Under the pieces are notes generated by a model. The model saw nothing but the letters and a program-made list of their open reading frames with translations, did not search any database and was not told the DNA's origin. From Trypanosoma brucei (lineage: Eukaryota), in contig AE017150.2 of the NCBI GenBank assembly GCA_000002445.1, positions 512,001 to 576,000 on the forward strand: a stretch of DNA of 64,000 bases, given 5' to 3'. A program made the position numbers and the translations under genes. Numbering within the stretch: the first letter of the stretch is position 1; each line of letters starts with the position of its first letter. Of this stretch, positions 1 through 64,000 are shown piece by piece.

Positions 1-3000
1 GGTCACAGCAGCTGCGACGCGGGAAGGGAGGTACCAAGGAGCTCACGGCGGACATTTTTTACCACCAATAAACAATTAATCAAAACTGGCCATACAGACA
101 AACAGAGCCATTACAACCAGTAGCATGCTGCCTGACAGCGGAAGACAGCAATACAAGGGCAATCACAAATTTAAACAGAAGCGCGTATCTCCACAAAAAG
201 ACACATCATCAGGATGTCATCCAAGCAGTCATGAAAGCAGCTTCGAGAGAGTAAAGGAAATAGCAATTCGAAAACCCCCATGCAGCGAGTTAAGCGGGGA
301 ATAATGCTGTGGTATGCAGGAAATGGGGTTGAGACAAACAGATCCATCCAAAGCGGTAGTAAACAATGGAAGAGCAGGGACACTGCATGCCCAGTAAAGG
401 TTGCCTTAAACATACTACTGGTGTATAAAAAACAATACAATATACAACACTGTGGTCGGTTACGTTTACATTATTCGCTACCAACGGTGAACCGACGCCG
501 ATAGACGATCAATGACTAGAACTCGGCTAAAAGTAGTGCCAACTAGGGAACATACCCACCAAATAGACGTCATCAAACAAGCAAACACGAAGAGTGTGGC
601 ATACGGTGAGAAGTGACGGCCGCTGCGCCGTCATGCCATCCAACTAAAGGAGTGTTGAAAGGCACTTTGGAACATGGTCGATCGCAGAAAAGAAGGGTTC
701 TTTTATCCCATCTGTTAGTGTTTCCTGCAGAGCAGAATATGCGGGAATACAGACAGCAGCTTGGTATCCGACTGCAGTTAGTTGGCAGAAGCGACCTCAG
801 ATACTTGATTGAGGCGGTCTCGCAGGATGCAGTGAGAAACTATCGCTTAAGGAGTCAGCTCCACTTTCCACCAAGAAACTGTCAACCCACATCCCGTCAC
901 TTCGTAACAACGGTGCTGTGGAAGACAGTACCAAATCTTCACTGCCACTAAAAAAATGCACGGAAAGAGAGAGAGGCCTCTGTAGCCGTTTCAACTTTGT
1001 CGATGCCATCAATGCTACTTTCAAACCTGGCGGTACAGAATACTACCAATAAACTCAGCATATTCACGACATTTCTTAACCACAAGCAATATTTCACTGC
1101 TTAGTGCCAGCATTAAAGCATCCCTCTGGCCTTAAATATCGTGCGTTGCCGCACCTTCGTTCTTGGTTATGCAGTAGCACTCAACTTCTGCTGCCCTGAC
1201 CCACCCTGGTGGCCCAGAACACAAAACAAATGGCGCTCTCTTAGTGCGGCTACTTGCTGTGCGTGAAGGTATACTCGTTCTGCGGACTGCCGTTTCATCG
1301 GATTGTTTCCATGAGGTTGCAACACTTCCATTGCCGCATTTTCCACAATTTTATTCGCTTGCTGTCGTCTCTATTGACGATACTGTGCTCGATCGATGTG
1401 GTCGTCAGCAGCTGGAGTACTCAAGCCATGTGCCTTCCTGAAGCGCGACGTGGAAGGCGCCTGCACGAACACACACACCGGTCAACTACGGCCCACCAAA
1501 ACTCTCTCTTATTCGATCGCATGCTCTTTCACGAGAAGTGGTGCAGCATTTCTACACTTCCAACTGTACTCCGCTTTAGGTAGAAACAACGATGTGCGGC
1601 CGCGTTAAGGTCATTGTCACAGCGAAATGAAGTTGCCCCATCGAACGGGTTGTAGATTGCAGTAGCAACGGGTGCCAAAAGCGCCACGAAGTTAACTTCA
1701 CGAGGGGAAGGAAACGAGTTAAGTCCCTCAAGCTTTTCACTGCCTGCCCGCAGGGTTGTTTCCGCTGAAAAAGAGGGTTCGAACGCCGACCCCGCGGTTC
1801 AGCCTTTACTTTTTGCTGCAACAGGCGTCAAAAACTGATGCAATAACTCATTTGGAACTTCGAGCGGGTTGAACGCGGTGGCTAACAGAAGGCGAAGGCA
1901 ACCGGCTTACGTGTATCAAGCGCCAGATGGGCACCACCCAGTTTCCTTATCCCACATACCAACGATCCATTGACGCACTTCGGTGCAACAGGTCACTCGC
2001 GCTCATTTTGCCATTGCTTCGTCCGCGCTGCACAAGACGCTTACAACAGGAATCGTTCCTTACTTACCTTTCCATACGTTTAGTCCACGCATACCTTGGC
2101 GGGGCCTTTTCCACCCACTTTCTCAAATGTGTCAGCGTCCCCGATTGACCGTCTAACCCCACCTTGGCCTCTTCTTTGTCTTGTCCCCCTTTACATGCGC
2201 TTGGGTTCTGTGCGTTGGCATGTCATCCGTTGCAGCACTGAGCCTGTTCTAACTGGCAGAAGCGCCGCCCGCTGCACTTTCTGACTCTATCGCAGCTTTT
2301 GATATCACAGCTCCAGCCGACGTAGACCCTCGGTCCTTGCTGTTTGGATTCATGCATTTCGTGGGTAAGGGTCGCAGGACTTCTGCGCCTGGTTTCAAAT
2401 CTTCCAGCCTAAACAGCTTGGAGCGGCGGCGTTCCAGTCGTCCCCAAGGCGCCAACCCTCGCACCGCATCCTCACTTACCCCGCAGCCAGTGTGAGATAA
2501 CACAAGGGGCTCGTACTGTAGCAGTAGGGGAAGTTCCTTGCACTTTATGTATTAGTTGCTGCTCGGCTCTCCCTTGTGTGTCCGCCCCTCTGCTGCGTAT
2601 GTTTGTCTAGGGAATTTTGTCCCATACGTGTTGTCTGCGGCGCAGTCGTCGCGGTGCCCTTTGTGCCAGCGTTGACGAAAGGAACGTTTCATCACCCACA
2701 GCCTCTTTTATCATATCGTCGGTCGGGTGCTTATTGTTGGTGTGCGACGGAGTCCACGGTGTGTGGGCACACTTCCTCTGAGGCCGGCTGCGTCTGTACC
2801 ATGGCCCGCTCTTTGGCCAAGGAGCACCGGTTTGCTGTAAATTATGCGCAGTTTACGCCGTTGCGTCATGGTTGGAGGTTGCCAGCTCCTGTTGCCGTCG
2901 GTCTGGTGCCTTTCGTCGTCTTAAAAATCGTCTGCGTCTCAGGGGGCCGGCTTCGCTGTTTTTTGATTTGGTCTCGCTGTGGGGCTACCGGGCCCTTTGG

Positions 3001-6000
3001 GTGCAGTATATGTGATATTTCCTCCAGTCCGCGCTCCGCGAGCTTGTTTGATGGGTATGGCGTTGCCTGCGCCCTCTTGTCCGTAGGCATTGGTGCCCTC
3101 CCTTGTCACGGCGGCTGGCCACCTTCGCTACATACGTTGTGATTGTTTAGTGCTTCAGGTTCTGCAGTATATCAAGGTCTGGGCTGGGTTATGCGGGCGC
3201 GGCCTCGTTTGTGCGGCGTCCGACTCGATTGGGCCACTTGGGGTGCGTGGAGCCGCGTACGATATATGGTGGTTTGCTTAGTAAGGATCGTCGTGCCTCC
3301 TTTTAAGTATTTCTAGCGGTCAGCCCCATACAGCGCCTTCGTGGTTGCCTGGAGAAACCACCATCGGCTTTGTGCACGTTCTTGGCGCAGCTCTCTGCGT
3401 GTGTTCCTGGAAGGCGTGTGTTTGGCGTATCATGTCTTTGAGCAGTTGTTCGTTTGTCTTGGGGACTTTGACTGCAACTTTGGCAAATGTGCTCTTTCCT
3501 TTTGGTGGCATTTTTTTTGTATATCTCTGGGCCGGATGTTGTACTTCTACTTTGCTTTTTCTTCCCCCATGGCAGTCGTTTTAAGACTTGACTGAGGAGA
3601 TTGACCTCGTGCGCTTGGTAGTTTCTTAGTGACCTGTTTTCTAATTGTTGAATGGCTTTCTCTTACCCAGATGTGTGCGTTGTGACAGCGAGCGGCTGTT
3701 ACATTATGATGAAGTCGTTGTTTCCTTAGAAGTGAATCACGAGATGGACTCCCGACTGAACCATTTTGGTGGAGTCGAGATGTTCTTTATTTTAAATTAT
3801 TTTTATCAATCTTTTCTTTTGCCGACTCGCAGCACTTGTACTACTCGTGCTTGCGGACTCTAGGAAAGAGGGGAAATTTCGTTTCGGGTTGTTCTGTAGA
3901 AGATTGTACGATAGCATCCTAAATATTCCTTATGGCTGTTGGGTAACCGCCATGGTGCATTGTTTTGTGTGATTAAAAGCGCATTGATCTCCGCAGTGTT
4001 CTCTATTTCTTGTTTTGGTTAATAATGCCTCCTTTTTGTTGTACCCGTGGCTTTTTTTGTTTGAGAGGGATTTAACGCTTTTTTCCACAGTGTGTACTGT
4101 CGTGTGTGTGTGAAAGCCGACGTTCCACCATTGCCCCCGTGATGTGACCTCCGTTTTCCCCCTTTGAGAGCATTATGTGCACATTTGCGGGGAGTCAACG
4201 TTTTTTTGGCGTGGGTAAATGTTTAGGTGTAAATATTTTGGTATTGCGATTGAAGGACGGAGGTTGCCTCGCTGTGTTCGGAAGCCTGATTTACACTGTC
4301 AACAACTTACAGGACCCTCAATAGTCGTCGGAGTGCGTGACCAAGCTACAGTGCACGCCTTTTGCTGTTGTACTTCCTTGTATTGCAGGGCAACCAGGAT
4401 ACTTACACGGTTTAGTAGACAGCCCTTTGTGTGGCGTGTGACAGAGGGCTGAAAAGCTACCTTCGATCCGTTTTGAAGGAATGGACGTGCTTCACGGAGG
4501 GTTTCGTCTTTTAAATCCCCCTTTCGAACTCGTTTAAAGCTTTTTCCATAGAGTGTTATGTTGCCCTTGCTATGCTTCTTTTATTACTTTTACCGGCAGT
4601 GGTATGCGTTTTATCTTTTCTCCTTTAGTGACTTCCGCTCCTACGTAGCGTGGGGAAGTTACAGTATCTTCATAATGTGTGGATATGGTGGTTGCTTTTC
4701 TTTCAAATCTTTTCCGTTAGGCATGTGTCTCGGTTTTTTCGTCGTGCCTCTGAGTGCGATCGCTGTTGCCACTATTTCCAATCCTTTTCAAAAGCCGAAT
4801 GAAATAATTGGTCGTGCTGTTTGCACTTTTCCTGTATGCATAGGTCGCTAACAACCTACTAACCCCTTGTCATCTCGTTTGTGTTGCAGTGTAAAACTTG
4901 CTGTGTTGGTGCTCGGTCTGTGATTGCGGCTGCTGGCCCGTTTGCTTCACTAACTGGTGACGGCTGTCGGGACACACATGCCGAGGAGTAAACGTATAAG
5001 CTTGTATCTTGTTTTGTGCTTTCGGAATTTTCGTGAATTCCTTTCTTCCTTTCGCACCTTCTCTGACTATTTTCCTCTATTGTGTTCCAACAGCACCGAG
5101 AAGAGGTGTTGCTGCAACTCCCTGCATGCACATGGACGACGGCGTTGTTTTTCTTTTCCATCAATATTCTTCCAGTGGTATTTCTCCGCTCGGACCGTGG
5201 TTGTATTTGGTTGTACTGAAAGGTGATGGAGGTTACACACACCACTCTTTTGTATAGTTATGTAACCGTGGCAACTGCGGGGAGCCCTGCTGGTAATTTG
5301 TTTTGGTTGCTAATGGGGGTTGTCTTATACGTTTTTTTCTTTGCACGGGATATGGTTATTCGTGTAATCTTTGTTTTCGGCTACTGCCCTTATTTCTGTT
5401 TCCTGCGCCACTCGTCTCTGTTGGAAGTTGCACGGGGCGACAGGACCAGTTTTGGTAAGATGGGTCGTGGACCTTTCGGGGTTATCTCCGTTTCACAACT
5501 GGTGGATCGCGATAGTAATATATATGCCTGCTGTTCTTTTTTTTTATCTTTGACAATAGAATCGAAATCCTTACTTGTATCGGTATAGATTCTTTTTACA
5601 AATTTCCATTTCCGTCTCTGCTTGTGTTCTTAGTTCCTGTTTTTGCATTTCGGTGATGCAGGTGCGTCGGTGCGCACTTCGTGCCGATCATCCAGCGGCC
5701 GGCTCTACCTGATTTTTTGAATCAGACATGCTCTTCGTAATGTTTGGTCATTGTTTGGCAGTGTAGTGTACTTCGTGAGATAGGTACGATCTTTTGTTTT
5801 CGTAGTAACGCTTTCCCTATGTTCTCCGATACGGTGTAATACTTGGAATCGGTTGTGTGCTTTATGTTTGCCACTGTAGCGAAGCACTGGGTGATGGTTG
5901 GGGTGTAAAAATATGTTATGGGATCCGTCAAGTTGCTTTGTATTTGTTAATTTCCGTATGGGAGGATGTTGCTCAATGTGGCTGATACTTTGTGGTCTCT

Positions 6001-7904
6001 TGATTTTGTTGTTCGCATGGGCCGACGTCGCCGAGGGAGCAGTAACCCATCGTGACGCTGCGTGTGTGTGATGATTGCACGGAGGGAAAGACTTTCGTGT
6101 TAGTTTCCTTCGTAGGGCTCATATCGTACTTCCGTGTATTGTTCTTTATATTGTGATCCTAATTTCTGTAACATCTATTGGCTCGCACTCCCTCTTTTTA
6201 TTTGTTTCTCCGGGGATTTTTTTTAACTTTCCTCTGCTGGTGGACCCTTTGAGTGCAACGCAGACTGTTGTGATGATGCCGGTGGGGTTTGAGAATGGGA
6301 AGAAGATGCCTCCGGGGAGAGTAGTTGAGCGACTATTTTTGGCTCTTTCGGATTGCATCTACCCTAATTCTTTGTGGGGTTCCACTTAATTCTGCTCTCC
6401 GTTGCTTCGAAGAAACTTCCTTTCTGGCACGCTAATGTTCAGCGTCAGCTTTGTGGCGCCTTTATTAACGGCACTTTGTGCTACCCTTGGTCCGTGTTTC
6501 TGTACTATTCTTCTTTACTGCACGAGCGTGCAGTGTCGCTCTGTCGGACATTACAACATATGCTATGCATATCGTCTCCAGTTTTTTCTTCGTGTATTTA
6601 CGGGCTGGTTGAGGGGGCCTTTTCGATGTAACTTTATTCGTTTTCTGACGCTTTTTCACAGGTGCTTGAGAGTCACCGACAATTTGTCCATCCGATACAT
6701 ATCTTTCGTTTCCTGAAGCCTTTTTTCTTCAAAAAAAAAGGCTGATTAACTGGGTTGTGCTTGTTCATCCGTCATTTGGGATCTAGCTCTTCTTTTACGT
6801 TTTAACGAGCTGTGTTAGGTCGGTATATCTTGAGAGTATGGTGTGCTTGGCGTGTAGTTGGGAGGATCAGGGAGGTGTTTTTGTTTGTGTCCATTAACTA
6901 ATCGGCTTGCTCGGTTTTGTTGTTTTGCGCAGAAGAAGCATGGTGTTGCTGGGTTGTGTGAGTCGGATGCATGCGAGTGATGAAGCAATGAAGACAGTTT
7001 AGAAGAGGTCTATGAGAATATGTTACTGTGTTTATTGCTCCGCCACTATACTTTGTTAATGATAATGGACACAACGGTAACTATGGGGCAGTTACCAACT
7101 CCCTTAGGTCAGATTGGTTTACTGCTTATTTCGCTGTGCGCATCCCGATTGTTGAAGCGCACTTTCTTCATTTGTGCATATCATTTTCCGAAAATCGAGG
7201 GAGCATTGTCAACCGTTTTTTTGTTACGGCTAGTACGGCGACATCAAGTTGGTATGAAGCTATCTAAATGAAGGTGATCGCAATGAAAGCAGAGGACGGG
7301 TGGCCGACGATGCCCATTTGGGAAATGCGTTCTCACTCATTCGTTCTTTCCACTAGGGCTTTCTGCGGTTGATTTCCTCTATTTGTGGGTTACTTGAAAT
7401 CAATTTCCACATTTTTATACCTTTTTGCAAACGTGTGACATCCACCTGCTGTATGCGTCCACCTGAAGTTAGTCCAGACACTTAAGTTAACATTGATGTA
7501 CATTTTCTACCTCTTTCATTGCTTTACCTTGTTACATTCATTAAGCACATTGCTGTGTGGCTCACAGCAGGGGCCTTGTGCAAACAGAAATAGCTCCCGT
7601 TTTCTGTGATAGGAGGCAATAAGGTGTGAGTCAAAGTTCGGGGAGATTGGGTTCTGCTTCCCGATAGGACCCGCCTCTAGCGCAGTTTGGTGTTAAAAGA
7701 TCTTGTCGAAGGAATTTGTACTGGTTGAGGAAGAGGAGTTGTTGGCTTGAGATATACAACAGCTGTTTACCGCATTTGCACATTCTGAACAGGCGTGCCT
7801 GTGGCCCATAAGCAAGGAATTGCTCACGGTATTCTCTGGAGGGGTACCTTTCTATTTCCGGGCTGATAGGCGCTTTTTCGTTCAGCCACTTAACGTCCCC
7901 CGTG

Positions 7905-10900
7905 ATGCTCAAAGTTGCTCCGAGTGAGTTGCAGTTTGGCACGCTGGCGGTGAATGAGACACCCGCGTATTGTCGTTTCTGTGTTCAGAACGCTGACACA
8001 CATGAATCTTTATCGGTGAAGTTGACGGCTGCGACTTATTCATCTTGCGTCCGCTTCCAGCTTTGCGACGACGCACTGCTAGTAGACGACGATGACGCTG
8101 ATGGTGGTGGCATGTACGGATCTTGGCAATGCTCCGACACACTAGGGCCAACGCCGAAGTTTTACAACGCTGCCTACGATAGTATTAATTTGATTGAACT
8201 ACTTGAACTTCACCCGAACGAAGCACGAGAGATCATTGCTATCTTTAGTCCCGATCCTGAGGTATTTCCCAATGTTGTGGAGCGTACGGCACCGACACTG
8301 GTGAGTGGTACCATTCAACTGACGTCTACTTCACTCCCAAGAGCAACCCCGGCGCGTTCACTAACGTGGAGCGACGATGTGGGTTGCGTCACCTCCTCGT
8401 GTGCGCCGTCTCCCCTGCTTTGCGCTGGTGACAAAGGCTGCTCGCCTCTATTTTCCTCGCAACCTACACCGCTGTCCCGCACTGCGGACGGTACGTTAAA
8501 GAGCAAAACAGTTACATCAGCCAACCGCGGCTTTCTTCACGCCGCCGTCCGGTCGGAGACTCTGACCCTCCCATTCAGTGCCACCGTGTTTCTTTCTGCA
8601 TTCACTGTGTCTGTGTCAGAGCTCCAGGCAACGATGGCTCCCAGTAGAACGCACCTGATGGGATTCAAAATAACGAATATTTCACCGCTTCCGCTGCAGC
8701 TCGTCATTCGTATGCAAACGATGCCCCACAAAAACGTTGAATTAACTGTCTGTGAAGAAGACCAGTTCGAAGTGTCACTGATCGGACGGGTGTTAGTGCT
8801 TGATGGCCATGCCTCGATGAATTTCACTGTCATCGTCCGCACTGCTGCTGTTTCCGAACTGGCCGGTAGTGGCGCGATAATGAAACGGTTTTGTCACCGC
8901 ACTGTTCTTCAATGTGATAATCTTCGTGATGCACGCAACTCAGAGCTTATATCGGTTAATGTGAATGTTGTGCCTGAGCACCTTCAGAAACCCCTGGTTA
9001 GCGTGGCTGACCCCTACCTCGACTTCGGTGCTGTGTACCGAGGTACGCGGGTTGTGCGGGAGGTGAGTATTTGCAATGTTAGCCGTGAAGATTTAACGGT
9101 GCGCTTGCTTAACCCCCGGCCACCGCACTGCGAAGGTGTACTAACCCTTGTTCGTGGTGCCAGAAGTGAAGCTAGTGGCGGGAAGGACATAAAGAGCGTA
9201 AAAAATAGTACCCCTGTTAAGATCACTGACAAGAAGAAGAGTAGCACCGCTGTCGTAGGACCATACGATAACATTGTACCTGCTGATGAGCTCGTAATGG
9301 CAGCTCAGAAGGGCTCATTGCAGGTTGGCGTCATGTACGTTGCGTCCACGGACTCAGAGTATAAAGGGACCGCGAACCTCAAGTTTGAACTGGATTTCGT
9401 CATCACAGGATATGAGAGTGGTGCCAATAGCAGCAGGCGTGAGCAACGTGTGGTTGTTCGGTGTGTAGCGACACTCTTTACGAGCACCATCGTGGCTCCG
9501 CTAACTAATATCAACTTCGGAGACTGTCCTGTTGGCCAGACACGCCGGGTCACATTTCATATTGAGAACCCTTCGCTACTACCAACTACCATCAACGTGC
9601 AGCTTCGAAGTAAAATTGTCTCTATTGAAGGGGTGCCCGCGCGGCTCTCCGAAACGGGCGCACCTGAAACAGTCGGGGAGTTTTCCATTGCGCCTCAGAG
9701 CAGTCTGCCTTTGACGTTGCGGATGACCCCACAACGTGTCAATCCAACGTACTGCAAGCAGCTTACTGTTGTAAACGTATCAAATCCTGCGGAGGACCGT
9801 CTCATATTAACCATTGAGGCAAATAACATGCAACCCGCCGACATGGAGCTTCATAATGAATTCTATACGTGTGAGAGTCGGCCCCTGTGCTACGAGGATG
9901 GAGTGAACAAAACTAGGGACGGGGCTAGTGGTGGTAGCAGTATTGAAGCGGATGAACGTAGCGGTGGTGGTGCAGCACCGCTGCGTGCTATTGCAAGTGT
10001 TCCGCTTTTTGTTGCCTACAGGCTGCTGTCGAGGGTGAACTATCCTCTCGAGCTGCAGCTTTCTACGACAGGTGCGGAGATTGGTACATTTTGTTTGGAG
10101 GGGATGCCGTCGGCGGACTGGGAGGCACTTGCTGTGGAGCTGCACTCATGCTGTTGCTTTGGCGGCGAGGATACGGCTAGTAAATTGGCACCTGAGCGTG
10201 CGGAGGAGGTGCGAGACGGAGTAATGCGTGCGTTGAATAACCACGCTATGTCTGTAAGTTCGGTGGTACTGGAACCGCGAGGCAGCACCACTTTGTATGC
10301 CTGTATTCTGCGAAATTCAATTGGCGGCGTGGACGCTGTGACAAAGGAGGATGGTATTAATATAGGCATAGAGCACGTCGAACTGCGGCGTTTTATGCGG
10401 CTTTCGTACCGGGTTTGTTCCACACGCTTTGAACTGGGCGGCCAGAGGGCTAAACACTTCGGAGAGGTAAATGTCGGTGAGCGGAGGTCTACAAAGGTGC
10501 CCATCACCAATCAGTGCAATTCTCTGTTGCTTCTACGCGTGACGAAGTCACGAAGTGTTATGGCTGGCTATATTCGTGTGGATGGCTCAGATCGCAATTC
10601 TATTTACTTTCGCATTCGTCCGTTCGCTACGAAAGAACTGGAACTAACCTTTTCTCCGGGGCTGAAGGGGAGCCTTGAGGAACGTATTCAGTTTGTTAAT
10701 ATCCTCAACCCTGGCAACGAAGTTGTAATTACTGTAAAGGCTACTGTCACTAAGGCCGAAACTTTCGATGTAAGCCCTGATTCGTGGAGCTTTGGTCTCG
10801 TTTCCGTGCCAATGCTTCAGCCGGTTACTAGTGGCGTCGCAACAAACGTCAGAGGATCGACTTTAGTGGCGGGAAAGGGAAACGGAGGTGCTGGCAATGA

Positions 10901-13900
10901 CGATAGTAGCCGCCAAGTGGCTCGCGTCGGAGCCCGTTTCACTGTGTCTAACACAAGTAGCGCGCGCCGTGCCTTGCGGCTGAAGCTTGACACCACGGTT
11001 AGTAACAGCAGTGTGGGTGGAGGAAATGAAAATGCCCATTGCCCATTGGAGCGTTTTTTCAGGTTTGAGGGGATTGATGTTCGGCTGCAGCTGGAGATGG
11101 AACGGGGTGGCGCGTCTTCCGGTTCTTCCCGGAAGCTGGAGGAAAAGATTGAGAAACTCGAGCAAAAGTTGAAGATATATCGTCGTAAGAACAAGGTTGA
11201 TAAAGTTGCTGCTGCAGTGCGCCAGATTGAGGAGCTTAAACGCGCACTGATGGGCGAGGTTGTGGATATCAACACACTTGAGCCTGACGATGGTGACACA
11301 AAGAGTAGAGATCCCCAACAACAACGACTTCAGGACTTGAAGTCCCCCCGTGAAACCCCCGAAGGCGAGGACGAGAAGTTTGCAGCCTCCAAGGTGCGGT
11401 TGCAGGAGCACGGTGAGCTCCTCTCAATGCTTCTTCGGGATGGGATTGCGTTATCCGAAATGAATGCTGGGGAATCAATTATTCTCGTGCTGGGGATTAC
11501 ATGCACCCGGACGGCTGAGCACATTCCGGCAGCACAAAGTGGCATTTTAACTTTTGTGCTGTACGAGGCAAACGACACGGAGGCAAGCAGAACCATACCT
11601 GTCGATATAACACTTGTGCGTGTAGAGGGGGAAGCAGACATCGGAACAGTGGTAGGAGGGGAGAGGCCGTTGGCCCATGCGGGCAAAGCTGGTGGAGGAT
11701 CAAGCACCGATGCAAATTTGCCGGGGATACTGCCGCCGACGCCTCGTTCTCCGTCACGTCCAGGGAGCGACAACCCATCGCCGATGCAGGCTCCTCCAGA
11801 AACATCAGGAGGAGCCGCACAACTGACGCGACCAGGACCAGCCTCACAGTGTGATTCCACCTCGTTTATATCACTTGAGCTGGGTGATGTTGTGGGAGTA
11901 TCATCTTTCATGTGCTTTCCAATGATTTCATTAAACAACTGCGTTGTGCAAGAACGGTGTGATTTTACATTTTACGTGCGCACTACTATGGACACCTCGA
12001 TTGTAGTACTTGAGCCCTTTCGATGTTGCGGCCCCGGTGTCGTTACCAGCGGTAGCTACGGTGGGTGTATGGATGCCATGGTTGATGCCTGTGGAGCTAT
12101 GGATGACCGTGAGATTTGTAAGGGATCAGCGGCTGTTAGCCACATGGCGACCGCCAGGGTTGTTGGTGAAGAAATGTCGGCCCTTTCAGGGCCTTGCTCT
12201 ACGTTGAGAGCGACAGTAAGAACTTTGGATGCGTCTTTCAGGTTTTCTCGACGGAGGGGTGCTCTCCACTCGCGACAGCCGCTTTCCATCAACGTTCAGT
12301 GCACACCGAGTAGCGGTGGTCCGCAACGCTACTTTATCCCCGTCGCAAACCTTCAGGACGAGGGCAACGTGACTTACCTCGTGGTGAGCCTTAATCCATC
12401 GCCAGTGGATGATGGATGCCTGCTTAAAGTGGCTCCAAGCACTTTGAGCATGCGCGACATCGTCCTGCCATGTGACACTGCTCTTTTGGACGTCCAATCG
12501 TTTGCTGTGCGTAGCCATGTAGGCCGGCCGCATGCGTTACTTATTCGATCAACTAGGCCGGCACTTGTCAGACTGTTCGAGGACGCCAAATGTAGCGTCC
12601 CACTGAAAAACCCCGTTAGGTGCTCATTTTCCGAGAAACTTAAAGTTTACGTGCAGCTTCGCCCAAGCGAACATTCTCGAAAGCATGCAAGTCGAGTGGT
12701 GACCGCCGGCATACTCATTGAGGCTATAGTCTCTACCCGGGGCCTCGACTGTGGGCATAGTGGTGACCCTATTCACGGAGGTCAGTGCGGTTATGCTATT
12801 CTCGCGCATTCCGTTGTCCGCGTGTCTGCACGCATTGGCAGCGGTGAACTGGTGTTGCGTGAATCATTTATCGATATGGGCTCCGTGGCTCCTCACTGTC
12901 ATCAGGCCCAAACCACTCTAACTGTGTGGAACCCCTCCGACTGCTTTGAGGTGCGGGCTCGGTTGGTTGCCTCCATGCCGCTTACCGGCATTGGCATTCC
13001 CGAAATTACCCTCCCCCCGGGTGGTAAGGTTGATGTGCCCATAACGTTGCATATTCCGACTCCGGGACTTGTCCGTGAGTCGATATCTTTGCATAATCTT
13101 AGCTGCAAGCAGAAGACGCTGAGTGTGCGACTTAATGTGTTGAGACTTGATGAAGCGATATCAGTAAGCGTCGTCCCATATGAAGTCCAGATGCAGGGAG
13201 AAGCGCTGCTGCATTCAACCGCGGTTCATCCCGGATGTGCTCAGGATGGTTGTGGTGTCGTAGCTTTCCCCACCGCTGCTGTTGTATGTGGGGAGGGCGG
13301 TGTGTTTCGCCTCCATAACCCCGTGGTTAGCACCGCCATGCATGTGACAAACAACAGCATGAGGAGCCTCATTCTTATAGCAAGGAGCAGCGCCCCATTT
13401 GTTTTCGGGCATCCTGATACCACTTTGCAGCTGTCGGGAGTGCCACCGTATCACGAAGATGGCTTCGTTTCTATGTACCTGCCCTCTCCACCCGATTCTT
13501 ATCCCTCTTCTTTGGCTGAGACGGAGACAGAGACGGAGGCCGAGGCGGAGATGAAACCGCTTTCACATTCGTATACCCGCGGTCGTCTGCTGCTTGATGC
13601 GCGTCACACACAGGCGGTCGCGTGGACGCTTACATCGACTCCGCCGTTTACTCTAAAGCAGAAGCAGCGGCTGCTGCGACACGAGCTGGTAACAGTGGAG
13701 GTCGCAGCGTACATCTACGTTGGTCAAGTCGTGGAGGAAACGACAGGTTTTCCATTTAATGACATGATGTTCTCGGCGGTGCGGCCCTTGCCAATGGCGG
13801 AGCAGTGCGTTCTCGTACCAAAGTTTTTGCTTAACTTCGCGGTGAGCGAAGGCCGCGTGGAACCATCCGTTATTGACCTGGGCGTTGTTGTTGTGAATAA

Positions 13901-16900
13901 GGGCCACGTGGGTAGTAGTCCGCTAACGTCATCCACCGCGGAAGTCCCTGCGAAGCAAACTGATGTATTGTGCAAAAACGAAGTCGATGTCCCAAAATTG
14001 CGACGGCAAGCTGAAATATCAACAGCCACTGCACCACGTGCGGAGAGAAAGGATGGAAACAACCTAAATCATGCCATATCAATACGGTTGGTGAACTCTT
14101 CTTTTGTTTTGCCTTTGAACTTAAGCGTGGAGTGTGAACCCACGGTGAGGTTTGCGAGCAACCGTGTGACGGTACCTCCTGGTCAAACCGTTGTGGTGGA
14201 GGCTGTGCTCGTTCCGAAGCTGATCCAGTCTGAGGGGCCATTTCGTCTTTCCGTTTACTTCGTGAATGAACAGAATCCAGAGAATGACATGGTTGTCTGC
14301 GTCACGGGCCAATACTACCAAAAGTCGTTTAGGCTTTCATGGGACGGAGTCGTTGATGGCCGCAAGGAGTCGCTGTCGATGCAACCGCTTCGTTTGGAAG
14401 ACATATCCACCGCTACTTCGGCCGTTCTCTCTCAAACAAAAATCACAATGACGGCCGTAGAGCCAAACATTGAGGTTGGAGTACGGGCAGTTGTGAATCC
14501 AGAGCTTGAAGGTGTTATTCAGCTTCAGGCACTGCAGTATGACGCCTCTTCCACCCTGCAGAGCGTTATATTTGGCCAAGTGCCACTGCTGGCCATGGCT
14601 GGAAACACCAATCCCAACAGCGACAGCGTCGCTGGTGTGTCTGTTAACAGTGGTGGAGCCCCTGGCAACGGTGGGAGCAACAATGGCAGTGGGTTAACGG
14701 CTGGCGCTGTGGGCACGGGCTCGAATACTGGTGGAATAACTCCGGTCGGTGCCGATTCTGGGGGCGCTTTACCCGCTGTGGGTGTGGCGGGCAGCGCTGG
14801 AGGTCCGCTGAATGCAGGTTGTGGTTGTGCCGCAGACAATCCTGCAGCGCCGTCAGTCCCAGGAAGGGGCGTAGTGGTTTGCTCAAAGGATCATCAACAA
14901 TTTCGGTTGCGTTGCGTACTTGTTAAGGAGGATTTTCCAGTGTTGGCGGGTGTTTTCTTCGGGCAGCGAAAGCATAAACACACGGCCGATATTCTTCGCG
15001 AGAGACAGGGCCTAACATTCACCAAGCTTGAGGAGTTAAAGTCGCAACGTTCCGCGGTATCCCAAACGATGTGGTTAGGAACACTCCACTTCTCGAATGA
15101 GGTGACGGGAGGTGATGAGGAGGTGCAAATATTTAGTTCACTTAGCGCGTTCTGCACTTTCAAGGTATCGTCCAAACTGGTGCTCCGGCCACGGTGCTCC
15201 TTGACTTCGGGATCCGCCGTGGACGGTGCAACTGCAGTAGCACATGTGGGGACGGCGACAGTAGCTCCCGAGGCGATGTACGTTTATGAAGGTGAGTTGG
15301 TTGTCTCAAATCTCTGCCAGGAGCACGTTGTAAGGCTTTCCATCACCCCGTTGCTAAATTGTGGACATCACGACGGTGTCGTTCTTCAGTGCGTATCGTG
15401 TGAAGGATCCAAGGATACGGCAGGGATGTCTGCGGATGATGCCTCTGCGACGGGAAATAGCAATAATTTCGCCAGCAGTGACATTGGTTACGGTGACGGT
15501 GCTAACCTTGCTGATGTATGTACGAAAAATGACTCACGGGCGTCCCTACCAGTTTCTAGTAGTGCTCATCTACCAGAATTACCGCAAACAAACGTGAAGT
15601 CCCCTGGTACCGCCTCACAATCAACGGTAATAATGCCGATATCTCCTCAGAATACCGTGCGTGTGCGGGTGTTGCTTTGCATAGACAGAGCGCGTAACAA
15701 ATCGAGTGTTGAACAGGGCGCTGGATTGGCCCTGTTTGATGAAGCCGTTGCGTGCAGCTTCGCTGCCGTTCGTATCTCACTTGCGCCGGCAGATGATAAC
15801 GACCGAGAGAAGGAGCAGCAACAAAAGCAGCAAGAACAACTTACCAGGCAACCCTTTCGACGTGCGGATTCCTCTGGTGTTTTGGCTAGTGGAAATTCTG
15901 GCTCCGTTTCTTACAAAGCCGTAAAGGACAACATCTCGGAAGGAGAGAAGGGGGTTGCAGCAGACAGGGAGGACACTGCAGTAGGGAATGCTGCCCCACC
16001 CGGGAGCAACCCGTTGGATGTAACACCCGATGTTAAACCTGACCGCCCCGAGATCCTCTCTTCGCAGCTCACACGGTCCCACACTGTGCTCTCCCTTAGC
16101 GGCAACTGCACCGAAGTGCGCGACTGCACGGGGGTGTACACCTCTAGCTTTTCTTTCAGCAAGGACTCCGTGCCCACTACAGACATCACTATCACTAATC
16201 ACCTCAGTGACGGTGCGGTTGAGTATGCCGTTGCTGTCATTTCCCAAGGCCCACAGCCATGGTTGCTTCTTCCAGTTTCCACCGCTGTGCTGGAACCTGG
16301 GGAGACCCAACCACTTCGGCTCAACATTCTCTCCACAGATGCTGGTTCGTTCGTTGGTCACGTGAGCATCAGCAGTGGTATCACCCCTGGAAAGCTAATC
16401 CTGTTGAAATTGAATGCTGAGGTGTTCCTTCCCACTGCGGGGGAGGGTCTGTTTGAAATTCTTACTTCCAATGGGCAGCGTCTCTCTAGCGGAATGGAGA
16501 AAGATATTTTCGTTGGGAGGCTCTTTGGGGACAAAACTCACCGTGCCCGCGTGGCCCTTGAGATTGTGAACCGCTCCTCTGTTCCTCTTGAGTTCCCTGT
16601 GAGTGTGGGGAAGTCGATGCGCATGGAATACATAAGTGCTCCGGGGGAGGAGGTGAGCTCAGCAATAATGAGGAACAATATCTCCGATACCGCAGGTGGC
16701 CGCGACGTTGATCTGAAAACTGGCCCACGCACCGCGAAGGAAGCCGATGAGGAGGATAGCAAGCAGCAGGAACAACGCGGAGCTTACAATGATGGTGACA
16801 GGGGTTCCGGTAACGTGCCTGGTGCCTCTCATCCCCGGTGTTCCGTCCGACTTCTCGTGTGTCATTTACACAGCGTGTCGGCGATGCGTGGCGAGCGATA

Positions 16901-18194
16901 CTTTGTTGTTGACCCAAAGTCTCGACTGAAGGTGGCCTTTTTGTTGGTGTGTGATCACCTACAGTTACCAGGGGGTCTTTCAGCATCCGGTGAGGCTGAG
17001 GTGGTGCTGACTTGCAAGCAGGCCCGTGACGCACGATACGTGTTTAAGACATACTTCCGTGTCTGTAGACCTTCTTTCTCCGTGCAGAGGGAGCAGCTTT
17101 TCACTCAGGTGGAGAACTACACGGTTGCCCTTGCGGTGACTAATCTTAACCCTCAGGAGTCTCTAATTTTGTTCCGGACCGCTTCACCCGTGCTCGTTGT
17201 CCAAGTTCCGACTGAGCAAGAAGGGGAGGACCCAGGCTGTGCTCTGATTACTATTGCAGGTGGGGCGACCGCGTTTTTTAACGTTCGGCTTGACATTTCG
17301 CGGCTTGCTTCCTTGTACAACTGGAGTAAGTCGGGAAATAACAGCGGCAACGGTGATGATACCGCTAACTGTGATGTGGATACTTTGTTGCAACCGTTGT
17401 CTGAGCATGGCGTGCTACTCAATGTCCGCAACCCAAGTGAACACGTTCGAGTGGAGTTTTGCTTTTTCCCGTCCACGACTGTTCAGGGACCTTCCGCCTC
17501 GTCCTTGTCAGCTGCGGCGGTGGCAGCGGTGTACCCTGTTTCGCAGTCGATCAAGTTGTCGCGCCGACTCAACTGCGAAAAGCGGCTGTACCGCTTTGTT
17601 CAAGAGTTTTCACGTGTGTTGTCCGAAGTATCAGAGTTTCTTCTACCAGAGATACAGGAGCATGCCTCTCTTGAGGGGTTTCTCCTTTCACCAACTGTAA
17701 ATGATGGCACGAGTGGTGGGACTACGACGGGTCGCGGCTCCGGATTCGGTAACAATTGGAATAATGGTGATAGTACTCATGGAGGCGCTGTTGGAAGTGG
17801 TGGTAGCACTGCTGGAGCTGCCAGTCATGAGAGTGTCAGTGGCGCAGGGCATCCGGGTCGGAAGGACAGTTTGGAGGGGAGGGAGGAGGGAGATGAGGAT
17901 AACCGTGTGAGTTTGTTGGAGGATCGAATGCCTTCCTCTCAACGCTCCCACTGCTGGCGGGCTCTTCATGGGTTATTAGTGGACCTTTCTTGGTTGGTGG
18001 AGGAGCTTGTGTATTACTCCATTATGCTCAGTAACTCCAGGGCCATCGAAGCGTACGGCGTCTTTCTTGCAACGTCGGTTAGCGGTCATCCACTGCTACG
18101 TCTCTGGCGGCAACACCGGAAGAAGTTGCCCCCAGCGTTGCCCCTTGCAATCTTCGAACAATTCCTCGAGGCAATCGATGCCCTCCCTTGTTGA
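7905..18194 (+). CDS. Giant (3,429 aa) protein built from repeated ASH/MSP-like Ig-fold modules, with a central coiled-coil segment and Gly/Ser/Asn low-complexity stretches. Probably a flagellar/axonemal hydin- or CFAP-like protein.
   Basis: The 10.3-kb ORF is uninterrupted. The track start at 7902 is GTG; the first ATG is at 7905. It sits downstream of a T-rich spacer. One motif recurs through the translation: 'LQFGTLAVNETP...', 'LDFGAVYRGTRVVREVSICNVS', 'INFGDCPVGQTRRVTFHIENPS', 'FELGGQRAKHFGEVNVGERRSTKVPITNQCNS', 'FIDMGSVAPHCHQAQTTLTVWNPS' and 'IDLGVVVVNKGHVGSSP'. This hydrophobic-x-F/L-G-x-V-x-x-G...N-x-S pattern is the hallmark of ASH/MSP domains. There is also a coiled-coil stretch, 'KLEEKIEKLEQKLKIYRRKNKVDKVAAAVRQIEELKRAL'. 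Confidence 0.8.
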   Translation: MLKVAPSELQFGTLAVNETPAYCRFCVQNADTHESLSVKLTAATYSSCVRFQLCDDALLVDDDDADGGGMYGSWQCSDTLGPTPKFYNAAYDSINLIELLELHPNEAREIIAIFSPDPEVFPNVVERTAPTLVSGTIQLTSTSLPRATPARSLTWSDDVGCVTSSCAPSPLLCAGDKGCSPLFSSQPTPLSRTADGTLKSKTVTSANRGFLHAAVRSETLTLPFSATVFLSAFTVSVSELQATMAPSRTHLMGFKITNISPLPLQLVIRMQTMPHKNVELTVCEEDQFEVSLIGRVLVLDGHASMNFTVIVRTAAVSELAGSGAIMKRFCHRTVLQCDNLRDARNSELISVNVNVVPEHLQKPLVSVADPYLDFGAVYRGTRVVREVSICNVSREDLTVRLLNPRPPHCEGVLTLVRGARSEASGGKDIKSVKNSTPVKITDKKKSSTAVVGPYDNIVPADELVMAAQKGSLQVGVMYVASTDSEYKGTANLKFELDFVITGYESGANSSRREQRVVVRCVATLFTSTIVAPLTNINFGDCPVGQTRRVTFHIENPSLLPTTINVQLRSKIVSIEGVPARLSETGAPETVGEFSIAPQSSLPLTLRMTPQRVNPTYCKQLTVVNVSNPAEDRLILTIEANNMQPADMELHNEFYTCESRPLCYEDGVNKTRDGASGGSSIEADERSGGGAAPLRAIASVPLFVAYRLLSRVNYPLELQLSTTGAEIGTFCLEGMPSADWEALAVELHSCCCFGGEDTASKLAPERAEEVRDGVMRALNNHAMSVSSVVLEPRGSTTLYACILRNSIGGVDAVTKEDGINIGIEHVELRRFMRLSYRVCSTRFELGGQRAKHFGEVNVGERRSTKVPITNQCNSLLLLRVTKSRSVMAGYIRVDGSDRNSIYFRIRPFATKELELTFSPGLKGSLEERIQFVNILNPGNEVVITVKATVTKAETFDVSPDSWSFGLVSVPMLQPVTSGVATNVRGSTLVAGKGNGGAGNDDSSRQVARVGARFTVSNTSSARRALRLKLDTTVSNSSVGGGNENAHCPLERFFRFEGIDVRLQLEMERGGASSGSSRKLEEKIEKLEQKLKIYRRKNKVDKVAAAVRQIEELKRALMGEVVDINTLEPDDGDTKSRDPQQQRLQDLKSPRETPEGEDEKFAASKVRLQEHGELLSMLLRDGIALSEMNAGESIILVLGITCTRTAEHIPAAQSGILTFVLYEANDTEASRTIPVDITLVRVEGEADIGTVVGGERPLAHAGKAGGGSSTDANLPGILPPTPRSPSRPGSDNPSPMQAPPETSGGAAQLTRPGPASQCDSTSFISLELGDVVGVSSFMCFPMISLNNCVVQERCDFTFYVRTTMDTSIVVLEPFRCCGPGVVTSGSYGGCMDAMVDACGAMDDREICKGSAAVSHMATARVVGEEMSALSGPCSTLRATVRTLDASFRFSRRRGALHSRQPLSINVQCTPSSGGPQRYFIPVANLQDEGNVTYLVVSLNPSPVDDGCLLKVAPSTLSMRDIVLPCDTALLDVQSFAVRSHVGRPHALLIRSTRPALVRLFEDAKCSVPLKNPVRCSFSEKLKVYVQLRPSEHSRKHASRVVTAGILIEAIVSTRGLDCGHSGDPIHGGQCGYAILAHSVVRVSARIGSGELVLRESFIDMGSVAPHCHQAQTTLTVWNPSDCFEVRARLVASMPLTGIGIPEITLPPGGKVDVPITLHIPTPGLVRESISLHNLSCKQKTLSVRLNVLRLDEAISVSVVPYEVQMQGEALLHSTAVHPGCAQDGCGVVAFPTAAVVCGEGGVFRLHNPVVSTAMHVTNNSMRSLILIARSSAPFVFGHPDTTLQLSGVPPYHEDGFVSMYLPSPPDSYPSSLAETETETEAEAEMKPLSHSYTRGRLLLDARHTQAVAWTLTSTPPFTLKQKQRLLRHELVTVEVAAYIYVGQVVEETTGFPFNDMMFSAVRPLPMAEQCVLVPKFLLNFAVSEGRVEPSVIDLGVVVVNKGHVGSSPLTSSTAEVPAKQTDVLCKNEVDVPKLRRQAEISTATAPRAERKDGNNLNHAISIRLVNSSFVLPLNLSVECEPTVRFASNRVTVPPGQTVVVEAVLVPKLIQSEGPFRLSVYFVNEQNPENDMVVCVTGQYYQKSFRLSWDGVVDGRKESLSMQPLRLEDISTATSAVLSQTKITMTAVEPNIEVGVRAVVNPELEGVIQLQALQYDASSTLQSVIFGQVPLLAMAGNTNPNSDSVAGVSVNSGGAPGNGGSNNGSGLTAGAVGTGSNTGGITPVGADSGGALPAVGVAGSAGGPLNAGCGCAADNPAAPSVPGRGVVVCSKDHQQFRLRCVLVKEDFPVLAGVFFGQRKHKHTADILRERQGLTFTKLEELKSQRSAVSQTMWLGTLHFSNEVTGGDEEVQIFSSLSAFCTFKVSSKLVLRPRCSLTSGSAVDGATAVAHVGTATVAPEAMYVYEGELVVSNLCQEHVVRLSITPLLNCGHHDGVVLQCVSCEGSKDTAGMSADDASATGNSNNFASSDIGYGDGANLADVCTKNDSRASLPVSSSAHLPELPQTNVKSPGTASQSTVIMPISPQNTVRVRVLLCIDRARNKSSVEQGAGLALFDEAVACSFAAVRISLAPADDNDREKEQQQKQQEQLTRQPFRRADSSGVLASGNSGSVSYKAVKDNISEGEKGVAADREDTAVGNAAPPGSNPLDVTPDVKPDRPEILSSQLTRSHTVLSLSGNCTEVRDCTGVYTSSFSFSKDSVPTTDITITNHLSDGAVEYAVAVISQGPQPWLLLPVSTAVLEPGETQPLRLNILSTDAGSFVGHVSISSGITPGKLILLKLNAEVFLPTAGEGLFEILTSNGQRLSSGMEKDIFVGRLFGDKTHRARVALEIVNRSSVPLEFPVSVGKSMRMEYISAPGEEVSSAIMRNNISDTAGGRDVDLKTGPRTAKEADEEDSKQQEQRGAYNDGDRGSGNVPGASHPRCSVRLLVCHLHSVSAMRGERYFVVDPKSRLKVAFLLVCDHLQLPGGLSASGEAEVVLTCKQARDARYVFKTYFRVCRPSFSVQREQLFTQVENYTVALAVTNLNPQESLILFRTASPVLVVQVPTEQEGEDPGCALITIAGGATAFFNVRLDISRLASLYNWSKSGNNSGNGDDTANCDVDTLLQPLSEHGVLLNVRNPSEHVRVEFCFFPSTTVQGPSASSLSAAAVAAVYPVSQSIKLSRRLNCEKRLYRFVQEFSRVLSEVSEFLLPEIQEHASLEGFLLSPTVNDGTSGGTTTGRGSGFGNNWNNGDSTHGGAVGSGGSTAGAASHESVSGAGHPGRKDSLEGREEGDEDNRVSLLEDRMPSSQRSHCWRALHGLLVDLSWLVEELVYYSIMLSNSRAIEAYGVFLATSVSGHPLLRLWRQHRKKLPPALPLAIFEQFLEAIDALPC

Positions 18195-18890
18195 ACAGAA
18201 CCGTCAGTTAGGCACAAGTCCGCTGTGTAAGGTCGGTATTGAGCGTTTGTTGAGGTGATATGATGCTGCGTCAAGGGATTATATGCGTACATATATATAT
18301 ATATTTATGTACATGTGTCTGTGTATTTAAATGCAAACACGTATGTGCTGCGTTCTTTTAGTTGCTTTAGGCATTTGCCGGGTAGGGGTGTGATCCCCGG
18401 TTGAAGTCTCGCAAAGACGAGTCTTTACGCTATCCTCGAACCACTGTGTATGTATGTGTTTGGGTATGTAGCACCACGGGGTTACTGTGGGAGAGGGATG
18501 CCAAAAATGAAAATGCATATTTTTCCGTGCTTAACGTGGTTTGTAGCACCTTTTCCTTCCTAGCCAGTAATCTTTTTCCCCCTTTTGGATACCTCCCGTT
18601 CTTCTTATCACGTTGGTGAGGCGCATAGCCGCATAAACAAGTGTAGCGGCTGGGGTTGCAGACGTGTGACGGTGGCGGTTTTTTTTTTCCTTCCTGTGAG
18701 GCACTATGTGCTGCGGTTGGAGCTGCTCACGTTGCCATCCCTCCCTGCTGCAGCTTCTTATTGTTGAAATCTCACTTGGACAACAATCCTCTGCGTCCTT
18801 TCTTATCGTTTCCCCTGCTAGCCAAAAGTGGCACGGTTCCTCCCCCTAGTGAGCTCACTGTATTTGTCGGCGGTGATATTTTGTTTAAAC

Positions 18891-18950
18891 TCATCATCTT
18901 TGTCTTTATTTCTTCTTTCTTTCTTTCTTCCTGTCCCTTTCCCTCGCTCT
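18891..18950 (+). promoter_or_regulatory. Polypyrimidine tract and downstream AG, a candidate trans-splice acceptor/polyadenylation-coupling region upstream of the H4 gene.
   Basis: 'tcatcatctttgtctttatttcttctttctttctttcttcctgtccctttccctcgctct' is followed by '...aaacag', about 180 nt before the ATG at 19130. Kinetoplastid pre-mRNA processing uses such polyY-AG signals. Confidence 0.5.
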
Positions 18951-18988
18951 ACAACATACTGATTTAAACAGTTCGCAGTTTTTCTTAA

Positions 18989-19432
<444 letters not shown>

Positions 19433-19550
19433 GAGATGCAAGGAAGCGAGCGTAATACTTAAAAAAAAAAATAATAATAAGGGGAAGGCAAACCAGAGAA
19501 AAATGAATAGAGGGGGTGAGGTAATTGTTTTATGGGGATACAAGAGGGTA

Positions 19551-19570
19551 GTGTGTGTGTGTGTGTGTGT
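19551..19570. repeat. (GT)10 microsatellite followed by a G-rich tract (ggggggga ggaggagggg aggg).
   Basis: Direct reading of the sequence about 120 bp downstream of the H4 stop. Confidence 0.9.
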
Positions 19571-21629
19571 GAGGGGGGGAGGAGGAGGGGAGGGAAAACA
19601 ATGAGTAAGAAAAAGGAAGTGAGTGAAAGAAGGATGATCTTGGAAAGTGGGGTTGTGTAGTAAAGGGAAGGTTTATCTATCATTTCTCTTTCTTTCTTTT
19701 TTTCTTTGCATCTTGTCACTGTTGGCACACCTTCGGTGAGTAGGAATTGCATATGTTTGTGTGTGTGTGGGTCTGTTACATATGGCGCGTCAACCCGTAG
19801 GTTAAAGACGTGGCGCAAATGTGATAACTGTGAGTGACTCTGTGTTTTCCTCCCTTCTTTATTCCCTCCTCACGAAGTGGTTGCTGTGCCTGTTCAGTGA
19901 TTGAATCGTAAGTTGTATGGAGTAGTGAACGTTGCCTGTAAGTGAACCAACCGGAAAGAAGGGATTGGAAAGGCGGCGCGGTTTTGCAATTCAGGTACAT
20001 AGCTTAGGATATGTTGCGATGTTGCGCAGGAGGTTCCTTCTTTTTTTTTTTTCATTTTTGTTGGAAGGGAAGGGGGCGGGTAGTGGAGGAAAGAATAACG
20101 AGAACCGCAAAGATGTAGTTATAACAGCATAGCGGTTAGTTTTGTTGATTTGACTCCCCAACTTGTAACGATCGGAGCCCCTGGTTTGGCACCCGTGTCT
20201 TCCTCATCCAAACGAAACATCAGGGAGATGTTGCGAGTTAAAGAAGGGGCGATGGAAAAGAAAAAAGAAAAAGAAAAAAAAATAACAACGGTAGAAGAGG
20301 AGGTACGAGTCTGCACACATAACTATGTTGAAAAGGGGGACTGGAGACACAGTGAAGGATTTTTTTGTGCATATAAACATAAAGGAGATTGTAGTTTGCA
20401 TCTGCGCATGCAACACATTCGGCTGATTTCCAATTATGTGTTTCTGCGCTGCATCATTGTTGTTGGGGTAGGTCTTACCATATCCTCCGTAGTCAAGGCA
20501 GCTTCTTTTCCTTTTCCTTTCCCTTCCCTTCCCTTTTTTTACTTTTTTCTTTTGCTCAAATGCTTGCGAATGTATATATGTATATATATATATGTTTGCA
20601 TCTGATTCTCTCAGCGTATCTCTCTCTTCTCCGGCTTGTATCTGTGTTTTTGTTTTTTTTTTGTACGTCATTTGCTCCATTATTTTACCATTTCAATCAA
20701 GGCCAATCTGTTGAAAGCAGGAGATGTTTGTTTATGTGTGTGTGAGGTGCGGCAGGTAGTGGTTGTGGCATTACAAATGCGTGTGTCTGTTTTACATACG
20801 AGTGCCCTCGACGTGGTAATAATTATCATCATTATCACAATGTCACCACTTGTGTTCCTGGCTTACTTTTCATTCCGTTGGCACTATGGTGTAAAACATG
20901 CGTACATATGTATATATATATATAGATGTGTGTGTATTTGTATGTGCGGGCACGTGGACTCGCACACCCATTGGTGTCGTAGGCCTCGCTACCTCCACTT
21001 TCTCTCACTTCTGCTTCTTTAAACATGGCAAGTTGTTTGTAATTTTATTCTTTAATTACTTGTGGTCATTGTTTGTTTCCCTTACCTGCTGCCCTGCGAG
21101 AGGAAACATATATTTCCTTCATCTAATTTATTCTCATGCGTACATATATATATATATATATATATAGATGTGTGTGTATCTCTTCTTTTTTTCTTTTCTT
21201 TTCTTTTTTTTATCAGGGGGTTCGAGCAGTGGGGAGTATATCCGGCAGCCCGTCCGTGAGTGCGTTAAAAGTATACGTTTTGGCGTACGTAGTTGTTTGC
21301 CTGCCCATACTGCCTCCCACTCTCTTGCCTAGTATAAATATAAATATTTATATATACTTGTGCATATATTTATATAAATACACACGTTTTAGTTTTCCTG
21401 AGCAGGAAGTAGTGATTTCATAGTGGACCCGCCGGCGCATTGCTGTGCAAGTTTATTTGGGGGAGGGGAAGGTTAGATTTCTTTTTTTTTTTTTGAAAAA
21501 AAAAGAAGAGAAGGTAGTCCCCTCCGCTCTCTGCGCGTTCTCTAGTTTGTATCATTATTTTCATCCCTTGTCTTGCTTTGTTGTTCGATTGGTCACTCTA
21601 AGTCTTTACGTACGAGCAGGTGACCACCC

Positions 21630-24600
21630 ATGCCCTTCGCGGCAAATGTTGTACAGAATACCAATGATCATAGTCACACTGGTGATAAAGGCAATGAAGG
21701 CGACATTGTGAAGGTGGGGGAAGGCGTGAGTTTACAATCGAGTACGTTGGACATCGTCAAATCAGTTGGTGAGGGAAGCGCCGCGGGTGAGGCTCCAGGC
21801 ACTTCTTTTCGCACCATTGCGGCTGGTGCGATGGGTAGCCGTGCGAAAGGCGCATGGGAGGTAACATCAACTTCAGGGAAACCCACGACAAGTTCAGAAA
21901 AAGGCGACACGGCGGGCTTTGCGGAGTCCCCAGGGAATAATCCCAACTTTCTTAGGTCGCCACTTCAGCGTGTGTTAGTGCCGAAGACGAGTTCGAGAGG
22001 AACAAATAGACTCGACGGCAGGAACCCATTGGGGGAAGGTGCGGTGCGCAAAGATGGTGACAAGTCCAGTGGTAGTTGTGTTAAACCAAGCGTCAATGGT
22101 GACAACAAATGTGATACTATTGGGAGTCTTGCACGCCGTGCACCACCAGGGCTTACGATGGGACGTAGCGAACTTGGCAGTGCGAGGGATGAGTGGCCTG
22201 TGCAGTCTCCAAGAGGCGTGTGGCCCCATCCAGCGCTCAGTGGTAAAAGTAGTCCAAACTTTTATGGGAGCCCCGTGAATACTTCGACACGGGCTCCCTT
22301 TTTTTCACCACTGCCGGCTGCTGCTCTTCCCCCTAGTAACACAGTTCCTGGCACATTAAAGCGTCAACTATACAATGTAGATACCGCGAATGAGGAAATG
22401 ATGATGCCGAACAACAGTTTCGCCAGTACCATCGTCACCAGTGGTAGTCGATGTGATAATAGAGACCCTGCCTTTTCGGATTGTGGAGAAGCTGGAATCT
22501 TTACGCCTAAGCGTGTGGGACGTGATTCAAGGTCAGCGACACCGACCCGGTGGTATAACACATCATTTCATGGTAATTATGCGGGAGGTCCCATGAGAAG
22601 GACGAGTACAGCGGAACGTGGGAAGTTGTCAGCGGCGAATGAGCAGAATGGGGAGAGACGGGAAGTGCAGAGCGCGACGGTGAGTCCCGGATTGGGACCG
22701 ACTACTGTCGAGGTTTATGATACCTCTATTTCTTCTAGAACTGGAAACGCTATCAAGGAGCAAAGGTCACTTTCACCCAACGTGCAGCCGGCTTGTTTCT
22801 ATCCCATCAACTGGAGCAGCTGCCCTTCGAGAGATAATGATGATAGTAACGCAGGGGATCGCATCTCCGTCCCTGGTGCGGTGTTGGTGCCCGTTGACTC
22901 CGATGCCACAAATCGTGATCCCCAGGAAGGTGCACCCACTAATAGTTGTCAACTTCATAATCACTGCCTTAATCGCACAGATTCCGAGTGGTGGTTCAAG
23001 GACCCCACGATTTTCTTGCTCAATGTCAATCTCATAAAACTACTCGAGTTGAGGGAGGAGATGGAAAGACTAAATGAACAACGGAGTGTGGATCGACCGC
23101 ATTCTGCATATGAAAGAAGGGGAAGGGAGGCGTCACTGCACTCTTCCCACTCCATTATGCTCGCCGGCATGCTCGAAAAACTGGAGTCTATTCAGTTCCA
23201 AATAGCATACTCTATTTTGGACATCAAAAACGTGTTGTTAAAGCACCATTTCGCGAAATGGTCAAATACGGGGGTTCGAGATTGTGTTTCGAACGTTGTC
23301 TCAGCGTGGGATGCACACGGGCCAGCCTCTAAGGAATTTAAGGAAGCATCCTACATTCTTCTAGACCTGGTTTCAGCCGAAGAGCGTGGAAGCATCACAT
23401 ACACCAACGTTCACCGCATGTGGAATGCCCTTGGTACCAGCCGCACCGCATCGTGTGCCGCTACTGCATTCTGTTTTGTGTCACTTCTCTGCTTCGTGGT
23501 TGTCGCTGCGGCTGGCACACTTCCCGGTTGGGTTTGTGCAGCCGTGGCTTCTATCGGTGCGCTTCTTATGGTTTCCGTCGTTACGATTACGTCGGTACAG
23601 CTGCACTACAGCTCCGTTTCCGCACGTGTCTGGGGATTCAGCCACAATGAGATGTTAAAGCGTGTAGAGGCCGTTCAACAAAACCTCTACGATGGGGGAG
23701 AGGGGGCGACGGGCGTGCCCGTTGGATATAGTGATTTAGTTGCAGTGCAAAAAGCACCGGGCAGTAGCTCCACCTGTTTCCAACTGGGCAAGACCAGCTC
23801 CCAGGGGCATATGTTACCTCAACAAGATGCACCGCGGGATGATTGCGCCAGGGACTGCGGGCCGCTCTCGTCCAGAAATTCCTTTTACTCGCGTAGCCAG
23901 TTAAGGATACCAAATGATACCACTGGGATCTTACGTAAAGTCCCATCCATGTCAAATGTGAAGTGCTCTTCGGGTGCAAGTAATGGTGCTATTAGCAGTG
24001 GGAGGAGCGAGAAGCAGGCAGGTTCCTTGAGAGATTCGTCTCCCTGCCTGCGCAGGGCTGATCGTCAAGAGAATGATTGGTGGAATCAACCGGCTGGGGG
24101 CCGCTGGAATGATGATTCCTTCAATCGGTGCTCTCCTATGGAGCGGGTTCCCGTGGGCCATGCAGACAATCCATTGGTTGCCGGTGGCTCTGGGAGGGAG
24201 TGGCAAGAGGCATTGAGTGAACAGAAGAGAGAGTGCGACACTGCCGTTCGGAAGCAAATTGGTCGTCGTCAATCCGTTGATGGTGACAGGGCAGCCGCCA
24301 ATGTTCTGGCGGTACCCTCTGAGTTCAATCACGGAGAAGAGAGGCCCAGACAATTCCGTGGCGCACAACGCCCCCAATCGAGGGGAGTAGACAGTGAAGT
24401 AGAGCGAATGTTGCGCGACGCCGCCTCCAAGGCCGCTTTAAATTCGGCATACGTTGCCCCTATGAACATTTTTTCCGATGAAGCGTCACCAGGTTCTTCG
24501 CTGCTTCTTACGTCGGCTACGGGTATGCAGGGCAACCTCCTCGGCACAGGCTCCGATGGACTTCCTATTACTGCATTCGTGTACTGCCTGGACGATGTGG

Positions 24601-26135
24601 TTGCCAGCACACTTTTGGCCAACCTCTGGAATCGGAGCATTTATGTAATGCAGCGAAGCGGGCTAGAGGATATCGATATGACATATAAATCCTGTGCAGT
24701 ACAGACCAAGGTAATTCTTGTACACGCTCCAGATGTGGATGGCGCGCATTTGGACGTCGTGCTATCGTGGATGAAGGGAGGTGAGCGTTTAGTGTTCTTT
24801 TTTGCCTCGTCGTCGGAGTTTATTCCTTCATGTATTCCTAAAGCGTCGCAGTTAGTGCTTCCACTAACATCCCACGACATTGGACGGCTCTTTTCCTCCT
24901 CTCTCACGGATGAGATGGCCTCAAAGAGTTTGTTTGGTCTCTCTCGTAATCTTCAGATTCCCTCTTACACGTTGGGGCGTCGGTTAGGCGGTGGGGCGTT
25001 TGGTGCCGTCTTTGAGGCGACGATGGACGATCTCAACGGGCGCTGCGCCGTGAAGGTAATGTGTCTTCGTGGGAATAAGCGTGACAACGGTGCTCGTAAT
25101 AACGGTAAGGGTGTTCGGATGCCAGAGGTTGTGCGGGAGATTGAGGTCATGCGTATGTTGAACCACCCAAACCTTGTGCGATACCTTTTCTGCAATTGGG
25201 ACGGCAAATGTGTGTCTATATTCATGGAATTGTGCCCTGGTGGGACGCTGAGTGATGCCATTACCAATGGGGACATACAGGGAGCGGATCATATTATTAG
25301 TATACTTCGTGATGTCATCAACGGTGTGGTGTACCTGCACGATCATCACATCACCCATCGCGACCTTAAACCGGAAAACATACTATTCCGTGACGGCCGT
25401 GCGAAGGTGTCTGACTTCGGTACAGCTGTTCAAAGAGATTCGGGGCTAAAAAATACGCGAGGAACTCTTGCGTACATGGCGCCGGAAGTGCTCCTCGGTG
25501 AGCCGTATGGCAAGGCATGTGATGTGTGGTCTATTGGTTGTATTGTTGCCGAGGCCTTAGGTATTTCAACTAACTGCAGCAACAAATGTGCTGCTCAAGA
25601 CGCTCAGCATCAGAAACAACAGCGGCCTGTAACCGATCAGCAGTTCTCACCAACAAATCAGGGACTGGCGGAGTTGTGTGAGAGGTATCGCACGATGGAT
25701 GAAAGGGAAACACGTGTGTTCGACTGTGATGATCCAACTGTATGTGATTTTCTTCAGCATTGCCTGCACCGTAACCCGGAGAAACGGCCCAGTCCAAAGG
25801 AGTTGCTGGAGCATCCCCTTTTGAATGCCCGGTGTGGCTCAGCTGTTTGGGAGTGGGTGGAGTCCGTAATTGCTCGTCAGCGTGCCATGCCGCTTCGCCG
25901 CAGGACCTCCACCGTTATTTTGACTTCCGTGGCTGTAAATAAAGGTGCCGGAATTGGCCGTGATGATGATACCGATGGGGCGGATGGAATGGGTGGTGGT
26001 GAAGGTGGTGGGTTGCATACCACATATATTTCCCGTGTTGCGTCTATGAGTGCCGCATCATTGCAGTCCATAAGTGAGGAGGGTCAAAATAGCGCCTCGT
26101 GGGGTACTTCATTTGGTGATCAGGGAGTTGTTTAG
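21630..26135 (+). CDS. Membrane-anchored Ser/Thr protein kinase (STE/MAP3K-like catalytic domain at the C-terminus). The N-terminal ~600 aa are low-complexity and Ser/Pro/Gly-rich; two predicted TM helices lie mid-protein.
   Basis: ATG at 21630 heads a 1,501-aa ORF. The hydrophobic stretch 'SCAATAFCFVSLLCFVVVAAAGTLPGWVCAAVASIGALLMVSVVTITSV' gives two TM helices. The kinase motifs are 'LGRRLGGGAFGAVFEA' (Gly loop), 'AVKVM' (VAIK-like), 'HRDLKPENILF' (catalytic loop), 'DFGTA' (DFG) and 'GTLAYMAPEV' (activation segment, APE). The GT-x-YMAPEV form is typical of the STE group. Confidence 0.85.
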   Translation: MPFAANVVQNTNDHSHTGDKGNEGDIVKVGEGVSLQSSTLDIVKSVGEGSAAGEAPGTSFRTIAAGAMGSRAKGAWEVTSTSGKPTTSSEKGDTAGFAESPGNNPNFLRSPLQRVLVPKTSSRGTNRLDGRNPLGEGAVRKDGDKSSGSCVKPSVNGDNKCDTIGSLARRAPPGLTMGRSELGSARDEWPVQSPRGVWPHPALSGKSSPNFYGSPVNTSTRAPFFSPLPAAALPPSNTVPGTLKRQLYNVDTANEEMMMPNNSFASTIVTSGSRCDNRDPAFSDCGEAGIFTPKRVGRDSRSATPTRWYNTSFHGNYAGGPMRRTSTAERGKLSAANEQNGERREVQSATVSPGLGPTTVEVYDTSISSRTGNAIKEQRSLSPNVQPACFYPINWSSCPSRDNDDSNAGDRISVPGAVLVPVDSDATNRDPQEGAPTNSCQLHNHCLNRTDSEWWFKDPTIFLLNVNLIKLLELREEMERLNEQRSVDRPHSAYERRGREASLHSSHSIMLAGMLEKLESIQFQIAYSILDIKNVLLKHHFAKWSNTGVRDCVSNVVSAWDAHGPASKEFKEASYILLDLVSAEERGSITYTNVHRMWNALGTSRTASCAATAFCFVSLLCFVVVAAAGTLPGWVCAAVASIGALLMVSVVTITSVQLHYSSVSARVWGFSHNEMLKRVEAVQQNLYDGGEGATGVPVGYSDLVAVQKAPGSSSTCFQLGKTSSQGHMLPQQDAPRDDCARDCGPLSSRNSFYSRSQLRIPNDTTGILRKVPSMSNVKCSSGASNGAISSGRSEKQAGSLRDSSPCLRRADRQENDWWNQPAGGRWNDDSFNRCSPMERVPVGHADNPLVAGGSGREWQEALSEQKRECDTAVRKQIGRRQSVDGDRAAANVLAVPSEFNHGEERPRQFRGAQRPQSRGVDSEVERMLRDAASKAALNSAYVAPMNIFSDEASPGSSLLLTSATGMQGNLLGTGSDGLPITAFVYCLDDVVASTLLANLWNRSIYVMQRSGLEDIDMTYKSCAVQTKVILVHAPDVDGAHLDVVLSWMKGGERLVFFFASSSEFIPSCIPKASQLVLPLTSHDIGRLFSSSLTDEMASKSLFGLSRNLQIPSYTLGRRLGGGAFGAVFEATMDDLNGRCAVKVMCLRGNKRDNGARNNGKGVRMPEVVREIEVMRMLNHPNLVRYLFCNWDGKCVSIFMELCPGGTLSDAITNGDIQGADHIISILRDVINGVVYLHDHHITHRDLKPENILFRDGRAKVSDFGTAVQRDSGLKNTRGTLAYMAPEVLLGEPYGKACDVWSIGCIVAEALGISTNCSNKCAAQDAQHQKQQRPVTDQQFSPTNQGLAELCERYRTMDERETRVFDCDDPTVCDFLQHCLHRNPEKRPSPKELLEHPLLNARCGSAVWEWVESVIARQRAMPLRRRTSTVILTSVAVNKGAGIGRDDDTDGADGMGGGEGGGLHTTYISRVASMSAASLQSISEEGQNSASWGTSFGDQGVV

Positions 26136-26166
26136 GAATATATGTAAAAGGGAAGAAGGGAGGGAC

Positions 26167-26205
26167 GGCAGCGGCAGCGGCAGCGGCATTGGCATTGGCA
26201 TTGGC
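26167..26205. repeat. (GGCAGC)3(GGCATT)3 hexanucleotide tandem repeats just downstream of the kinase stop codon.
   Basis: Sequence 'ggcagcggcagcggcagcggcattggcattggcattggc'. Confidence 0.9.
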
Positions 26206-26508
26206 GATGACGGTGAAGGTTATGATGATGATGATGGTTGTGGAGCCAACAGTGAATGTAAGGGGAGAAAGGAATTTTATAAACGTGAGTGTGTATGTGC
26301 TTCCACTGGTGTATTTCTTTGTGAGACTTGGGGATTTTTCTGGGTTTCCCTCTCTTTTTTTTTTTGGTTTCGTAGGTGTTTTTGTGCGTACATAAATATA
26401 TGTGTTTTTTTCTTCCTTTTTGCGCTTTTTGGCAGTATTTGAGTTCCCAGGGTGTTTTTTAGTGTGTGTGTGGGTGGGCGACATGTAAAAAAAATATCAA
26501 TGAACAAG

Positions 26509-26539
<31 letters not shown>

Positions 26540-27632
26540 CGTATATATGTTTTGTTGTATATATATGTATATTTATACATAATTTATATATACTTGTATT
26601 TGCGTGGGTGTTTGTGCTTCTCTCTTTGTTCGCTTGCTTGTTGTTTGTTTGCTTTTTTTTTCTTTGTTTGGGGAAGAGGGTAATCGTTTTTTTTGTTTTT
26701 TTGACGTGGCAGGGTGTGATGAAGCGCTGTGATGTTTTTGTTTTACTTTAAACCCTTTCCCTATCCCTTCTGCTTTTTGTGGGCGTGTTTCTTTGTTGGC
26801 GTTTGACAACCATTCGTTATGCTCAACAAGTTCATTCTAGTTATAATTCTCAGAGTGAGCGAGCAATATTCCGTCACTTTCGGGGGTTCTTTTTTTTTTT
26901 TTTGGTTTGGTTATTTTTATTTGGTAATATTTCTTTCCTTCTTTCTTTCTTTCCCCCTCCTTCCTCTTTATTCCAAAAGTTCTCGCCTTTTTTATTTCAT
27001 TTTCTTAGTTTAGCGCAGGCCGTTGCATGTGCACCACCGGAACAAAAAAAAATCAACAGAAAATAAAGATCAAGTAAATAAAACGAAAAAGAAAATAAGA
27101 GAGAGAAAAAAAACGGTAAGGCAAAAAGAAAAAAAACCAAGTTATAAGGAGGGAGCACACATAGAAATATTTACGCACATACAATTTTACCGCCCTTCTT
27201 CTTAATTTTTTCCCTTCTATCCATGTGCTTAATCATCTTATTTGGCTTCTAGTTCTTAGTTCTGTTCGTTTACTTTACTTTACTTTCTTTTTCCCCTTTC
27301 TTTCTTTCTGTTTTTGAATTTGTCTCTCAGAGTTCCATTTTTTTTTTTTATCTTTTATGTTCACATTTCACTCTCCCTCTCTTTAGCGCAGGGTGAAGTG
27401 TGCATTTGTGTGTATTTGTATGTATGGGAGAAACCAACCAACCAACCAATTAAAATATATAAACAAACAAAATAAAAAAGATATTCCGTTGCTACAAGTT
27501 CCGTTCAGCGCCTTTTTTTTGTTTTTGTTTCGTTACTGTTTGTATAATCTCGCTTGTTAATGGTGTGCATGTGTGCAGTTTTAAGGAAACGGTGGGGTCG
27601 CGCGGATTCGTGCGTGTCGTGTGTAATTTCTT

Positions 27633-27663
<31 letters not shown>

Positions 27664-28276
27664 TTGGTCTCTTTATATATCATATGTATTAATTTGAGTG
27701 AACGAAAACAAAACAAAACAGAACGAGAAGGGGGAGGGGAGGGGAGGGAGAACAAAAGAACAACAACACCAATGAAAAAAAAAAAGAAAAGAAAAGAAAT
27801 AAAGGAAGAAAGAAAGAGAAAAAACAACAACAACAACAACAACACGTAAATTGCTGACGTGTATGTCATTTTTCTTCTCTGCATGAATTATCTCCATTGA
27901 ACTTTTCTTCAATATTAACACATAAATGTTTATATATGTTTATATATAAGTTAATGTGTTATAAATATGTATGAATATATAAATATATGAATGTTTCATT
28001 TCATCATCTTTGCATGTTTAGGCAACACCAAGCATAAAAAGGGAGAAGCTGAAGCCGAAAAGAAAAAAGAAAGAAAAGTAAAAAAGCAAAAAAAAAGTAA
28101 TTTAAAAAGCGCGTTTCAATATGTTAGATATAGCAATGATAGTACGGATAATAACAACATTATGTCAACACATTCATATATAAATGAATAAATAAAAATA
28201 TTTATATATATGCAAGGTCTAAGGAAGGTCAGCGAACACGACAATATTAATGCAGGAGGATGATGCTGATGAAACA

Positions 28277-28303
28277 AACAACAACAACAACAACAACAAC
28301 AAC
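28277..28303. repeat. (AAC)9 trinucleotide microsatellite.
   Basis: Direct reading. Confidence 0.9.
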
Positions 28304-29345
28304 AAAAAGAAAGATGCAATGGCGGTGACGGGAACCGAAAGCAAAGAAAAGAAAAAATACCCCAACAATTTGGTGATTGCGTGCAGGAAATTGCAGATGC
28401 GTATGAGCGATTACATCTCCAGAAACATATATTATATTAATCCAGTTGAATGATGGACTTTACAACTTATCTTAACAAAATTTTTATATTTTTATATTTA
28501 TTAAGTTGTAATAATGTTGATAATAACGTTATATTGATGTGGAAGACCGTCTCTTCATTCATAACAAAATTTATCATTCCGTGTTAAAACTTCAACGAAT
28601 GGAGGAACGCCCCTTCAAAAATAAATAAATAATAATAATAATAATAAAAGGGGTGGTGGTGGTGGTGGTTTGTGGAAAAGGGAGGGGGAAGAAATAATAA
28701 ATGAATGAATGAACTAATAGTTATTAGTTTATGTGTCAGCTTTGTTTGCTTTTTTCCCCCTTTCTGTTTTCCTCTTTTTTTTTTCCTCCTCACTTTACTT
28801 TACTTCACTTTACTTTACTATTTTTTTTCTTCGTTTGCCTTTTGCTCTTTTTTTTTTTGCATTTCTACGTGTTGAAATGTTTCATTAATGGAAGTTGCCA
28901 TCAAAATTCTTCTTCTGCTTTTAACAATTTCTGTTTTACATCCTTTTCATTTATCTACATTTCCTTTGTCTTTTTTTTTTCTTTCTCTGGTTCCACCTAA
29001 AAGGGTTTTAATTTTAACTCTTTGCACATATTTTGCTTCTTTTCTTTCTTTCTTTCTTTTTTCCCCCTTTTTGTCGTCTTGTTTTTTTTTTCTTCTCATT
29101 GAACAATACTTGTTGACAAATAAATCAGCTTTAATACACACAATAGCAAAGCTGAAAGCAAACAACACATACATATTATACATATACATACTCACGTAAA
29201 AAAAAAAAAAGAAGGAAGGCAGGAAAGAAGAGGAAAAACAAAAACAAAAACAAAAAAGACAACAGACTCAAAACAAAACAAAACAACACCAACAACACCA
29301 ATAACAAAGAAGAGGAAGAAAGAAAGAAAAAAAAAAGAGGAAATT

Positions 29346-29723
29346 ATGCCCGTTATTGTTGTAAACCTCGTATTTAACCCCCCAGAGGTATCATTGATTG
29401 GTAAAGGCCTCTCCACCTCCATCATGAATCGTCTTGAAAGCGAACTCATCGTGCGAACCACCACCAGCCGTCCCGTCACCGCCAGCATGGGAACTGAAGG
29501 GCCACTTTTTGTACAAAACCCCAACGGCTGCCCGGCTGGAGCGGAGGTTTGGCGCCTCACAATTCCCAACCATTACTGCGATGATTTGGCCAAATGTGCC
29601 TTTTTTGGATCAGTCATCAGCGTTATGGAAGGTGATGGATGGTCACTTGTTTGCAGCAGTGCCACCACTACTTCTGGTGATGGGAAGGAAATCTCACGCT
29701 TCTTCTTTTCACGTAGGGCTTAA
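29346..29723 (+). CDS. Possible small hypothetical protein (125 aa), an isolated coding-like island inside the 8.5-kb low-complexity region.
   Basis: ATG at 29346. The ORF 'MPVIVVNLVFNPPEVSLIGKGLSTSIMNRLESELIVRTTTSRPVTASMGTEGPLFVQNPNGCPAGAEVWRLTIPNHYCDDLAKCAFFGSVISVMEGDGWSLVCSSATTTSGDGKEISRFFFSRRA' has normal amino-acid complexity. A purine-rich block precedes it and a (TATTTGTATA)n repeat follows it. The evidence is weak because overlapping ORFs are open in other frames on both strands, as expected for a locally GC-rich segment. Confidence 0.3.
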   Translation: MPVIVVNLVFNPPEVSLIGKGLSTSIMNRLESELIVRTTTSRPVTASMGTEGPLFVQNPNGCPAGAEVWRLTIPNHYCDDLAKCAFFGSVISVMEGDGWSLVCSSATTTSGDGKEISRFFFSRRA

Positions 29724-29764
29724 GGGAAATTATACATGAGTGAATGAATGAATGAAGGAATATA

Positions 29765-29808
29765 TATTTATATTTGTATATATTTGTATATATTTGTATA
29801 TATTTGTA
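29765..29808. repeat. 10-bp tandem repeat (TATTTGTATA) x ~4.
   Basis: 'tatatttgtatatatttgtatatatttgtatatatttgta'. Confidence 0.9.
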
Positions 29809-30959
29809 GTATCTCTCTCTTTTTTTTCCTTTTTCCTTTTTCCTTTCTTCTTCCTCTTCTCCCTTTCGCTCTCTCATTTTTTCTCTCTCCCCCTCCCTCT
29901 TTTACACTCACACCCATACGCTTATGCTTACGCTTACACACACGGACGCACGCACATGCTTCCGTGCATGCATATATAACTCATTATATACATTGTACAT
30001 ATATGACTCATTATACACACATTATATATATATATATATATACATCAGGTGCTTTTGCAAACAAATATGTATATTTGTAAAAAGAAAAGAAAAGAAAAAT
30101 CAACAGAAGTTTGTAAATAGCAGTGCATGTACATAAAATACGTACATGCGCATATATATATATATATAATGTGTGTATAATGTATATATGTACAATGTAT
30201 ATGTGTGTGCGTGTATGTATATAAATATATAAATATATAAATATATATGTATGTATTAGTTGGGTGTGTTTGCCCTGTTTAGCGGTAAAACAAAGGAAAA
30301 GAAAGAAAAAGAAAAGAAAAAAAAAGAATATATATATATATATATATATATTATAAATATTGAAGTGTAGAGAGCAAAAAGGTGCATGTGTGTTGAAGAG
30401 GAGGAAAAAAAAAAGAAAAAGGGTGAAAGTGAAGGAAGCGGGGAGGAGGAAAAAAAAAAGCAGCTGAAATGATGTTTGTTTGTTTGTTTGTCTATCATTT
30501 TATGTATTTTTTGTTTTTGTAGTTTTGCTTACCTAATTACAAGCGGAAGTGGATGACCAGACATGAAACAAACGAAAATGTAAATATAAATGAAATGAAA
30601 TGAAAGATAACAACAACGGCAACAATAACAAACAACAACGGACAGCGGCAGTAACAAGAAATGTTTAGGAGGTTAGTGTAATATAACTAAGAAAAAAAAA
30701 AAGGAAGAAAAAAAAAGAAAAAGGCGTGTGAGTGTTTGGAGAAATTATTGGGATTATATGATAGAGGGAAACTGTACACCTGACATCCGCCTAATCATCA
30801 TTGTTGCAACATATGTGTTATTTGTACGTATATTTTAGTGGGCATATGAACTTTTCAATTGTGTACGAAATATTCCTTTTTGTTTTTTTTTCCTTTTTTT
30901 TCCTTTTTATAAAAAAAAAAAATAATGTTTGCCGCGTTGGGTTAAGTTGAGGCGTGTTG

Positions 30960-30962
<3 letters not shown>

Positions 30963-30996
<34 letters not shown>
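30963..30996. repeat. (AT)17 dinucleotide microsatellite.
   Basis: Direct reading. Many shorter (AT)n runs occur elsewhere, for example near 26511, 34497 and 38873. Confidence 0.9.
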
Positions 30997-31000
<4 letters not shown>

Positions 31001-34000
31001 GTATATTTATGTCTTTGTTATGTCTTTGTTTGTTTGTTTGTGTGTGCTTTTTTTTTTTTTACTGCTTCACTAACTGAAAGAAATGACGTTGCGGAATGGC
31101 GTTTAAATGTGGAAGAAGTCGTGATGAACAAATTTTTTTTTTAAATTTCTTTTCTTTTCATCTAAACGAGAAAAAAAAAGAAGAAAAGTGACAGCGACAA
31201 ATGCAACAGAAATAAAGTGAAGTAAATTAAAATAAAATGCACCCAAGCAACTGCGCCCGCGCAAAGAAAAGAATTAAAAAAGAAAGGAAAGAGAGGGGAA
31301 AAATAAAATAAAAAGGAAAGCAAATAAAAGAAAAAAAAATATATATAAAAGATGGAAAAAGACAGTGACGCGCAGGAGAAGGCCATAAAGGTGAAATTTA
31401 GGGAGTGTTAATAATTATTACTAATTATCATTATTTTTATCATTATTATTTTCCTTTAAAAAAAAAATAAAGGGAAGGGACAAAAAAGGCGAAGTAAAAT
31501 AATTTTTTTTTGTTTTCTAAAAAAAAAAAGGAAAAGACGGAAATGAATGGGAGAAACTTTAAGTGGATCAATACGTGGGCGATGAAATATTCCACACCGG
31601 CTCATGTATTTCTCGTTGGTGCGTGTGAACAAAAAGAAAAAAAGAAGGAAAACAAAAATAAAAAAAGAAGGAAAGGCATGAGGTGGTCGCAATTTTTCAT
31701 CCATTTGCTTTTTCCTCCTTTTCCATCTTCTTCCCTTCTTTTTTTTTCTTCCATTTTTTTATTTTATTACATTTTATTTTATTTTCTCTTTCCCATGCAT
31801 TATACCAGTTTTGCTCGCTCGCGTAATCCCTCACATTTTATTCCACATATTTATTTATATTTTATAATTTCACTTCCATCCCATTCTGACCATTTCTAAT
31901 TTTGTTCTCTCTCTCTCTCTCTTTTGTTTTTTTTTCTTATTTGGTTCGCATATTCATTGTTTTCTTTTCTTTTTTTTACACGGCTACCGCAACATTGTGA
32001 TAACAATAACAATAACAGTAATAATAATTGTTATTATTTAAAGGAACCAAAAGAGGGAAAGAAGAAGAGAAGGAAAAGAAAAGGGGGGAAAAAAAAGAGA
32101 GGAAAGGAAACGTGCAAAAAAAAAAAAAAAGTAAAATATATAAAATAAAAAAAGAGAGAGAGAGATAAAGTTTATTGGAATGAACACCGCCATTGGCGTC
32201 CCGTGCAGCTGAGAAAATGAATAAAATAAATATATATATAAGAATAGTATATATATATATATATATTAGCGTTTATGCATGCGTTTCTCTTTTTTTTTTC
32301 TCCTTTCCTAAGAGGTATGGAAGGGAAATAAAAGTGCGAATGAGCAAAAAGGGATAATATTAAAAGTGATGACAAGGGGAAGAGTAAAATAAACTAAAAA
32401 AAAAAAAGGAGGACGAAAAGTCCAAATGGGAGAGGAAAGAAAAATAAGAAAGTGATTGCGAAACATTTTTTTGGTTTGTTTGTTTGTGGTTGACTGAGGT
32501 TTTACTCTTCTTTTTGTTTTTTTTCCATTTTTTTTTTCTTTCGCCTCATTTTCGTAGATTTTTGTTGTATTTGATTTATTTATTGTTCAATCTCAATCTC
32601 AACCTCCTTCTTCTTTTTTTTTTTTCCCTTCCTCTCCTTCTCTCTGTTGTGTGCAATGCAGGAGTTCCTTAGAGGAAAAATAAATTAAGAAAAAAATAAA
32701 AGAAGAAACAAAAGGAAGAAAACAAAAGGAAAAAAAAAGAAATAAATTGAATGGAAAAGGCCTCATGACAAGGAAAAAAGAAAAGAGAAAAAAAAAGAAG
32801 AAAAGCAAAGGAAGCGAGGAAATAAAACTGAAAGAGAATGATTAAAACGAAAGATCTCTCTCTCTCTCTCCTTTTTTCTCTTTTCTTTTTTTTTTTAAAT
32901 TTTTTAAATACGTTTTCTCTTCTTTCTGCAATTATGTTCTCCTTCCATATTTCTGCCGCTGTTTTTCTGTTGTTGTTGTTGTTGTTTCTGCTGTCGTTGT
33001 TTTTGTTTTTGTTTTTTATTTTGCTTTGTTTTGTTTCATGGACATTAAATGGTGCATCAAAGGTAAAGGTAAAAAACCATTCATTACAACCGCTTCCTCT
33101 CATTATGCAAATCAAAAAAAAAAATGAAGTAAAAAAAAAGTGAAGAAAAGAAAGCGAAACAAAACGGAACATATGTATATAAGGAGCAAAGGAAGTAAGA
33201 AAAAGATAATGCAAGAGATAGAGAGAAAAGAGAGAAAGAGAGAAAAGAAAAAAAGAGAGAAAATGAAGGAATGAAGATGAAAGAAGGAAGATGAAAGATG
33301 TACACACACATGCGTATGTTTTTGTATAATTAATATTTGTTCATATTTTATGCAATACATCACTGTGTGTTTAAGAGATGAAATGCAATGCAGAAAGAAA
33401 ATGGGAGAATAGGAAGAAGTTCTCGTCTCTCACACTTCATATTATATATATAAATAAATATATATATATATATATTTTATTATTTGTTTTTACTCTTAGC
33501 TCTTTTTATTTCCCTTTCTATCATCTTTTTTCCTTTTCCTCTTTTTTCTTTTTGTATTTTTCCTCTCCCTTTCCCACTTTTTTCCCCTCCTTTTATCTTT
33601 TTTTTTTTTCACTCGATGTTTGATGTCTTGAAGAAAAGAAACAACAACAACCAAAACAAGAAAAGAAGGAGTGTGAAGGAAATATTGATCATGGTTATGG
33701 TTATTATTATCATCATTATCATCAACATCATTATTATTATTATTATTATTGGGGTTTTGACTTAAATCTGTGGTTGCTGTACAAACCCCCCCCCCACCAC
33801 CACCAAATGGATTCTCCTTCACTTCTTTCCGTTTTGCCTTCAAATATGAACATGTCAATGCTTTTTTTTTTTCTTGTGTGTCTGCACCTGCTCCTAATTC
33901 CTTTTTGTTGTTGCTCATATTTTGTTTTTGTTTATTTGCTTGCATATTTTTATTTATTTATCTCTTCTCTTCTCTTCTCTTCTCTTCTTCTCTTTTTTTT

Positions 34001-34482
34001 AAAAAAAAACCCCTTAATCATTTATTTTATTTTATTTTTATATGAAAATATATCTCCTATATTTGTTACTTCTATTTCATTTAATCACAAGGTTGCCCAC
34101 AAACATATACACATACATACAAATATATTCTTCGATTATTCGGCTATTTTCTTTTCCCTGTGCTTTACAAGTCAGGAAAGAGAACGAAAACGAAAACCAA
34201 AAACTAAAAATAAAATAGAAGCAAAAAAAAAAAAAAAGGACAAAAACAAAAACTAAAGCTAAAAGGCTGAGGAGGGGGGAAAAGAAAAGAAAAAAGAAAG
34301 AGACGGCAGTGAAGTGCGTCCTGCCATCATTACATCATTTGAATTCATATCGCCACTTGAGGGACGTGAGCGTGTCACGAAGTTTAAGGAAAAAACTTCG
34401 ACTCCGTTGTGAGGTTCGCTTGATTTGTATAAATAAAGTGAAGAACACATATCGTATAACCCCCCTCTCTCTCTCTCTCTTT

Positions 34483-34529
<47 letters not shown>

Positions 34530-34569
34530 TTACATATTAATTAATATTATTAAAACAGCAGCTTTAGGG

Positions 34570-34640
34570 TTTCCTCTATTTTCTCCTATTTTGCTTTTCC
34601 CTTTTTGTTGTTTTCACTGTTTTTTTTTTCATTTTTTTAG
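34570..34640 (+). promoter_or_regulatory. Polypyrimidine tract ending in AG (candidate trans-splice acceptor), immediately followed by a (GT)n tract, upstream of the 34712 gene.
   Basis: 'ttcctctattttctcctattttgcttttccctttttgttgttttcactgttttttttttcatttttttag'. Confidence 0.5.
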
Positions 34641-34645
34641 GTTGC

Positions 34646-34666
34646 GTGTGTGTGTGTGTGTGTGTG
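34646..34666. repeat. (GT)10 microsatellite.
   Basis: 'gtgtgtgtgtgtgtgtgtgtg'. This tract forms the false GTG 'start' of the track ORF 34646..35638. Confidence 0.9.
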
Positions 34667-34711
34667 GTGTATCAGTTGGAGGTCCCGCGTAAAGTTGGTA
34701 TTTTAACACTG

Positions 34712-35638
34712 ATGTTTACCTCGAGCGGTTGTAGCGGTACATGCTCTGGACCAACAAATGCACGGCGTTTGTACTTCATGTTGCGGGTTTGTGCTGCGCT
34801 TTTGTGGGTTCCGCATTGTGCCGCGTCATGGTGGGTTGCAAGCACCAATCAGGAGGTGCTTCATGTATTAATTTTTCATGTACTCGCCATTGCCTTGACG
34901 TATTACCTGGCGGTGTATAAATCCTGTGGGGATTATTTATTGATTGTATCATGGGCTATTGGTGTATTGAGCAGAAGCACTTGGGTAACACCTAAAGCAG
35001 GTGGTAGTGTTGTTATTCATCATAATGCAGCCCCTTCTGTGTTACATTTGAGTACTCAAAATAATAATTTTAGCGCTGCAGACGGCAGTCGTGATGTTAA
35101 TGGCGATGGCGATGTCAATGGTTTGATGGCCGCTGTTTCGGCCTTATCATCAACTGCGGAGGGTTCACGACTTTTATGGTTGGGGGTTTCCATGTTGAAT
35201 GGCATTATTGGAGGGGCTTTGTGCAAACTGAAGGATCTGGATGAGGACCGTTATTACCCAACACTTGATTTAGGAGCCAGGTTGTATGTTGTGGTTCCTT
35301 TCTGTACGGGGCAGTGGTTTTACTTCCTCTTACGCAATGGTTGGAGGGGAATCTTGTTGGAAAATCTTACAATTATTATTGTCCTTGCGATAGTGGGTTA
35401 CACCGTTTTGACTTACAAGTTATTAAAGAAACACACCCCACTGGCGCACGGTGATGTTATTGGTTGCTTCTGTGCGCTGTTGACAACATCGTTCGGTGTT
35501 GTGTTTGCTGCTGTGTTGGTTGGCAACATATTTTTCACTGTGCTGGTGATCCCGTTTCTTAAGTCACTTTTTTCGTTAAATGCACTCGTTAGTTCGCTAG
35601 GTATTGTGATGGAGATCATTGTGTATGAAATTATATAA
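34712..35638 (+). CDS. Multipass integral membrane protein (hypothetical; ~7 hydrophobic helices).
   Basis: The track ORF starts at a GTG inside the (GT)n tract. The first ATG, 'MFTSSGCSG...', is at 34712. The translation has many long hydrophobic segments: 'LRVCAALLWVPHCAASWWVA', 'LIFHVLAIALTYYLAVY', 'LLIVSWAIGVL', 'LWLGVSMLNGIIGGAL', 'LYVVVPFCTGQWFYFLL', 'IIIVLAIVGYTVLTY', 'VIGCFCALLTTSFGVVFAAVLVGNIFFTVLVIPFL'. The start codon is uncertain. Confidence 0.6.
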   Translation: MFTSSGCSGTCSGPTNARRLYFMLRVCAALLWVPHCAASWWVASTNQEVLHVLIFHVLAIALTYYLAVYKSCGDYLLIVSWAIGVLSRSTWVTPKAGGSVVIHHNAAPSVLHLSTQNNNFSAADGSRDVNGDGDVNGLMAAVSALSSTAEGSRLLWLGVSMLNGIIGGALCKLKDLDEDRYYPTLDLGARLYVVVPFCTGQWFYFLLRNGWRGILLENLTIIIVLAIVGYTVLTYKLLKKHTPLAHGDVIGCFCALLTTSFGVVFAAVLVGNIFFTVLVIPFLKSLFSLNALVSSLGIVMEIIVYEII

Positions 35639-35990
35639 CCAAATAACACAATTGCATAAGCGTCATGGGCGCTCTATATTTCTTTTTTTTCTTTTTTCTT
35701 TTTTCTTTTTGGGAATTGTGTTGTCGTTTTTGCGACAGTTCTGCAAGTCTGATGGAAACTGTTGTGTTGGGGTGGCTAACGAACTCTCATTGGTAGGCAT
35801 ACCGTTGGCTCAATCATGCAATAAAGAACAAAAAAATACACAAATTATTGGCGTTAAAATTGTTCCTGCTGAGCTGAAAAGAATCTTTTTTTTTTTTTTT
35901 GAATGGCTCGGTTACAGGCACACATCCCTTTTTTTAATTTCGACACCTCCCCCCTTTGTATGTTTGTTTGTTCGTTTAATGTTGTGTTTC

Positions 35991-36010
35991 TGTGTGTGTG
36001 TGTGTGTGTG
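35991..36010. repeat. (TG)10 microsatellite.
   Basis: Direct reading. Confidence 0.9.
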
Positions 36011-36112
36011 GCAATGGAAAGCAGCACCATATGCCTCTTTCTTCATTTCATTTCATTTCCTTTCCATTGGAATGGAAGTGTGTATATGTACATGTACATG
36101 CGCAAATGGGTG

Positions 36113-36138
36113 TTTTTTTTTTTTTTGGGGGGGGGGGG
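36113..36138. repeat. Homopolymer pair T14 G12.
   Basis: 'ttttttttttttttgggggggggggg'. Confidence 0.9.
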
Positions 36139-36824
36139 AGGCGTATGTGTGTTTTACTCAGTGGTGTGTGTTGGTTCTTCAATGAGGGAAGATGTGTTTA
36201 TGTGTTTGTGTTTATGTGTTTGTGTGTGTGTGTATGGAGGGAGGGAGCTCCATTTCCCAATTTGAATCTTCATTTACTTCATTGCGGCGCTCGTGTTTTG
36301 TTTTGCTTCTTTTCCCTTTCCTCTTATTTTTCTTCAACCTGCTTTTTTTTTCTTTTCAGAATAACTGTTAGATTTGATTGATTGCTTCCCCCACCTCGGG
36401 TTTATTTACAATTTGTCTACGTGCGTTTGTGCCTTATTTTCAACCCTCACTTCCTCCGGCTTGTGCCCTTCTTTTTTTTCCTCTTTCTTTACTTCTCTCT
36501 TTATTTCCTTTCCGTCTTGTTAATGTTTGCATTTGGCAGCAAGAGGTGTGGGCGGACACTTTAGGCCTTTCGTGCTGGCTTTTTCTTTTTCTTTTTCTTT
36601 TTGTGTGTGTGTGGGGGGCAAAATAACGGACAAAACCCTCCTTTGCATAAAATCTAACAGGTGCTGATTTCGGGAGGTAATTAGATTTTAGGAGATATCA
36701 ACCTGAAAAGGAAATAGGTGCAAAACTGGTTGGGCGTTTGCGTGTGTACTGAAGAGGAGCGTAAGCAGCTGTTCAGGCAGAATTTATAGAGTTTGACTGT
36801 AGTTTTGGACCGTTTTGTGCATCA

Positions 36825-37931
36825 ATGGTTCATTTTACTGTTTATTACGGCAACAATGAGGCGATTACCTTCAATGCGGAGTGTTCTTTGGGTTCTCTGC
36901 TGTGCAATATGCGAGAGCGGCTGATGCCACCGGGTGCGTCGTACCCATGCTTTGAGCTTCTTCCGCTTTCTTTTGTTCTGGAGCAGTTCAGGCCACCGAA
37001 GGTGGCGAATTCCGCTGCGGCTTCTGCCACTCAACATCATGATGGCGGCGGGGATTCGCCAGTTGTGACGGGGCGGGGCGCGCCCTTCACGGGGACTTTT
37101 CCATTCATGGGGGTACCCACTCGGCCACTCGAAACTCGTGCTGATACATTTCTCGGTGGTCCCACCTCCGGATCCCCAACGCCATCTTCAGCAGCTAGTG
37201 CAAGTAACGGCTTTGCCGGGTTGCTTAACCCTACAGCCCTTTCTTCACTGCATGAAAGCTATGTTCTTCTCGGTTGCCGCTCTGACCCACCAGCTTGGCA
37301 GCACTCGGAGCGTGGTGGTCAGCAGAACTCAAAACGTGGCGCAACGGTTAGTATTGCGGATGGACCTCCGGATTCAAGGCGCGTGCCTATTGAGGTGTTT
37401 AAACGTCTGGGCACTGCGGACGCAACAACGATGGAGCAACGGCAGACTACTCTTCAACACGCACAACTGATAGCTGCGCTACCGCTGCAGGGCGGTAATT
37501 CCGCAACACGAGCTCCAACGCCGCCGCCATCTCATCTGCAGACAAGTGCGGATACGCCACTGATATTGGCCCAAAACGCAGGAATATATGCGGGGGATAT
37601 CACCGTTGCGTCCTGGCGGAAGGCGTTCAGTCAATACCTTTCTACGATTTTAGAAGTTCCCTCCAGCGGCAGTGTTATGGAGGAGCGCTTGACGGTGACT
37701 GACAGCTGTGTAGAAGTTGAAGAAACAATGAAAGGGTCTGAAGAGGGGAAATGTGGAATAAAACTTCCTCCTGCAGCCGCTGGCGCCTTTATGACTCCTG
37801 TACCGTTAGTTACAGGTTATGACGTGCTATGGTGTGGTTTGCGTGGGGAGCATGTTAGATTACAGGAGGCGCTAGATGAGCGGCTATTTGCTGATGTGGA
37901 TACGAAACGGAAGCGGTCAAAAAAGAATTAG
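36825..37931 (+). CDS. Hypothetical protein (368 aa), no recognisable domain.
   Basis: The ATG at 36825 is preceded by a long pyrimidine-rich spacer (36400-36620). Normal-complexity ORF on the same strand as its neighbours. Confidence 0.65.
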   Translation: MVHFTVYYGNNEAITFNAECSLGSLLCNMRERLMPPGASYPCFELLPLSFVLEQFRPPKVANSAAASATQHHDGGGDSPVVTGRGAPFTGTFPFMGVPTRPLETRADTFLGGPTSGSPTPSSAASASNGFAGLLNPTALSSLHESYVLLGCRSDPPAWQHSERGGQQNSKRGATVSIADGPPDSRRVPIEVFKRLGTADATTMEQRQTTLQHAQLIAALPLQGGNSATRAPTPPPSHLQTSADTPLILAQNAGIYAGDITVASWRKAFSQYLSTILEVPSSGSVMEERLTVTDSCVEVEETMKGSEEGKCGIKLPPAAAGAFMTPVPLVTGYDVLWCGLRGEHVRLQEALDERLFADVDTKRKRSKKN

Positions 37932-38218
37932 AGATGGTGAAAGCGGACTAGAGACTGAAGCTGATGGGGATTGTGTTACTTCACCCGCTGACGTGCTTGT
38001 ATTTTGTAGCAGTGAGAAGGGGGAGTTGAATTATCCTCAACCATCTTTTTTGTTTTTGTTTGTTTCTGCAGCGGGGTAGCCGTGTGTGTGCACTGTGGCG
38101 GAGAAAGAAGTTTTTTTTTTCTTTGTTTTCCGCCCCCCCTTTTTTTTTTCAGCGTGTTGTATGATGTAAACTGCGGCTATACGCGGCATGTCCGCCAGCA
38201 TCAGTCCGTTGTTAAAAA

Positions 38219-38239
38219 GTGTGTGTGTGTGTGTGTGTG
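38219..38239. repeat. (GT)10 microsatellite.
   Basis: Direct reading. Confidence 0.9.
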
Positions 38240-39544
38240 GGAAATTTGTTTAACTGGTTGGTGATGTTGGTGCTCGTGATTCGCCTGTTCACGTCCGCAA
38301 TGTTGGCTTTTCATTTCACTTGCTCTCTCTCTTTTTCTCTTTTTCTCTTTCTGTGGATTGCAGGACAACTTCAAGTGGCGAAAACGAAAACAAACATGAG
38401 GTTATTGTGGGCAATTAAAAAAAGAAACGCGTAGGGAGTGAAGATAAAGGTGCTGATAAGTTTCTCCTTTTTTTTCCCCCCCCTTTCCTCCCCCCCTTTC
38501 TTTTCTCTTTATTTTATTTTATTACTCAGGGACTCAGCAGAGTCGATGGGATGTGGGTTTGTCCTTCTACACTCCGTGTTAGTCATTCACTGCTCATATG
38601 TGTGTTTGTGTGTTTGTTTTGAGCGAAGCGGAAGGTAACACAAATTCCTTACAAATTAGTACTTTTTTCTTTTTGTTAGTTTCTTGAGTGGAGAGGGAGG
38701 GAGGGAGGGGGCGAAAATTTCCGCTCAGTGGCTTCTCTTGACGAGACCGCCACCAGCGGCTTTGAAAAACAAAAAAAAAGAAAAGATGAAACAATTTGGT
38801 GTGATGCATTTTTGCATGAGTTGTTAGTGAGTGGTTGATGTATCTTTTTGGTTTGTGGTGCATTGTAAAGTATATATATATATATATATTCCATGGATTT
38901 TCCAGACGGAAATGTGTTGAAGTTTCTTTTTCTTTTTTTCCTTCGATGTTACAGGGTGAATATGTATGTGTATTTCTTCTATAACTAAGTTGTACCTTTT
39001 TTTCTTTTTGAAAAAAGGCAAAATAAACTGTTATTTGTTCTGCCGGCGGGTGTGTGAGAGGGAAGCGCCTTACGTGATGGGTGCTATCATACATTTCCTT
39101 TCTCCTCAATCACCGCCTTTGTGAAATGTTTATTCTTTTTCCCTTGCATATGTCTCCTTTGATGCCACAAATGTGTCTCCTGTTCTACTGATTTCATCAC
39201 ACCGCTCCTTTTCTTCTTCTTCTTCCGTTTTTTCCTTTTTCCTATTTATTTTCGTTGTTCTACTTTCCCTCTCCAAAAAATAAAATAAAATAACGTTTCA
39301 ACACAACACACGATACACAACAATTAGTAGTTTCGGTGGGACAAGAGCGCTGCCCCTACCTACCTATCCTTTCCTTACTTTAGTTGCTTGCGCCTTTTCC
39401 AACACACTTGTAGAGGTAGAGGCAGGCATCGACAAATTGTTTTATTATTATTATTATTATCATCATCATCATTAAAACATTTGTTGCTGCTGTTGTTTGT
39501 AATTTTATATATTTTGGAGGAGATCGGTCCCGCGTGCGAAGAAG

Positions 39545-40846
39545 ATGGCGGCGATGAGCGAGGAACATTTGGCCTTTATGCGCAGTATGGGGATTACTAC
39601 AGAGGATATATTGGATCCCCCTGCCCACGTCGGCTCAAAATCTCTTGAGAGGAGCGGCAGTAGTGGCCCCTCCTTGTTAGATAATTATCTCGATGCAGAC
39701 ATGTGCAAAACAACGAAAGCAGTTATTTTGCCCGCTAACGGGAGTCAATGTAAGAAGGACTCGTTCCTAAAGAAGGTATTCGCGCAGAATGATGGGCCGA
39801 AAGAAGCCGTTGCCAAACGGGCGCCACCTGAGCAACTAAAGGATGAGGGAAACAAAGCTTTTGAAGAAGGCCGGTACCGTGACGCACTATTAAGTTATTC
39901 TAACGGCATTGATGCCCTTCTGGAGTCAGACACTTTTGGACTGAAGGAGTATAAATCAAGAAATGTACATAACCAGCCTCACGTGGGTTACGGCGCTGGT
40001 GCCGGCCACTCCTCGAATTCAAGACGGGACGACCCTAAACTCATTTTACTTGCCGCGCTGTTTAGCAACCGTTCCGCCTGTTACCTTCAGGCTGCAAAAC
40101 AAATAGGGACGGAGGAGGCTTTTGAGTGCGCCCTGCGGGACGCGGACCGCGCGGTGGAACTTCGGCCGGTGTGGTTCAAGGGTTATTCACGCCAAGGTGA
40201 TGTTTTGTTTAAGATGAAGAAGTATAGCCAAGCAGTTGAGGCCTACGCCATGGCCCTTCAGTTTGATCCAGGAAATAACAACCTTCTTTATTCGTTACGG
40301 GAAGCAAGGCAACGATGCTGTTCCAAAGTTCAGGAAGACATAAGATTGAGCAAACAACCGGGTGGGGGTTCACCCGCCGCGGCCCCGCCACCACCGCCGC
40401 TGTACGATACCACGAAAGGTAATGGTGGTTGTGGTGCCTCTAATGTAAGGGAGGGTTCTATGGGACGGAGGGCTGGTGGTGAGCAACTGAAGTTAAATGC
40501 ACGCAAGCTGTGGAGTGAATTGAAACATGAGGTGGAGGCGAGCGTCAATCAACCCACTGGTGATAATTACCGATTAGAACAATTAAGGCTCTACAGAGAG
40601 CAGAAGGAGCGTGAGAAGAATGGCTGCTCCTCATCAGGAAGCAGAGATGGCCTTCACCATAACCATAATGGTTATGATAATGTCCCGCGCCGGAATGTAT
40701 CGAGTGGGGACACGAGCACATTTTGTGGGAAGGCATCATCCACGAAGTTGCGGCTCGGTGAGATTCCGCAGGAGTTCTCATCGGATGCGGCAGCGGCATA
40801 TCAACAGCGACTTCTCGAAGACTTCAGGCGGCGAAAGGCGCGGTAG
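39545..40846 (+). CDS. TPR-repeat protein (433 aa).
   Basis: ATG at 39545. TPR-like helices: 'PPEQLKDEGNKAFEEGRYRDALLSYSNGIDAL', 'LFSNRSACYLQAAKQIGTEEAFECALRDADRAVELRPVWFKGYSRQGDVLFKMKKYSQAVEAYAMALQFDPGNNNL'. The C-terminal half is Gly/Pro-rich. Confidence 0.8.
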   Translation: MAAMSEEHLAFMRSMGITTEDILDPPAHVGSKSLERSGSSGPSLLDNYLDADMCKTTKAVILPANGSQCKKDSFLKKVFAQNDGPKEAVAKRAPPEQLKDEGNKAFEEGRYRDALLSYSNGIDALLESDTFGLKEYKSRNVHNQPHVGYGAGAGHSSNSRRDDPKLILLAALFSNRSACYLQAAKQIGTEEAFECALRDADRAVELRPVWFKGYSRQGDVLFKMKKYSQAVEAYAMALQFDPGNNNLLYSLREARQRCCSKVQEDIRLSKQPGGGSPAAAPPPPPLYDTTKGNGGCGASNVREGSMGRRAGGEQLKLNARKLWSELKHEVEASVNQPTGDNYRLEQLRLYREQKEREKNGCSSSGSRDGLHHNHNGYDNVPRRNVSSGDTSTFCGKASSTKLRLGEIPQEFSSDAAAAYQQRLLEDFRRRKAR

Positions 40847-41560
40847 ACGTGGTTTTAAATTACTGCCAGTTAACCTCCGTTGTATATGAGCGTGCATGCG
40901 TATACGTGTACATGTATGTTTACACATATCTGTTGGTATAGTATGTACATATGATTAAGTGGTGCACAAAGATGTCGGTTTTCCTTCTTTCTTCAGTTTT
41001 ACTTTTACTTTTTTTTTTCCCCCCTCCCCCCTTCCCACCAACTGTTTTGTGTATTTGTTATATGTGGTAGCTGGCGGTGTGCGATTGCTTTGCGCATTAG
41101 AGTAGGGAAATGTAGGTATTTCTGTTTTTTGTTCCTGTTTATATTATATTATGTTTCTTTTTTTTTTTCTTAAATTTTCCTCCTTCCTCTCCCCTCCCAC
41201 CACCACTTTTTGCGGCATGCACACACCACGTATACGCAGGAAGGAATTTTATATGTGTTTATGCACTGTTTAGGTATCTAATCCTTCTTTCGGCTTTTGT
41301 TTTTGTTTGTTTCATTGGTTTTATTTTCTAGTATCTGCCCTATTTTTGTTCTTGTTTCTTTTTTTTTCTTTCACGTTTGTTTCAGGCGCATGTTTGTTGA
41401 CTGCTCTTGTGAGCTAACCTTTTTGGTGATGGTGGTGGTGGTGACCTTTTTTTTTTTTAAATCAAAAGTTGTTATTGTTATTGTTTGGATGAAGGAAGGA
41501 GGGAACAAGAACATGCGGTTGTGTGACTTGGTGCTTGGTTTGTTAATGGGAAGGGGGGAT

Positions 41561-41605
41561 GAAAACAAAACAAAACAAAACAGAACGGAACAAAACAAAA
41601 CTAAA
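41561..41605. repeat. (AAAAC)n pentanucleotide repeat, ~4 perfect units then degenerate.
   Basis: 'gaaaacaaaacaaaacaaaacagaacggaacaaaacaaaactaaac'. Similar (AAAAC)n runs occur near 27700, 29262 and 53640. Confidence 0.85.
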
Positions 41606-42105
41606 CTGTTTTTGATAATATTAATGATAATTCGTCCTCTTCCTTTTGTTTCCTTCGCTTCACCTGACTTCCTTTTTTTTTTCTTCTTCTTCTTTGTTTC
41701 ACCTTCTCTTTAATCGTCAGTCATTATTGACGCGGGAGAAACCCCTCTTTACTTTCCTCTTGTTGTTGTTGTTGTCGATTTCTCCCTGTTTCCGCATGTG
41801 TGTGTGTGTTTGGGTTTATTTCACTCTTTAACAACTCGGTGGTCAGTTCCATCACTTTTTTTTTCTTAGGTTTCTTTTTCTGTTCGTTTTTTTCATCCCT
41901 TCTTTCTGTTTTTGTTGGTCCTACCTTTATTTCTTTTTCTTTTTTTCCCCACTTTCTCTTCCTTTCTTTATTCATATTAACATAAATTATATGTAATATC
42001 GCTTGGCGGTGGGTTCATCTTCACTAATGCCCATGCGTGTACGTATATACGTATATATATGTATACATATATTTGAGAAATCGAGAGACAGTATTTTTAT
42101 ATTGG

Positions 42106-42648
42106 ATGAGTGAAGAAGAACTCTTGTATTACACTTGCATTAAAAACACGCTTCATGCCGCGTTATGTATTGGAAACTACCCATCACGAACCGTAGAGCG
42201 GCACAATAAACCTGAAGTGGAAGTGAGTGGTTGTGCAGAGGGAGATAATGAGGGCAAATCACCGGAGTTGCTTCTCAACCGCCTCCACATCAGTCGTTCT
42301 GAACAGGAGAGATGTCTTATTGAAGCAAGTATAAATAGTGTACGCATTTCATTCGCTTTCCCTAAGATGGATCCTCTGGCGGAACTCATTGCGAGGAAAT
42401 ACGTTAGTTTCTTAGCTCAACGGGGCCAACAGTTCCGAATACTGCGCAAAAAGCCCATCGCGGGTTATGATATTAGTTTCCTCATTACTCACGAGGAGGT
42501 GGAGGTGATACCTCGCAGCAAAATTATTGAATTTGTGATTACATTTTTGATGGAAATGGACAAAGATATTACATTACTGAAGATTAATGCTAATGAACGC
42601 GCACGACGGGCAGCAAGACAGTTCTTTCAAGCCTTATCGACTAACTGA
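42106..42648 (+). CDS. ARPC4: ARP2/3 complex 20-kDa subunit (ARPC4/p20-Arc) orthologue.
   Basis: The track ORF starts at a GTG (42037). The first ATG at 42106 gives 'MSEEELLYYTCIKNTLHAALCIGNYPSRTVERHNKPEVEV...LIEASINSVRISFA...FRILRKKPIAGYDISFLITHEEV...IIEFVITFLMEMDKDITLLKINANERARRAARQF'. This aligns motif for motif with metazoan ARPC4: 'QAALCLENF..VERHNKPEVEV', 'LIEGSINSVRVS', 'FILRRKPVEGYDISFLIT', '[27 protein letters not shown]'. One internal insertion is present. Confidence 0.85.
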   Translation: MSEEELLYYTCIKNTLHAALCIGNYPSRTVERHNKPEVEVSGCAEGDNEGKSPELLLNRLHISRSEQERCLIEASINSVRISFAFPKMDPLAELIARKYVSFLAQRGQQFRILRKKPIAGYDISFLITHEEVEVIPRSKIIEFVITFLMEMDKDITLLKINANERARRAARQFFQALSTN

Positions 42649-42916
42649 AGCGTTATATCGGGGTTCGTGTAGCCCACATGAATCGCACGCGGGGGCGGAT
42701 GATGTTGTTTTTGCTCTACCATTTCTAATGAAACCACAAGGCTGGTCATCATACCCATTTCTTCCTTTTCTTTCTTTCTCTTCTTTTACTTTTTCTCCCC
42801 TTCTTCCCAACAGTTGGCCCATTGCTTTTTGTGAAATCTTTCCCCCCCTTTTGGCCCATTCCCCATTTAAATTTTCGTCTGCTTCATATCTGTCTCTTTT
42901 TTTTTTTTCCTTTTTG

Positions 42917-42960
42917 GTGTGTGTGTGTGTGTGGATGAGTGGTTGAGTGGTTGAGTGGTT
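42917..42960. repeat. (GT)8 followed by (GAGTGGTT)3 octamer tandem repeat.
   Basis: 'gtgtgtgtgtgtgtgtg gat gagtggtt gagtggtt gagtggtt gagggttga'. Confidence 0.9.
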
Positions 42961-43026
42961 GAGGGTTGATCTTCGGCGTCATCTTTTTCTTTTTATGTTA
43001 CGTATTTTGTTTCGTGGAGCGGTTTC

Positions 43027-44244
43027 ATGGTCTCCACGCGAAGAATAGCCGAATACAAATCAACAGCAACATGCAATTGCCTTCTTTCTGGCGGTATATC
43101 TGGCGGTTGGGGACAATTTGATGTGGTGGTGGGCTGTTATGAACTTTCAGAAGGTTCAGATTCATCATCATCGCATCAACATCAACATCAAAATGGGGAA
43201 AGCAATATTCACGTGGGTTCACTCACCGGTCTTATGTGTGAAAGGCGTGAGGCAAACCAAAACGACACCAACTTTGTGTTGCGGGAGCGTACCGACGGCG
43301 CCTTTAAACTCCCATCAGCATCATCACTTCCAGGTATTTTTGACCTCACTTATTCCAACAATAACAACTGCTTGATGGCGAGCTGCACAGATGGCGCGTT
43401 ATGGGTTCTGGAGTTACGGGATGCCGCCGTTCATGAGAGTGTTTTTCCAGTTTTTGACACGATGTTAACGAGCTGCAGCCCATTTAATAGTGAAACGGGG
43501 GACCAGAATAAATGGTTCTGCACAGCACATAAAGGTGATGTAGCATTATATGATGCTGGAATGAAGAGAATTATAAGGAGATTGGATGGACATGAATATG
43601 ACGCCTGGTGTTCAGCCACAACAGGCGCTGAGACTGGTGTCAGTGGTGGTGATGATGGTTTGCTCCGTTGGCATGATGTACGGATGGGTGGTAAGTCCAC
43701 GGTGGCTAAAATGCAATTTGATGCGGGTGTTGTCAGTATATCGCCAATTAGCACATGTGGCACATCCGCTACGACATATTCCCTCGTTGGTTCATATGAT
43801 GAGCATTTATACCTTGTGGATTTGCGGTCGGCGAAGCGGCCACTTTCTTCTGTTCATCTTGGCGGTGGCGTGTGGCGGTGCTCGAGACAGTTACTGGAAG
43901 AGAAACTTACGCCCGAAGCTAAAAAAGCGATGAATTACTACCGTTGGGTGCAGGAGTGTAATGCACTCGCCATTCCCGTTATGCAAAACGGAGTGGCATT
44001 AGTTCGTTATGACATTACATCGAATGCTGAGGGAAATTTCACGTTGTTGGGTCATTTACAAAGTAGTGCTGGTTCCGCTGCAAGTGATGAGGAATTGCCA
44101 AATAACGCCCTATTTTATGATTGCGCTGTCCTTCCTGGTAATATTTGTAGTGACGCGGTTACTGGGGATGTTATTGGGAGAACTATCGCTGCCTGTGATT
44201 TTTACAACAGAACAGTTTCATTATGGAATATTAATGATGTTTGA
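43027..44244 (+). CDS. WD40-like beta-propeller repeat protein (405 aa), hypothetical.
   Basis: ATG at 43027. Repeat-like segments containing W-D/W-H and S-x-S/G-S-Y-D signatures: 'CTDGALWVLELRD', 'LLRWHDVRMGG', 'SLVGSYDEHLYLVDLRS', 'TVSLWNINDV'. Assignment to a specific family is not possible by eye. Confidence 0.7.
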   Translation: MVSTRRIAEYKSTATCNCLLSGGISGGWGQFDVVVGCYELSEGSDSSSSHQHQHQNGESNIHVGSLTGLMCERREANQNDTNFVLRERTDGAFKLPSASSLPGIFDLTYSNNNNCLMASCTDGALWVLELRDAAVHESVFPVFDTMLTSCSPFNSETGDQNKWFCTAHKGDVALYDAGMKRIIRRLDGHEYDAWCSATTGAETGVSGGDDGLLRWHDVRMGGKSTVAKMQFDAGVVSISPISTCGTSATTYSLVGSYDEHLYLVDLRSAKRPLSSVHLGGGVWRCSRQLLEEKLTPEAKKAMNYYRWVQECNALAIPVMQNGVALVRYDITSNAEGNFTLLGHLQSSAGSAASDEELPNNALFYDCAVLPGNICSDAVTGDVIGRTIAACDFYNRTVSLWNINDV

Positions 44245-44981
44245 GGTAGCGCATGTACTGAATGTATTGTGCGATCGTGTCACTATCGTTGGAAAGGTCC
44301 AAACACGTTTCCCGACCTTTTTGTAAAAGCTGTAGTTCATTCATTCCTTTGATCGTTATTGTTATTATTATTATTATTTATATTTTCTCTTGCATTGTTG
44401 GGTACACCTTTCTCCTTCTTTATGCTTTCTTTCTTTCTTTTTTTTTTTTGAACATAGACTGCATATTCACCTTAGCGTGAGCGGTTCATTTTTCGCCCGT
44501 GAGGTGTTTGTTTTTTCTTTCCCCTCCTTTTAGTTCTGAACCCGCCTTACACACCGTTACTGTGTGTTTTTGTTTGTGTTGGCGTGTGAGCTAAGAGCTT
44601 AAAGTCAGCGCAGCGGTGTGAAGAAACCACACACACAAAAAAAAAGAGTAAAAAAGCGCGCACAGAAAGCGAAAAAAAAAAAGAAACAATATAAATAATA
44701 ATAATAATAACAATTGAGGGAGTGAAACAGAGGGAAGGTGAAATCGTTTTTGTGGCACATAAAAAGGGGTTGTGTGGCTGCACGGGTAACGTGTATGCGT
44801 GTGGCACATAGGTAGGCGATAGCAAATACATATATATTTATATATATACATATACAAAAAAAATTCATATATATATTTATATATATAGTGTGGGGAAAGA
44901 AACGAAGAAAGAAGAAAAGAGAAACAGTCAGTTTCTTTATTTTCGTTAAGTTTGAGTTGAGTGGTTAGGTTGATATTAGTA

Positions 44982-46328
44982 ATGGCTGCACATATATCGG
45001 AACACATGAGTAAGCGAGGTCCAAGGGAGTCGCTGCTAATTCTTAGTCTTGGGGTTTTATTCTTTCATCTTTTGTCCTCGTATGTGGAGGAGACTGTGTT
45101 TTATCTTCCCGGTTTCCACCACACCGGATTACTTTCCTTTCTGCAGGTTTTCATCATGGCCGTTGTTTCGTACGTGCGATTATGCCGTACGCTTCCCATG
45201 GAGGAGCGGGGCTCTGCACGAGTGGGTTTATGGAGGCGGTTACTCAACTCTCGTAAGGTTCCACTTCGAACTTATGTAATAATATCTTTTTTATACATCA
45301 GCAGTGCTTATCTCACCAACGAGGGATCCCGCCTTCTTTCGTACAGCACACAAGTGGTGTTGAAGTCTGCCAAGCTTTTGGTTGTATGGCCTGTGCGACT
45401 TATTGTTATTGAGCTTCCGTTGCGGTGGGGGGATGCTACGACAAGTGAAGGCGTCTCACGCAACGGTGATGTTGTATGCGTCGCTGATGTTGTGAATGAA
45501 AAGGAATGTGAGAGTACTTGTGTATTGGTGTCAGCTGAAGAGTGTTGCGATACGCCTTCGGACCCGGCTGCATCTGTAGCACAATCAAGTGATCAAAGCT
45601 CTCCAACCTCTAACGATGTCTTTTCCACTCCTATCAATGCACCTCACGATGGTTTGGATATGACCGTCAACTCAACCGCTGCGTGTGTGGCAAATTCCAC
45701 TCAGCACAGTCGTGAGGGTTTGTGGAGCATATTAAAGGAGTCGTTTCCATGCTTTGTGATTGTTTTTGGTGTTGTACTCTTCATGCGTGCTGCTAACGCT
45801 TCCACCACCGCTGCAGTGGAGGCGGTTGGGGACAAGATGGAAAATCACGAGCATCGGGTGAGGGAGATATGCGGCGTCGTGGCAATTATTGTGGCGCTGC
45901 TTTGTGACGCTGGGGTTTGTGTTGCAGAGGAGAAATACTGCTTCATGGCCCATGGTGCCTCCAATGAGGAGGTGATGTTTTATATCTTTTCAATTTCATC
46001 TTGTAATGGATTCATTAGTCTTCTTCTTAGTGGCCGCCTGGCAGACTGTTTGCACTTCATGCAGGGGCAACCTTATTTTTTCCCCTTAGTACTGCTTGCT
46101 TCCATCTGCAACTACTGTGGGGCGTATTTTATTGTTTCAATTACATCCAGCTACGGCAGTAGCACATCCACAATGGTTACAAGCGTGCGTAAGGTTACAA
46201 CCGTGTTGTTTAGCTACGCCGTGTATTTGCGGCCAATTGGTGCGGCACATGTTGTTGGGCTCCTGTTGGTGACGTGTGGGGTTTGGCAGTTTGAGCGGAT
46301 ACGTAGAAGGAATGATGAACGTGCATGA
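44982..46328 (+). CDS. Multipass membrane transporter, UAA / nucleotide-sugar transporter (SLC35B-like) family, with an internal acidic/Cys-rich insertion.
   Basis: The track ORF starts at GTG 44961; the first ATG is at 44982 ('MAAHISEHM...'). There are several TM segments. The C-terminal motif 'YGSSTSTMVTSVRKVTTVLFSYAVY' matches the conserved 'T-x-T-x-RK-F/V-x-T-I/V' signature of UAA transporters. The hydrophilic insert is 'GDATTSEGVSRNGDVVCVADVVNEKECESTCVLVSAEECCDTPSDP'. Confidence 0.65.
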   Translation: MAAHISEHMSKRGPRESLLILSLGVLFFHLLSSYVEETVFYLPGFHHTGLLSFLQVFIMAVVSYVRLCRTLPMEERGSARVGLWRRLLNSRKVPLRTYVIISFLYISSAYLTNEGSRLLSYSTQVVLKSAKLLVVWPVRLIVIELPLRWGDATTSEGVSRNGDVVCVADVVNEKECESTCVLVSAEECCDTPSDPAASVAQSSDQSSPTSNDVFSTPINAPHDGLDMTVNSTAACVANSTQHSREGLWSILKESFPCFVIVFGVVLFMRAANASTTAAVEAVGDKMENHEHRVREICGVVAIIVALLCDAGVCVAEEKYCFMAHGASNEEVMFYIFSISSCNGFISLLLSGRLADCLHFMQGQPYFFPLVLLASICNYCGAYFIVSITSSYGSSTSTMVTSVRKVTTVLFSYAVYLRPIGAAHVVGLLLVTCGVWQFERIRRRNDERA

Positions 46329-47607
46329 TAACAAATAAAAAAATAAAATAAAAAAAATGATAAAAAAACAATAAAGGCACAAAAAAAAACATCGTTAGTG
46401 AGCTTCAGCTGCGGGGTTTCATAAATGGTATGAGTTTTATAACATTGCATTTCGCTCCCAGAGAGGAAGAGATTGGAGACAACAGTTAATGCATATTTTC
46501 CGTGCTTTTTGTCCACTTTTCTTTTTCTTTTTCTTTTCCTTTTCCCCCCCGTGGACGGGTGTGTTTGGGTGCTGATTTGCCGCGTAAATTAAACATGCAG
46601 GATGAGAAGGGAGCGCAGAGAGAAGGTGAGGGAAAATGGAAATGGAAATGGGATTGGGGGAAAACCAAAAAGAATAGTGGAAGCAATTTAAAAATTTATT
46701 TAGCTATTCGCATATGTATTTGTGACCCTTTACAGGAGAGGATAAGTGGGAAGATGAGGAAGAACGTGTTGTGTGAGTCCGAGGAAATATAAATTGTGGG
46801 AAAGAACGAAAGGGTAGTGAATTCCATGAAATGGTTCTTGCACCAAATCTTTTTTTCTTTTAAATCCCCTTTCCTTCCGTGTGTTGAAGGCAGAAGTGCA
46901 CTGCGCAACCATATATATATATATATATACATATATATTCCCTGTTACTGTTTCTGTTATTATTATTATTATTTTCCGAAGGTTGAGAGGAGTCTCCACC
47001 TCTTTTCCTTTTGGATGTATATCCGTTTATATCTAAGCGTGGCGTGTTTTGTTTGTTTGTGTGTGTATGTGTGTGTGTGGTAACATGGGGGTGGATATGT
47101 ACAATGTATTTGTATGTGAGGTATTCATCGTTTATCATTCGTACGACTCCCGCTGCCTATTTTTTTTACCCTTATTTGTATCGTCTTATTATTTTTTTAT
47201 TTTGTTTTTACACGAACTTTTTACTTCATTTCCTCTTCGCGCGATTCCTCCTCCCCCCATCTCACGTAGTGAGCGTGTATATCTTTGGTTGGTTGGTGAC
47301 CAAACGGGTGCTATGGGAGTTTCCATACACACACACATACAGTCATATATTGGAACATCAAGGCGTGTAATGTTAGAAGTCGCGCTTATCCCTTTAACGT
47401 TGTAAATGTTTCTCAGCTTTTGTGTGGTTGGGCAGCTCGATGCCGCTTAGTTAAATCATATGATGCATAGCGATATATTTATCTGTTTATATATATATAT
47501 ATATATATGTTTCCCCCTTATCTTCATGTTTTTTAAAAAAACCATTATTGGCTCATCTCATAGTATTTTTTCAAGTGGTGGAGGACTGTTGTTTTTCATT
47601 ATTCATC

Positions 47608-48507
47608 ATGACGGTCGCAACAGCCCCAACTCCTCCTGACTTGTCCAAACCACCCGCCGATAAGTTAGAAATACATACGCAAACAACAGGAAATGATGGT
47701 GGCTCGAGCAGTGGTGCCGCTAAAGAAGTTTTCGTCACTCCTGAAGAGGTTGAAAGGCAGGTAAAACTTGGACTTCTGCTGGTTCAACTTGGCGCAGCGA
47801 AGGAAAATCAGATTTTTGGTCCACGTGGTCTCATGACTCCTCCACGGGATCTTCTTGTAATTAATCGGTATGAGGACAGTAAGGAGGCTCGGCGGCCATT
47901 CAAATGGTACGATCCCATTTCATGGTTCCTCAGTGGTCCGAAACCTTCACCCATGTTTTGGAGCCCATCACCATTCAGAAATGAGGAGCAGGAGCGAGCC
48001 GTCACCACATCACCCACAGCGGCGTCAGGGACGGCAGCGGCCACTCAAACACCTGAAATCGGACCAGCGACATCGTTGGCTCCTGCTGTAAAGAAAATAC
48101 GTGCCATCCCACCTGTTGATATGCGGCCACTTGGGGATGATGTGCATTTGGAGGCAGCCGTGCGACTTGACCGTGAGAAACTTTTAAAGGATGAGGAGAC
48201 ATTACACAAGATGCTAAACGGTGTTGAGGATACTCGTCATGCTTATTTAGTCCCTGCGCAGGAGCTTCAGTGCGAGGATGAGGTGCTTGCGGTCGTGCAG
48301 TGCTACGAAAAACATGTTTCTGCCATACAAGCCGCTTCCGGGAGTGGAATGTCCAATTCGGGGAAGATTTTATCCGAGGGTGCGGCTTTGGAGCTTCCGG
48401 TTATCGCAGATGTGTTGCAATGTGGGCCGGTTGTATCGCTGCTTCGGCGTTGTGCTGAGGGTGTTGTTGGGGCGTACAGCCAGAAGGATGTTGCCGTGCA
48501 GCTATGA
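47608..48507 (+). CDS. Hypothetical protein (299 aa).
   Basis: The track ORF begins at TTG 47548; the first ATG is at 47608 ('MTVATAPTPPDLSK'). Normal-complexity ORF collinear with its neighbours, no recognisable domain. Confidence 0.6.
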   Translation: MTVATAPTPPDLSKPPADKLEIHTQTTGNDGGSSSGAAKEVFVTPEEVERQVKLGLLLVQLGAAKENQIFGPRGLMTPPRDLLVINRYEDSKEARRPFKWYDPISWFLSGPKPSPMFWSPSPFRNEEQERAVTTSPTAASGTAAATQTPEIGPATSLAPAVKKIRAIPPVDMRPLGDDVHLEAAVRLDREKLLKDEETLHKMLNGVEDTRHAYLVPAQELQCEDEVLAVVQCYEKHVSAIQAASGSGMSNSGKILSEGAALELPVIADVLQCGPVVSLLRRCAEGVVGAYSQKDVAVQL

Positions 48508-48590
48508 GTGATGGCTTATCATCGTATGTCTACGTCTTCTGAGGGTGTGGGAGTCGCTAGGTGTTTTGCCCTGCTCTTTGTCTTTTATTT

Positions 48591-48614
48591 TGTGTGTGTG
48601 TGTGTGTGTGTGTT
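48591..48614. repeat. (TG)12 microsatellite followed by poly-T tracts.
   Basis: Direct reading. It lies in the ~400-bp spacer between the 47608 and 48834 genes. Confidence 0.9.
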
Positions 48615-48833
48615 TGTTTCCTTGAGGTTCCCGTTCCCTCAGTGTTCTTTTTTTTTCTTTTTTTTTTTCGAAAATCACAGTTTGTCGTTTCGCCCTGAGA
48701 GGCTAGGATGTTGTGGAGGTTTCGCTCTCCATTGTAAAGCGTACAGTGTTCAAGGTGACCTCTCCACGTGCTTTAACCACCACTCACTGTGTTCATACCA
48801 TCCTAACAGGTTGGAACGACTGAATCCATCACA

Positions 48834-51776
48834 ATGACACTTTCTCTTCATGCCTTTCCTTTCAGTACATTAGGTGCGCGCTTTTTTTTCCCCTTTTTGT
48901 GTTTGGTCATGCGTGCTTCCAGTGCAAACGCAAGACTGGTTCAGCGACACGAGCGCCAGAAGGCACAGAGTGCTGCGAAAGCATCGTCTGCCCGGTTTAA
49001 TGCGAAGCAAAGCCGGTTTCAATTGCGGCAGGAGGAGGCTCAGGTGAGGAATGAAATTCAGAAAGAACCCCTACCGATATCGTCGGCCGTTACTGCCCCA
49101 AACAGAGACCAGACGTCTACGTTTAGCCGATTCGATAGACCCCCAGCACGTGCCTCAACTGCCATGGTGGCAACAACAAACACAACCACAACTACCACAG
49201 CAACTTTTGGGCTTGCTCCAGTGAGGCGCACAACAAATGCCAACGCCATGGGACATGTCGGCACTCGAACTTCTCGTCGTGCAGCGAGGTTCCGTCTTGA
49301 GGATGCTGAGGGAACTCATTCATCTGCTGTTGGGGATAATAATATGCCGGAGGTTGGTGGTCTTCTTGGGACGGTTCGCCGTCCTCGTCAGGCGGAGGTC
49401 GACGACGACGCCAGCGGTGATGCCGGGCGGAAGAAGACGCGTGTGGAGAAGTTTCAGGAGGTTATGGCTAATAGTAAGGAGCATCGTGCCCATCTGCAGC
49501 GCGAGCGAGAACAGCGATCCGTCCAAACCAAAGCGATTGATCAGGAGTTTAACAACGTTTTGCACCTCTTGGAGCGCCGGGACAAAGTGAAGGAGGATCG
49601 TGAGGCTTTCAACGCTGCAGGAACGCCTGAGGTTCGGGCCCTTCTGCAGTCTTTTCGCACAAACCATGTGGCGAAAGTGCTCTCCCTGCGAAGTGACGGG
49701 AGCTACACGGTTGCCCCGCTGTCAGCTCCAGACGAGAAGGCGGCTAATGTTTCAACTACCACCGCAACTGCTGCCACTTCAGTAACCGCCGAAGGCACGA
49801 AGCAGGAAACCACTTCATTTCTGGACAGCGCAGACATGGAGCTCTTACGCAAGGTGCGCAGCGGTGTGGCAGAGCGGGAAGTTGTGCCGGGGGCAAAGGA
49901 ATCTGATATAGCAATGGGTTCAGCTCGTCCAAGTAGGTCTAATGTGGTAGACGAAGAGGCAAATGCGGAAGCAGACGAGTTCGACCGCATGATGCAGTCG
50001 ATGCGACTCGAGACGCGCCGGGCTATTGCCGGTGACCGTACCTTGACAGAAGAAGAGCAAAAGCAGAAATTGTTGGAACAGGAATTACTTGAGGCAGACC
50101 GTGGGGCAATGCCAACTATTTCGCACAATAGGGAGCAGCTTACGCGAGCCGAGTTGTTAAGTCGTGGAGGTGATTTTCCTGAAATGGGAGATGATGATGG
50201 CAGTGTTCCTGAGGGAGAGTTGGAGGACAACCTTGACATTTCAACTGCGTATGACAGTGATGGGGCCTCCCAGCGCAGCGATGATGACGGTACCGGAAAT
50301 TACGACGGGAAGGAAGCATATGAAGGAGATGACGTCCATCAAGAGTTGGGAGTGACAGGTGCTGGCGCGGGTGGTTTGGGAGCGTTGGAGATATTGTTGA
50401 GTGAAGTAGAAACTCTTAGCCGTAGTGGCAATGGGACGCGCTCGGCACGTGCTGCACGAGGTGAGGCGTACCATGCATTGCTCATTCGCTTGTATCGTTA
50501 TGCACAGAGTCACGTATTACACACCGCGCAAACATTTCGTGCGCTTCTTATCGAGGCTCAGCGCTCATTTCTTCGGCATGGAAGTCTTGATCGCGCTACG
50601 CTACTTCTACTCCACACGACTTCCCGGATATTTCCCATGACAGACTATCGCCACGCCGTCACTACGCCATTTTTTATATTTCTGTGCTCCACGCTATTGC
50701 AGATGAAACTGAAGACGGTTGCTCAGGCGCGCGATTATGCGGTGCTTGCCGGCCTTCTTTGTAGTTGCATGCTGCAGGGCGGCAAATTCTGCGCGGAGGC
50801 GATCATAGCACCACTTAATCTTATTGCACTCCAAGTGCCGCGGAGTGTATTGGAACCAGCGCGCCTGCAGGGAATATGCGTGCCATTCCCTTTAGTTGGA
50901 CGAGGGGATACGGAGGTGGCGTTGTTACTGACGAATGAGAAGGAGAGTTTATCAGCTCCCACTGCACACGACGGTGATGACAATGTTAAGGAAGGTGACG
51001 GCACCGCTGAGGCCAAAGCCGCAAATAATGAAGAAGATGTGGATGAACCGCTATTGGAAGGTACACTTGCCGTCCTTGAGACGGATGTAAGCGCAGAGCG
51101 CATTGTGCGGTACGCCTACAGGCTACTGTCGGTTCAAGCGGATGCTCTGCGTAATGTGCCCGCATTCGAGTACTGTTTGGCTGCTCCTTTCAGAGCTCTG
51201 CACGAGCGCCTCACGGCTGCTGCAATTACATCGACCGCAAAGCGTGGTAAGGGCAAATCATCTTCTGACAGCAAGGTTATGGCGTGTTGGAAGCCGTCAC
51301 CACTTGTGCAAGCTGACCACGAAGCACTTCTAGAGAAACTAACGCAGTTCACTTCTGATGCACGGAACCGTCGCACGCCTCTCGCTATGCGGAACTTTCG
51401 TCCACGTCCCATTCGTCAGTTTGATCCGCTGCTGCACGAACGTGAGGATATTGGCGGCGACGCCAACATGTCGACTTCTGTTTTGAAGAGTGAAGTGCGT
51501 CAGATGAAACGGGAGCTTCGGGAAGACAGAAAACGTGTCGTGCGGCACCTGCAAGCGGAAGCAAATGTGGAACGAAGACAACGGGAGCGTGCGGCGGCTG
51601 AAGTGGAGGCGCAGCGCGAGCGCAAATACCGGGAGCTTATGGGATCGCTACAAGCACAACAACATATAATGAAAACTGTCGATGGACTTCAGGCGAAGGC
51701 GCGGTCGAAGAAACGGCGAAGCATCTCCGGCCTTCCCGGAAAAGCGGAGGACAATACCGATGGTGGAGGCGCGTGA
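48834..51776 (+). CDS. Large hypothetical protein (~955-980 aa), highly charged with Lys/Arg/Glu-rich and coiled-coil regions; possibly nuclear or nucleolar.
   Basis: ATG at 48834, but the first 25 codons are encoded by a pyrimidine tract ('FFFPFLCLV') that looks like splice-signal sequence, so the true start may be the ATG at 48909 ('MRASSANARLVQ'). It has a basic N-terminus, a central acidic block ('DEEANAEADEFD', 'EMGDDDGSVPEGELEDNLD') and a C-terminal basic coiled coil ('RQMKRELREDRKRVVRHLQAEANVERRQRERAAAEVEAQRERKYREL'). Confidence 0.75.
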   Translation: MTLSLHAFPFSTLGARFFFPFLCLVMRASSANARLVQRHERQKAQSAAKASSARFNAKQSRFQLRQEEAQVRNEIQKEPLPISSAVTAPNRDQTSTFSRFDRPPARASTAMVATTNTTTTTTATFGLAPVRRTTNANAMGHVGTRTSRRAARFRLEDAEGTHSSAVGDNNMPEVGGLLGTVRRPRQAEVDDDASGDAGRKKTRVEKFQEVMANSKEHRAHLQREREQRSVQTKAIDQEFNNVLHLLERRDKVKEDREAFNAAGTPEVRALLQSFRTNHVAKVLSLRSDGSYTVAPLSAPDEKAANVSTTTATAATSVTAEGTKQETTSFLDSADMELLRKVRSGVAEREVVPGAKESDIAMGSARPSRSNVVDEEANAEADEFDRMMQSMRLETRRAIAGDRTLTEEEQKQKLLEQELLEADRGAMPTISHNREQLTRAELLSRGGDFPEMGDDDGSVPEGELEDNLDISTAYDSDGASQRSDDDGTGNYDGKEAYEGDDVHQELGVTGAGAGGLGALEILLSEVETLSRSGNGTRSARAARGEAYHALLIRLYRYAQSHVLHTAQTFRALLIEAQRSFLRHGSLDRATLLLLHTTSRIFPMTDYRHAVTTPFFIFLCSTLLQMKLKTVAQARDYAVLAGLLCSCMLQGGKFCAEAIIAPLNLIALQVPRSVLEPARLQGICVPFPLVGRGDTEVALLLTNEKESLSAPTAHDGDDNVKEGDGTAEAKAANNEEDVDEPLLEGTLAVLETDVSAERIVRYAYRLLSVQADALRNVPAFEYCLAAPFRALHERLTAAAITSTAKRGKGKSSSDSKVMACWKPSPLVQADHEALLEKLTQFTSDARNRRTPLAMRNFRPRPIRQFDPLLHEREDIGGDANMSTSVLKSEVRQMKRELREDRKRVVRHLQAEANVERRQRERAAAEVEAQRERKYRELMGSLQAQQHIMKTVDGLQAKARSKKRRSISGLPGKAEDNTDGGGA

Positions 51777-51814
51777 TGATGCGTTGGGAGGCATTTGTCG
51801 GGCGCAAACGAATT

Positions 51815-51863
51815 TGTTTTGTTTTTTTGTTCCCCTTTTCTTTTTCTTTTTCTTTTTTTAAAG
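51815..51863 (+). promoter_or_regulatory. Polypyrimidine tract + AG, a candidate trans-splice acceptor upstream of the mitochondrial carrier gene.
   Basis: 'ttgttttgtttttttgttccccttttctttttctttttctttttttaaag'. Confidence 0.5.
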
Positions 51864-52309
51864 AGTGGAAGCGCATACGTGTGAGTGTGTGACATACGCG
51901 GCCACAGATGGGGAGCGCATGTTTTGTGTTGAGGTTCATGAAGGGCGCAGTTCTGAAAGCTATGGTTCGTGCAGTGCGGCGAAAACCTTCCTTTGCTTCT
52001 TCCTGAGGACTGAGAGAAGCGATGGGGTTATATTAAGGAATGCGTTGTTAAAATTTTTCTTTTTGTCGGGTAAGATACGCTTTTAGTATATAAACACAAG
52101 TTATTGTGGTGATAATAATACATATTGTTTTGTTTGTTTCTATATGGTGGGCTGGGCGTTTTTTCACTTCCACTGCGCTCGGTGGTGTTAAGCTCGTAAA
52201 CGCATGATGCTTCATTTCTGTTACACTTCTTTTTTTTTCTTTTTAAATCTCTTTTTCTTCTCCTTAAAAGAAAAGGAAGGGATCGTTCAGCACGTGAAAG
52301 GAGAGTGTG

Positions 52310-53248
52310 ATGTCATCCGAACACGCACCGGTGGTAGCGTCGAGAAAAACCAGCTTCCGAGCAACTGCAGCTGGTATTGCTGGTGTGATGGAGATTGGCC
52401 TCTTTCATCCTTTTGACACGGTGGCGAAACGCCTGATGAGTCACCACGGCCCTATTCTTTGCAGACCTATTAGCGCTAGTTTTTGTACGGTTAACGAAAT
52501 TATCTTCCGTGCTAAGGCACATGCCAGTGCATGGGAGAAATTATTATATTTATATCCCGGTTCCACATATGCTGTGGGTTATAAGGTGTTGCAACGTGTG
52601 TACAAACTCGCTGGGCAACCCATCGTGCGTGATCATCTTAAATGCCATTATGACCGGGGTTTCGATAATGTTTTTGGACGTCACAGTCGTCTCGCAATGG
52701 AGGCTGTTGCAGGAAGTATTGTTGGTGGTGGTGAAGTGTTATTATTGCCACTGGATCGACTGAAGGTGTTGAGCCAAACAAATGAATCGGCGCTGGGGCG
52801 TGGCGTTGTGGAGTTGGTGCGACGTGAAGGTGTACGAGGAATGTACGCTGGCACATTAGTGACTGCAATGCGCAATGTGCCCGGCACCTTTTGTCTTTTC
52901 GGTGGCGCCGCCTTCACGAAGGAGTCCATATTTCGACTGGAAGACTTTAGTAAGGCGAGCTTCTTCCAAAACATGTGTGCATCTGGCGTGGGTGCTTGTT
53001 TAGCAATTGCAGTAACAAATCCCATGGATGTTATTAAGACACGTGTGCAGAATAAAGATCCGGGCTCAACGCTTACGGGACTGGTAGTGTTCCGGAAGTT
53101 GCTGCGCGAGGAGGGACTCACCGCTCTGGCAAAGGGGATAACACCAAAGATAATTGCCTCAGCACCAAAGCTTGTATTTGCATACAGCATGACGGAGTTT
53201 TTGCTTCAACTACTGGAGGGGGAAAAAAGAGGGGTGGTTCGGCATTAA
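52310..53248 (+). CDS. Mitochondrial carrier family (SLC25) protein, 312 aa.
   Basis: The track ORF starts at GTG 52307; the ATG is at 52310 ('MSSEHAP'). Two carrier signature motifs P-x-D/E-x-x-K/R are present: 'PFDTVAKRLMS' and 'PMDVIKTRVQ'. The tripartite ~100-aa repeat organisation and length fit the family. Confidence 0.85.
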   Translation: MSSEHAPVVASRKTSFRATAAGIAGVMEIGLFHPFDTVAKRLMSHHGPILCRPISASFCTVNEIIFRAKAHASAWEKLLYLYPGSTYAVGYKVLQRVYKLAGQPIVRDHLKCHYDRGFDNVFGRHSRLAMEAVAGSIVGGGEVLLLPLDRLKVLSQTNESALGRGVVELVRREGVRGMYAGTLVTAMRNVPGTFCLFGGAAFTKESIFRLEDFSKASFFQNMCASGVGACLAIAVTNPMDVIKTRVQNKDPGSTLTGLVVFRKLLREEGLTALAKGITPKIIASAPKLVFAYSMTEFLLQLLEGEKRGVVRH

Positions 53249-55525
53249 AATTGGAAAGTTATAAGAGGATCAAGTCATGTGATACGACTCAATGAAGAGT
53301 TCTTCACCGTTCTTTTTCTTCTTTCTTTTTTTTTTTTTCATCTCCACCTCTAATTCCTTTCTTCTGTTACCTTATCGAATTAAAAATAAAGTAAAATAAA
53401 CCGGTTTATAAATATGAGAAAATTGGCATGTAGGTATGCAGACACAGCTATATATATATATTTACGAATGATAATTTATAATGGTGCATATGTATATGCG
53501 TATGCACATTTTCACAGATACGAATCTTACATTGAGGATTAATTAAGGGGCACCGAACAACAATAAGCAGGGAGGGAAGGGAAGAGAGAAGGAGAATAAT
53601 GAGGAGAATGTTACCTAAGAGAGGGAATAGAGCGTCAAAAACAAAACAAAACAAAAGAACAACAACAAAAAAAAAACAAAAAAGCAACAACAACAAAAAA
53701 AATCAAAAAATTTAAAAAAAGGGGAGGGAGGGGGTACGTTAATTTGGATTGCGTGGAATGAGGGTTGATATTTTTGTGCAGGTGACTGTTGTGTTGAATT
53801 GGTGGTTGGCGGTGCTGTTCCGTAGTCGGTCAGAAATATATTTGTTTTTTTTAAACACGTTAATCGTATTGGTGTGGAATGCGTGTCAATGTTGTTGTCC
53901 ATAAGAAGGGGAGGCCGGGGGGAAAATATAAATATGTAAATAAAATACAGCCGAAGTTTCCGCATTTGCCGAGACATGACCAACTTCACGTCGCTTACGG
54001 CCATACGCTTGTTTGTATGGAGGAATGCGAGTTTATTGCTTTTTATCCCCCATCCTTTCGAATTTTATTTTCCTGTTATTACTCCATTTTATATTTATTA
54101 TTTGTTTACTTGCGGAGTGGTGGGTACAGGAGGTCGCTGCGAATGAGTTCCCTTCGTTTTGATTTGATTTGTTTCTTTTTCTTTTCCCCCTTCGTGTAAT
54201 CAACCGTCGTAACACTCCACATTGAACTTTATTTTCTCCACTAATCTTCTCGTCCACCTGTGCCATCCCTTCCTTTATAAATATATATATATATATATTT
54301 GTTTAAAGTTTCCTTCGTTTTTTTCACTTCTTTTCCCCGCGGCCGTTGAACCATGTCTCTTTCCTTCTCATGTCGCTCTCTTATTTATATCTCCTTTTTC
54401 TTAAGAAAAAAGAGAGATCCCTCGTTTCTTTAACTGACACACGTACATGTTGAACCGTAGCGCCTCCGCCTTTTTTGTTTTTATTTTTTGTTTACACTCT
54501 CCATGTTCACTTTAAGGAGACGAAAAACAAACAAATGAACAAACAAAAAGTGTTGGATGATGAGAGGTAATATAATCGTCAGAACACAAATGTTTCTTTA
54601 TGACTGTAGTTGCTGATGATGTGAGGCGAAGGGTAAGCATGATGAAAGTTGATGTTTATTTTATTGTATATATGTTTTTTTTTCTGTTGTGTTTGTGTTT
54701 CTGTTGGGCGAGTGTTTTCCATTCGTTTCCCTTTTGTTAAGGCTACGGTTTCTCTTACTTTTGTGAAGTTAAAAAAAAAAAGAACAACAAAAAAGACGGA
54801 GAATAAAAAGAGAAGCTGCGGGAATGAAACGAGACATGTGCGAAGAGAAAATGAAAGAAGGGACGACTGGCGGTGGCGGTTGTGGCGGGGGGGGGAAAGT
54901 TGAGTCAATTCGGTATCTCTAACTGCCTCGAATGGGAGTGACTTTATTTCTCGTCACGTCGCAGCTTCACGTGTATTTTTTTTTTGAAATTTATCTTTGT
55001 ATCGTCTGTCTCGACTGCCGCGTAAAGTAATTTGTTTTTCCTCGTTTTGTATAGGGGAGCGAGTCGGAGCGTAAAAGAAAAATACACGAGCGCGAAGGGG
55101 GAACGTGTCAGGTTTGACAGTTTTACCGACTGCCACAGTTTGGCATGCGTGTGCTCTTGTGGTTCACTGAGGGTTGATGGAAACTTTCGGGAAATAAAAG
55201 TTATAGCAATGAAAGGGGCAATACTCCGGAGAAGAGGGGAATGGCGTTTTTGTTTGGAGGAGATGATAAGGTTCTGCTCAAAAATGTATGTGTGGGCGTA
55301 TATATATATATATATATATGTTTTTGTGTGTCTGTGTGTCTGTTGTTAGGAAACCTATTCGTCTACTCTGCACCTCCAGCTTCCCGTTAATGCTTTCAGT
55401 AGCAAACTTTGCAGCGTGTCTTTACGCGTTTCATCGTTATGTCTTTTAGTTCACTTCTATTATCTTATTTCTCACTTGCTTTTGACACATTAGGGTTCGC
55501 TTAGAGTAGGCGGAGGGTTCTGCAC

Positions 55526-57217
55526 ATGTCACGGCGTGCTGAGGCCCTGGGGGCACTCAATCCACAGCAGCAACAACAAATTATCCATGACGAGCACCCA
55601 CGTATGATCGGAGTGCAGAATGAGCTGCTGGAAACGAGTGTTAGCGAACAACTCAGCCCTCTTGCAGGATTCCTCGTGCGAACACTCAACCGTTGTGGTC
55701 CTCTCACGCTGAAAGCTCTCGCTGAAGCTGTCAGGCAGGAACCCTTCGGAAACCCCTTGAGGAGTAGCAAAGGTGGCGGCGCAAGTGTTAGCGGCGGCAG
55801 CGTCAATGAGGCGGTGAAGCAGGTAAGCAGCCCGATTCCGCTTCCCGTGACCGCACCAAGTGATATTGTAACCGATGCAGCTATCAAAGAGATCATGACA
55901 CGGTTGCTGTTGCACCGCGTTGTGCAACATGACCCGTCTTCCAGTACTTATAGCGTGGCACTGGGATACGGATTATTTCTGCGCACCCTCTTCCCTGTTG
56001 TTGTGCAGTTTTTTCAACGCAACTTCGGAGAGACGGGTGTGACAATTTTAATGGTGTTTTATCAGCTTGCCGTTGTACCATGGGAAGCAGCTCTGCGACT
56101 GGCAACCGAGCGTCGGCCGGCGCTTGGCGAGGCACTTCGTCATTGTGCACGGGAGATGGAAAAACTGGGTCTTATTGAATTTCTTCCAGATAAATTGCCG
56201 GGACAAGCTGCAACGGCATCCCCATCTAATGCCGGCTCGGGGACGCGTGTAGAGGGGCCTGGGGAAACGGTTGCAGCGGACGCTTGTCTGCAGGAACTTT
56301 GCCGGTTACACGTTCCTAACATTCTCTTTGAGATGCTCCGTGACGCCATCCATCGCCACCTTCTTGCCGAGCGGTTCGCCGATGGCAGCGGGTCAAACGG
56401 TGGTGGCAGTGTGGCCTCAGCCATTGTTGAAGCCTTTACCGCTTCTGCGCGCTGCCGTCGGTTTAGTGAACGCGTGTCCGGCTTTCCAGCGGCTCGTCCC
56501 CCAAGTAGCGCATCAATGCCGCTTCGTGCACTTTTGCGTGAGGTACCACACCCCGAGCCCACTGTGACGGAGGTATTAAACCGTATGTGCCGCGCAGAGG
56601 GCGATAACATAATGAGCTGTGGTGGCGGTGCAGGTGTAGATGCACTGGAAGGACCGTACCGCTTTCGGTATGATGCGGCTGTGGAGGCCATGCAACGGGA
56701 CTGTTGTGAGCGGATGGTGTTCGCGCGCCACGGTGTGCTTGGTGTGCGGTTGATCAAGTTGCTTCTTCAGCACCACCACATGGAGGATCGTATGTTAGCT
56801 GAGGAGGCCATAGCGACACTCCCCCGCACGCGAGAGGTGCTTCATGCGATGATGCGTGACGGGTATGTGCGTCAGCAGGAGGTACCTAAGACAAGTACAT
56901 TGACTGACCGGCTTCCAAAGAACTCTATTTTCCTTTGGGGATGTAACATGGAGAGTGACCTCCTGCCCACTGTACGGCTGCAAGTGGCAATGGCATTACG
57001 ACTAACGATAACACGGCTCGCGATGGAACGAAATAATGGTGTGGGTCCCGGCACAGCAATGCCAACTCCAATGAACATCGTGGCGTCTGCTACCGCTACC
57101 ATAAACGGTGATGTTCATCCAACCGGTGGTTCTTATGAAAGCAAACACGCAGTTGCGGCCCTGGAGAGCAGTGCAACGGCGTTGATGGACATGATGCTAG
57201 TTTTGGACTTTTACTAA
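55526..57217 (+). CDS. Hypothetical protein (563 aa).
   Basis: ATG at 55526. Normal-complexity ORF collinear with its neighbours. I considered a weak resemblance of the N-terminal region to winged-helix proteins such as RNA Pol III C82, but cannot support it. Confidence 0.7.
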   Translation: MSRRAEALGALNPQQQQQIIHDEHPRMIGVQNELLETSVSEQLSPLAGFLVRTLNRCGPLTLKALAEAVRQEPFGNPLRSSKGGGASVSGGSVNEAVKQVSSPIPLPVTAPSDIVTDAAIKEIMTRLLLHRVVQHDPSSSTYSVALGYGLFLRTLFPVVVQFFQRNFGETGVTILMVFYQLAVVPWEAALRLATERRPALGEALRHCAREMEKLGLIEFLPDKLPGQAATASPSNAGSGTRVEGPGETVAADACLQELCRLHVPNILFEMLRDAIHRHLLAERFADGSGSNGGGSVASAIVEAFTASARCRRFSERVSGFPAARPPSSASMPLRALLREVPHPEPTVTEVLNRMCRAEGDNIMSCGGGAGVDALEGPYRFRYDAAVEAMQRDCCERMVFARHGVLGVRLIKLLLQHHHMEDRMLAEEAIATLPRTREVLHAMMRDGYVRQQEVPKTSTLTDRLPKNSIFLWGCNMESDLLPTVRLQVAMALRLTITRLAMERNNGVGPGTAMPTPMNIVASATATINGDVHPTGGSYESKHAVAALESSATALMDMMLVLDFY

Positions 57218-57458
57218 AGTGTGTTGGGAGGGTGTCCACTCACGGGTTCGTATTTAACTAGGACTCCGTCTATCAGGTGCCGGCTGTCCTCGTTACGGAA
57301 ATGCTTGCAGCTGATTGTTACTGCTTCATCGACTCCCTTATCACGTGTTTTTTTCTTTGTTTCCTTGTTTTTCTAAACACTGCCGGCGCTACAAACTTCG
57401 GCTCTTGACTTATAGTTAAGTAGTGTTGGATACATTTCGTTTCTTTTGAATCCACGAA

Positions 57459-58715
57459 ATGAATTACACTGCGGCCCGCAAGCTGCAGGAGAGGAGGCAA
57501 CGGAGAGAAGAGAAGAGGAGAGCACTCTCGCTAGTGTACGCACAACTTCAGGCAATAATAGAAGCTGGCCGTGGTAGTAAAGATGATGAAGATGAGGAGG
57601 CATCAGAAGCGCCAAGCGTGTCCATGCAGCAGAACAACATTGTTCTGACGGCCACCACCAACGTGACGGGTGGACTTGGCCGACCTACGGCGTCCGCTAT
57701 GAGGAGGTACACCAACAAAGACCGCCGCCTCCCGACAATTTTCCAGGAGCAGCGGCAGACCACCCACAACATTGACCTGTTGTGTACTGAACTCAAGGGC
57801 CAAATATCAAAGATGGAGGGGGAGTTTGGCCGCCGTCGCAGGGCGCTTCAGGGCTCTCCGCTCGGTGACGTTCGAAACCGATTGGTATCAAGATCCAGGA
57901 CACCTCTTACAACTACACAGCTGCAGAAATACAAAGGAAGAAGCGATTCGCCTCAGGATGGGGATGTTAGTGGTGGCGAAGGTAATGACGGTAACAGTGG
58001 AGGAGTTGAGACCGGACCCCGACGCGGTGATATTGAGCGCGTGCGTGTTGCTGCTGCAGATGAGGGTTTACGAGATGATCAGTCCGTCTCTGATTACGCT
58101 GCGGAACCCGACATCCCAATGTACTCTCCGGGGCGTACCCTCCGTGACGAGGTGGAGGCGATGGATGATTCCATCAAGAAGGTGAGCCAATGCATGGCCT
58201 CCATGATGTTATTAGAGGAGATGGACTCAGGCAACCCCTGGTGGGAATCTGCTATGCTTGTCCGAGAGATGAAGGCGTGCAACATTCGTGCAAATTATCA
58301 TGTTCGTTGCGTGTTGAAGTGGATCGTTCGTGCGCAGGAACACTTTCTTCTGGAGGCAGTCTCTAAGAATAGCCAATCGGCTCGTTGTAGCGAAGAGATG
58401 GTGTATATGCGCGAGCAGGTGGGCCTATTTTCCCAGCGAATCGAACAGAGTAGGAAACTTCTGACGGAGGTGGAGGCTGAAATTGCGAACTTAAAAAGTT
58501 CCCTCAATGAGGCTACTGTGATGCGGAATGAGCTACTAGAACAATTGTTGAAGGAGGCCTGCGAGTCTAATATGTTACCGCCGGGATCCACAAATCTGCA
58601 GTCCGCGGAATTGGTGATGCTATTGGAGTATGTTATGTGGCCAGTATCTCTGCTCTCAGATGTGGAACGTGTCAAGGCTTGGGTTCAATCTCAGGACACT
58701 CAGTTGGATGTATAG
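57459..58715 (+). CDS. Hypothetical protein (418 aa) with a basic N-terminus and a C-terminal coiled coil.
   Basis: ATG at 57459. 'RKLQERRQRREEKRRA', then an acidic patch, then 'SRKLLTEVEAEIANLKSSLNEATVMRNELLEQLLKEA'. Only 241 bp separate it from the upstream gene. Confidence 0.7.
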   Translation: MNYTAARKLQERRQRREEKRRALSLVYAQLQAIIEAGRGSKDDEDEEASEAPSVSMQQNNIVLTATTNVTGGLGRPTASAMRRYTNKDRRLPTIFQEQRQTTHNIDLLCTELKGQISKMEGEFGRRRRALQGSPLGDVRNRLVSRSRTPLTTTQLQKYKGRSDSPQDGDVSGGEGNDGNSGGVETGPRRGDIERVRVAAADEGLRDDQSVSDYAAEPDIPMYSPGRTLRDEVEAMDDSIKKVSQCMASMMLLEEMDSGNPWWESAMLVREMKACNIRANYHVRCVLKWIVRAQEHFLLEAVSKNSQSARCSEEMVYMREQVGLFSQRIEQSRKLLTEVEAEIANLKSSLNEATVMRNELLEQLLKEACESNMLPPGSTNLQSAELVMLLEYVMWPVSLLSDVERVKAWVQSQDTQLDV

Positions 58716-59240
58716 ACAGCAATATTCAAGTGTTGAGGTGAGTTCGCAAAAAAGCCGTGTTTCATCGGCTAATAAACTTCACCAAATGCGCCCGGTGTTA
58801 TCTGTCTTTCACAACTGTGCGTATTTACACGTGTGTACTTTATTTTGCCCTTTCCTTCTCCCTTCGCAGGGAGTCCGGGAGAGCTTTTCACCCTATGAGC
58901 AGCTAAATTATGTACTTCCTGTGCTTCTCATAGCGGATGGGATCTGTTCGCGACAAGCGTGTAGGGTACGTTTTGTCTTCCTGCTGGCAGCTTTTACCCC
59001 AAATTCCTCCGTCTTTCCCCTTCCTTCGCATTTACACATGTGCTCTCTACTTTTTTTTTGCTTTTCGCACTTTCCTGATGCTTCTGTTTTAATTAAACCA
59101 ACTTTATTGGCACGATTGCTAGGAGTTTACATCAGTACGGTGCAAACGGTGCGCGGGTGTGGTAGCACCTCGTTTCAGAAATAGTTTTCCTCTAGAAAAC
59201 TGGGACAAACACATTCTTCCTATCCATACAAAATCACAGA

Positions 59241-62200
59241 ATGTCTGATGCGTCCGTTAATGACGTCGCACGTGTGGAATCGGCGGGCGCCAATCGCCTG
59301 CAGGAAATAGCACAGTTCGATGAAGTGCGACAAGATAATCTTAATTTTGAGTACTATGAGCGCCAGTTCCAGGAGGTGCTTATGAGCCTTGAGAACGACG
59401 AGGTGCTCGCCGCTTTCCGAACTGAATACGCGTCCCTCTACCACTCTTTCCTGAAGAGTCACGATGGTGAGTCACGCCTGTTGAAGAAGTGCATCGAGCT
59501 GCAAGCGGACATCGACACCTGCTCATCTAAGCTGGTTACCGCGGATGAGCTTTCCCGTGGCGACAAGAACACCATCGATACCCTTCGAATTGAGATTGAG
59601 AAGACGCGGAAGAAAATTGATGTCACAAAGGAGCGTGAGGCGGCTCTGAAGGACAAAGTAGCTGCCCTTCGGCGGGAACTGCGGGACTTGGAGGAAAAGT
59701 CGCATTTGCAGGTCGAGTTGACGTCACAGAAGGCAGCAATGCAGAGCCTGCAGCGCACGCTTGAAACTGTGACGAAAGAGCGTGAATTGCAAGCGCTTCA
59801 GTTGAGTTCTCTGAGGCAGGATTACTCTTTGTTAGAGAAGAGAATGGAGCGCCTGCGAGAAGTTAAGGATTCAGGGGATATGGAGCTTCAGAAGATGCGG
59901 AGTGCAATTGATGAGAAACAAGAGGAGGCTGATGTCCATAAGGCGCTCAGGCTACGCAAGGAGGAGGAACTTCGTGAGTTGCGACAGGACATTACCCAAC
60001 GTGCAGCTTCAGTTCAGGAGCGCCAGACTGCGATTGAAAAATTGACGGAGGAAAGCAGTCAGCATAATGTAGACACAAAGAGAACTTTAGATGAAATAAA
60101 CCGACTCTCCCAGGTTTACCAGCAGCTCTCGCAACAGTTGCAACATGTTAACCAAACGAGTCAGGTATGTAATGAAGAGAATGACACCCTCCAGCGGCGT
60201 GTGAATGACTTGTTGGAGGCACTCAAGGCGGCGGAAGTTGAACTTAAATCTGTTAACCGCGTTCACAAGCGGGAGCTGAAGGTTCTGGAGGCTGCTCGAC
60301 GCCGCAACGCCGTTGCGACAAACCGCAGAGCGGAAGCGGAGGCCAACCTCTCGGCCCTTCAAATGGAGCTTCGTATGAGGGAAGATCAACTTGCGGCGGC
60401 GCTGGTTGCGATCGAGGCGGAGGAAAAGCACATTGCTCTCTTATTGAACCAGCGCAACTCGCTGCACAGGGATATACTTAATACTGTGTCAAGGAAGCAG
60501 CAGCAGATCATATTCCTAGACGAGAGACGGTCAACCCTCCACCATCTGGAGTATGAATTACATGCCTTTGTTGAGCATGCACAGCAGCAAAATGAAAAAA
60601 TATTTAAACTCTCACGCGAGTGCGATTCTTATGAAAATGTTATCCAAACAGATGCTGTGCACTGCGCAAACATTATGTGTGAGGTGCAGTTGAGAGAGTC
60701 CCAGCTGGAGGAGTTGAATCAAAACTTGAAGGATGTAGATGTAAGGCTCCAGCAGCAGCAGGGCCTCCTGGAGGCCATGGTACGGGAACGCAGTGTCTAT
60801 AGCAAGCATTACATTCAGTTATGTTCGAGTGTGGCTGAAATTTCACAGGGATTTAAATCCGTTCTCATGCAAATAAAGCAAATACAGGAGGAGATACAGC
60901 GCCGAGAGCGTCGGAGACGTGTGGAGGACGCCGTGATTGAGAAGCTTTCTATCCAACAGAAAAATATAGCGGGTCGAATAGCGCGGTTGCAGCGTCTCAC
61001 CGAGAAGCGCGCTCACTCCGTGCGACAGTTTAACTATGAAGTGAACCGCCTTGGTGAAATTGCTGTGCAGGGAGAAGAAGAGGTGTTGCGCCAACGCCGC
61101 CGTTGCCACGCCGTTCAGAAGGAACGTGATACGCTTGAGTATCAGGTGGTACAGCGTGATTCGGAGCTGCTGGATCTCTACAAGAAATTGCAGGTACAAA
61201 GAACTGTACTGGACAGGGGTAGTGAAATTTATCAGGGGCGCCTTCAGACAATTCAACACCTTCAGCAGCAGATTGGTCAGGTCAGTGGTGAACTTGCCCG
61301 GCTTCGAAAGTTTGCTTCACGACTTCCCGAGTTGCGTGTGAAGGTGAACACCGCTGCGCGTGATCTTCGGCGGGAGCAGTTGCGTGTTGAAGCACTGATG
61401 CAGGAATGCGTGCGTCCCATGAATATTCATCCCAACCACCAACTCTCATGGTCCGAGCCCGAAGTCTATGCGCTGACGGAGAAGGTTAACCACCTCCAGC
61501 GAGAGCTGGTGACGCGACACGCAGAGTTAGCAGAGAAGGAGGATCTCATTCGATCCAGAGAACAGAGTTACCTAAAGTACAAAGCAGAGGTAGCTCGGCA
61601 GGTTGGACCGGAGATGGCGGAGCAAATAGCGGTGTATCAAGGCAACCTTGCCAAAAAGACGGGGCAGATGCGGGCCATGATGCAGAGTCTCAAGTACTTC
61701 CGCGAGCAAACGGAGATGTACCAGGAACGATACAATGAGCTTCATGCCACGTTAGACAGACTCGCTGAAGAGTACATTGAGTCAAGGCAGAGGAGTGGAT
61801 ATAACACAACACAACTTTCCACAAGGGATGGAGGCCGACGTAGTAACTGTGAGGATGCAGATGCTACAAGTGCTGAAGATGTGTACAAGGGTTTTGTGGC
61901 ACCACCCCGTTCAACTCCTAGTGAAGAAGCACCGAGGCGGTTAACTGGTAGCGCATCCACAACGGAGGGTGTAGGGACTGACGCATTGCAACCACAACAT
62001 TCATCACCGGCGCTACCAGAAGCTGAGATACAGAAGGTGGTGGTGGAAGAAGTGGTGGAGGAGTTTGGGGGTGCAGATGTTGCAAGTGCTGAAGATGTGT
62101 ACAAGGGTTTTGTGGCATCTCCCCACTCAACTCCTAGTGAAGAAGCACCGAGGCAGTTAACTGGTAGCGCATCCACAACGGAGGGTGTAGGGACTGACGC

Positions 62201-62339
62201 ATTGCAACCACAACATTCATCACCGGCGCCACCAGAAGCTGAGGATGGTGAAGCTGAAATACAGAAGGCAGTGGTGGAAGAGGTGGTGGAAGAGTTTGGG
62301 GATGAGGAAGATCAGACACCGGGAGAGGAGGGTAAGTGA
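59241..62339 (+). CDS. Long coiled-coil protein (1,032 aa), cytoskeletal/flagellar-type, with a duplicated C-terminal 72-aa module.
   Basis: ATG at 59241. Almost continuous heptad-like, Glu/Lys/Arg/Gln/Leu-rich sequence ('LRRELRDLEEKSHLQVELTSQKAAMQSLQRTLETVTKERELQALQL...'). The C-terminus has two copies of 'SAEDVYKGFVA.P.STPSEEAPR.LTGSASTTEGVGTDALQPQHSSPA.PEAE...IQK.VVEEVVEEFG'. Confidence 0.8.
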   Translation: MSDASVNDVARVESAGANRLQEIAQFDEVRQDNLNFEYYERQFQEVLMSLENDEVLAAFRTEYASLYHSFLKSHDGESRLLKKCIELQADIDTCSSKLVTADELSRGDKNTIDTLRIEIEKTRKKIDVTKEREAALKDKVAALRRELRDLEEKSHLQVELTSQKAAMQSLQRTLETVTKERELQALQLSSLRQDYSLLEKRMERLREVKDSGDMELQKMRSAIDEKQEEADVHKALRLRKEEELRELRQDITQRAASVQERQTAIEKLTEESSQHNVDTKRTLDEINRLSQVYQQLSQQLQHVNQTSQVCNEENDTLQRRVNDLLEALKAAEVELKSVNRVHKRELKVLEAARRRNAVATNRRAEAEANLSALQMELRMREDQLAAALVAIEAEEKHIALLLNQRNSLHRDILNTVSRKQQQIIFLDERRSTLHHLEYELHAFVEHAQQQNEKIFKLSRECDSYENVIQTDAVHCANIMCEVQLRESQLEELNQNLKDVDVRLQQQQGLLEAMVRERSVYSKHYIQLCSSVAEISQGFKSVLMQIKQIQEEIQRRERRRRVEDAVIEKLSIQQKNIAGRIARLQRLTEKRAHSVRQFNYEVNRLGEIAVQGEEEVLRQRRRCHAVQKERDTLEYQVVQRDSELLDLYKKLQVQRTVLDRGSEIYQGRLQTIQHLQQQIGQVSGELARLRKFASRLPELRVKVNTAARDLRREQLRVEALMQECVRPMNIHPNHQLSWSEPEVYALTEKVNHLQRELVTRHAELAEKEDLIRSREQSYLKYKAEVARQVGPEMAEQIAVYQGNLAKKTGQMRAMMQSLKYFREQTEMYQERYNELHATLDRLAEEYIESRQRSGYNTTQLSTRDGGRRSNCEDADATSAEDVYKGFVAPPRSTPSEEAPRRLTGSASTTEGVGTDALQPQHSSPALPEAEIQKVVVEEVVEEFGGADVASAEDVYKGFVASPHSTPSEEAPRQLTGSASTTEGVGTDALQPQHSSPAPPEAEDGEAEIQKAVVEEVVEEFGDEEDQTPGEEGK
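61869..62312. repeat. Tandem duplication, 216-bp unit x 2, inside the 3' end of the coiled-coil gene. Copy 2 carries a short in-frame insertion.
   Basis: 'agtgctgaagatgtgtacaagggttttgtggcacc...' at 61869 recurs at 62085. The near-identical antisense ORF tails at 61918 and 62134 in the track confirm the DNA-level repeat. Confidence 0.9.
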
Positions 62340-62743
62340 GCACACTACTGTGAAGAAGGTAGTGATTCTCCGTATACTCCGTAGAGTAGATGCTTCATCA
62401 ATTATGTCAATGTACATTCCGTGGTGGAACGCGGTGACAGTCCGGGTGAGGAGGATGAGGGCGATGTTAAAGACGATGTAGGGGGTGTATTTTCAATGGC
62501 TTATGCGGGCTTTTCCTCTTTATTATGTCGAATATTATGCACAGGTGGGGGAAGCGAGGAAAAGTTCTGTGCCATTCTCTCTTTTGCGTGTCTAATTTTC
62601 GCGTTTATTCCCAATTATCGTTTGCTGTAGCTGGCCGCGTGTTATAAAAATGAAGAGCCTGGTGTTGTGTTCGCCGAACACGCTTAGTTGCTTCGTGCTC
62701 GTTTATTAAAGCGAAATTTGTGGCTGACTCCCATTTTCACAAC

Positions 62744-62814
62744 TTTCTGTTTTTTCATTCTCTTTTTGTTTTTTGTGCGTGTTTTTTTGCTTCCCCCTTT
62801 TGTCGCATTTTTAG
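62744..62814 (+). promoter_or_regulatory. Polypyrimidine tract + AG, a candidate trans-splice acceptor upstream of HSP78.
   Basis: 'tttctgttttttcattctctttttgttttttgtgcgtgtttttttgcttcccccttttgtcgcatttttag'. Confidence 0.5.
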
Positions 62815-63018
62815 GGATCCGCCGTCGAAATATCGATCGTGTTTCCGAGTCTTGTCGGTGCCCGTGCGGAGTAGCAAAGGGGAACACTTGACATCTTTCG
62901 GTCCATAGACAAGAAAGGAAGTGCACAGCAAGGAGGGAATCAAGGAGTCAACTGACAAAGGTATTCCTACCGCTGAAACTGACGAAAAAAAAAGAGGGAG
63001 ACAAAATAAGCCGAAAGG

Positions 63019-64000
63019 ATGCGAAAGCTGGGTTCGGGTGGCCGTGGTGTGTGGGCAAACAGCTTGACGACAAAACGTACCGTGCAGGTCGGGGGCTATT
63101 CGGCTGTTTCGCTACTACCTTCTACAGCCCCTTTGTGTAATGGGTTAAGTACCTTGTTTGGTGTGCAACGGCGCTTTCAGTCCAGTGTCACGCCATGGGG
63201 TGGTCAACAAGGTGGGGGGAGTGGCAGCAACAGCAACAGTAACACTCAACAGCAACAGGGCCGGGCATGGGTAAACCCACAGGCAGTGCCCCCTGGTGAG
63301 TTTCTAAACAAATATGCCCGCAATTTGACGGAAGAGGCTCGCATGGGACGCCTGGACCCCATTATTGGCAGAGAGGAAATTATCCGCCGTACCATTCAAG
63401 TATTGAGTCGCCGAACGAAAAATAACCCCGTTCTTATCGGAGAACCTGGCGTTGGGAAGACAGCCATTGTGGAAGGATTGGCCCAACGTATTGTCAGTGG
63501 CGAAGTACCGGAGAGTATCAAGGATAAGAAAGTGTTCTCACTAGACATGGGCTCTTTAGTTGCTGGTGCGAAGTTCCGTGGTGAGTTTGAGGAGCGGCTG
63601 AAGGGTGTGCTAAAGGACACAATTGAGTCGCAGGGGAAAGTTATTCTTTTCATTGACGAGTTGCACACCCTCGTTGGGGCGGGGGCATCCGGTGATGGAT
63701 CCATGGACGCGGCGAACCTCCTGAAACCTTCACTCGCCCGTGGTGAGCTTCATTGCGTCGGTGCCACCACTTTGGATGAATACAAGCGTCACATCGAGAA
63801 GGATGCCGCTCTAGCTCGCCGCTTTCAGTCTGTCCTCGTAACTGAGCCCACGGTTGAGGAAACCATCTCCGTGCTACGTGGCATTAAGGAAAAATATGAG
63901 GCCCACCATGGGTGTCTCATTAAGGACGAGGCCCTCGTTTACGCAGCGGTTAATTCCCATCGATACCTCTCAGAGAGGCGGCTACCCGACAAGGCTATCG
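63019..64000 (+). CDS. HSP78: Mitochondrial ClpB-type chaperone (HSP78/Hsp100 family, no N-domain), 5' portion only. The ORF continues past the window end.
   Basis: The ATG at 63019 is preceded by an in-frame TAA at 63007. The N-terminal ~100 aa, '[22 protein letters not shown]...', are basic and hydroxyl-rich, like a presequence plus low-complexity linker. They lead directly into AAA+ NBD1: '[48 protein letters not shown]' (Walker A), '[16 protein letters not shown]' (Walker B), '[29 protein letters not shown]'. The ORF is absent from the track only because it has no stop within the window. Confidence 0.9.

What the first reader, a model, noticed from the sequence alone, without database searches (positions are those of the whole stretch)
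1..7904. ORF-free 7.9-kb leader with a strand-composition flip: candidate divergent strand-switch and RNA Pol II transcription start region
No ORF longer than 190 codons exists in 7.9 kb, yet the sequence is not simple repeat. Positions 1-~1200 are A+C-rich on the + strand, for example 'caaacaagcaaacacgaagagtg' and 'accaccaataaacaattaatcaaaactgg', which makes them G+T-rich on the minus strand. From ~2500 to 7900 the + strand becomes strongly G+T- and T-rich, for example 'tgtgtgtgtgaaagccg' and 'gttttgtgtgattaaaagcg', with long 'ttgt' and 'gtgt' runs. In trypanosomatids the sense strand of UTRs and spacers is pyrimidine/GT-rich. A flip like this is what is expected where two polycistronic units diverge. 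GT-rich tracts are reported to act as dispersed Pol II promoters and H2A.Z deposition sites in African trypanosomes. The first gene of the + unit, the giant ASH-repeat gene, begins at 7905.
Basis: partly seen in the sequence, partly recalled or inferred. Interest (0 to 1): 0.6.

Follow-up and report, generated by a model that had tools for sequence, protein, structure and literature searches.

The report
Known divergent transcription start region, T. brucei

Summary
Window 1-7811 has no stop-to-stop ORF above 204 codons. The + strand flips from A-rich (AT skew +0.36 in 1-600) to T/G+T-rich (AT skew -0.32, G+T 0.61 in 2500-7904). The V-shaped cumulative skew beat all 5000 block permutations (z = 8).

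The window is T. brucei TREU927 chromosome 2, 512001-576000. Published spliced-leader sites match the sequence base for base with that offset. The giant gene at 7905 is Tb927.2.2650. The nearest genes to the left, Tb927.2.2590 and Tb927.2.2580, lie on the minus strand 0.6 and 1.7 kb outside the window.

Kolev et al. 2010 (Table S14) list Tb927.2.2590->2020 (-) and Tb927.2.2650->3330 (+) as 'Divergent' Pol II units. Two rare processed RNAs, Tb2.NT.19 (-, starting at window 279) and Tb2.NT.20 (+, 5762-7416), place initiation between 279 and 5762.

The T. congolense orthologue shows the same gene-free, skew-flipped upstream region, with no nucleotide conservation.

Caveats:
- GT runs are short and there are no G-runs.
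- Published promoter-associated 10-mers are no denser here than in ordinary spacers.
- I did not see chromatin data for this locus.

The parts
1..279 (-). 5' part of Tb2.NT.19. This is a rare (0.31 RNA/cell) minus-strand trans-spliced, polyadenylated transcript at chr2 512279->511610, which continues 390 bp left of the window. Its spliced-leader acceptor sites are at window 240 and 279.
   Evidence: Kolev 2010 Tables S4 and S7. The AG (site 240) and AT (site 279) dinucleotides and an upstream minus-strand polypyrimidine tract (245-260) were verified in the sequence.
1..1200 (-). Minus-sense arm of the strand-switch region. It is A/A+C-rich on the + strand, so T/G+T-rich on the transcribed minus sense. 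It is the inner part of the start region of the Tb927.2.2590->2020 unit.
   Evidence: AT skew is +0.36 (1-600) and +0.21 (1-1200). The falling limb of the cumulative skew begins about 1.5 kb left of the window. Minus-strand polyY tracts lie at 245-260 and 960-976. Three published TSR 10-mers lie on the minus strand at 1221-1470, just right of this arm, in the neutral zone.
600..2400 (.). Compositionally neutral switch zone between the two arms. It is the inferred boundary between the two opposed start regions.
   Evidence: The cumulative keto skew is flat here (-309 to -380). Minima are at 1089 (T-A), 2163 (G+T-A-C) and 2488 (G-C). There are no Pfam, Rfam or tRNA hits.
2000..3400 (+). GC-rich patch (GC 0.55-0.58, higher than the coding sequence) at the inner edge of the + arm. 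It contains the longest chance ORF (2528-3139).
   Evidence: A similar patch (GC 0.56-0.59) sits at the same relative place in T. congolense (L002:5200-5800). The ORF has no Pfam match.
2500..7904 (+). Plus-sense arm. It is a T- and G+T-rich non-coding sequence that forms the start region and 5' leader of the Tb927.2.2650->3330 unit.
   Evidence: AT skew is -0.32, G+T 0.608 and T 0.353. Six of the seven + strand polyY tracts found between 2168 and 6203 lie in this arm (the first, at 2168-2182, is just left of it), against one on the minus strand. Sixteen published coding-strand TSR 10-mers lie on +, against one on -.
5762..7416 (+). Tb2.NT.20. This is a very rare (0.09 RNA/cell) + strand trans-spliced, polyadenylated transcript. 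Acceptor sites are at 5762, 6254 and 6819. Its poly(A) site at 7416 lies 130 nt upstream of the first gene's acceptor site.
   Evidence: Kolev 2010 Tables S4 and S7. AG dinucleotides were verified.
7505..7546 (+). Polypyrimidine tract and main spliced-leader acceptor site (AG at 7544-7545, exon starts at 7546) of Tb927.2.2650. The 5' UTR is 359 nt.
   Evidence: 105 reads at chr2 519546 in Kolev 2010 Table S4. The sequence was checked.
7905..18194 (+). Tb927.2.2650, a 3429-aa conserved hypothetical protein with ASH/HYDIN-like Ig repeats. It is the first annotated ORF of the + unit.
   Evidence: Exact protein match to XP_951560 / AAQ15722. Faint ASH/HYDIN Pfam hits. Listed as the first ORF of the unit in Table S14.

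Best explanation
Window 1-7904 is the larger part of an 8.5-kb divergent strand-switch region on T. brucei chromosome 2. The region spans chr2 511358-519905, between the start codons of Tb927.2.2590 (minus strand, 642 bp left of the window) and Tb927.2.2650 (plus strand, window 7905).

RNA polymerase II starts in both directions inside this gap and transcribes the two gene clusters away from each other. Each arm is T/G+T-rich on its own sense strand. The arms meet in a neutral zone at about window 600-2400.

The outermost mapped spliced-leader sites are at window 279 on the minus strand and 5762 on the plus strand. Both initiation zones must therefore lie between them. The two rare 'novel transcripts' look like processing by-products of the primary transcripts' 5' leaders. 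Each ends about 130 nt upstream of the acceptor site of the first real gene, as expected if polyadenylation is coupled to downstream trans-splicing.

Shown:
- gene orientation;
- outward-facing splice sites;
- the skew flip and its significance;
- the listing as 'Divergent' Pol II units.

Inferred from the literature on such regions in general:
- dispersed, directional initiation helped by GT-rich sense-strand sequence;
- a 5-10 kb domain of H2A.Z/H2B.V and acetylated H4.
For: - Identity and coordinates. Proteins match TREU927 chromosome 2 exactly. Thirteen published splice sites fit the window with an offset of 512000.
- Divergent orientation. Gene calls on L001, strands and read counts in Kolev 2010 Table S4, and Table S14 'Divergent' for both units. 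All ORFs of 200 aa or more that correspond to genes in the rest of the window are on +.
- No coding or structured-RNA content..
- Skew flip.; z = 8.
- Oriented signals. PolyY tracts and TSR 10-mers follow the flip.
- Size is typical. Divergent regions of 5-10 kb with two opposed promoters (PMC11796357) and start domains of 5-10 kbp (PMC12227686).
- Conservation of architecture. The T. congolense orthologue has at least 10 kb without a called gene or long ORF, with the same sign change in AT skew. Only the coding sequence aligns.
Against: - No primary chromatin or 5'-end read data for this locus could be inspected. Support for H2A.Z/H4K10ac here comes from general statements that all divergent regions carry them.
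- The published TSR-enriched 10-mers are sparser in the + arm (about 3 per kb) than in ordinary downstream spacers (up to about 13 per kb).
- The most enriched published motif, a G10 run, is absent.
- The left neighbours were read from a T. equiperdum contig, not from the TREU927 record itself, although coordinates and splice sites agree exactly.
Confidence: 0.93

Rival explanations
1. The skew is only a passive footprint of transcription direction, from transcription-coupled mutation bias and selection for polypyrimidine tracts. On this view the GT-rich sequence is not itself the promoter, and initiation is set by something else, such as a short sequence-specific core promoter or chromatin. 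This rival concerns the mechanism only. It does not dispute that the region is a divergent start region.
For: The density of published TSR 10-mers in the + arm is lower than in ordinary intergenic spacers of the same unit. GT runs are short and there are no G-runs. The skew is conserved in T. congolense while the sequence is not alignable. Sequence-specific core promoters have been reported in such regions (Cordon-Obras 2022, as cited in PMC11796357).
Against: Synthetic GT-rich elements drive orientation-dependent transcription and H2A.Z deposition (Wedel 2017). All sub-fragments of two native start regions were active in reporter assays.
Confidence: 0.3
2. [quoted passage not shown]
For: In Tiengwe 2012 (PMC3607257), 70% of 88 divergent regions bound ORC1/CDC6, centrally between the two H4K10ac peaks. 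Nineteen mapped origins centred on divergent regions. A distinct unskewed zone of about 1.8 kb exists here.
Against: Nothing locus-specific was found. The paper's held supplements do not list this site. Only a minority of divergent regions are active origins.
Confidence: 0.3
3. The interval is an ordinary long head-to-tail spacer or 5' UTR inside one + strand unit, with read-through from upstream.
For: The right 5.4 kb looks like ordinary + sense spacer.
Against: Both left neighbours are on the minus strand, with well-supported minus-strand splice sites. The left end has the opposite skew. Both units are listed as 'Divergent'.
Confidence: 0.01
4. The interval hides a decayed gene, a retroelement relic or an unannotated coding or structured-RNA gene. 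The GC-rich 2000-3400 patch with its 204-codon frame would be the candidate.
For: GC is 0.55-0.58, above coding level. The patch contains the longest frame in the region.
Against: Ten frames gave no Pfam match at E<=0.1. There were no Rfam matches even at E<=1 and no tRNAs. There are no repeats. Nothing aligns with T. congolense, whose equivalent interval is also ORF-free. Kolev 2010 lists no transcript there.
Confidence: 0.03

Closest known systems
T. brucei divergent strand-switch regions / Pol II transcription start regions (Siegel 2009; Kolev 2010; Wedel 2017)
   Same: It has diverging flanking units and a gene-free interval of 5-10 kb. The sense strand of each arm is G+T/T-rich. Rare SL-poor or low-abundance RNAs lie next to the first genes. 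This very locus is listed in Kolev 2010 Table S14.
   Different: Nothing of substance differs. There are no long G-runs, GT runs are short, and the density of published TSR 10-mers is modest. The first + gene lies about 5.4 kb from the skew flip, against an average of 2.7 kb from start site to first gene (PMC12227686).
Leishmania major chromosome 1 strand-switch region (Martinez-Calvillo 2003, as cited)
   Same: Pol II initiates in both directions between two divergent gene clusters, without a canonical promoter.
   Different: From my own knowledge, not tested here: the Leishmania region is far shorter (under 1 kb) and has C-tracts. The T. brucei interval is 8.5 kb.
Dispersed bidirectional promoters of other eukaryotes, such as CpG-island promoters
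   Same: Initiation is broad, there is no fixed motif, bidirectionality is intrinsic, and H2A.Z-marked chromatin is present (framing used by Wedel 2017, and Kolev 2010).
   Different: Here each direction feeds a polycistronic unit of dozens of genes. Those genes are resolved by trans-splicing and are not individually regulated.

Membership tests
Trypanosomatid divergent strand-switch region (dSSR) / Pol II transcription start region | Flanking protein-coding genes point away from each other (minus on the left, plus on the right) | tested here: met
   On L001 the left genes are on the minus strand with ATGs at L001:1469 and L001:374. They equal Tb927.2.2590 and Tb927.2.2580, which are on the minus strand in Kolev 2010 Table S4. 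Tb927.2.2650 and all downstream genes are on +.
Trypanosomatid divergent strand-switch region (dSSR) / Pol II transcription start region | No protein-coding, tRNA, rRNA or snRNA gene between the two units | tested here: met
   The longest stop-to-stop frame is 204 codons. There are no Pfam hits, no tRNAs and no Rfam matches.
Trypanosomatid divergent strand-switch region (dSSR) / Pol II transcription start region | Strand-asymmetric composition that changes sign within the interval (G+T/T excess on each sense strand) | tested here: met
   AT skew goes from +0.36 to -0.32. The V-shaped cumulative skew has z = 8, with 0 of 5000 permutations reaching it.
Trypanosomatid divergent strand-switch region (dSSR) / Pol II transcription start region | Outward-facing spliced-leader acceptor sites on both sides, showing transcription leaves in both directions | tested here: met
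   Published sites lie at window 240/279 (-) and at 5762/6254/6819/7546 (+). The dinucleotides were verified in the sequence.
Trypanosomatid divergent strand-switch region (dSSR) / Pol II transcription start region | Mapped Pol II initiation (5'-triphosphate RNA ends) in both directions | tested here: met
   This rests on a literature look-up only. Kolev 2010 Table S14 lists both units as 'Divergent' putative Pol II units. The text states enrichment at every divergent unit. The read-level data could not be viewed.
Trypanosomatid divergent strand-switch region (dSSR) / Pol II transcription start region | Enrichment of H2A.Z, H2B.V, H4K10ac, H3K4me3 and BDF3 over 5-10 kb | not testable with these tools
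   Only general statements are available. The supplements of PMC8559703 hold no coordinates for this locus.
GT-rich dispersed promoter (Wedel 2017) | Published coding-strand-enriched 10-mers over-represented on the sense strand | tested here: inconclusive
   The direction is right: 16 on + against 1 on - in 2500-7904, and 3 on - against 0 on + in 1-2500. The density (about 3 per kb) is not above that of ordinary spacers in the same window, and G10 is absent.
GT-rich dispersed promoter (Wedel 2017) | Orientation-dependent promoter activity and H2A.Z deposition in reporter assays | not testable with these tools
   This needs an experiment.
Trypanosome centromere | AT-rich tandem repeat arrays, usually with flanking retroelements | tested here: not met
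   There are no tandem arrays or dispersed repeats in 1-8000. GC is 0.42-0.58.

The most novel reading that the evidence does not exclude
A GC-rich patch of about 1-1.5 kb sits at the inner edge of the + arm: window 2000-3400 in T. brucei and L002:5200-5800 in T. congolense. It is conserved in position and composition but not in sequence. It could be the actual determinant of where initiation begins, or of where ORC1/CDC6 binds, rather than the GT-rich arms. That would point to a compositional rather than motif-based code for polycistronic promoters.
Probability: 0.08. Interest if true: 0.4.

Novelty: already known. Interest (0 to 1): 0.1.

Why it matters
It matters little beyond confirming that a reader working from raw sequence alone can recognise a trypanosome strand-switch region by its skew flip. 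The locus is one of roughly 90 such regions in T. brucei. It has been listed as a divergent Pol II start region since 2010 and falls under the general chromatin and promoter studies of 2009-2025.

The only mildly useful points concern how these promoters are specified, which is an open question. At this locus the GT-rich signal is no stronger than in ordinary spacers. The architecture is conserved with T. congolense, including a GC-rich patch at the switch, but the sequence is not. Two loci cannot settle that question.

Tried and rejected
- The homologue search with the full 3429-aa protein timed out.
- Searches with the N-terminal 800 aa and the C-terminal 900 aa each returned a single hit: a T. 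congolense fragment and a T. rangeli fragment. Synteny in T. cruzi, T. vivax and Leishmania could therefore not be tested.
- The search with the 124-aa N-terminus of the left neighbour found nothing. Its identity came from the literature instead.
- The exact look-up of the MEKK1 protein was not on record.
- The T. rangeli contig gives only 2.5 kb upstream and is uninformative.
- Cordon-Obras 2022 (sequence-specific Pol II promoters) and El-Sayed 2003 (chromosome II) are not held. I could not test for the published core-promoter element.
- The supplements of PMC8559703 and PMC3607257 contain no coordinates for this locus.
- Pfam on ten chance ORFs, Rfam at two thresholds, tRNA, tandem-repeat and dispersed-repeat scans were all negative. 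This rules out a hidden gene, RNA gene, centromere or mobile element.
- I first guessed that the 105-aa minus-strand gene was histone H4V. Its translation is not histone-like. H4V is in fact downstream, at window 19130.
Full report
**1. The observation**

The ORF-free claim holds. The mechanical ORF list gives nothing longer than 188 aa before the ORF at 7902/7905. My own six-frame stop-to-stop scan, which also counts frames running off the left edge, gives a maximum of 204 codons (2528-3139).

The region is not repetitive.

The composition flip is real.
- AT skew is +0.34 in the first 500 bases. It crosses zero near 1000-2000 and stays at -0.27 to -0.46 from 2500 to 7000.
- By segment, 1-600 has A 0.37 and T 0.175 (A+C 0.595). 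Segment 2500-7904 has T 0.353 and A 0.18 (G+T 0.608).
- Spacers between the + strand genes further along the window have AT skew -0.05 to -0.53. The right arm therefore has the ordinary + sense signature, and the left end has the mirror image.
- The cumulative (G+T)-(A+C) curve is a V with a flat floor from about 600 to 2400. Its minima are at 1089, 2163 and 2488 for the three skews.
- The depth of the V exceeds all 5000 shuffles of 100-bp blocks (z = 8).

Two small corrections apply. GT runs are short, with (GT)5 the longest. There are no G-runs of 6 or more in the + arm.

**2. Where the window comes from**

The giant protein, the kinase and other proteins are exact matches to T. brucei brucei TREU927 chromosome 2 entries, on a contig of 1,193,948 bp. 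ARPC4 at 42037-42648 is Tb927.2.2900 (PMC7581878).

Kolev et al. 2010 (PMC2936537) tabulate spliced-leader acceptor sites with chromosome coordinates.
- For Tb927.2.2650 the main site is 519546 with a 359-nt 5' UTR. That puts the ATG at 519905, which is window 7905.
- For Tb927.2.2720 (MEKK1; PMC8519429) the ATG is at 533630, which is window 21630.
- With an offset of 512000, all 13 published sites I checked fall directly after the dinucleotide reported in the table.

The window is therefore chr2:512001-576000.

**3. What lies to the left**

The exact-protein look-up returned a T. equiperdum OVI contig (L001) that is 99.5% identical to the window and extends 2111 bp further left.

Two genes are called there on the minus strand: a 105-aa ORF with its ATG at L001:1469, and a 1057-aa protein with its ATG at L001:374. 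Converted to chromosome coordinates, these ATGs are at 511358 and 510263.

Those are exactly the positions implied by the published minus-strand acceptor sites and UTR lengths:
- Tb927.2.2590: site 511483, 66 reads, UTR 125;
- Tb927.2.2580: site 510672, 118 reads, UTR 409.

The interval between the two diverging start codons is 8.5 kb, and the window holds all but its left 642 bp.

**4. Published status**

Table S14 of Kolev 2010 lists 'Tb927.2.2590 -> Tb927.2.2020, -, Divergent' and 'Tb927.2.2650 -> Tb927.2.3330, +, Divergent' among the putative Pol II units. The text says 5'-triphosphate RNA tags were enriched at every divergent unit and at all sites marked by modified and variant histones. 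It adds that initiation is intrinsically bidirectional.

Later papers describe such regions as 5-10 kb long, holding two opposed promoters, and as 5-10 kbp domains of H2A.Z, H2B.V and acetylated H4 (PMC11796357; PMC12227686). The size here is typical.

**5. Anatomy inside the interval**

The same paper maps two rare processed RNAs inside the 'ORF-free leader'.
- Tb2.NT.19 is on the minus strand, running from window 279 to 390 bp left of the window, at 0.31 RNA per cell.
- Tb2.NT.20 is on the plus strand at window 5762-7416, at 0.09 RNA per cell.

Each ends 127-130 nt upstream of the main acceptor site of the first real gene on its side. That is what coupling of polyadenylation to downstream trans-splicing predicts, and Kolev et al. 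give this explanation for RNAs at start sites. I read both as by-products of processing the primary transcripts' leaders; this is an inference.

They bracket the initiation zones. Minus-strand initiation must lie right of 279, and plus-strand initiation left of 5762.

Polypyrimidine tracts follow the same polarity. Seven lie on + between 2168 and 6203. Three lie on - between 245 and 1718, with one stray tract on - at 3862.

**6. Is the GT-richness special?**

I scanned the window with the 157 10-mers that Wedel et al. 2017 list as enriched on the coding strand of start regions.
- In 1-8000 there are 16 hits on +, all at 3551-7216. There are 4 hits on -, three of them at 1221-1470. The polarity is as expected.
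- The density, about 3 per kb, is lower than in ordinary spacers downstream, which reach 27 per 2 kb.
- The top published motif, G10, is absent.

This locus gives no evidence that GT tracts, rather than transcription-linked bias, define the promoter.

**7. Comparison with relatives**

The T. congolense orthologue of the giant gene lies on a contig giving 10 kb upstream (L002).
- No gene is called there and no frame exceeds 138 codons.
- AT skew is positive (+0.06 to +0.20) over 1-3500 and negative (-0.14 to -0.30) over 5500-10000.
- Only the coding start aligns with T. brucei.

The architecture is conserved and the sequence is not.

In both species a GC-rich patch sits at the inner edge of the + arm: 0.55-0.58 at window 2000-3400 and 0.56-0.59 at L002:5200-5800. 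With two loci this is only a lead.

The T. rangeli contig is too short upstream to help.

**8. Rivals**

- Read-through spacer: excluded by gene orientation.
- Hidden gene, RNA gene, mobile element or centromere: no support.
- Added role in replication: plausible on general grounds, since 70% of divergent regions bind ORC1/CDC6 centrally (PMC3607257). It was not tested for this locus.

**9. Verdict**

The feature is a textbook divergent strand-switch region that has been catalogued since 2010. Novelty: already known. Interest: low.

Noticed in passing
window 19130-19432 (+): A 100-aa histone H4-like ORF lies between the giant gene and MEKK1. Published coordinates identify it as Tb927.2.2670, the H4 variant H4.V that marks transcription termination sites. 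It has a strong acceptor site at window 18972 (813 reads). It is the second gene of this unit and was missed by the 200-aa ORF list.
   Followed up: partly
window 26136-34645: An 8.5-kb AT-rich block (GC 0.317, against 0.37-0.50 for the other spacers) sits inside the + unit. It is full of short A-rich, T-rich and TA microsatellites, with alternating A-rich and T-rich patches (AT skew up to +0.33). It holds only the rare transcript Tb2.NT.21 (28022-28985) and the 125-aa gene Tb927.2.2770 (29346-29723). There are no long tandem arrays, so it does not look like a centromere. The cause is unexplained.
   Followed up: partly
window 2000-3400 and L002:5200-5800: A GC-rich patch (0.55-0.59, above coding level) sits at the inner edge of the + arm of the strand-switch region in both T. 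brucei and T. congolense. The two patches share no alignable sequence.
   Followed up: partly
window 13527 and 16646 (+): Kolev 2010 records low-count spliced-leader sites inside the giant ORF (chr2 525527 with 1 read; 528646 with 2 reads and a GG dinucleotide). They are probably noise or minor internal processing.
   Followed up: no
L001:1152-1469 (-), 643-960 bp left of the window: Tb927.2.2590, the first annotated gene of the minus unit, is a 105-aa ORF of odd composition. I did not search it for homologues or domains. It has a well-used acceptor site (66 reads). It may be a non-coding or mis-annotated first transcript.
   Followed up: no
L003:2581-13268: In T. rangeli AM80 the orthologue of the giant gene is called as three adjacent ORFs (2274 + 559 + 717 aa). 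This probably reflects frameshifts or assembly errors rather than real gene fission.
   Followed up: no
whole window: The window is exactly chr2:512001-576000 of the TREU927 sequence, a 64-kb tile boundary. The strand-switch region is therefore cut by the tiling, and its left 642 bp and the minus-strand genes fall in the previous tile.
   Followed up: yes

What the first reader, a model, noticed from the sequence alone, without database searches (positions are those of the whole stretch)
7905..18194. Giant 3,429-aa protein made of many ASH/MSP-like Ig-fold modules (hydin/CFAP-like)
The translation shows at least six to eight copies of the hydrophobic-x-F/L-G-x-V-(x)2-G...N-x-S beta-sandwich start motif, for example 'LDFGAVYRGTRVVREVSICNVS' and 'INFGDCPVGQTRRVTFHIENPS'. 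This motif characterises ASH (ASPM/SPD-2/Hydin) and MSP-type domains. These modules are interspersed with a coiled-coil segment and with Gly/Ser/Asn-rich low-complexity linkers such as 'GNTNPNSDSVAGVSVNSGGAPGNGGSNNGSGLTAGAVGTGSNTGG'. Proteins with this architecture and size are typically axonemal central-pair or flagellar components. No family member can be assigned by eye, so this may be a lineage-specific giant protein.
Basis: partly seen in the sequence, partly recalled or inferred. Interest (0 to 1): 0.55.

Follow-up and report, generated by a model that had tools for sequence, protein, structure and literature searches.

The report
Giant ASH-repeat protein, pan-eukaryotic family
This 3,429-residue Trypanosoma brucei protein really is a long string of ASH-type Ig-like beta-sandwich modules, but it belongs to an unstudied family found across eukaryotes, including species without flagella, so it is probably a cytoplasmic scaffold and not a flagellar axoneme part.

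Summary
The ORF (7905-18194, + strand, 3,429 aa, 368 kDa) is real. It is identical to T. brucei TREU927 XP_951560.1, a chromosome 2 "hypothetical protein, conserved". The ASH/Ig-fold claim holds. Four ASH-type Pfam models score above their cut-offs in the N-terminal third. AlphaFold2 models of aa 1151-3429 show about 13 more all-beta modules, followed by a C-terminal helical domain. Foldseek ranks the tandem-ASH chains of the ciliary central apparatus first (E down to 5e-26). The protein is not lineage-specific. Block profiles detect the same module order in ~3,000-aa proteins of Dictyostelium, Mucoromycota, chytrids, ichthyosporeans, a choanoflagellate, a liverwort, a red alga, oomycetes, Anaeramoeba and Diphylleia, and several of these lack cilia. 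It is also probably not axonemal. T. brucei has separate hydin and CFAP47 genes. In a Leishmania flagellar proteome the orthologue LmxM.02.0580 gave 0 flagellar spectra, against 22-76 for hydin and CFAP47. It gave one spectrum per run in the insoluble cell-body fraction. Best reading: the kinetoplastid member of an uncharacterised, LECA-age family of giant cytosolic ASH-array scaffolds. Its function is unknown.

The parts
7905..18194 (+). Complete ORF of 3,429 aa (367.7 kDa, pI 5.9). It has no signal peptide and no transmembrane segment. It is identical to T. brucei TREU927 XP_951560.1 / AAQ15722.1.
7905..8354 (+). N1 (aa 1-150): first ASH-like module, starting at residue 1 (LQFGTLAVNETPAYCRFCVQNAD).
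   Evidence: hhalign links N1 to block G (aa 1626-1755) at 82% and to B' at 73%. N1 is detected in 68 of 77 distant homologues.
8547..9179 (+). N2 (aa 215-425): one or two modules. The second starts at LDFGAVYRG (aa 372).
   Evidence: Weak partial Pfam hits to PapD-like, Cep192_D4 and HYDIN Ig at aa 363-405. In orthologue P0030 the N2 region hits Cep192_D2 at 27.3 bits. N2 is found in 72 of 77 distant homologues.
9462..9884 (+). ASH-A (aa 520-660): ASH domain.
   Evidence: Pfam hits at aa 534-625 to Cep192_D4, ASH and Ig-CFAP74_4th. ASH-A is found in 77 of 77 distant homologues, with E down to 1e-32.
9972..10379 (+). X (aa 690-825): conserved block specific to kinetoplastids and diplonemids. 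Its fold was not modelled.
   Evidence: Conservation profile. Detected in only 6 of 77 distant homologues.
10380..10784 (+). ASH-B (aa 826-960): the best-conserved ASH domain.
   Evidence: Pfam Cep192_D4, ASH and HYDIN_VesB_CFA65 Ig at aa 851-946, above their gathering cut-offs on the whole protein. Found in 77 of 77 distant homologues. At least 50% identity links by single linkage across supergroups.
10767..11084 (+). B' (aa 955-1060): small ASH-like module (SFG...ARFTVSNTS).
   Evidence: Alignment A2; hhalign N1 to B' at 73%.
11112..11264 (+). Conserved basic helix or short coiled coil (aa 1070-1120), with the motif LEEKIEKLEQKLKIYRRKNKVDK. This is the most conserved stretch of the protein.
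   Evidence: 74% mean identity among kinetoplastids at aa 1076-1100. The residues E, R and K are invariant from trypanosomes to fungi. Found in 73 of 77 distant homologues. Weak hits to helical or coiled-coil models (Snf7, SPC42). Not covered by the AF2 models.
11868..14324 (+). Middle array: all-beta modules at aa 1322-1368, 1443-1499, 1507-1610 (F), 1630-1756 (G), 1785-1835 (H), 1894-1997 (I) and 2056-2140 (J), separated by disordered linkers.
   Evidence: AF2 model m89d9e4cf5267, with pLDDT 85-95 within modules. The top Foldseek PDB hits are central-apparatus ASH chains, E 5e-26 to 1e-16. F is found in 48 and G in 70 of 77 distant homologues.
14601..14864 (+). Gly/Ser/Asn/Ala-rich low-complexity linker (aa 2233-2320), poorly conserved and variable in length between lineages.
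   Evidence: 40-residue window entropy about 2.8. Low occupancy and identity in the orthologue alignment. The start of AF2 model 2 (aa 2320-2365) has pLDDT below 50.
15069..17465 (+). C-terminal array: beta modules at aa 2389-2498 (K), 2575-2626 (L), 2729-2841 and 2850-2911 (M), and 2978-3091 and 3097-3187 (O/Q).
   Evidence: AF2 model mb51c1fca2e08. Foldseek top hits are central-apparatus ASH chains (2e-14), then TRAPPII (6e-9) and the CEP192 SPD-2 domain (2e-6). M is found in 56 of 77 distant homologues. The Dictyostelium M block hits Pfam Ig_CFAP65_4th at 32.6 bits, above the cut-off of 27.
17511..18176 (+). C-terminal alpha-helical domain: a long helix at aa 3203-3260, a disordered G/S-rich insert at aa ~3262-3340, and a helical bundle at aa 3344-3424.
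   Evidence: AF2 model 2 helices H895-941 and H1025-1105, with pLDDT up to 90. The region is conserved in kinetoplastids (50% identity at aa 3351-3375) but was detected in only 2 of 77 distant homologues.

Best explanation
The ORF encodes the T. brucei member of a previously undescribed orthologous family of giant (~3,000-3,700 aa), soluble, cytosolic proteins that dates to the last eukaryotic common ancestor. The chain is almost entirely a beads-on-a-string array of roughly 17-20 ASH/PapD/MSP-type Ig beta-sandwich modules. These are joined by disordered linkers that vary between lineages. There is one short, extremely conserved basic helix or coiled coil after the seventh module, and in kinetoplastids a C-terminal helical bundle. 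I propose that it works as a long multivalent scaffold or tether. The ASH modules would provide serial protein-binding surfaces, as they do in hydin/CFAP proteins, CEP192, TRAPP subunits, OCRL and VAPs. The conserved helix would mediate self-association or dock an equally conserved partner. The assembly would sit on detergent-insoluble cell-body material, not in the axoneme. Shown here: the ORF, its identity, the ASH modules, the all-beta models, collinear orthology across eukaryotes including aflagellate taxa, and absence from Leishmania flagellar fractions. Inferred: the scaffold or tether role, dimerisation through the helix, and association with the cell-body cytoskeleton.
For: Identity: the translation equals P0151 = XP_951560.1. 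ASH modules: Cep192_D4 44.4 bits, ASH 32.5, HYDIN_VesB_CFA65 Ig 30.6 and Ig-CFAP74_4th 29.4, all above their gathering cut-offs. Internal profile-profile links run along the whole chain. The AF2 models are all-beta with pLDDT 85-95 within modules. Foldseek's top hits are tandem-ASH central-apparatus chains. The family profile hits Hydin at 1.8e-9, CFAP65 at 0.005 and FAP74 at 0.006, at domain level only. Pan-eukaryotic orthology: 264 profile hits. The named taxa span Discoba, Metamonada, Amoebozoa, Fungi, Holozoa, Archaeplastida, oomycetes and CRuMs. Block HMMs hit in the same N-to-C order (N1, N2, A, B, CC, F, G, M, O, Q) in 77 long homologues. No TM segment or signal peptide was found. Non-flagellar: LmxM.02.0580 (3,785 aa) gave 1 spectrum in the cell-body insoluble fraction in each of two runs and 0 in both flagellar fractions. 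CFAP47 gave 27 and 76 in the flagellar insoluble fraction. Hydin gave 22 in the one run whose row is held in the stored text.
Against: No direct localisation or phenotype for the T. brucei protein could be retrieved. Its TriTrypDB ID is only inferred (about Tb927.2.2700/2710), and the TrypTag supplement held nothing. The Leishmania proteomic evidence rests on a single low-confidence peptide per run. The closest structural neighbours are all axonemal proteins. The AF2 models have a mean pLDDT of only 63, the N-terminal 1,150 aa and the conserved helix were not modelled, and module counts there rest on Pfam, hhalign and conservation. Absence from animals and Dikarya is based on about 30 named clusters out of 150 listed hits, not on an exhaustive survey.
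Confidence: 0.6

Rival explanations
1. It is an axonemal protein, either a central-pair projection or another flagellar component, working like hydin, CFAP47, CFAP65 or CFAP74.
For: The best Foldseek matches for both models are central-apparatus ASH chains. Pfam hits include CFAP74- and HYDIN-type Ig models. The family profile hits Hydin at 1.8e-9. The organism is a flagellate.
Against: Collinear orthologues exist in Dictyostelium, Umbelopsis, Bifiguratus, Spiromyces and Galdieria, which build no cilia (that they lack cilia is established knowledge). The Leishmania flagellar fractions gave 0 spectra for the orthologue, against 22-76 for hydin and CFAP47. Separate hydin and CFAP47 orthologues exist. 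No chain of the solved Chlamydomonas or mouse central apparatus matches beyond single ASH domains.
Confidence: 0.12
2. It is a highly divergent CEP192/SPD-2-like scaffold of the microtubule-organising centre or spindle pole.
For: Cep192_D4 is the top Pfam hit for both ASH-A and ASH-B. Cep192_D2 is hit in orthologues. The orthologue appears in the insoluble cell-body fraction in Leishmania. ASH proteins such as ASPM and CEP192 act at spindle poles (PMC2048497, discussion). The family is present in Dictyostelium, where a Cep192 exists.
Against: There is no collinear D1-D8 series, and the ASH modules start at residue 1 instead of filling a C-terminal half. The whole-length profile finds no CEP192/SPD-2 chain in the PDB. 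The Foldseek match to the SPD-2 domain is only 2e-6, far weaker than to central-apparatus chains. The literature places Cep192 only in Amoebozoa and Metazoa, while this family is much broader. I could not obtain the Dictyostelium Cep192 sequence to compare directly.
Confidence: 0.12
3. It is a membrane-trafficking scaffold or tether that uses ASH/MSP modules the way TRAPP subunits, OCRL and VAPs do, for example to bind Rabs or FFAT-like motifs.
For: Foldseek hits to yeast TRAPPII ASH subunits at 6e-9. Pfam OCRL-like_ASH at 31.6 bits in orthologue P0027. Weak hits to TRAPPC13_C and the VAP-A MSP domain. A taxon distribution with apparent loss in animals and Dikarya recalls other ancient trafficking factors (my own knowledge, not tested).
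Against: There are no membrane-binding, GTPase-regulatory or lipid-transfer domains and no TM segment. All of the trafficking-related hits are weaker than the hits to axonemal ASH chains. There are no interaction data.
Confidence: 0.15

Closest known systems
Hydin (central-pair C2b projection; TbHydin Tb927.6.3150)
   Same: Both are giant proteins made of tandem ASH-type Ig modules. Hydin is the strongest sequence match in the PDB (1.8e-9 with the family profile) and is among the top Foldseek hits (7sqc_F0/F1).
   Different: It is a different gene on a different chromosome. The match covers only one or two ASH domains. Hydin is abundant in flagellar fractions. The conserved EKLEQKLKI helix was found in 73 of 77 distant family members, and the family profile containing it matched Hydin only over ASH-B positions 28-77, not over the helix.
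CFAP47, CFAP65 and CFAP74 (central-apparatus ASH-array proteins)
   Same: They share the tandem Ig/ASH architecture and similar size. Pfam Ig-CFAP74_4th and Ig_CFAP65_4th models are hit. The Foldseek top hits include 9ijj_C (CFAP74) and 9ijj_h (CFAP65).
   Different: Sequence similarity is limited to single domains (E 0.003-0.3). Trypanosomatid CFAP47 is a separate gene, Tb927.6.620 / LmxM.22.1620, and is enriched in the flagellum. The phylogenetic distribution differs.
CEP192 / SPD-2
   Same: The Cep192_D4 and D2 Pfam models give the best domain scores. Both are large ASH-containing scaffolds outside the axoneme.
   Different: The domain order and position are not shared. There is no sequence match to solved CEP192 fragments. 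The taxonomic range is much wider than that reported for Cep192.
ASH/MSP-domain trafficking proteins (TRAPPC9/10/11/13, OCRL, VAP)
   Same: They share the ASH/MSP fold used as a protein-interaction module in non-ciliary contexts. Weak Pfam and Foldseek matches were found.
   Different: Those proteins carry one or two ASH/MSP modules next to other domains, whereas this protein is almost entirely an array of such modules.

Membership tests
ASH / PapD-like Ig domain superfamily (domain level) | A significant match to curated ASH-type profile HMMs | tested here: met
   Cep192_D4 44.4 bits (cut-off 35.5), ASH 32.5 (27), HYDIN_VesB_CFA65 Ig 30.6 (25.5) and Ig-CFAP74_4th 29.4 (28).
ASH / PapD-like Ig domain superfamily (domain level) | Beta-sandwich fold of the repeated segments, structurally similar to solved ASH domains | tested here: met
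   The AF2 models are all-beta within modules at pLDDT 85-95. Foldseek E values of 5e-26 to 1e-10 to central-apparatus ASH chains. The N-terminal 1,150 aa were not modelled.
Hydin orthologue | Full-length collinear sequence homology to hydin | tested here: not met
   The whole-length family profile matches Hydin only over about 150 residues, at E = 5e-4. TbHydin is Tb927.6.3150 on chromosome 6.
Hydin orthologue | Restricted to organisms with motile cilia, and located in the axoneme | tested here: not met
   Orthologues occur in aflagellate taxa. The Leishmania orthologue gave 0 flagellar spectra, against 22 for hydin.
CFAP47 / CFAP65 / CFAP74 orthologue | Orthology to the solved central-apparatus chains | tested here: not met
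   CFAP74 E = 0.0025 over 30 residues. CFAP65 at 0.005, FAP74 at 0.006 and FAP47 at 0.34. CFAP47 is Tb927.6.620.
CEP192 / SPD-2 | Collinear Cep192 D1-D8 domains in the C-terminal half, including the SPD-2 domain | tested here: not met
   Only D4 (on two different modules) and a weak D2 are hit, and they lie in the N-terminal third. No CEP192 chain was found by the whole-length profile.
CEP192 / SPD-2 | Centrosome or MTOC localisation and PLK/Aurora-A docking motifs | not testable with these tools
New pan-eukaryotic giant ASH-array family (defined here) | Collinear blocks N1-N2-A-B-CC-F-G-M(-O-Q) in a protein of about 3,000 aa | tested here: met
   Block HMM hits fall in the same order in 77 long homologues. 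Counts out of 77: A 77, B 77, CC 73, N2 72, G 70, N1 68, M 56, F 48.
New pan-eukaryotic giant ASH-array family (defined here) | The conserved helix motif EExIEKLEQKLKIxxRKxKxxK immediately after ASH-B and B' | tested here: met
   The window has LEEKIEKLEQKLKIYRRKNKVDK at aa ~1077-1099. The motif aligns across 18 diverse members.

The most novel reading that the evidence does not exclude
The gene marks a LECA-age family of giant cytosolic ASH-array proteins that is kept in almost every eukaryotic supergroup, including aflagellate lineages. It appears to be missing from animals and Dikarya, which would explain why it has never been studied. It would then be a conserved component of an as yet unrecognised cytoskeletal or trafficking structure, and T. 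brucei or Dictyostelium would be tractable systems in which to find out what that structure is.
Probability: 0.45. Interest if true: 0.65.

Novelty: new variant of a known kind. Interest (0 to 1): 0.5.

Why it matters
Tandem-ASH giants are currently known as axonemal proteins (hydin, CFAP47, CFAP65, CFAP74) or centrosomal proteins (CEP192, ASPM). This would be a third, equally ancient lineage of such proteins. It keeps a fixed module order and an almost invariant helix from trypanosomes to fungi, plants and amoebae, and it persists in organisms that have lost cilia. That points to a conserved cellular role that model-organism biology has missed. Members are mostly around 3,000 aa or longer, and every source name retrieved was 'hypothetical' or a generic domain label. 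For trypanosome annotation, the result corrects the tempting 'hydin-like, therefore flagellar' inference. It also gives a testable target: about Tb927.2.2700/2710 in T. brucei and LmxM.02.0580 in L. mexicana.

Tried and rejected
1. A whole-protein word-index homology search timed out. Sliced searches gave only 3 hits for the N-terminal slice (aa 301-1032), none for the middle slice, and 17 unnamed fragments for the alignment query. 2. An exact look-up of the window protein in public assemblies found nothing. 3. phmmer of the whole protein against the PDB returned only spurious PfEMP1 hits. 4. Motif counting cannot establish the repeats. 5. Literature searches found no paper on this gene. I tried accession numbers, Tb927.2 combined with ASH, NOP14 or CFAP58, and the ID prefixes Tb927.2.26-29 and LmxM/LmjF.02.05. 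6. The TrypTag supplementary files held none of the candidate IDs, not even MEKK1, so the full table is not stored. 7. Foldseek against AFDB50 was unavailable. 8. The two Dictyostelium Cep192 papers give no length or domain map, so the Cep192 rival could not be closed by direct comparison. 9. The LeishBASEedit supplements contain guide-level rows for LmxM.02.0580. The earliest stop guide is depleted in several comparisons, but the guides at 14% and 23% of the CDS are not. I did not read the column headers, so I treat this as inconclusive. 10. I rejected a transmembrane or luminal Ig array like NUP210, because there is no signal peptide or TM segment and the NUP210 Foldseek hit is far weaker than the ASH chains.
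Full report
OBSERVATION. The window holds one uninterrupted + strand ORF from the ATG at 7905 to the stop codon at 18192-18194. It encodes 3,429 aa, with an in-frame GTG one codon upstream. All large ORFs in the window are on the + strand, and coding GC is about 52%, as expected for a trypanosomatid polycistronic unit. The quoted G/S/N-rich linker begins at aa 2233. The strict pattern occurs twice against 0.27 expected, and the loose one 11 times against 6.5 expected. The repeats therefore had to be tested by other means.

IDENTITY AND LOCUS. The translation is identical to XP_951560.1 / AAQ15722.1 of T. brucei brucei TREU927. That entry is a 'hypothetical protein, conserved' on a 1,193,948-bp contig, which is chromosome 2. 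UniRef auto-names it an 'ASH domain-containing protein'. The neighbours anchor the locus. ARPC4 at 42037-42648 is Tb927.2.2900. RNA polymerase III subunit C82 at 55526-57217 (563 aa) is Tb927.2.2990. The 1,501-aa kinase directly downstream has two hydrophobic segments and fits the membrane kinase MEKK1/FlaK, Tb927.2.2720 = LmjF02.0570. By inference only, the giant gene is about Tb927.2.2700/2710. No main text in the searchable library cites such an ID. The L. mexicana orthologue is LmxM.02.0580, a 'hypothetical protein, conserved' of 3,785 aa. That is the same length as orthologue P0007.

DOMAIN CONTENT. On the whole protein, four ASH-type Pfam models score above their gathering cut-offs: Cep192_D4 (44.4 bits), ASH (32.5), HYDIN/CFA65/VesB Ig (30.6) and Ig-CFAP74_4th (29.4). 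The hits lie only at aa 363-405 (weak and partial), 534-625 and 851-946. Nothing was found beyond aa ~1000. An alignment of 15 kinetoplastid orthologues shows about 19 conserved blocks of 60-200 aa, separated by poorly conserved, gap-rich linkers. Profile-profile comparison links the Pfam-supported modules to blocks along the whole chain. The links are aa 520-660 with 2051-2140 (87%), 1-150 with 1626-1755 (82%), 1626-1755 with 2051-2140 (79%), and 826-960 with 2726-2845 (68%). AlphaFold2 runs with 12 orthologue rows gave a mean pLDDT of 63, but 85-95 inside the modules. The model of aa 1151-2240 has about seven all-beta modules. The model of aa 2320-3429 has about six more, followed by a long helix (aa 3203-3260), a disordered insert, and a helical bundle (aa 3344-3424). 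For both models, Foldseek against the PDB ranks the tandem-ASH chains of the Chlamydomonas and mouse central apparatus first, with E from 5e-26 to 1e-10. These include CFAP74, CFAP65 and hydin. Generic tandem-Ig proteins, yeast TRAPPII ASH subunits (6e-9) and the CEP192 SPD-2 domain (2e-6) come well behind (with chain names). In distant homologues the 'M' block reaches the Pfam cut-off for Ig_CFAP65_4th. The protein has no signal peptide and no transmembrane segment. The ASH/Ig-array claim is therefore confirmed, with roughly 17-20 modules instead of 6-8.

THE FAMILY IS PAN-EUKARYOTIC. A profile of the N-terminal third found 264 proteins among 1.84 billion cluster representatives. Beyond the kinetoplastid orthologues (2,400-5,700 aa), many hits are again about 3,000-3,700 aa long. 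Named examples come from these groups:
- Diplonemids.
- Anaeramoeba (Metamonada).
- Dictyostelium purpureum.
- Chytrids (Zopfochytrium, Gaertneriomyces).
- Mucoromycota (Umbelopsis, Bifiguratus).
- Spiromyces (Kickxellomycotina).
- Ichthyosporeans (Chromosphaera, Sphaeroforma).
- A choanoflagellate (Salpingoeca).
- The liverwort Riccia.
- The green alga Mesostigma.
- The red alga Galdieria.
- Oomycetes (Aphanomyces, Albugo).
- Diphylleia (CRuMs).
Every name was 'hypothetical' or a generic domain label, apart from two that look like gene-model fusion artefacts. HMMs built from each kinetoplastid block hit 77 long distant homologues in the same N-to-C order. For example, in Dictyostelium the hits are N1 31-123, N2 265-430, A 499-682, B 1018-1139, CC 1177-1240, F 1544-1711, G 1722-1847, M 2592-2759 and O 2782-2842. 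ASH-B is at least 50% identical in single-linkage chains across supergroups. A short helix after it carries a nearly invariant motif, EExIEKLEQKLKIxxRKxKxxK, from trypanosomes to fungi. This is orthology along the full length, not mere sharing of a domain. None of the roughly 30 named clusters is from an animal or from Dikarya, but that sample is not exhaustive.

WHY NOT AXONEMAL. First, several member lineages build no cilia: dictyostelids, Mucoromycota, Kickxellomycotina and Galdieria (established knowledge). Second, trypanosomatids have separate hydin (Tb927.6.3150 / LmxM.29.1810) and CFAP47 (Tb927.6.620 / LmxM.22.1620) genes. Third, whole-length and regional family profiles match PDB central-apparatus chains only over one or two ASH domains: Hydin at 5e-4 to 1.8e-9, and CFAP65 and CFAP74 at about 5e-3. 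Fourth, there is the Leishmania mexicana flagellar proteome (PMC6615630), which compared flagella with deflagellated cell bodies, each split into detergent-soluble and insoluble fractions. LmxM.02.0580 gave one spectrum in the cell-body insoluble fraction in each of two runs and none in either flagellar fraction. CFAP47 (2,799 aa) gave 27 and 76 flagellar-insoluble spectra. Hydin (5,567 aa) gave 22 in the one run whose row is held in the stored text. The single-peptide evidence is weak as a positive localisation, but the contrast with two bona fide giant ASH axonemal proteins is informative.

MECHANISM (INFERRED). The anatomy is a 368-kDa chain of serial Ig-like interaction modules on flexible linkers, one ultra-conserved basic helix and a helical C-terminal domain. 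That is the anatomy of an extended multivalent scaffold or tether. I propose that the helix mediates self-association or docks a conserved partner, and that the assembly is attached to detergent-insoluble cell-body material. Three rivals remain. The axonemal reading (0.12) is disfavoured for the reasons above. A divergent CEP192-like MTOC scaffold (0.12) is favoured by the Cep192_D4 and D2 scores. Against it are the non-collinear domain order, the absence of any CEP192 match and the much wider taxon range than reported for Cep192. I could not compare directly with Dictyostelium CepH. A trafficking scaffold (0.15) is hinted at by hits to TRAPPII, OCRL-like ASH and VAP.

NOVELTY AND SCORE. The gene and its ASH label are already in public databases, so the bare observation is not new. 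Three results are new: almost the whole chain is an ASH array, it belongs to a distinct LECA-age family with a fixed module order, and that family is not tied to cilia. I rate it a new variant of a known kind (giant tandem-ASH scaffolds), with interest 0.5.

Noticed in passing
window 26000-36500: A ~10-kb AT-rich stretch (GC 0.29-0.39) with few genes lies between the MEKK1-like kinase and the next conserved genes, within a single + strand transcription unit. It contains only short low-complexity and poly-purine or poly-pyrimidine repeats, no long tandem array, and no tRNA or Rfam hit. The syntenic Angomonas and Leptomonas loci have no such insert (in Leptomonas, where the giant-gene homology ends early, the TPR gene still follows about 1 kb later).
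   Followed up: partly
window 1-7900: There is no convincing ORF for 7.9 kb upstream of the giant gene. The AT skew flips sign near 2 kb (+0.13, then -0.25 to -0.35). This suggests a strand-switch or transcription-start region, with the giant gene as the first gene of its polycistron. The histone variant gene H4.V (Tb927.2.2670 by my recollection; the papers found cite only a Tb927.2.26xx ID) should lie nearby but is not in the window.
   Followed up: no
window 21630-26135: A 1,501-aa protein kinase has its kinase domain at aa 1113-1397 and two strongly hydrophobic segments at aa 609-627 and 635-653. It fits the quorum-sensing and flagellar membrane kinase MEKK1/FlaK (Tb927.2.2720). In T. brucei it lies downstream of the giant gene. 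In Leishmania the kinase (.0570) lies upstream of the giant gene (.0580), so there has been a local rearrangement.
   Followed up: partly
L003 9620-18076 and L004 (Angomonas deanei): The Angomonas orthologue is split over three reading frames (802, 433 and 1,643 codons) and is annotated as three genes. The first frameshift, at about aa 906, recurs at the same place in two independent assemblies. It may therefore be real, either as a pseudogene or a split gene, and not a sequencing error.
   Followed up: partly
L002 9974-13741 (Leptomonas pyrrhocoris): The Leptomonas locus aligns only to aa 1-1364 of the giant protein. The alignment is interrupted by an in-frame stop region (12053-12283), and the TPR gene follows about 1 kb later. 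The C-terminal ~2,000 aa seem to be missing there. P0009 (787 aa) may be a similar truncated model in another species.
   Followed up: no
window 11112-11264 (aa 1070-1120): The motif LEEKIEKLEQKLKIYRRKNKVDK is the most conserved part of the protein. Mean identity among kinetoplastids is 74%, and an E, an R and a K are invariant in fungi, amoebae, plants and diplonemids. This is unusual for a simple coiled coil and points to a specific, conserved binding function.
   Followed up: partly
window 36825-62339: Other identifiable genes downstream are: a TPR protein (39545-40846); ARPC4 (42037-42648); a WD40 protein (43027-44244); a UAA-family nucleotide-sugar transporter (44961-46328); Nop14 (48834-51776); a mitochondrial carrier (52307-53248); Pol III C82 (55526-57217); and a CFAP58-like coiled-coil protein (59241-62339).
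   Followed up: partly
LmxM.02.0580 (L. mexicana orthologue), supplements of bioRxiv 10.1101/2025.06.16.659792: In the genome-wide base-editing screen, the earliest stop-introducing guide (nt 73-92) is depleted by about 1-5 log2 units in several comparisons. Guides at 14% and 23% of the CDS are not depleted. I did not read the column headers or gene-level scores, so no fitness conclusion is drawn.
   Followed up: no
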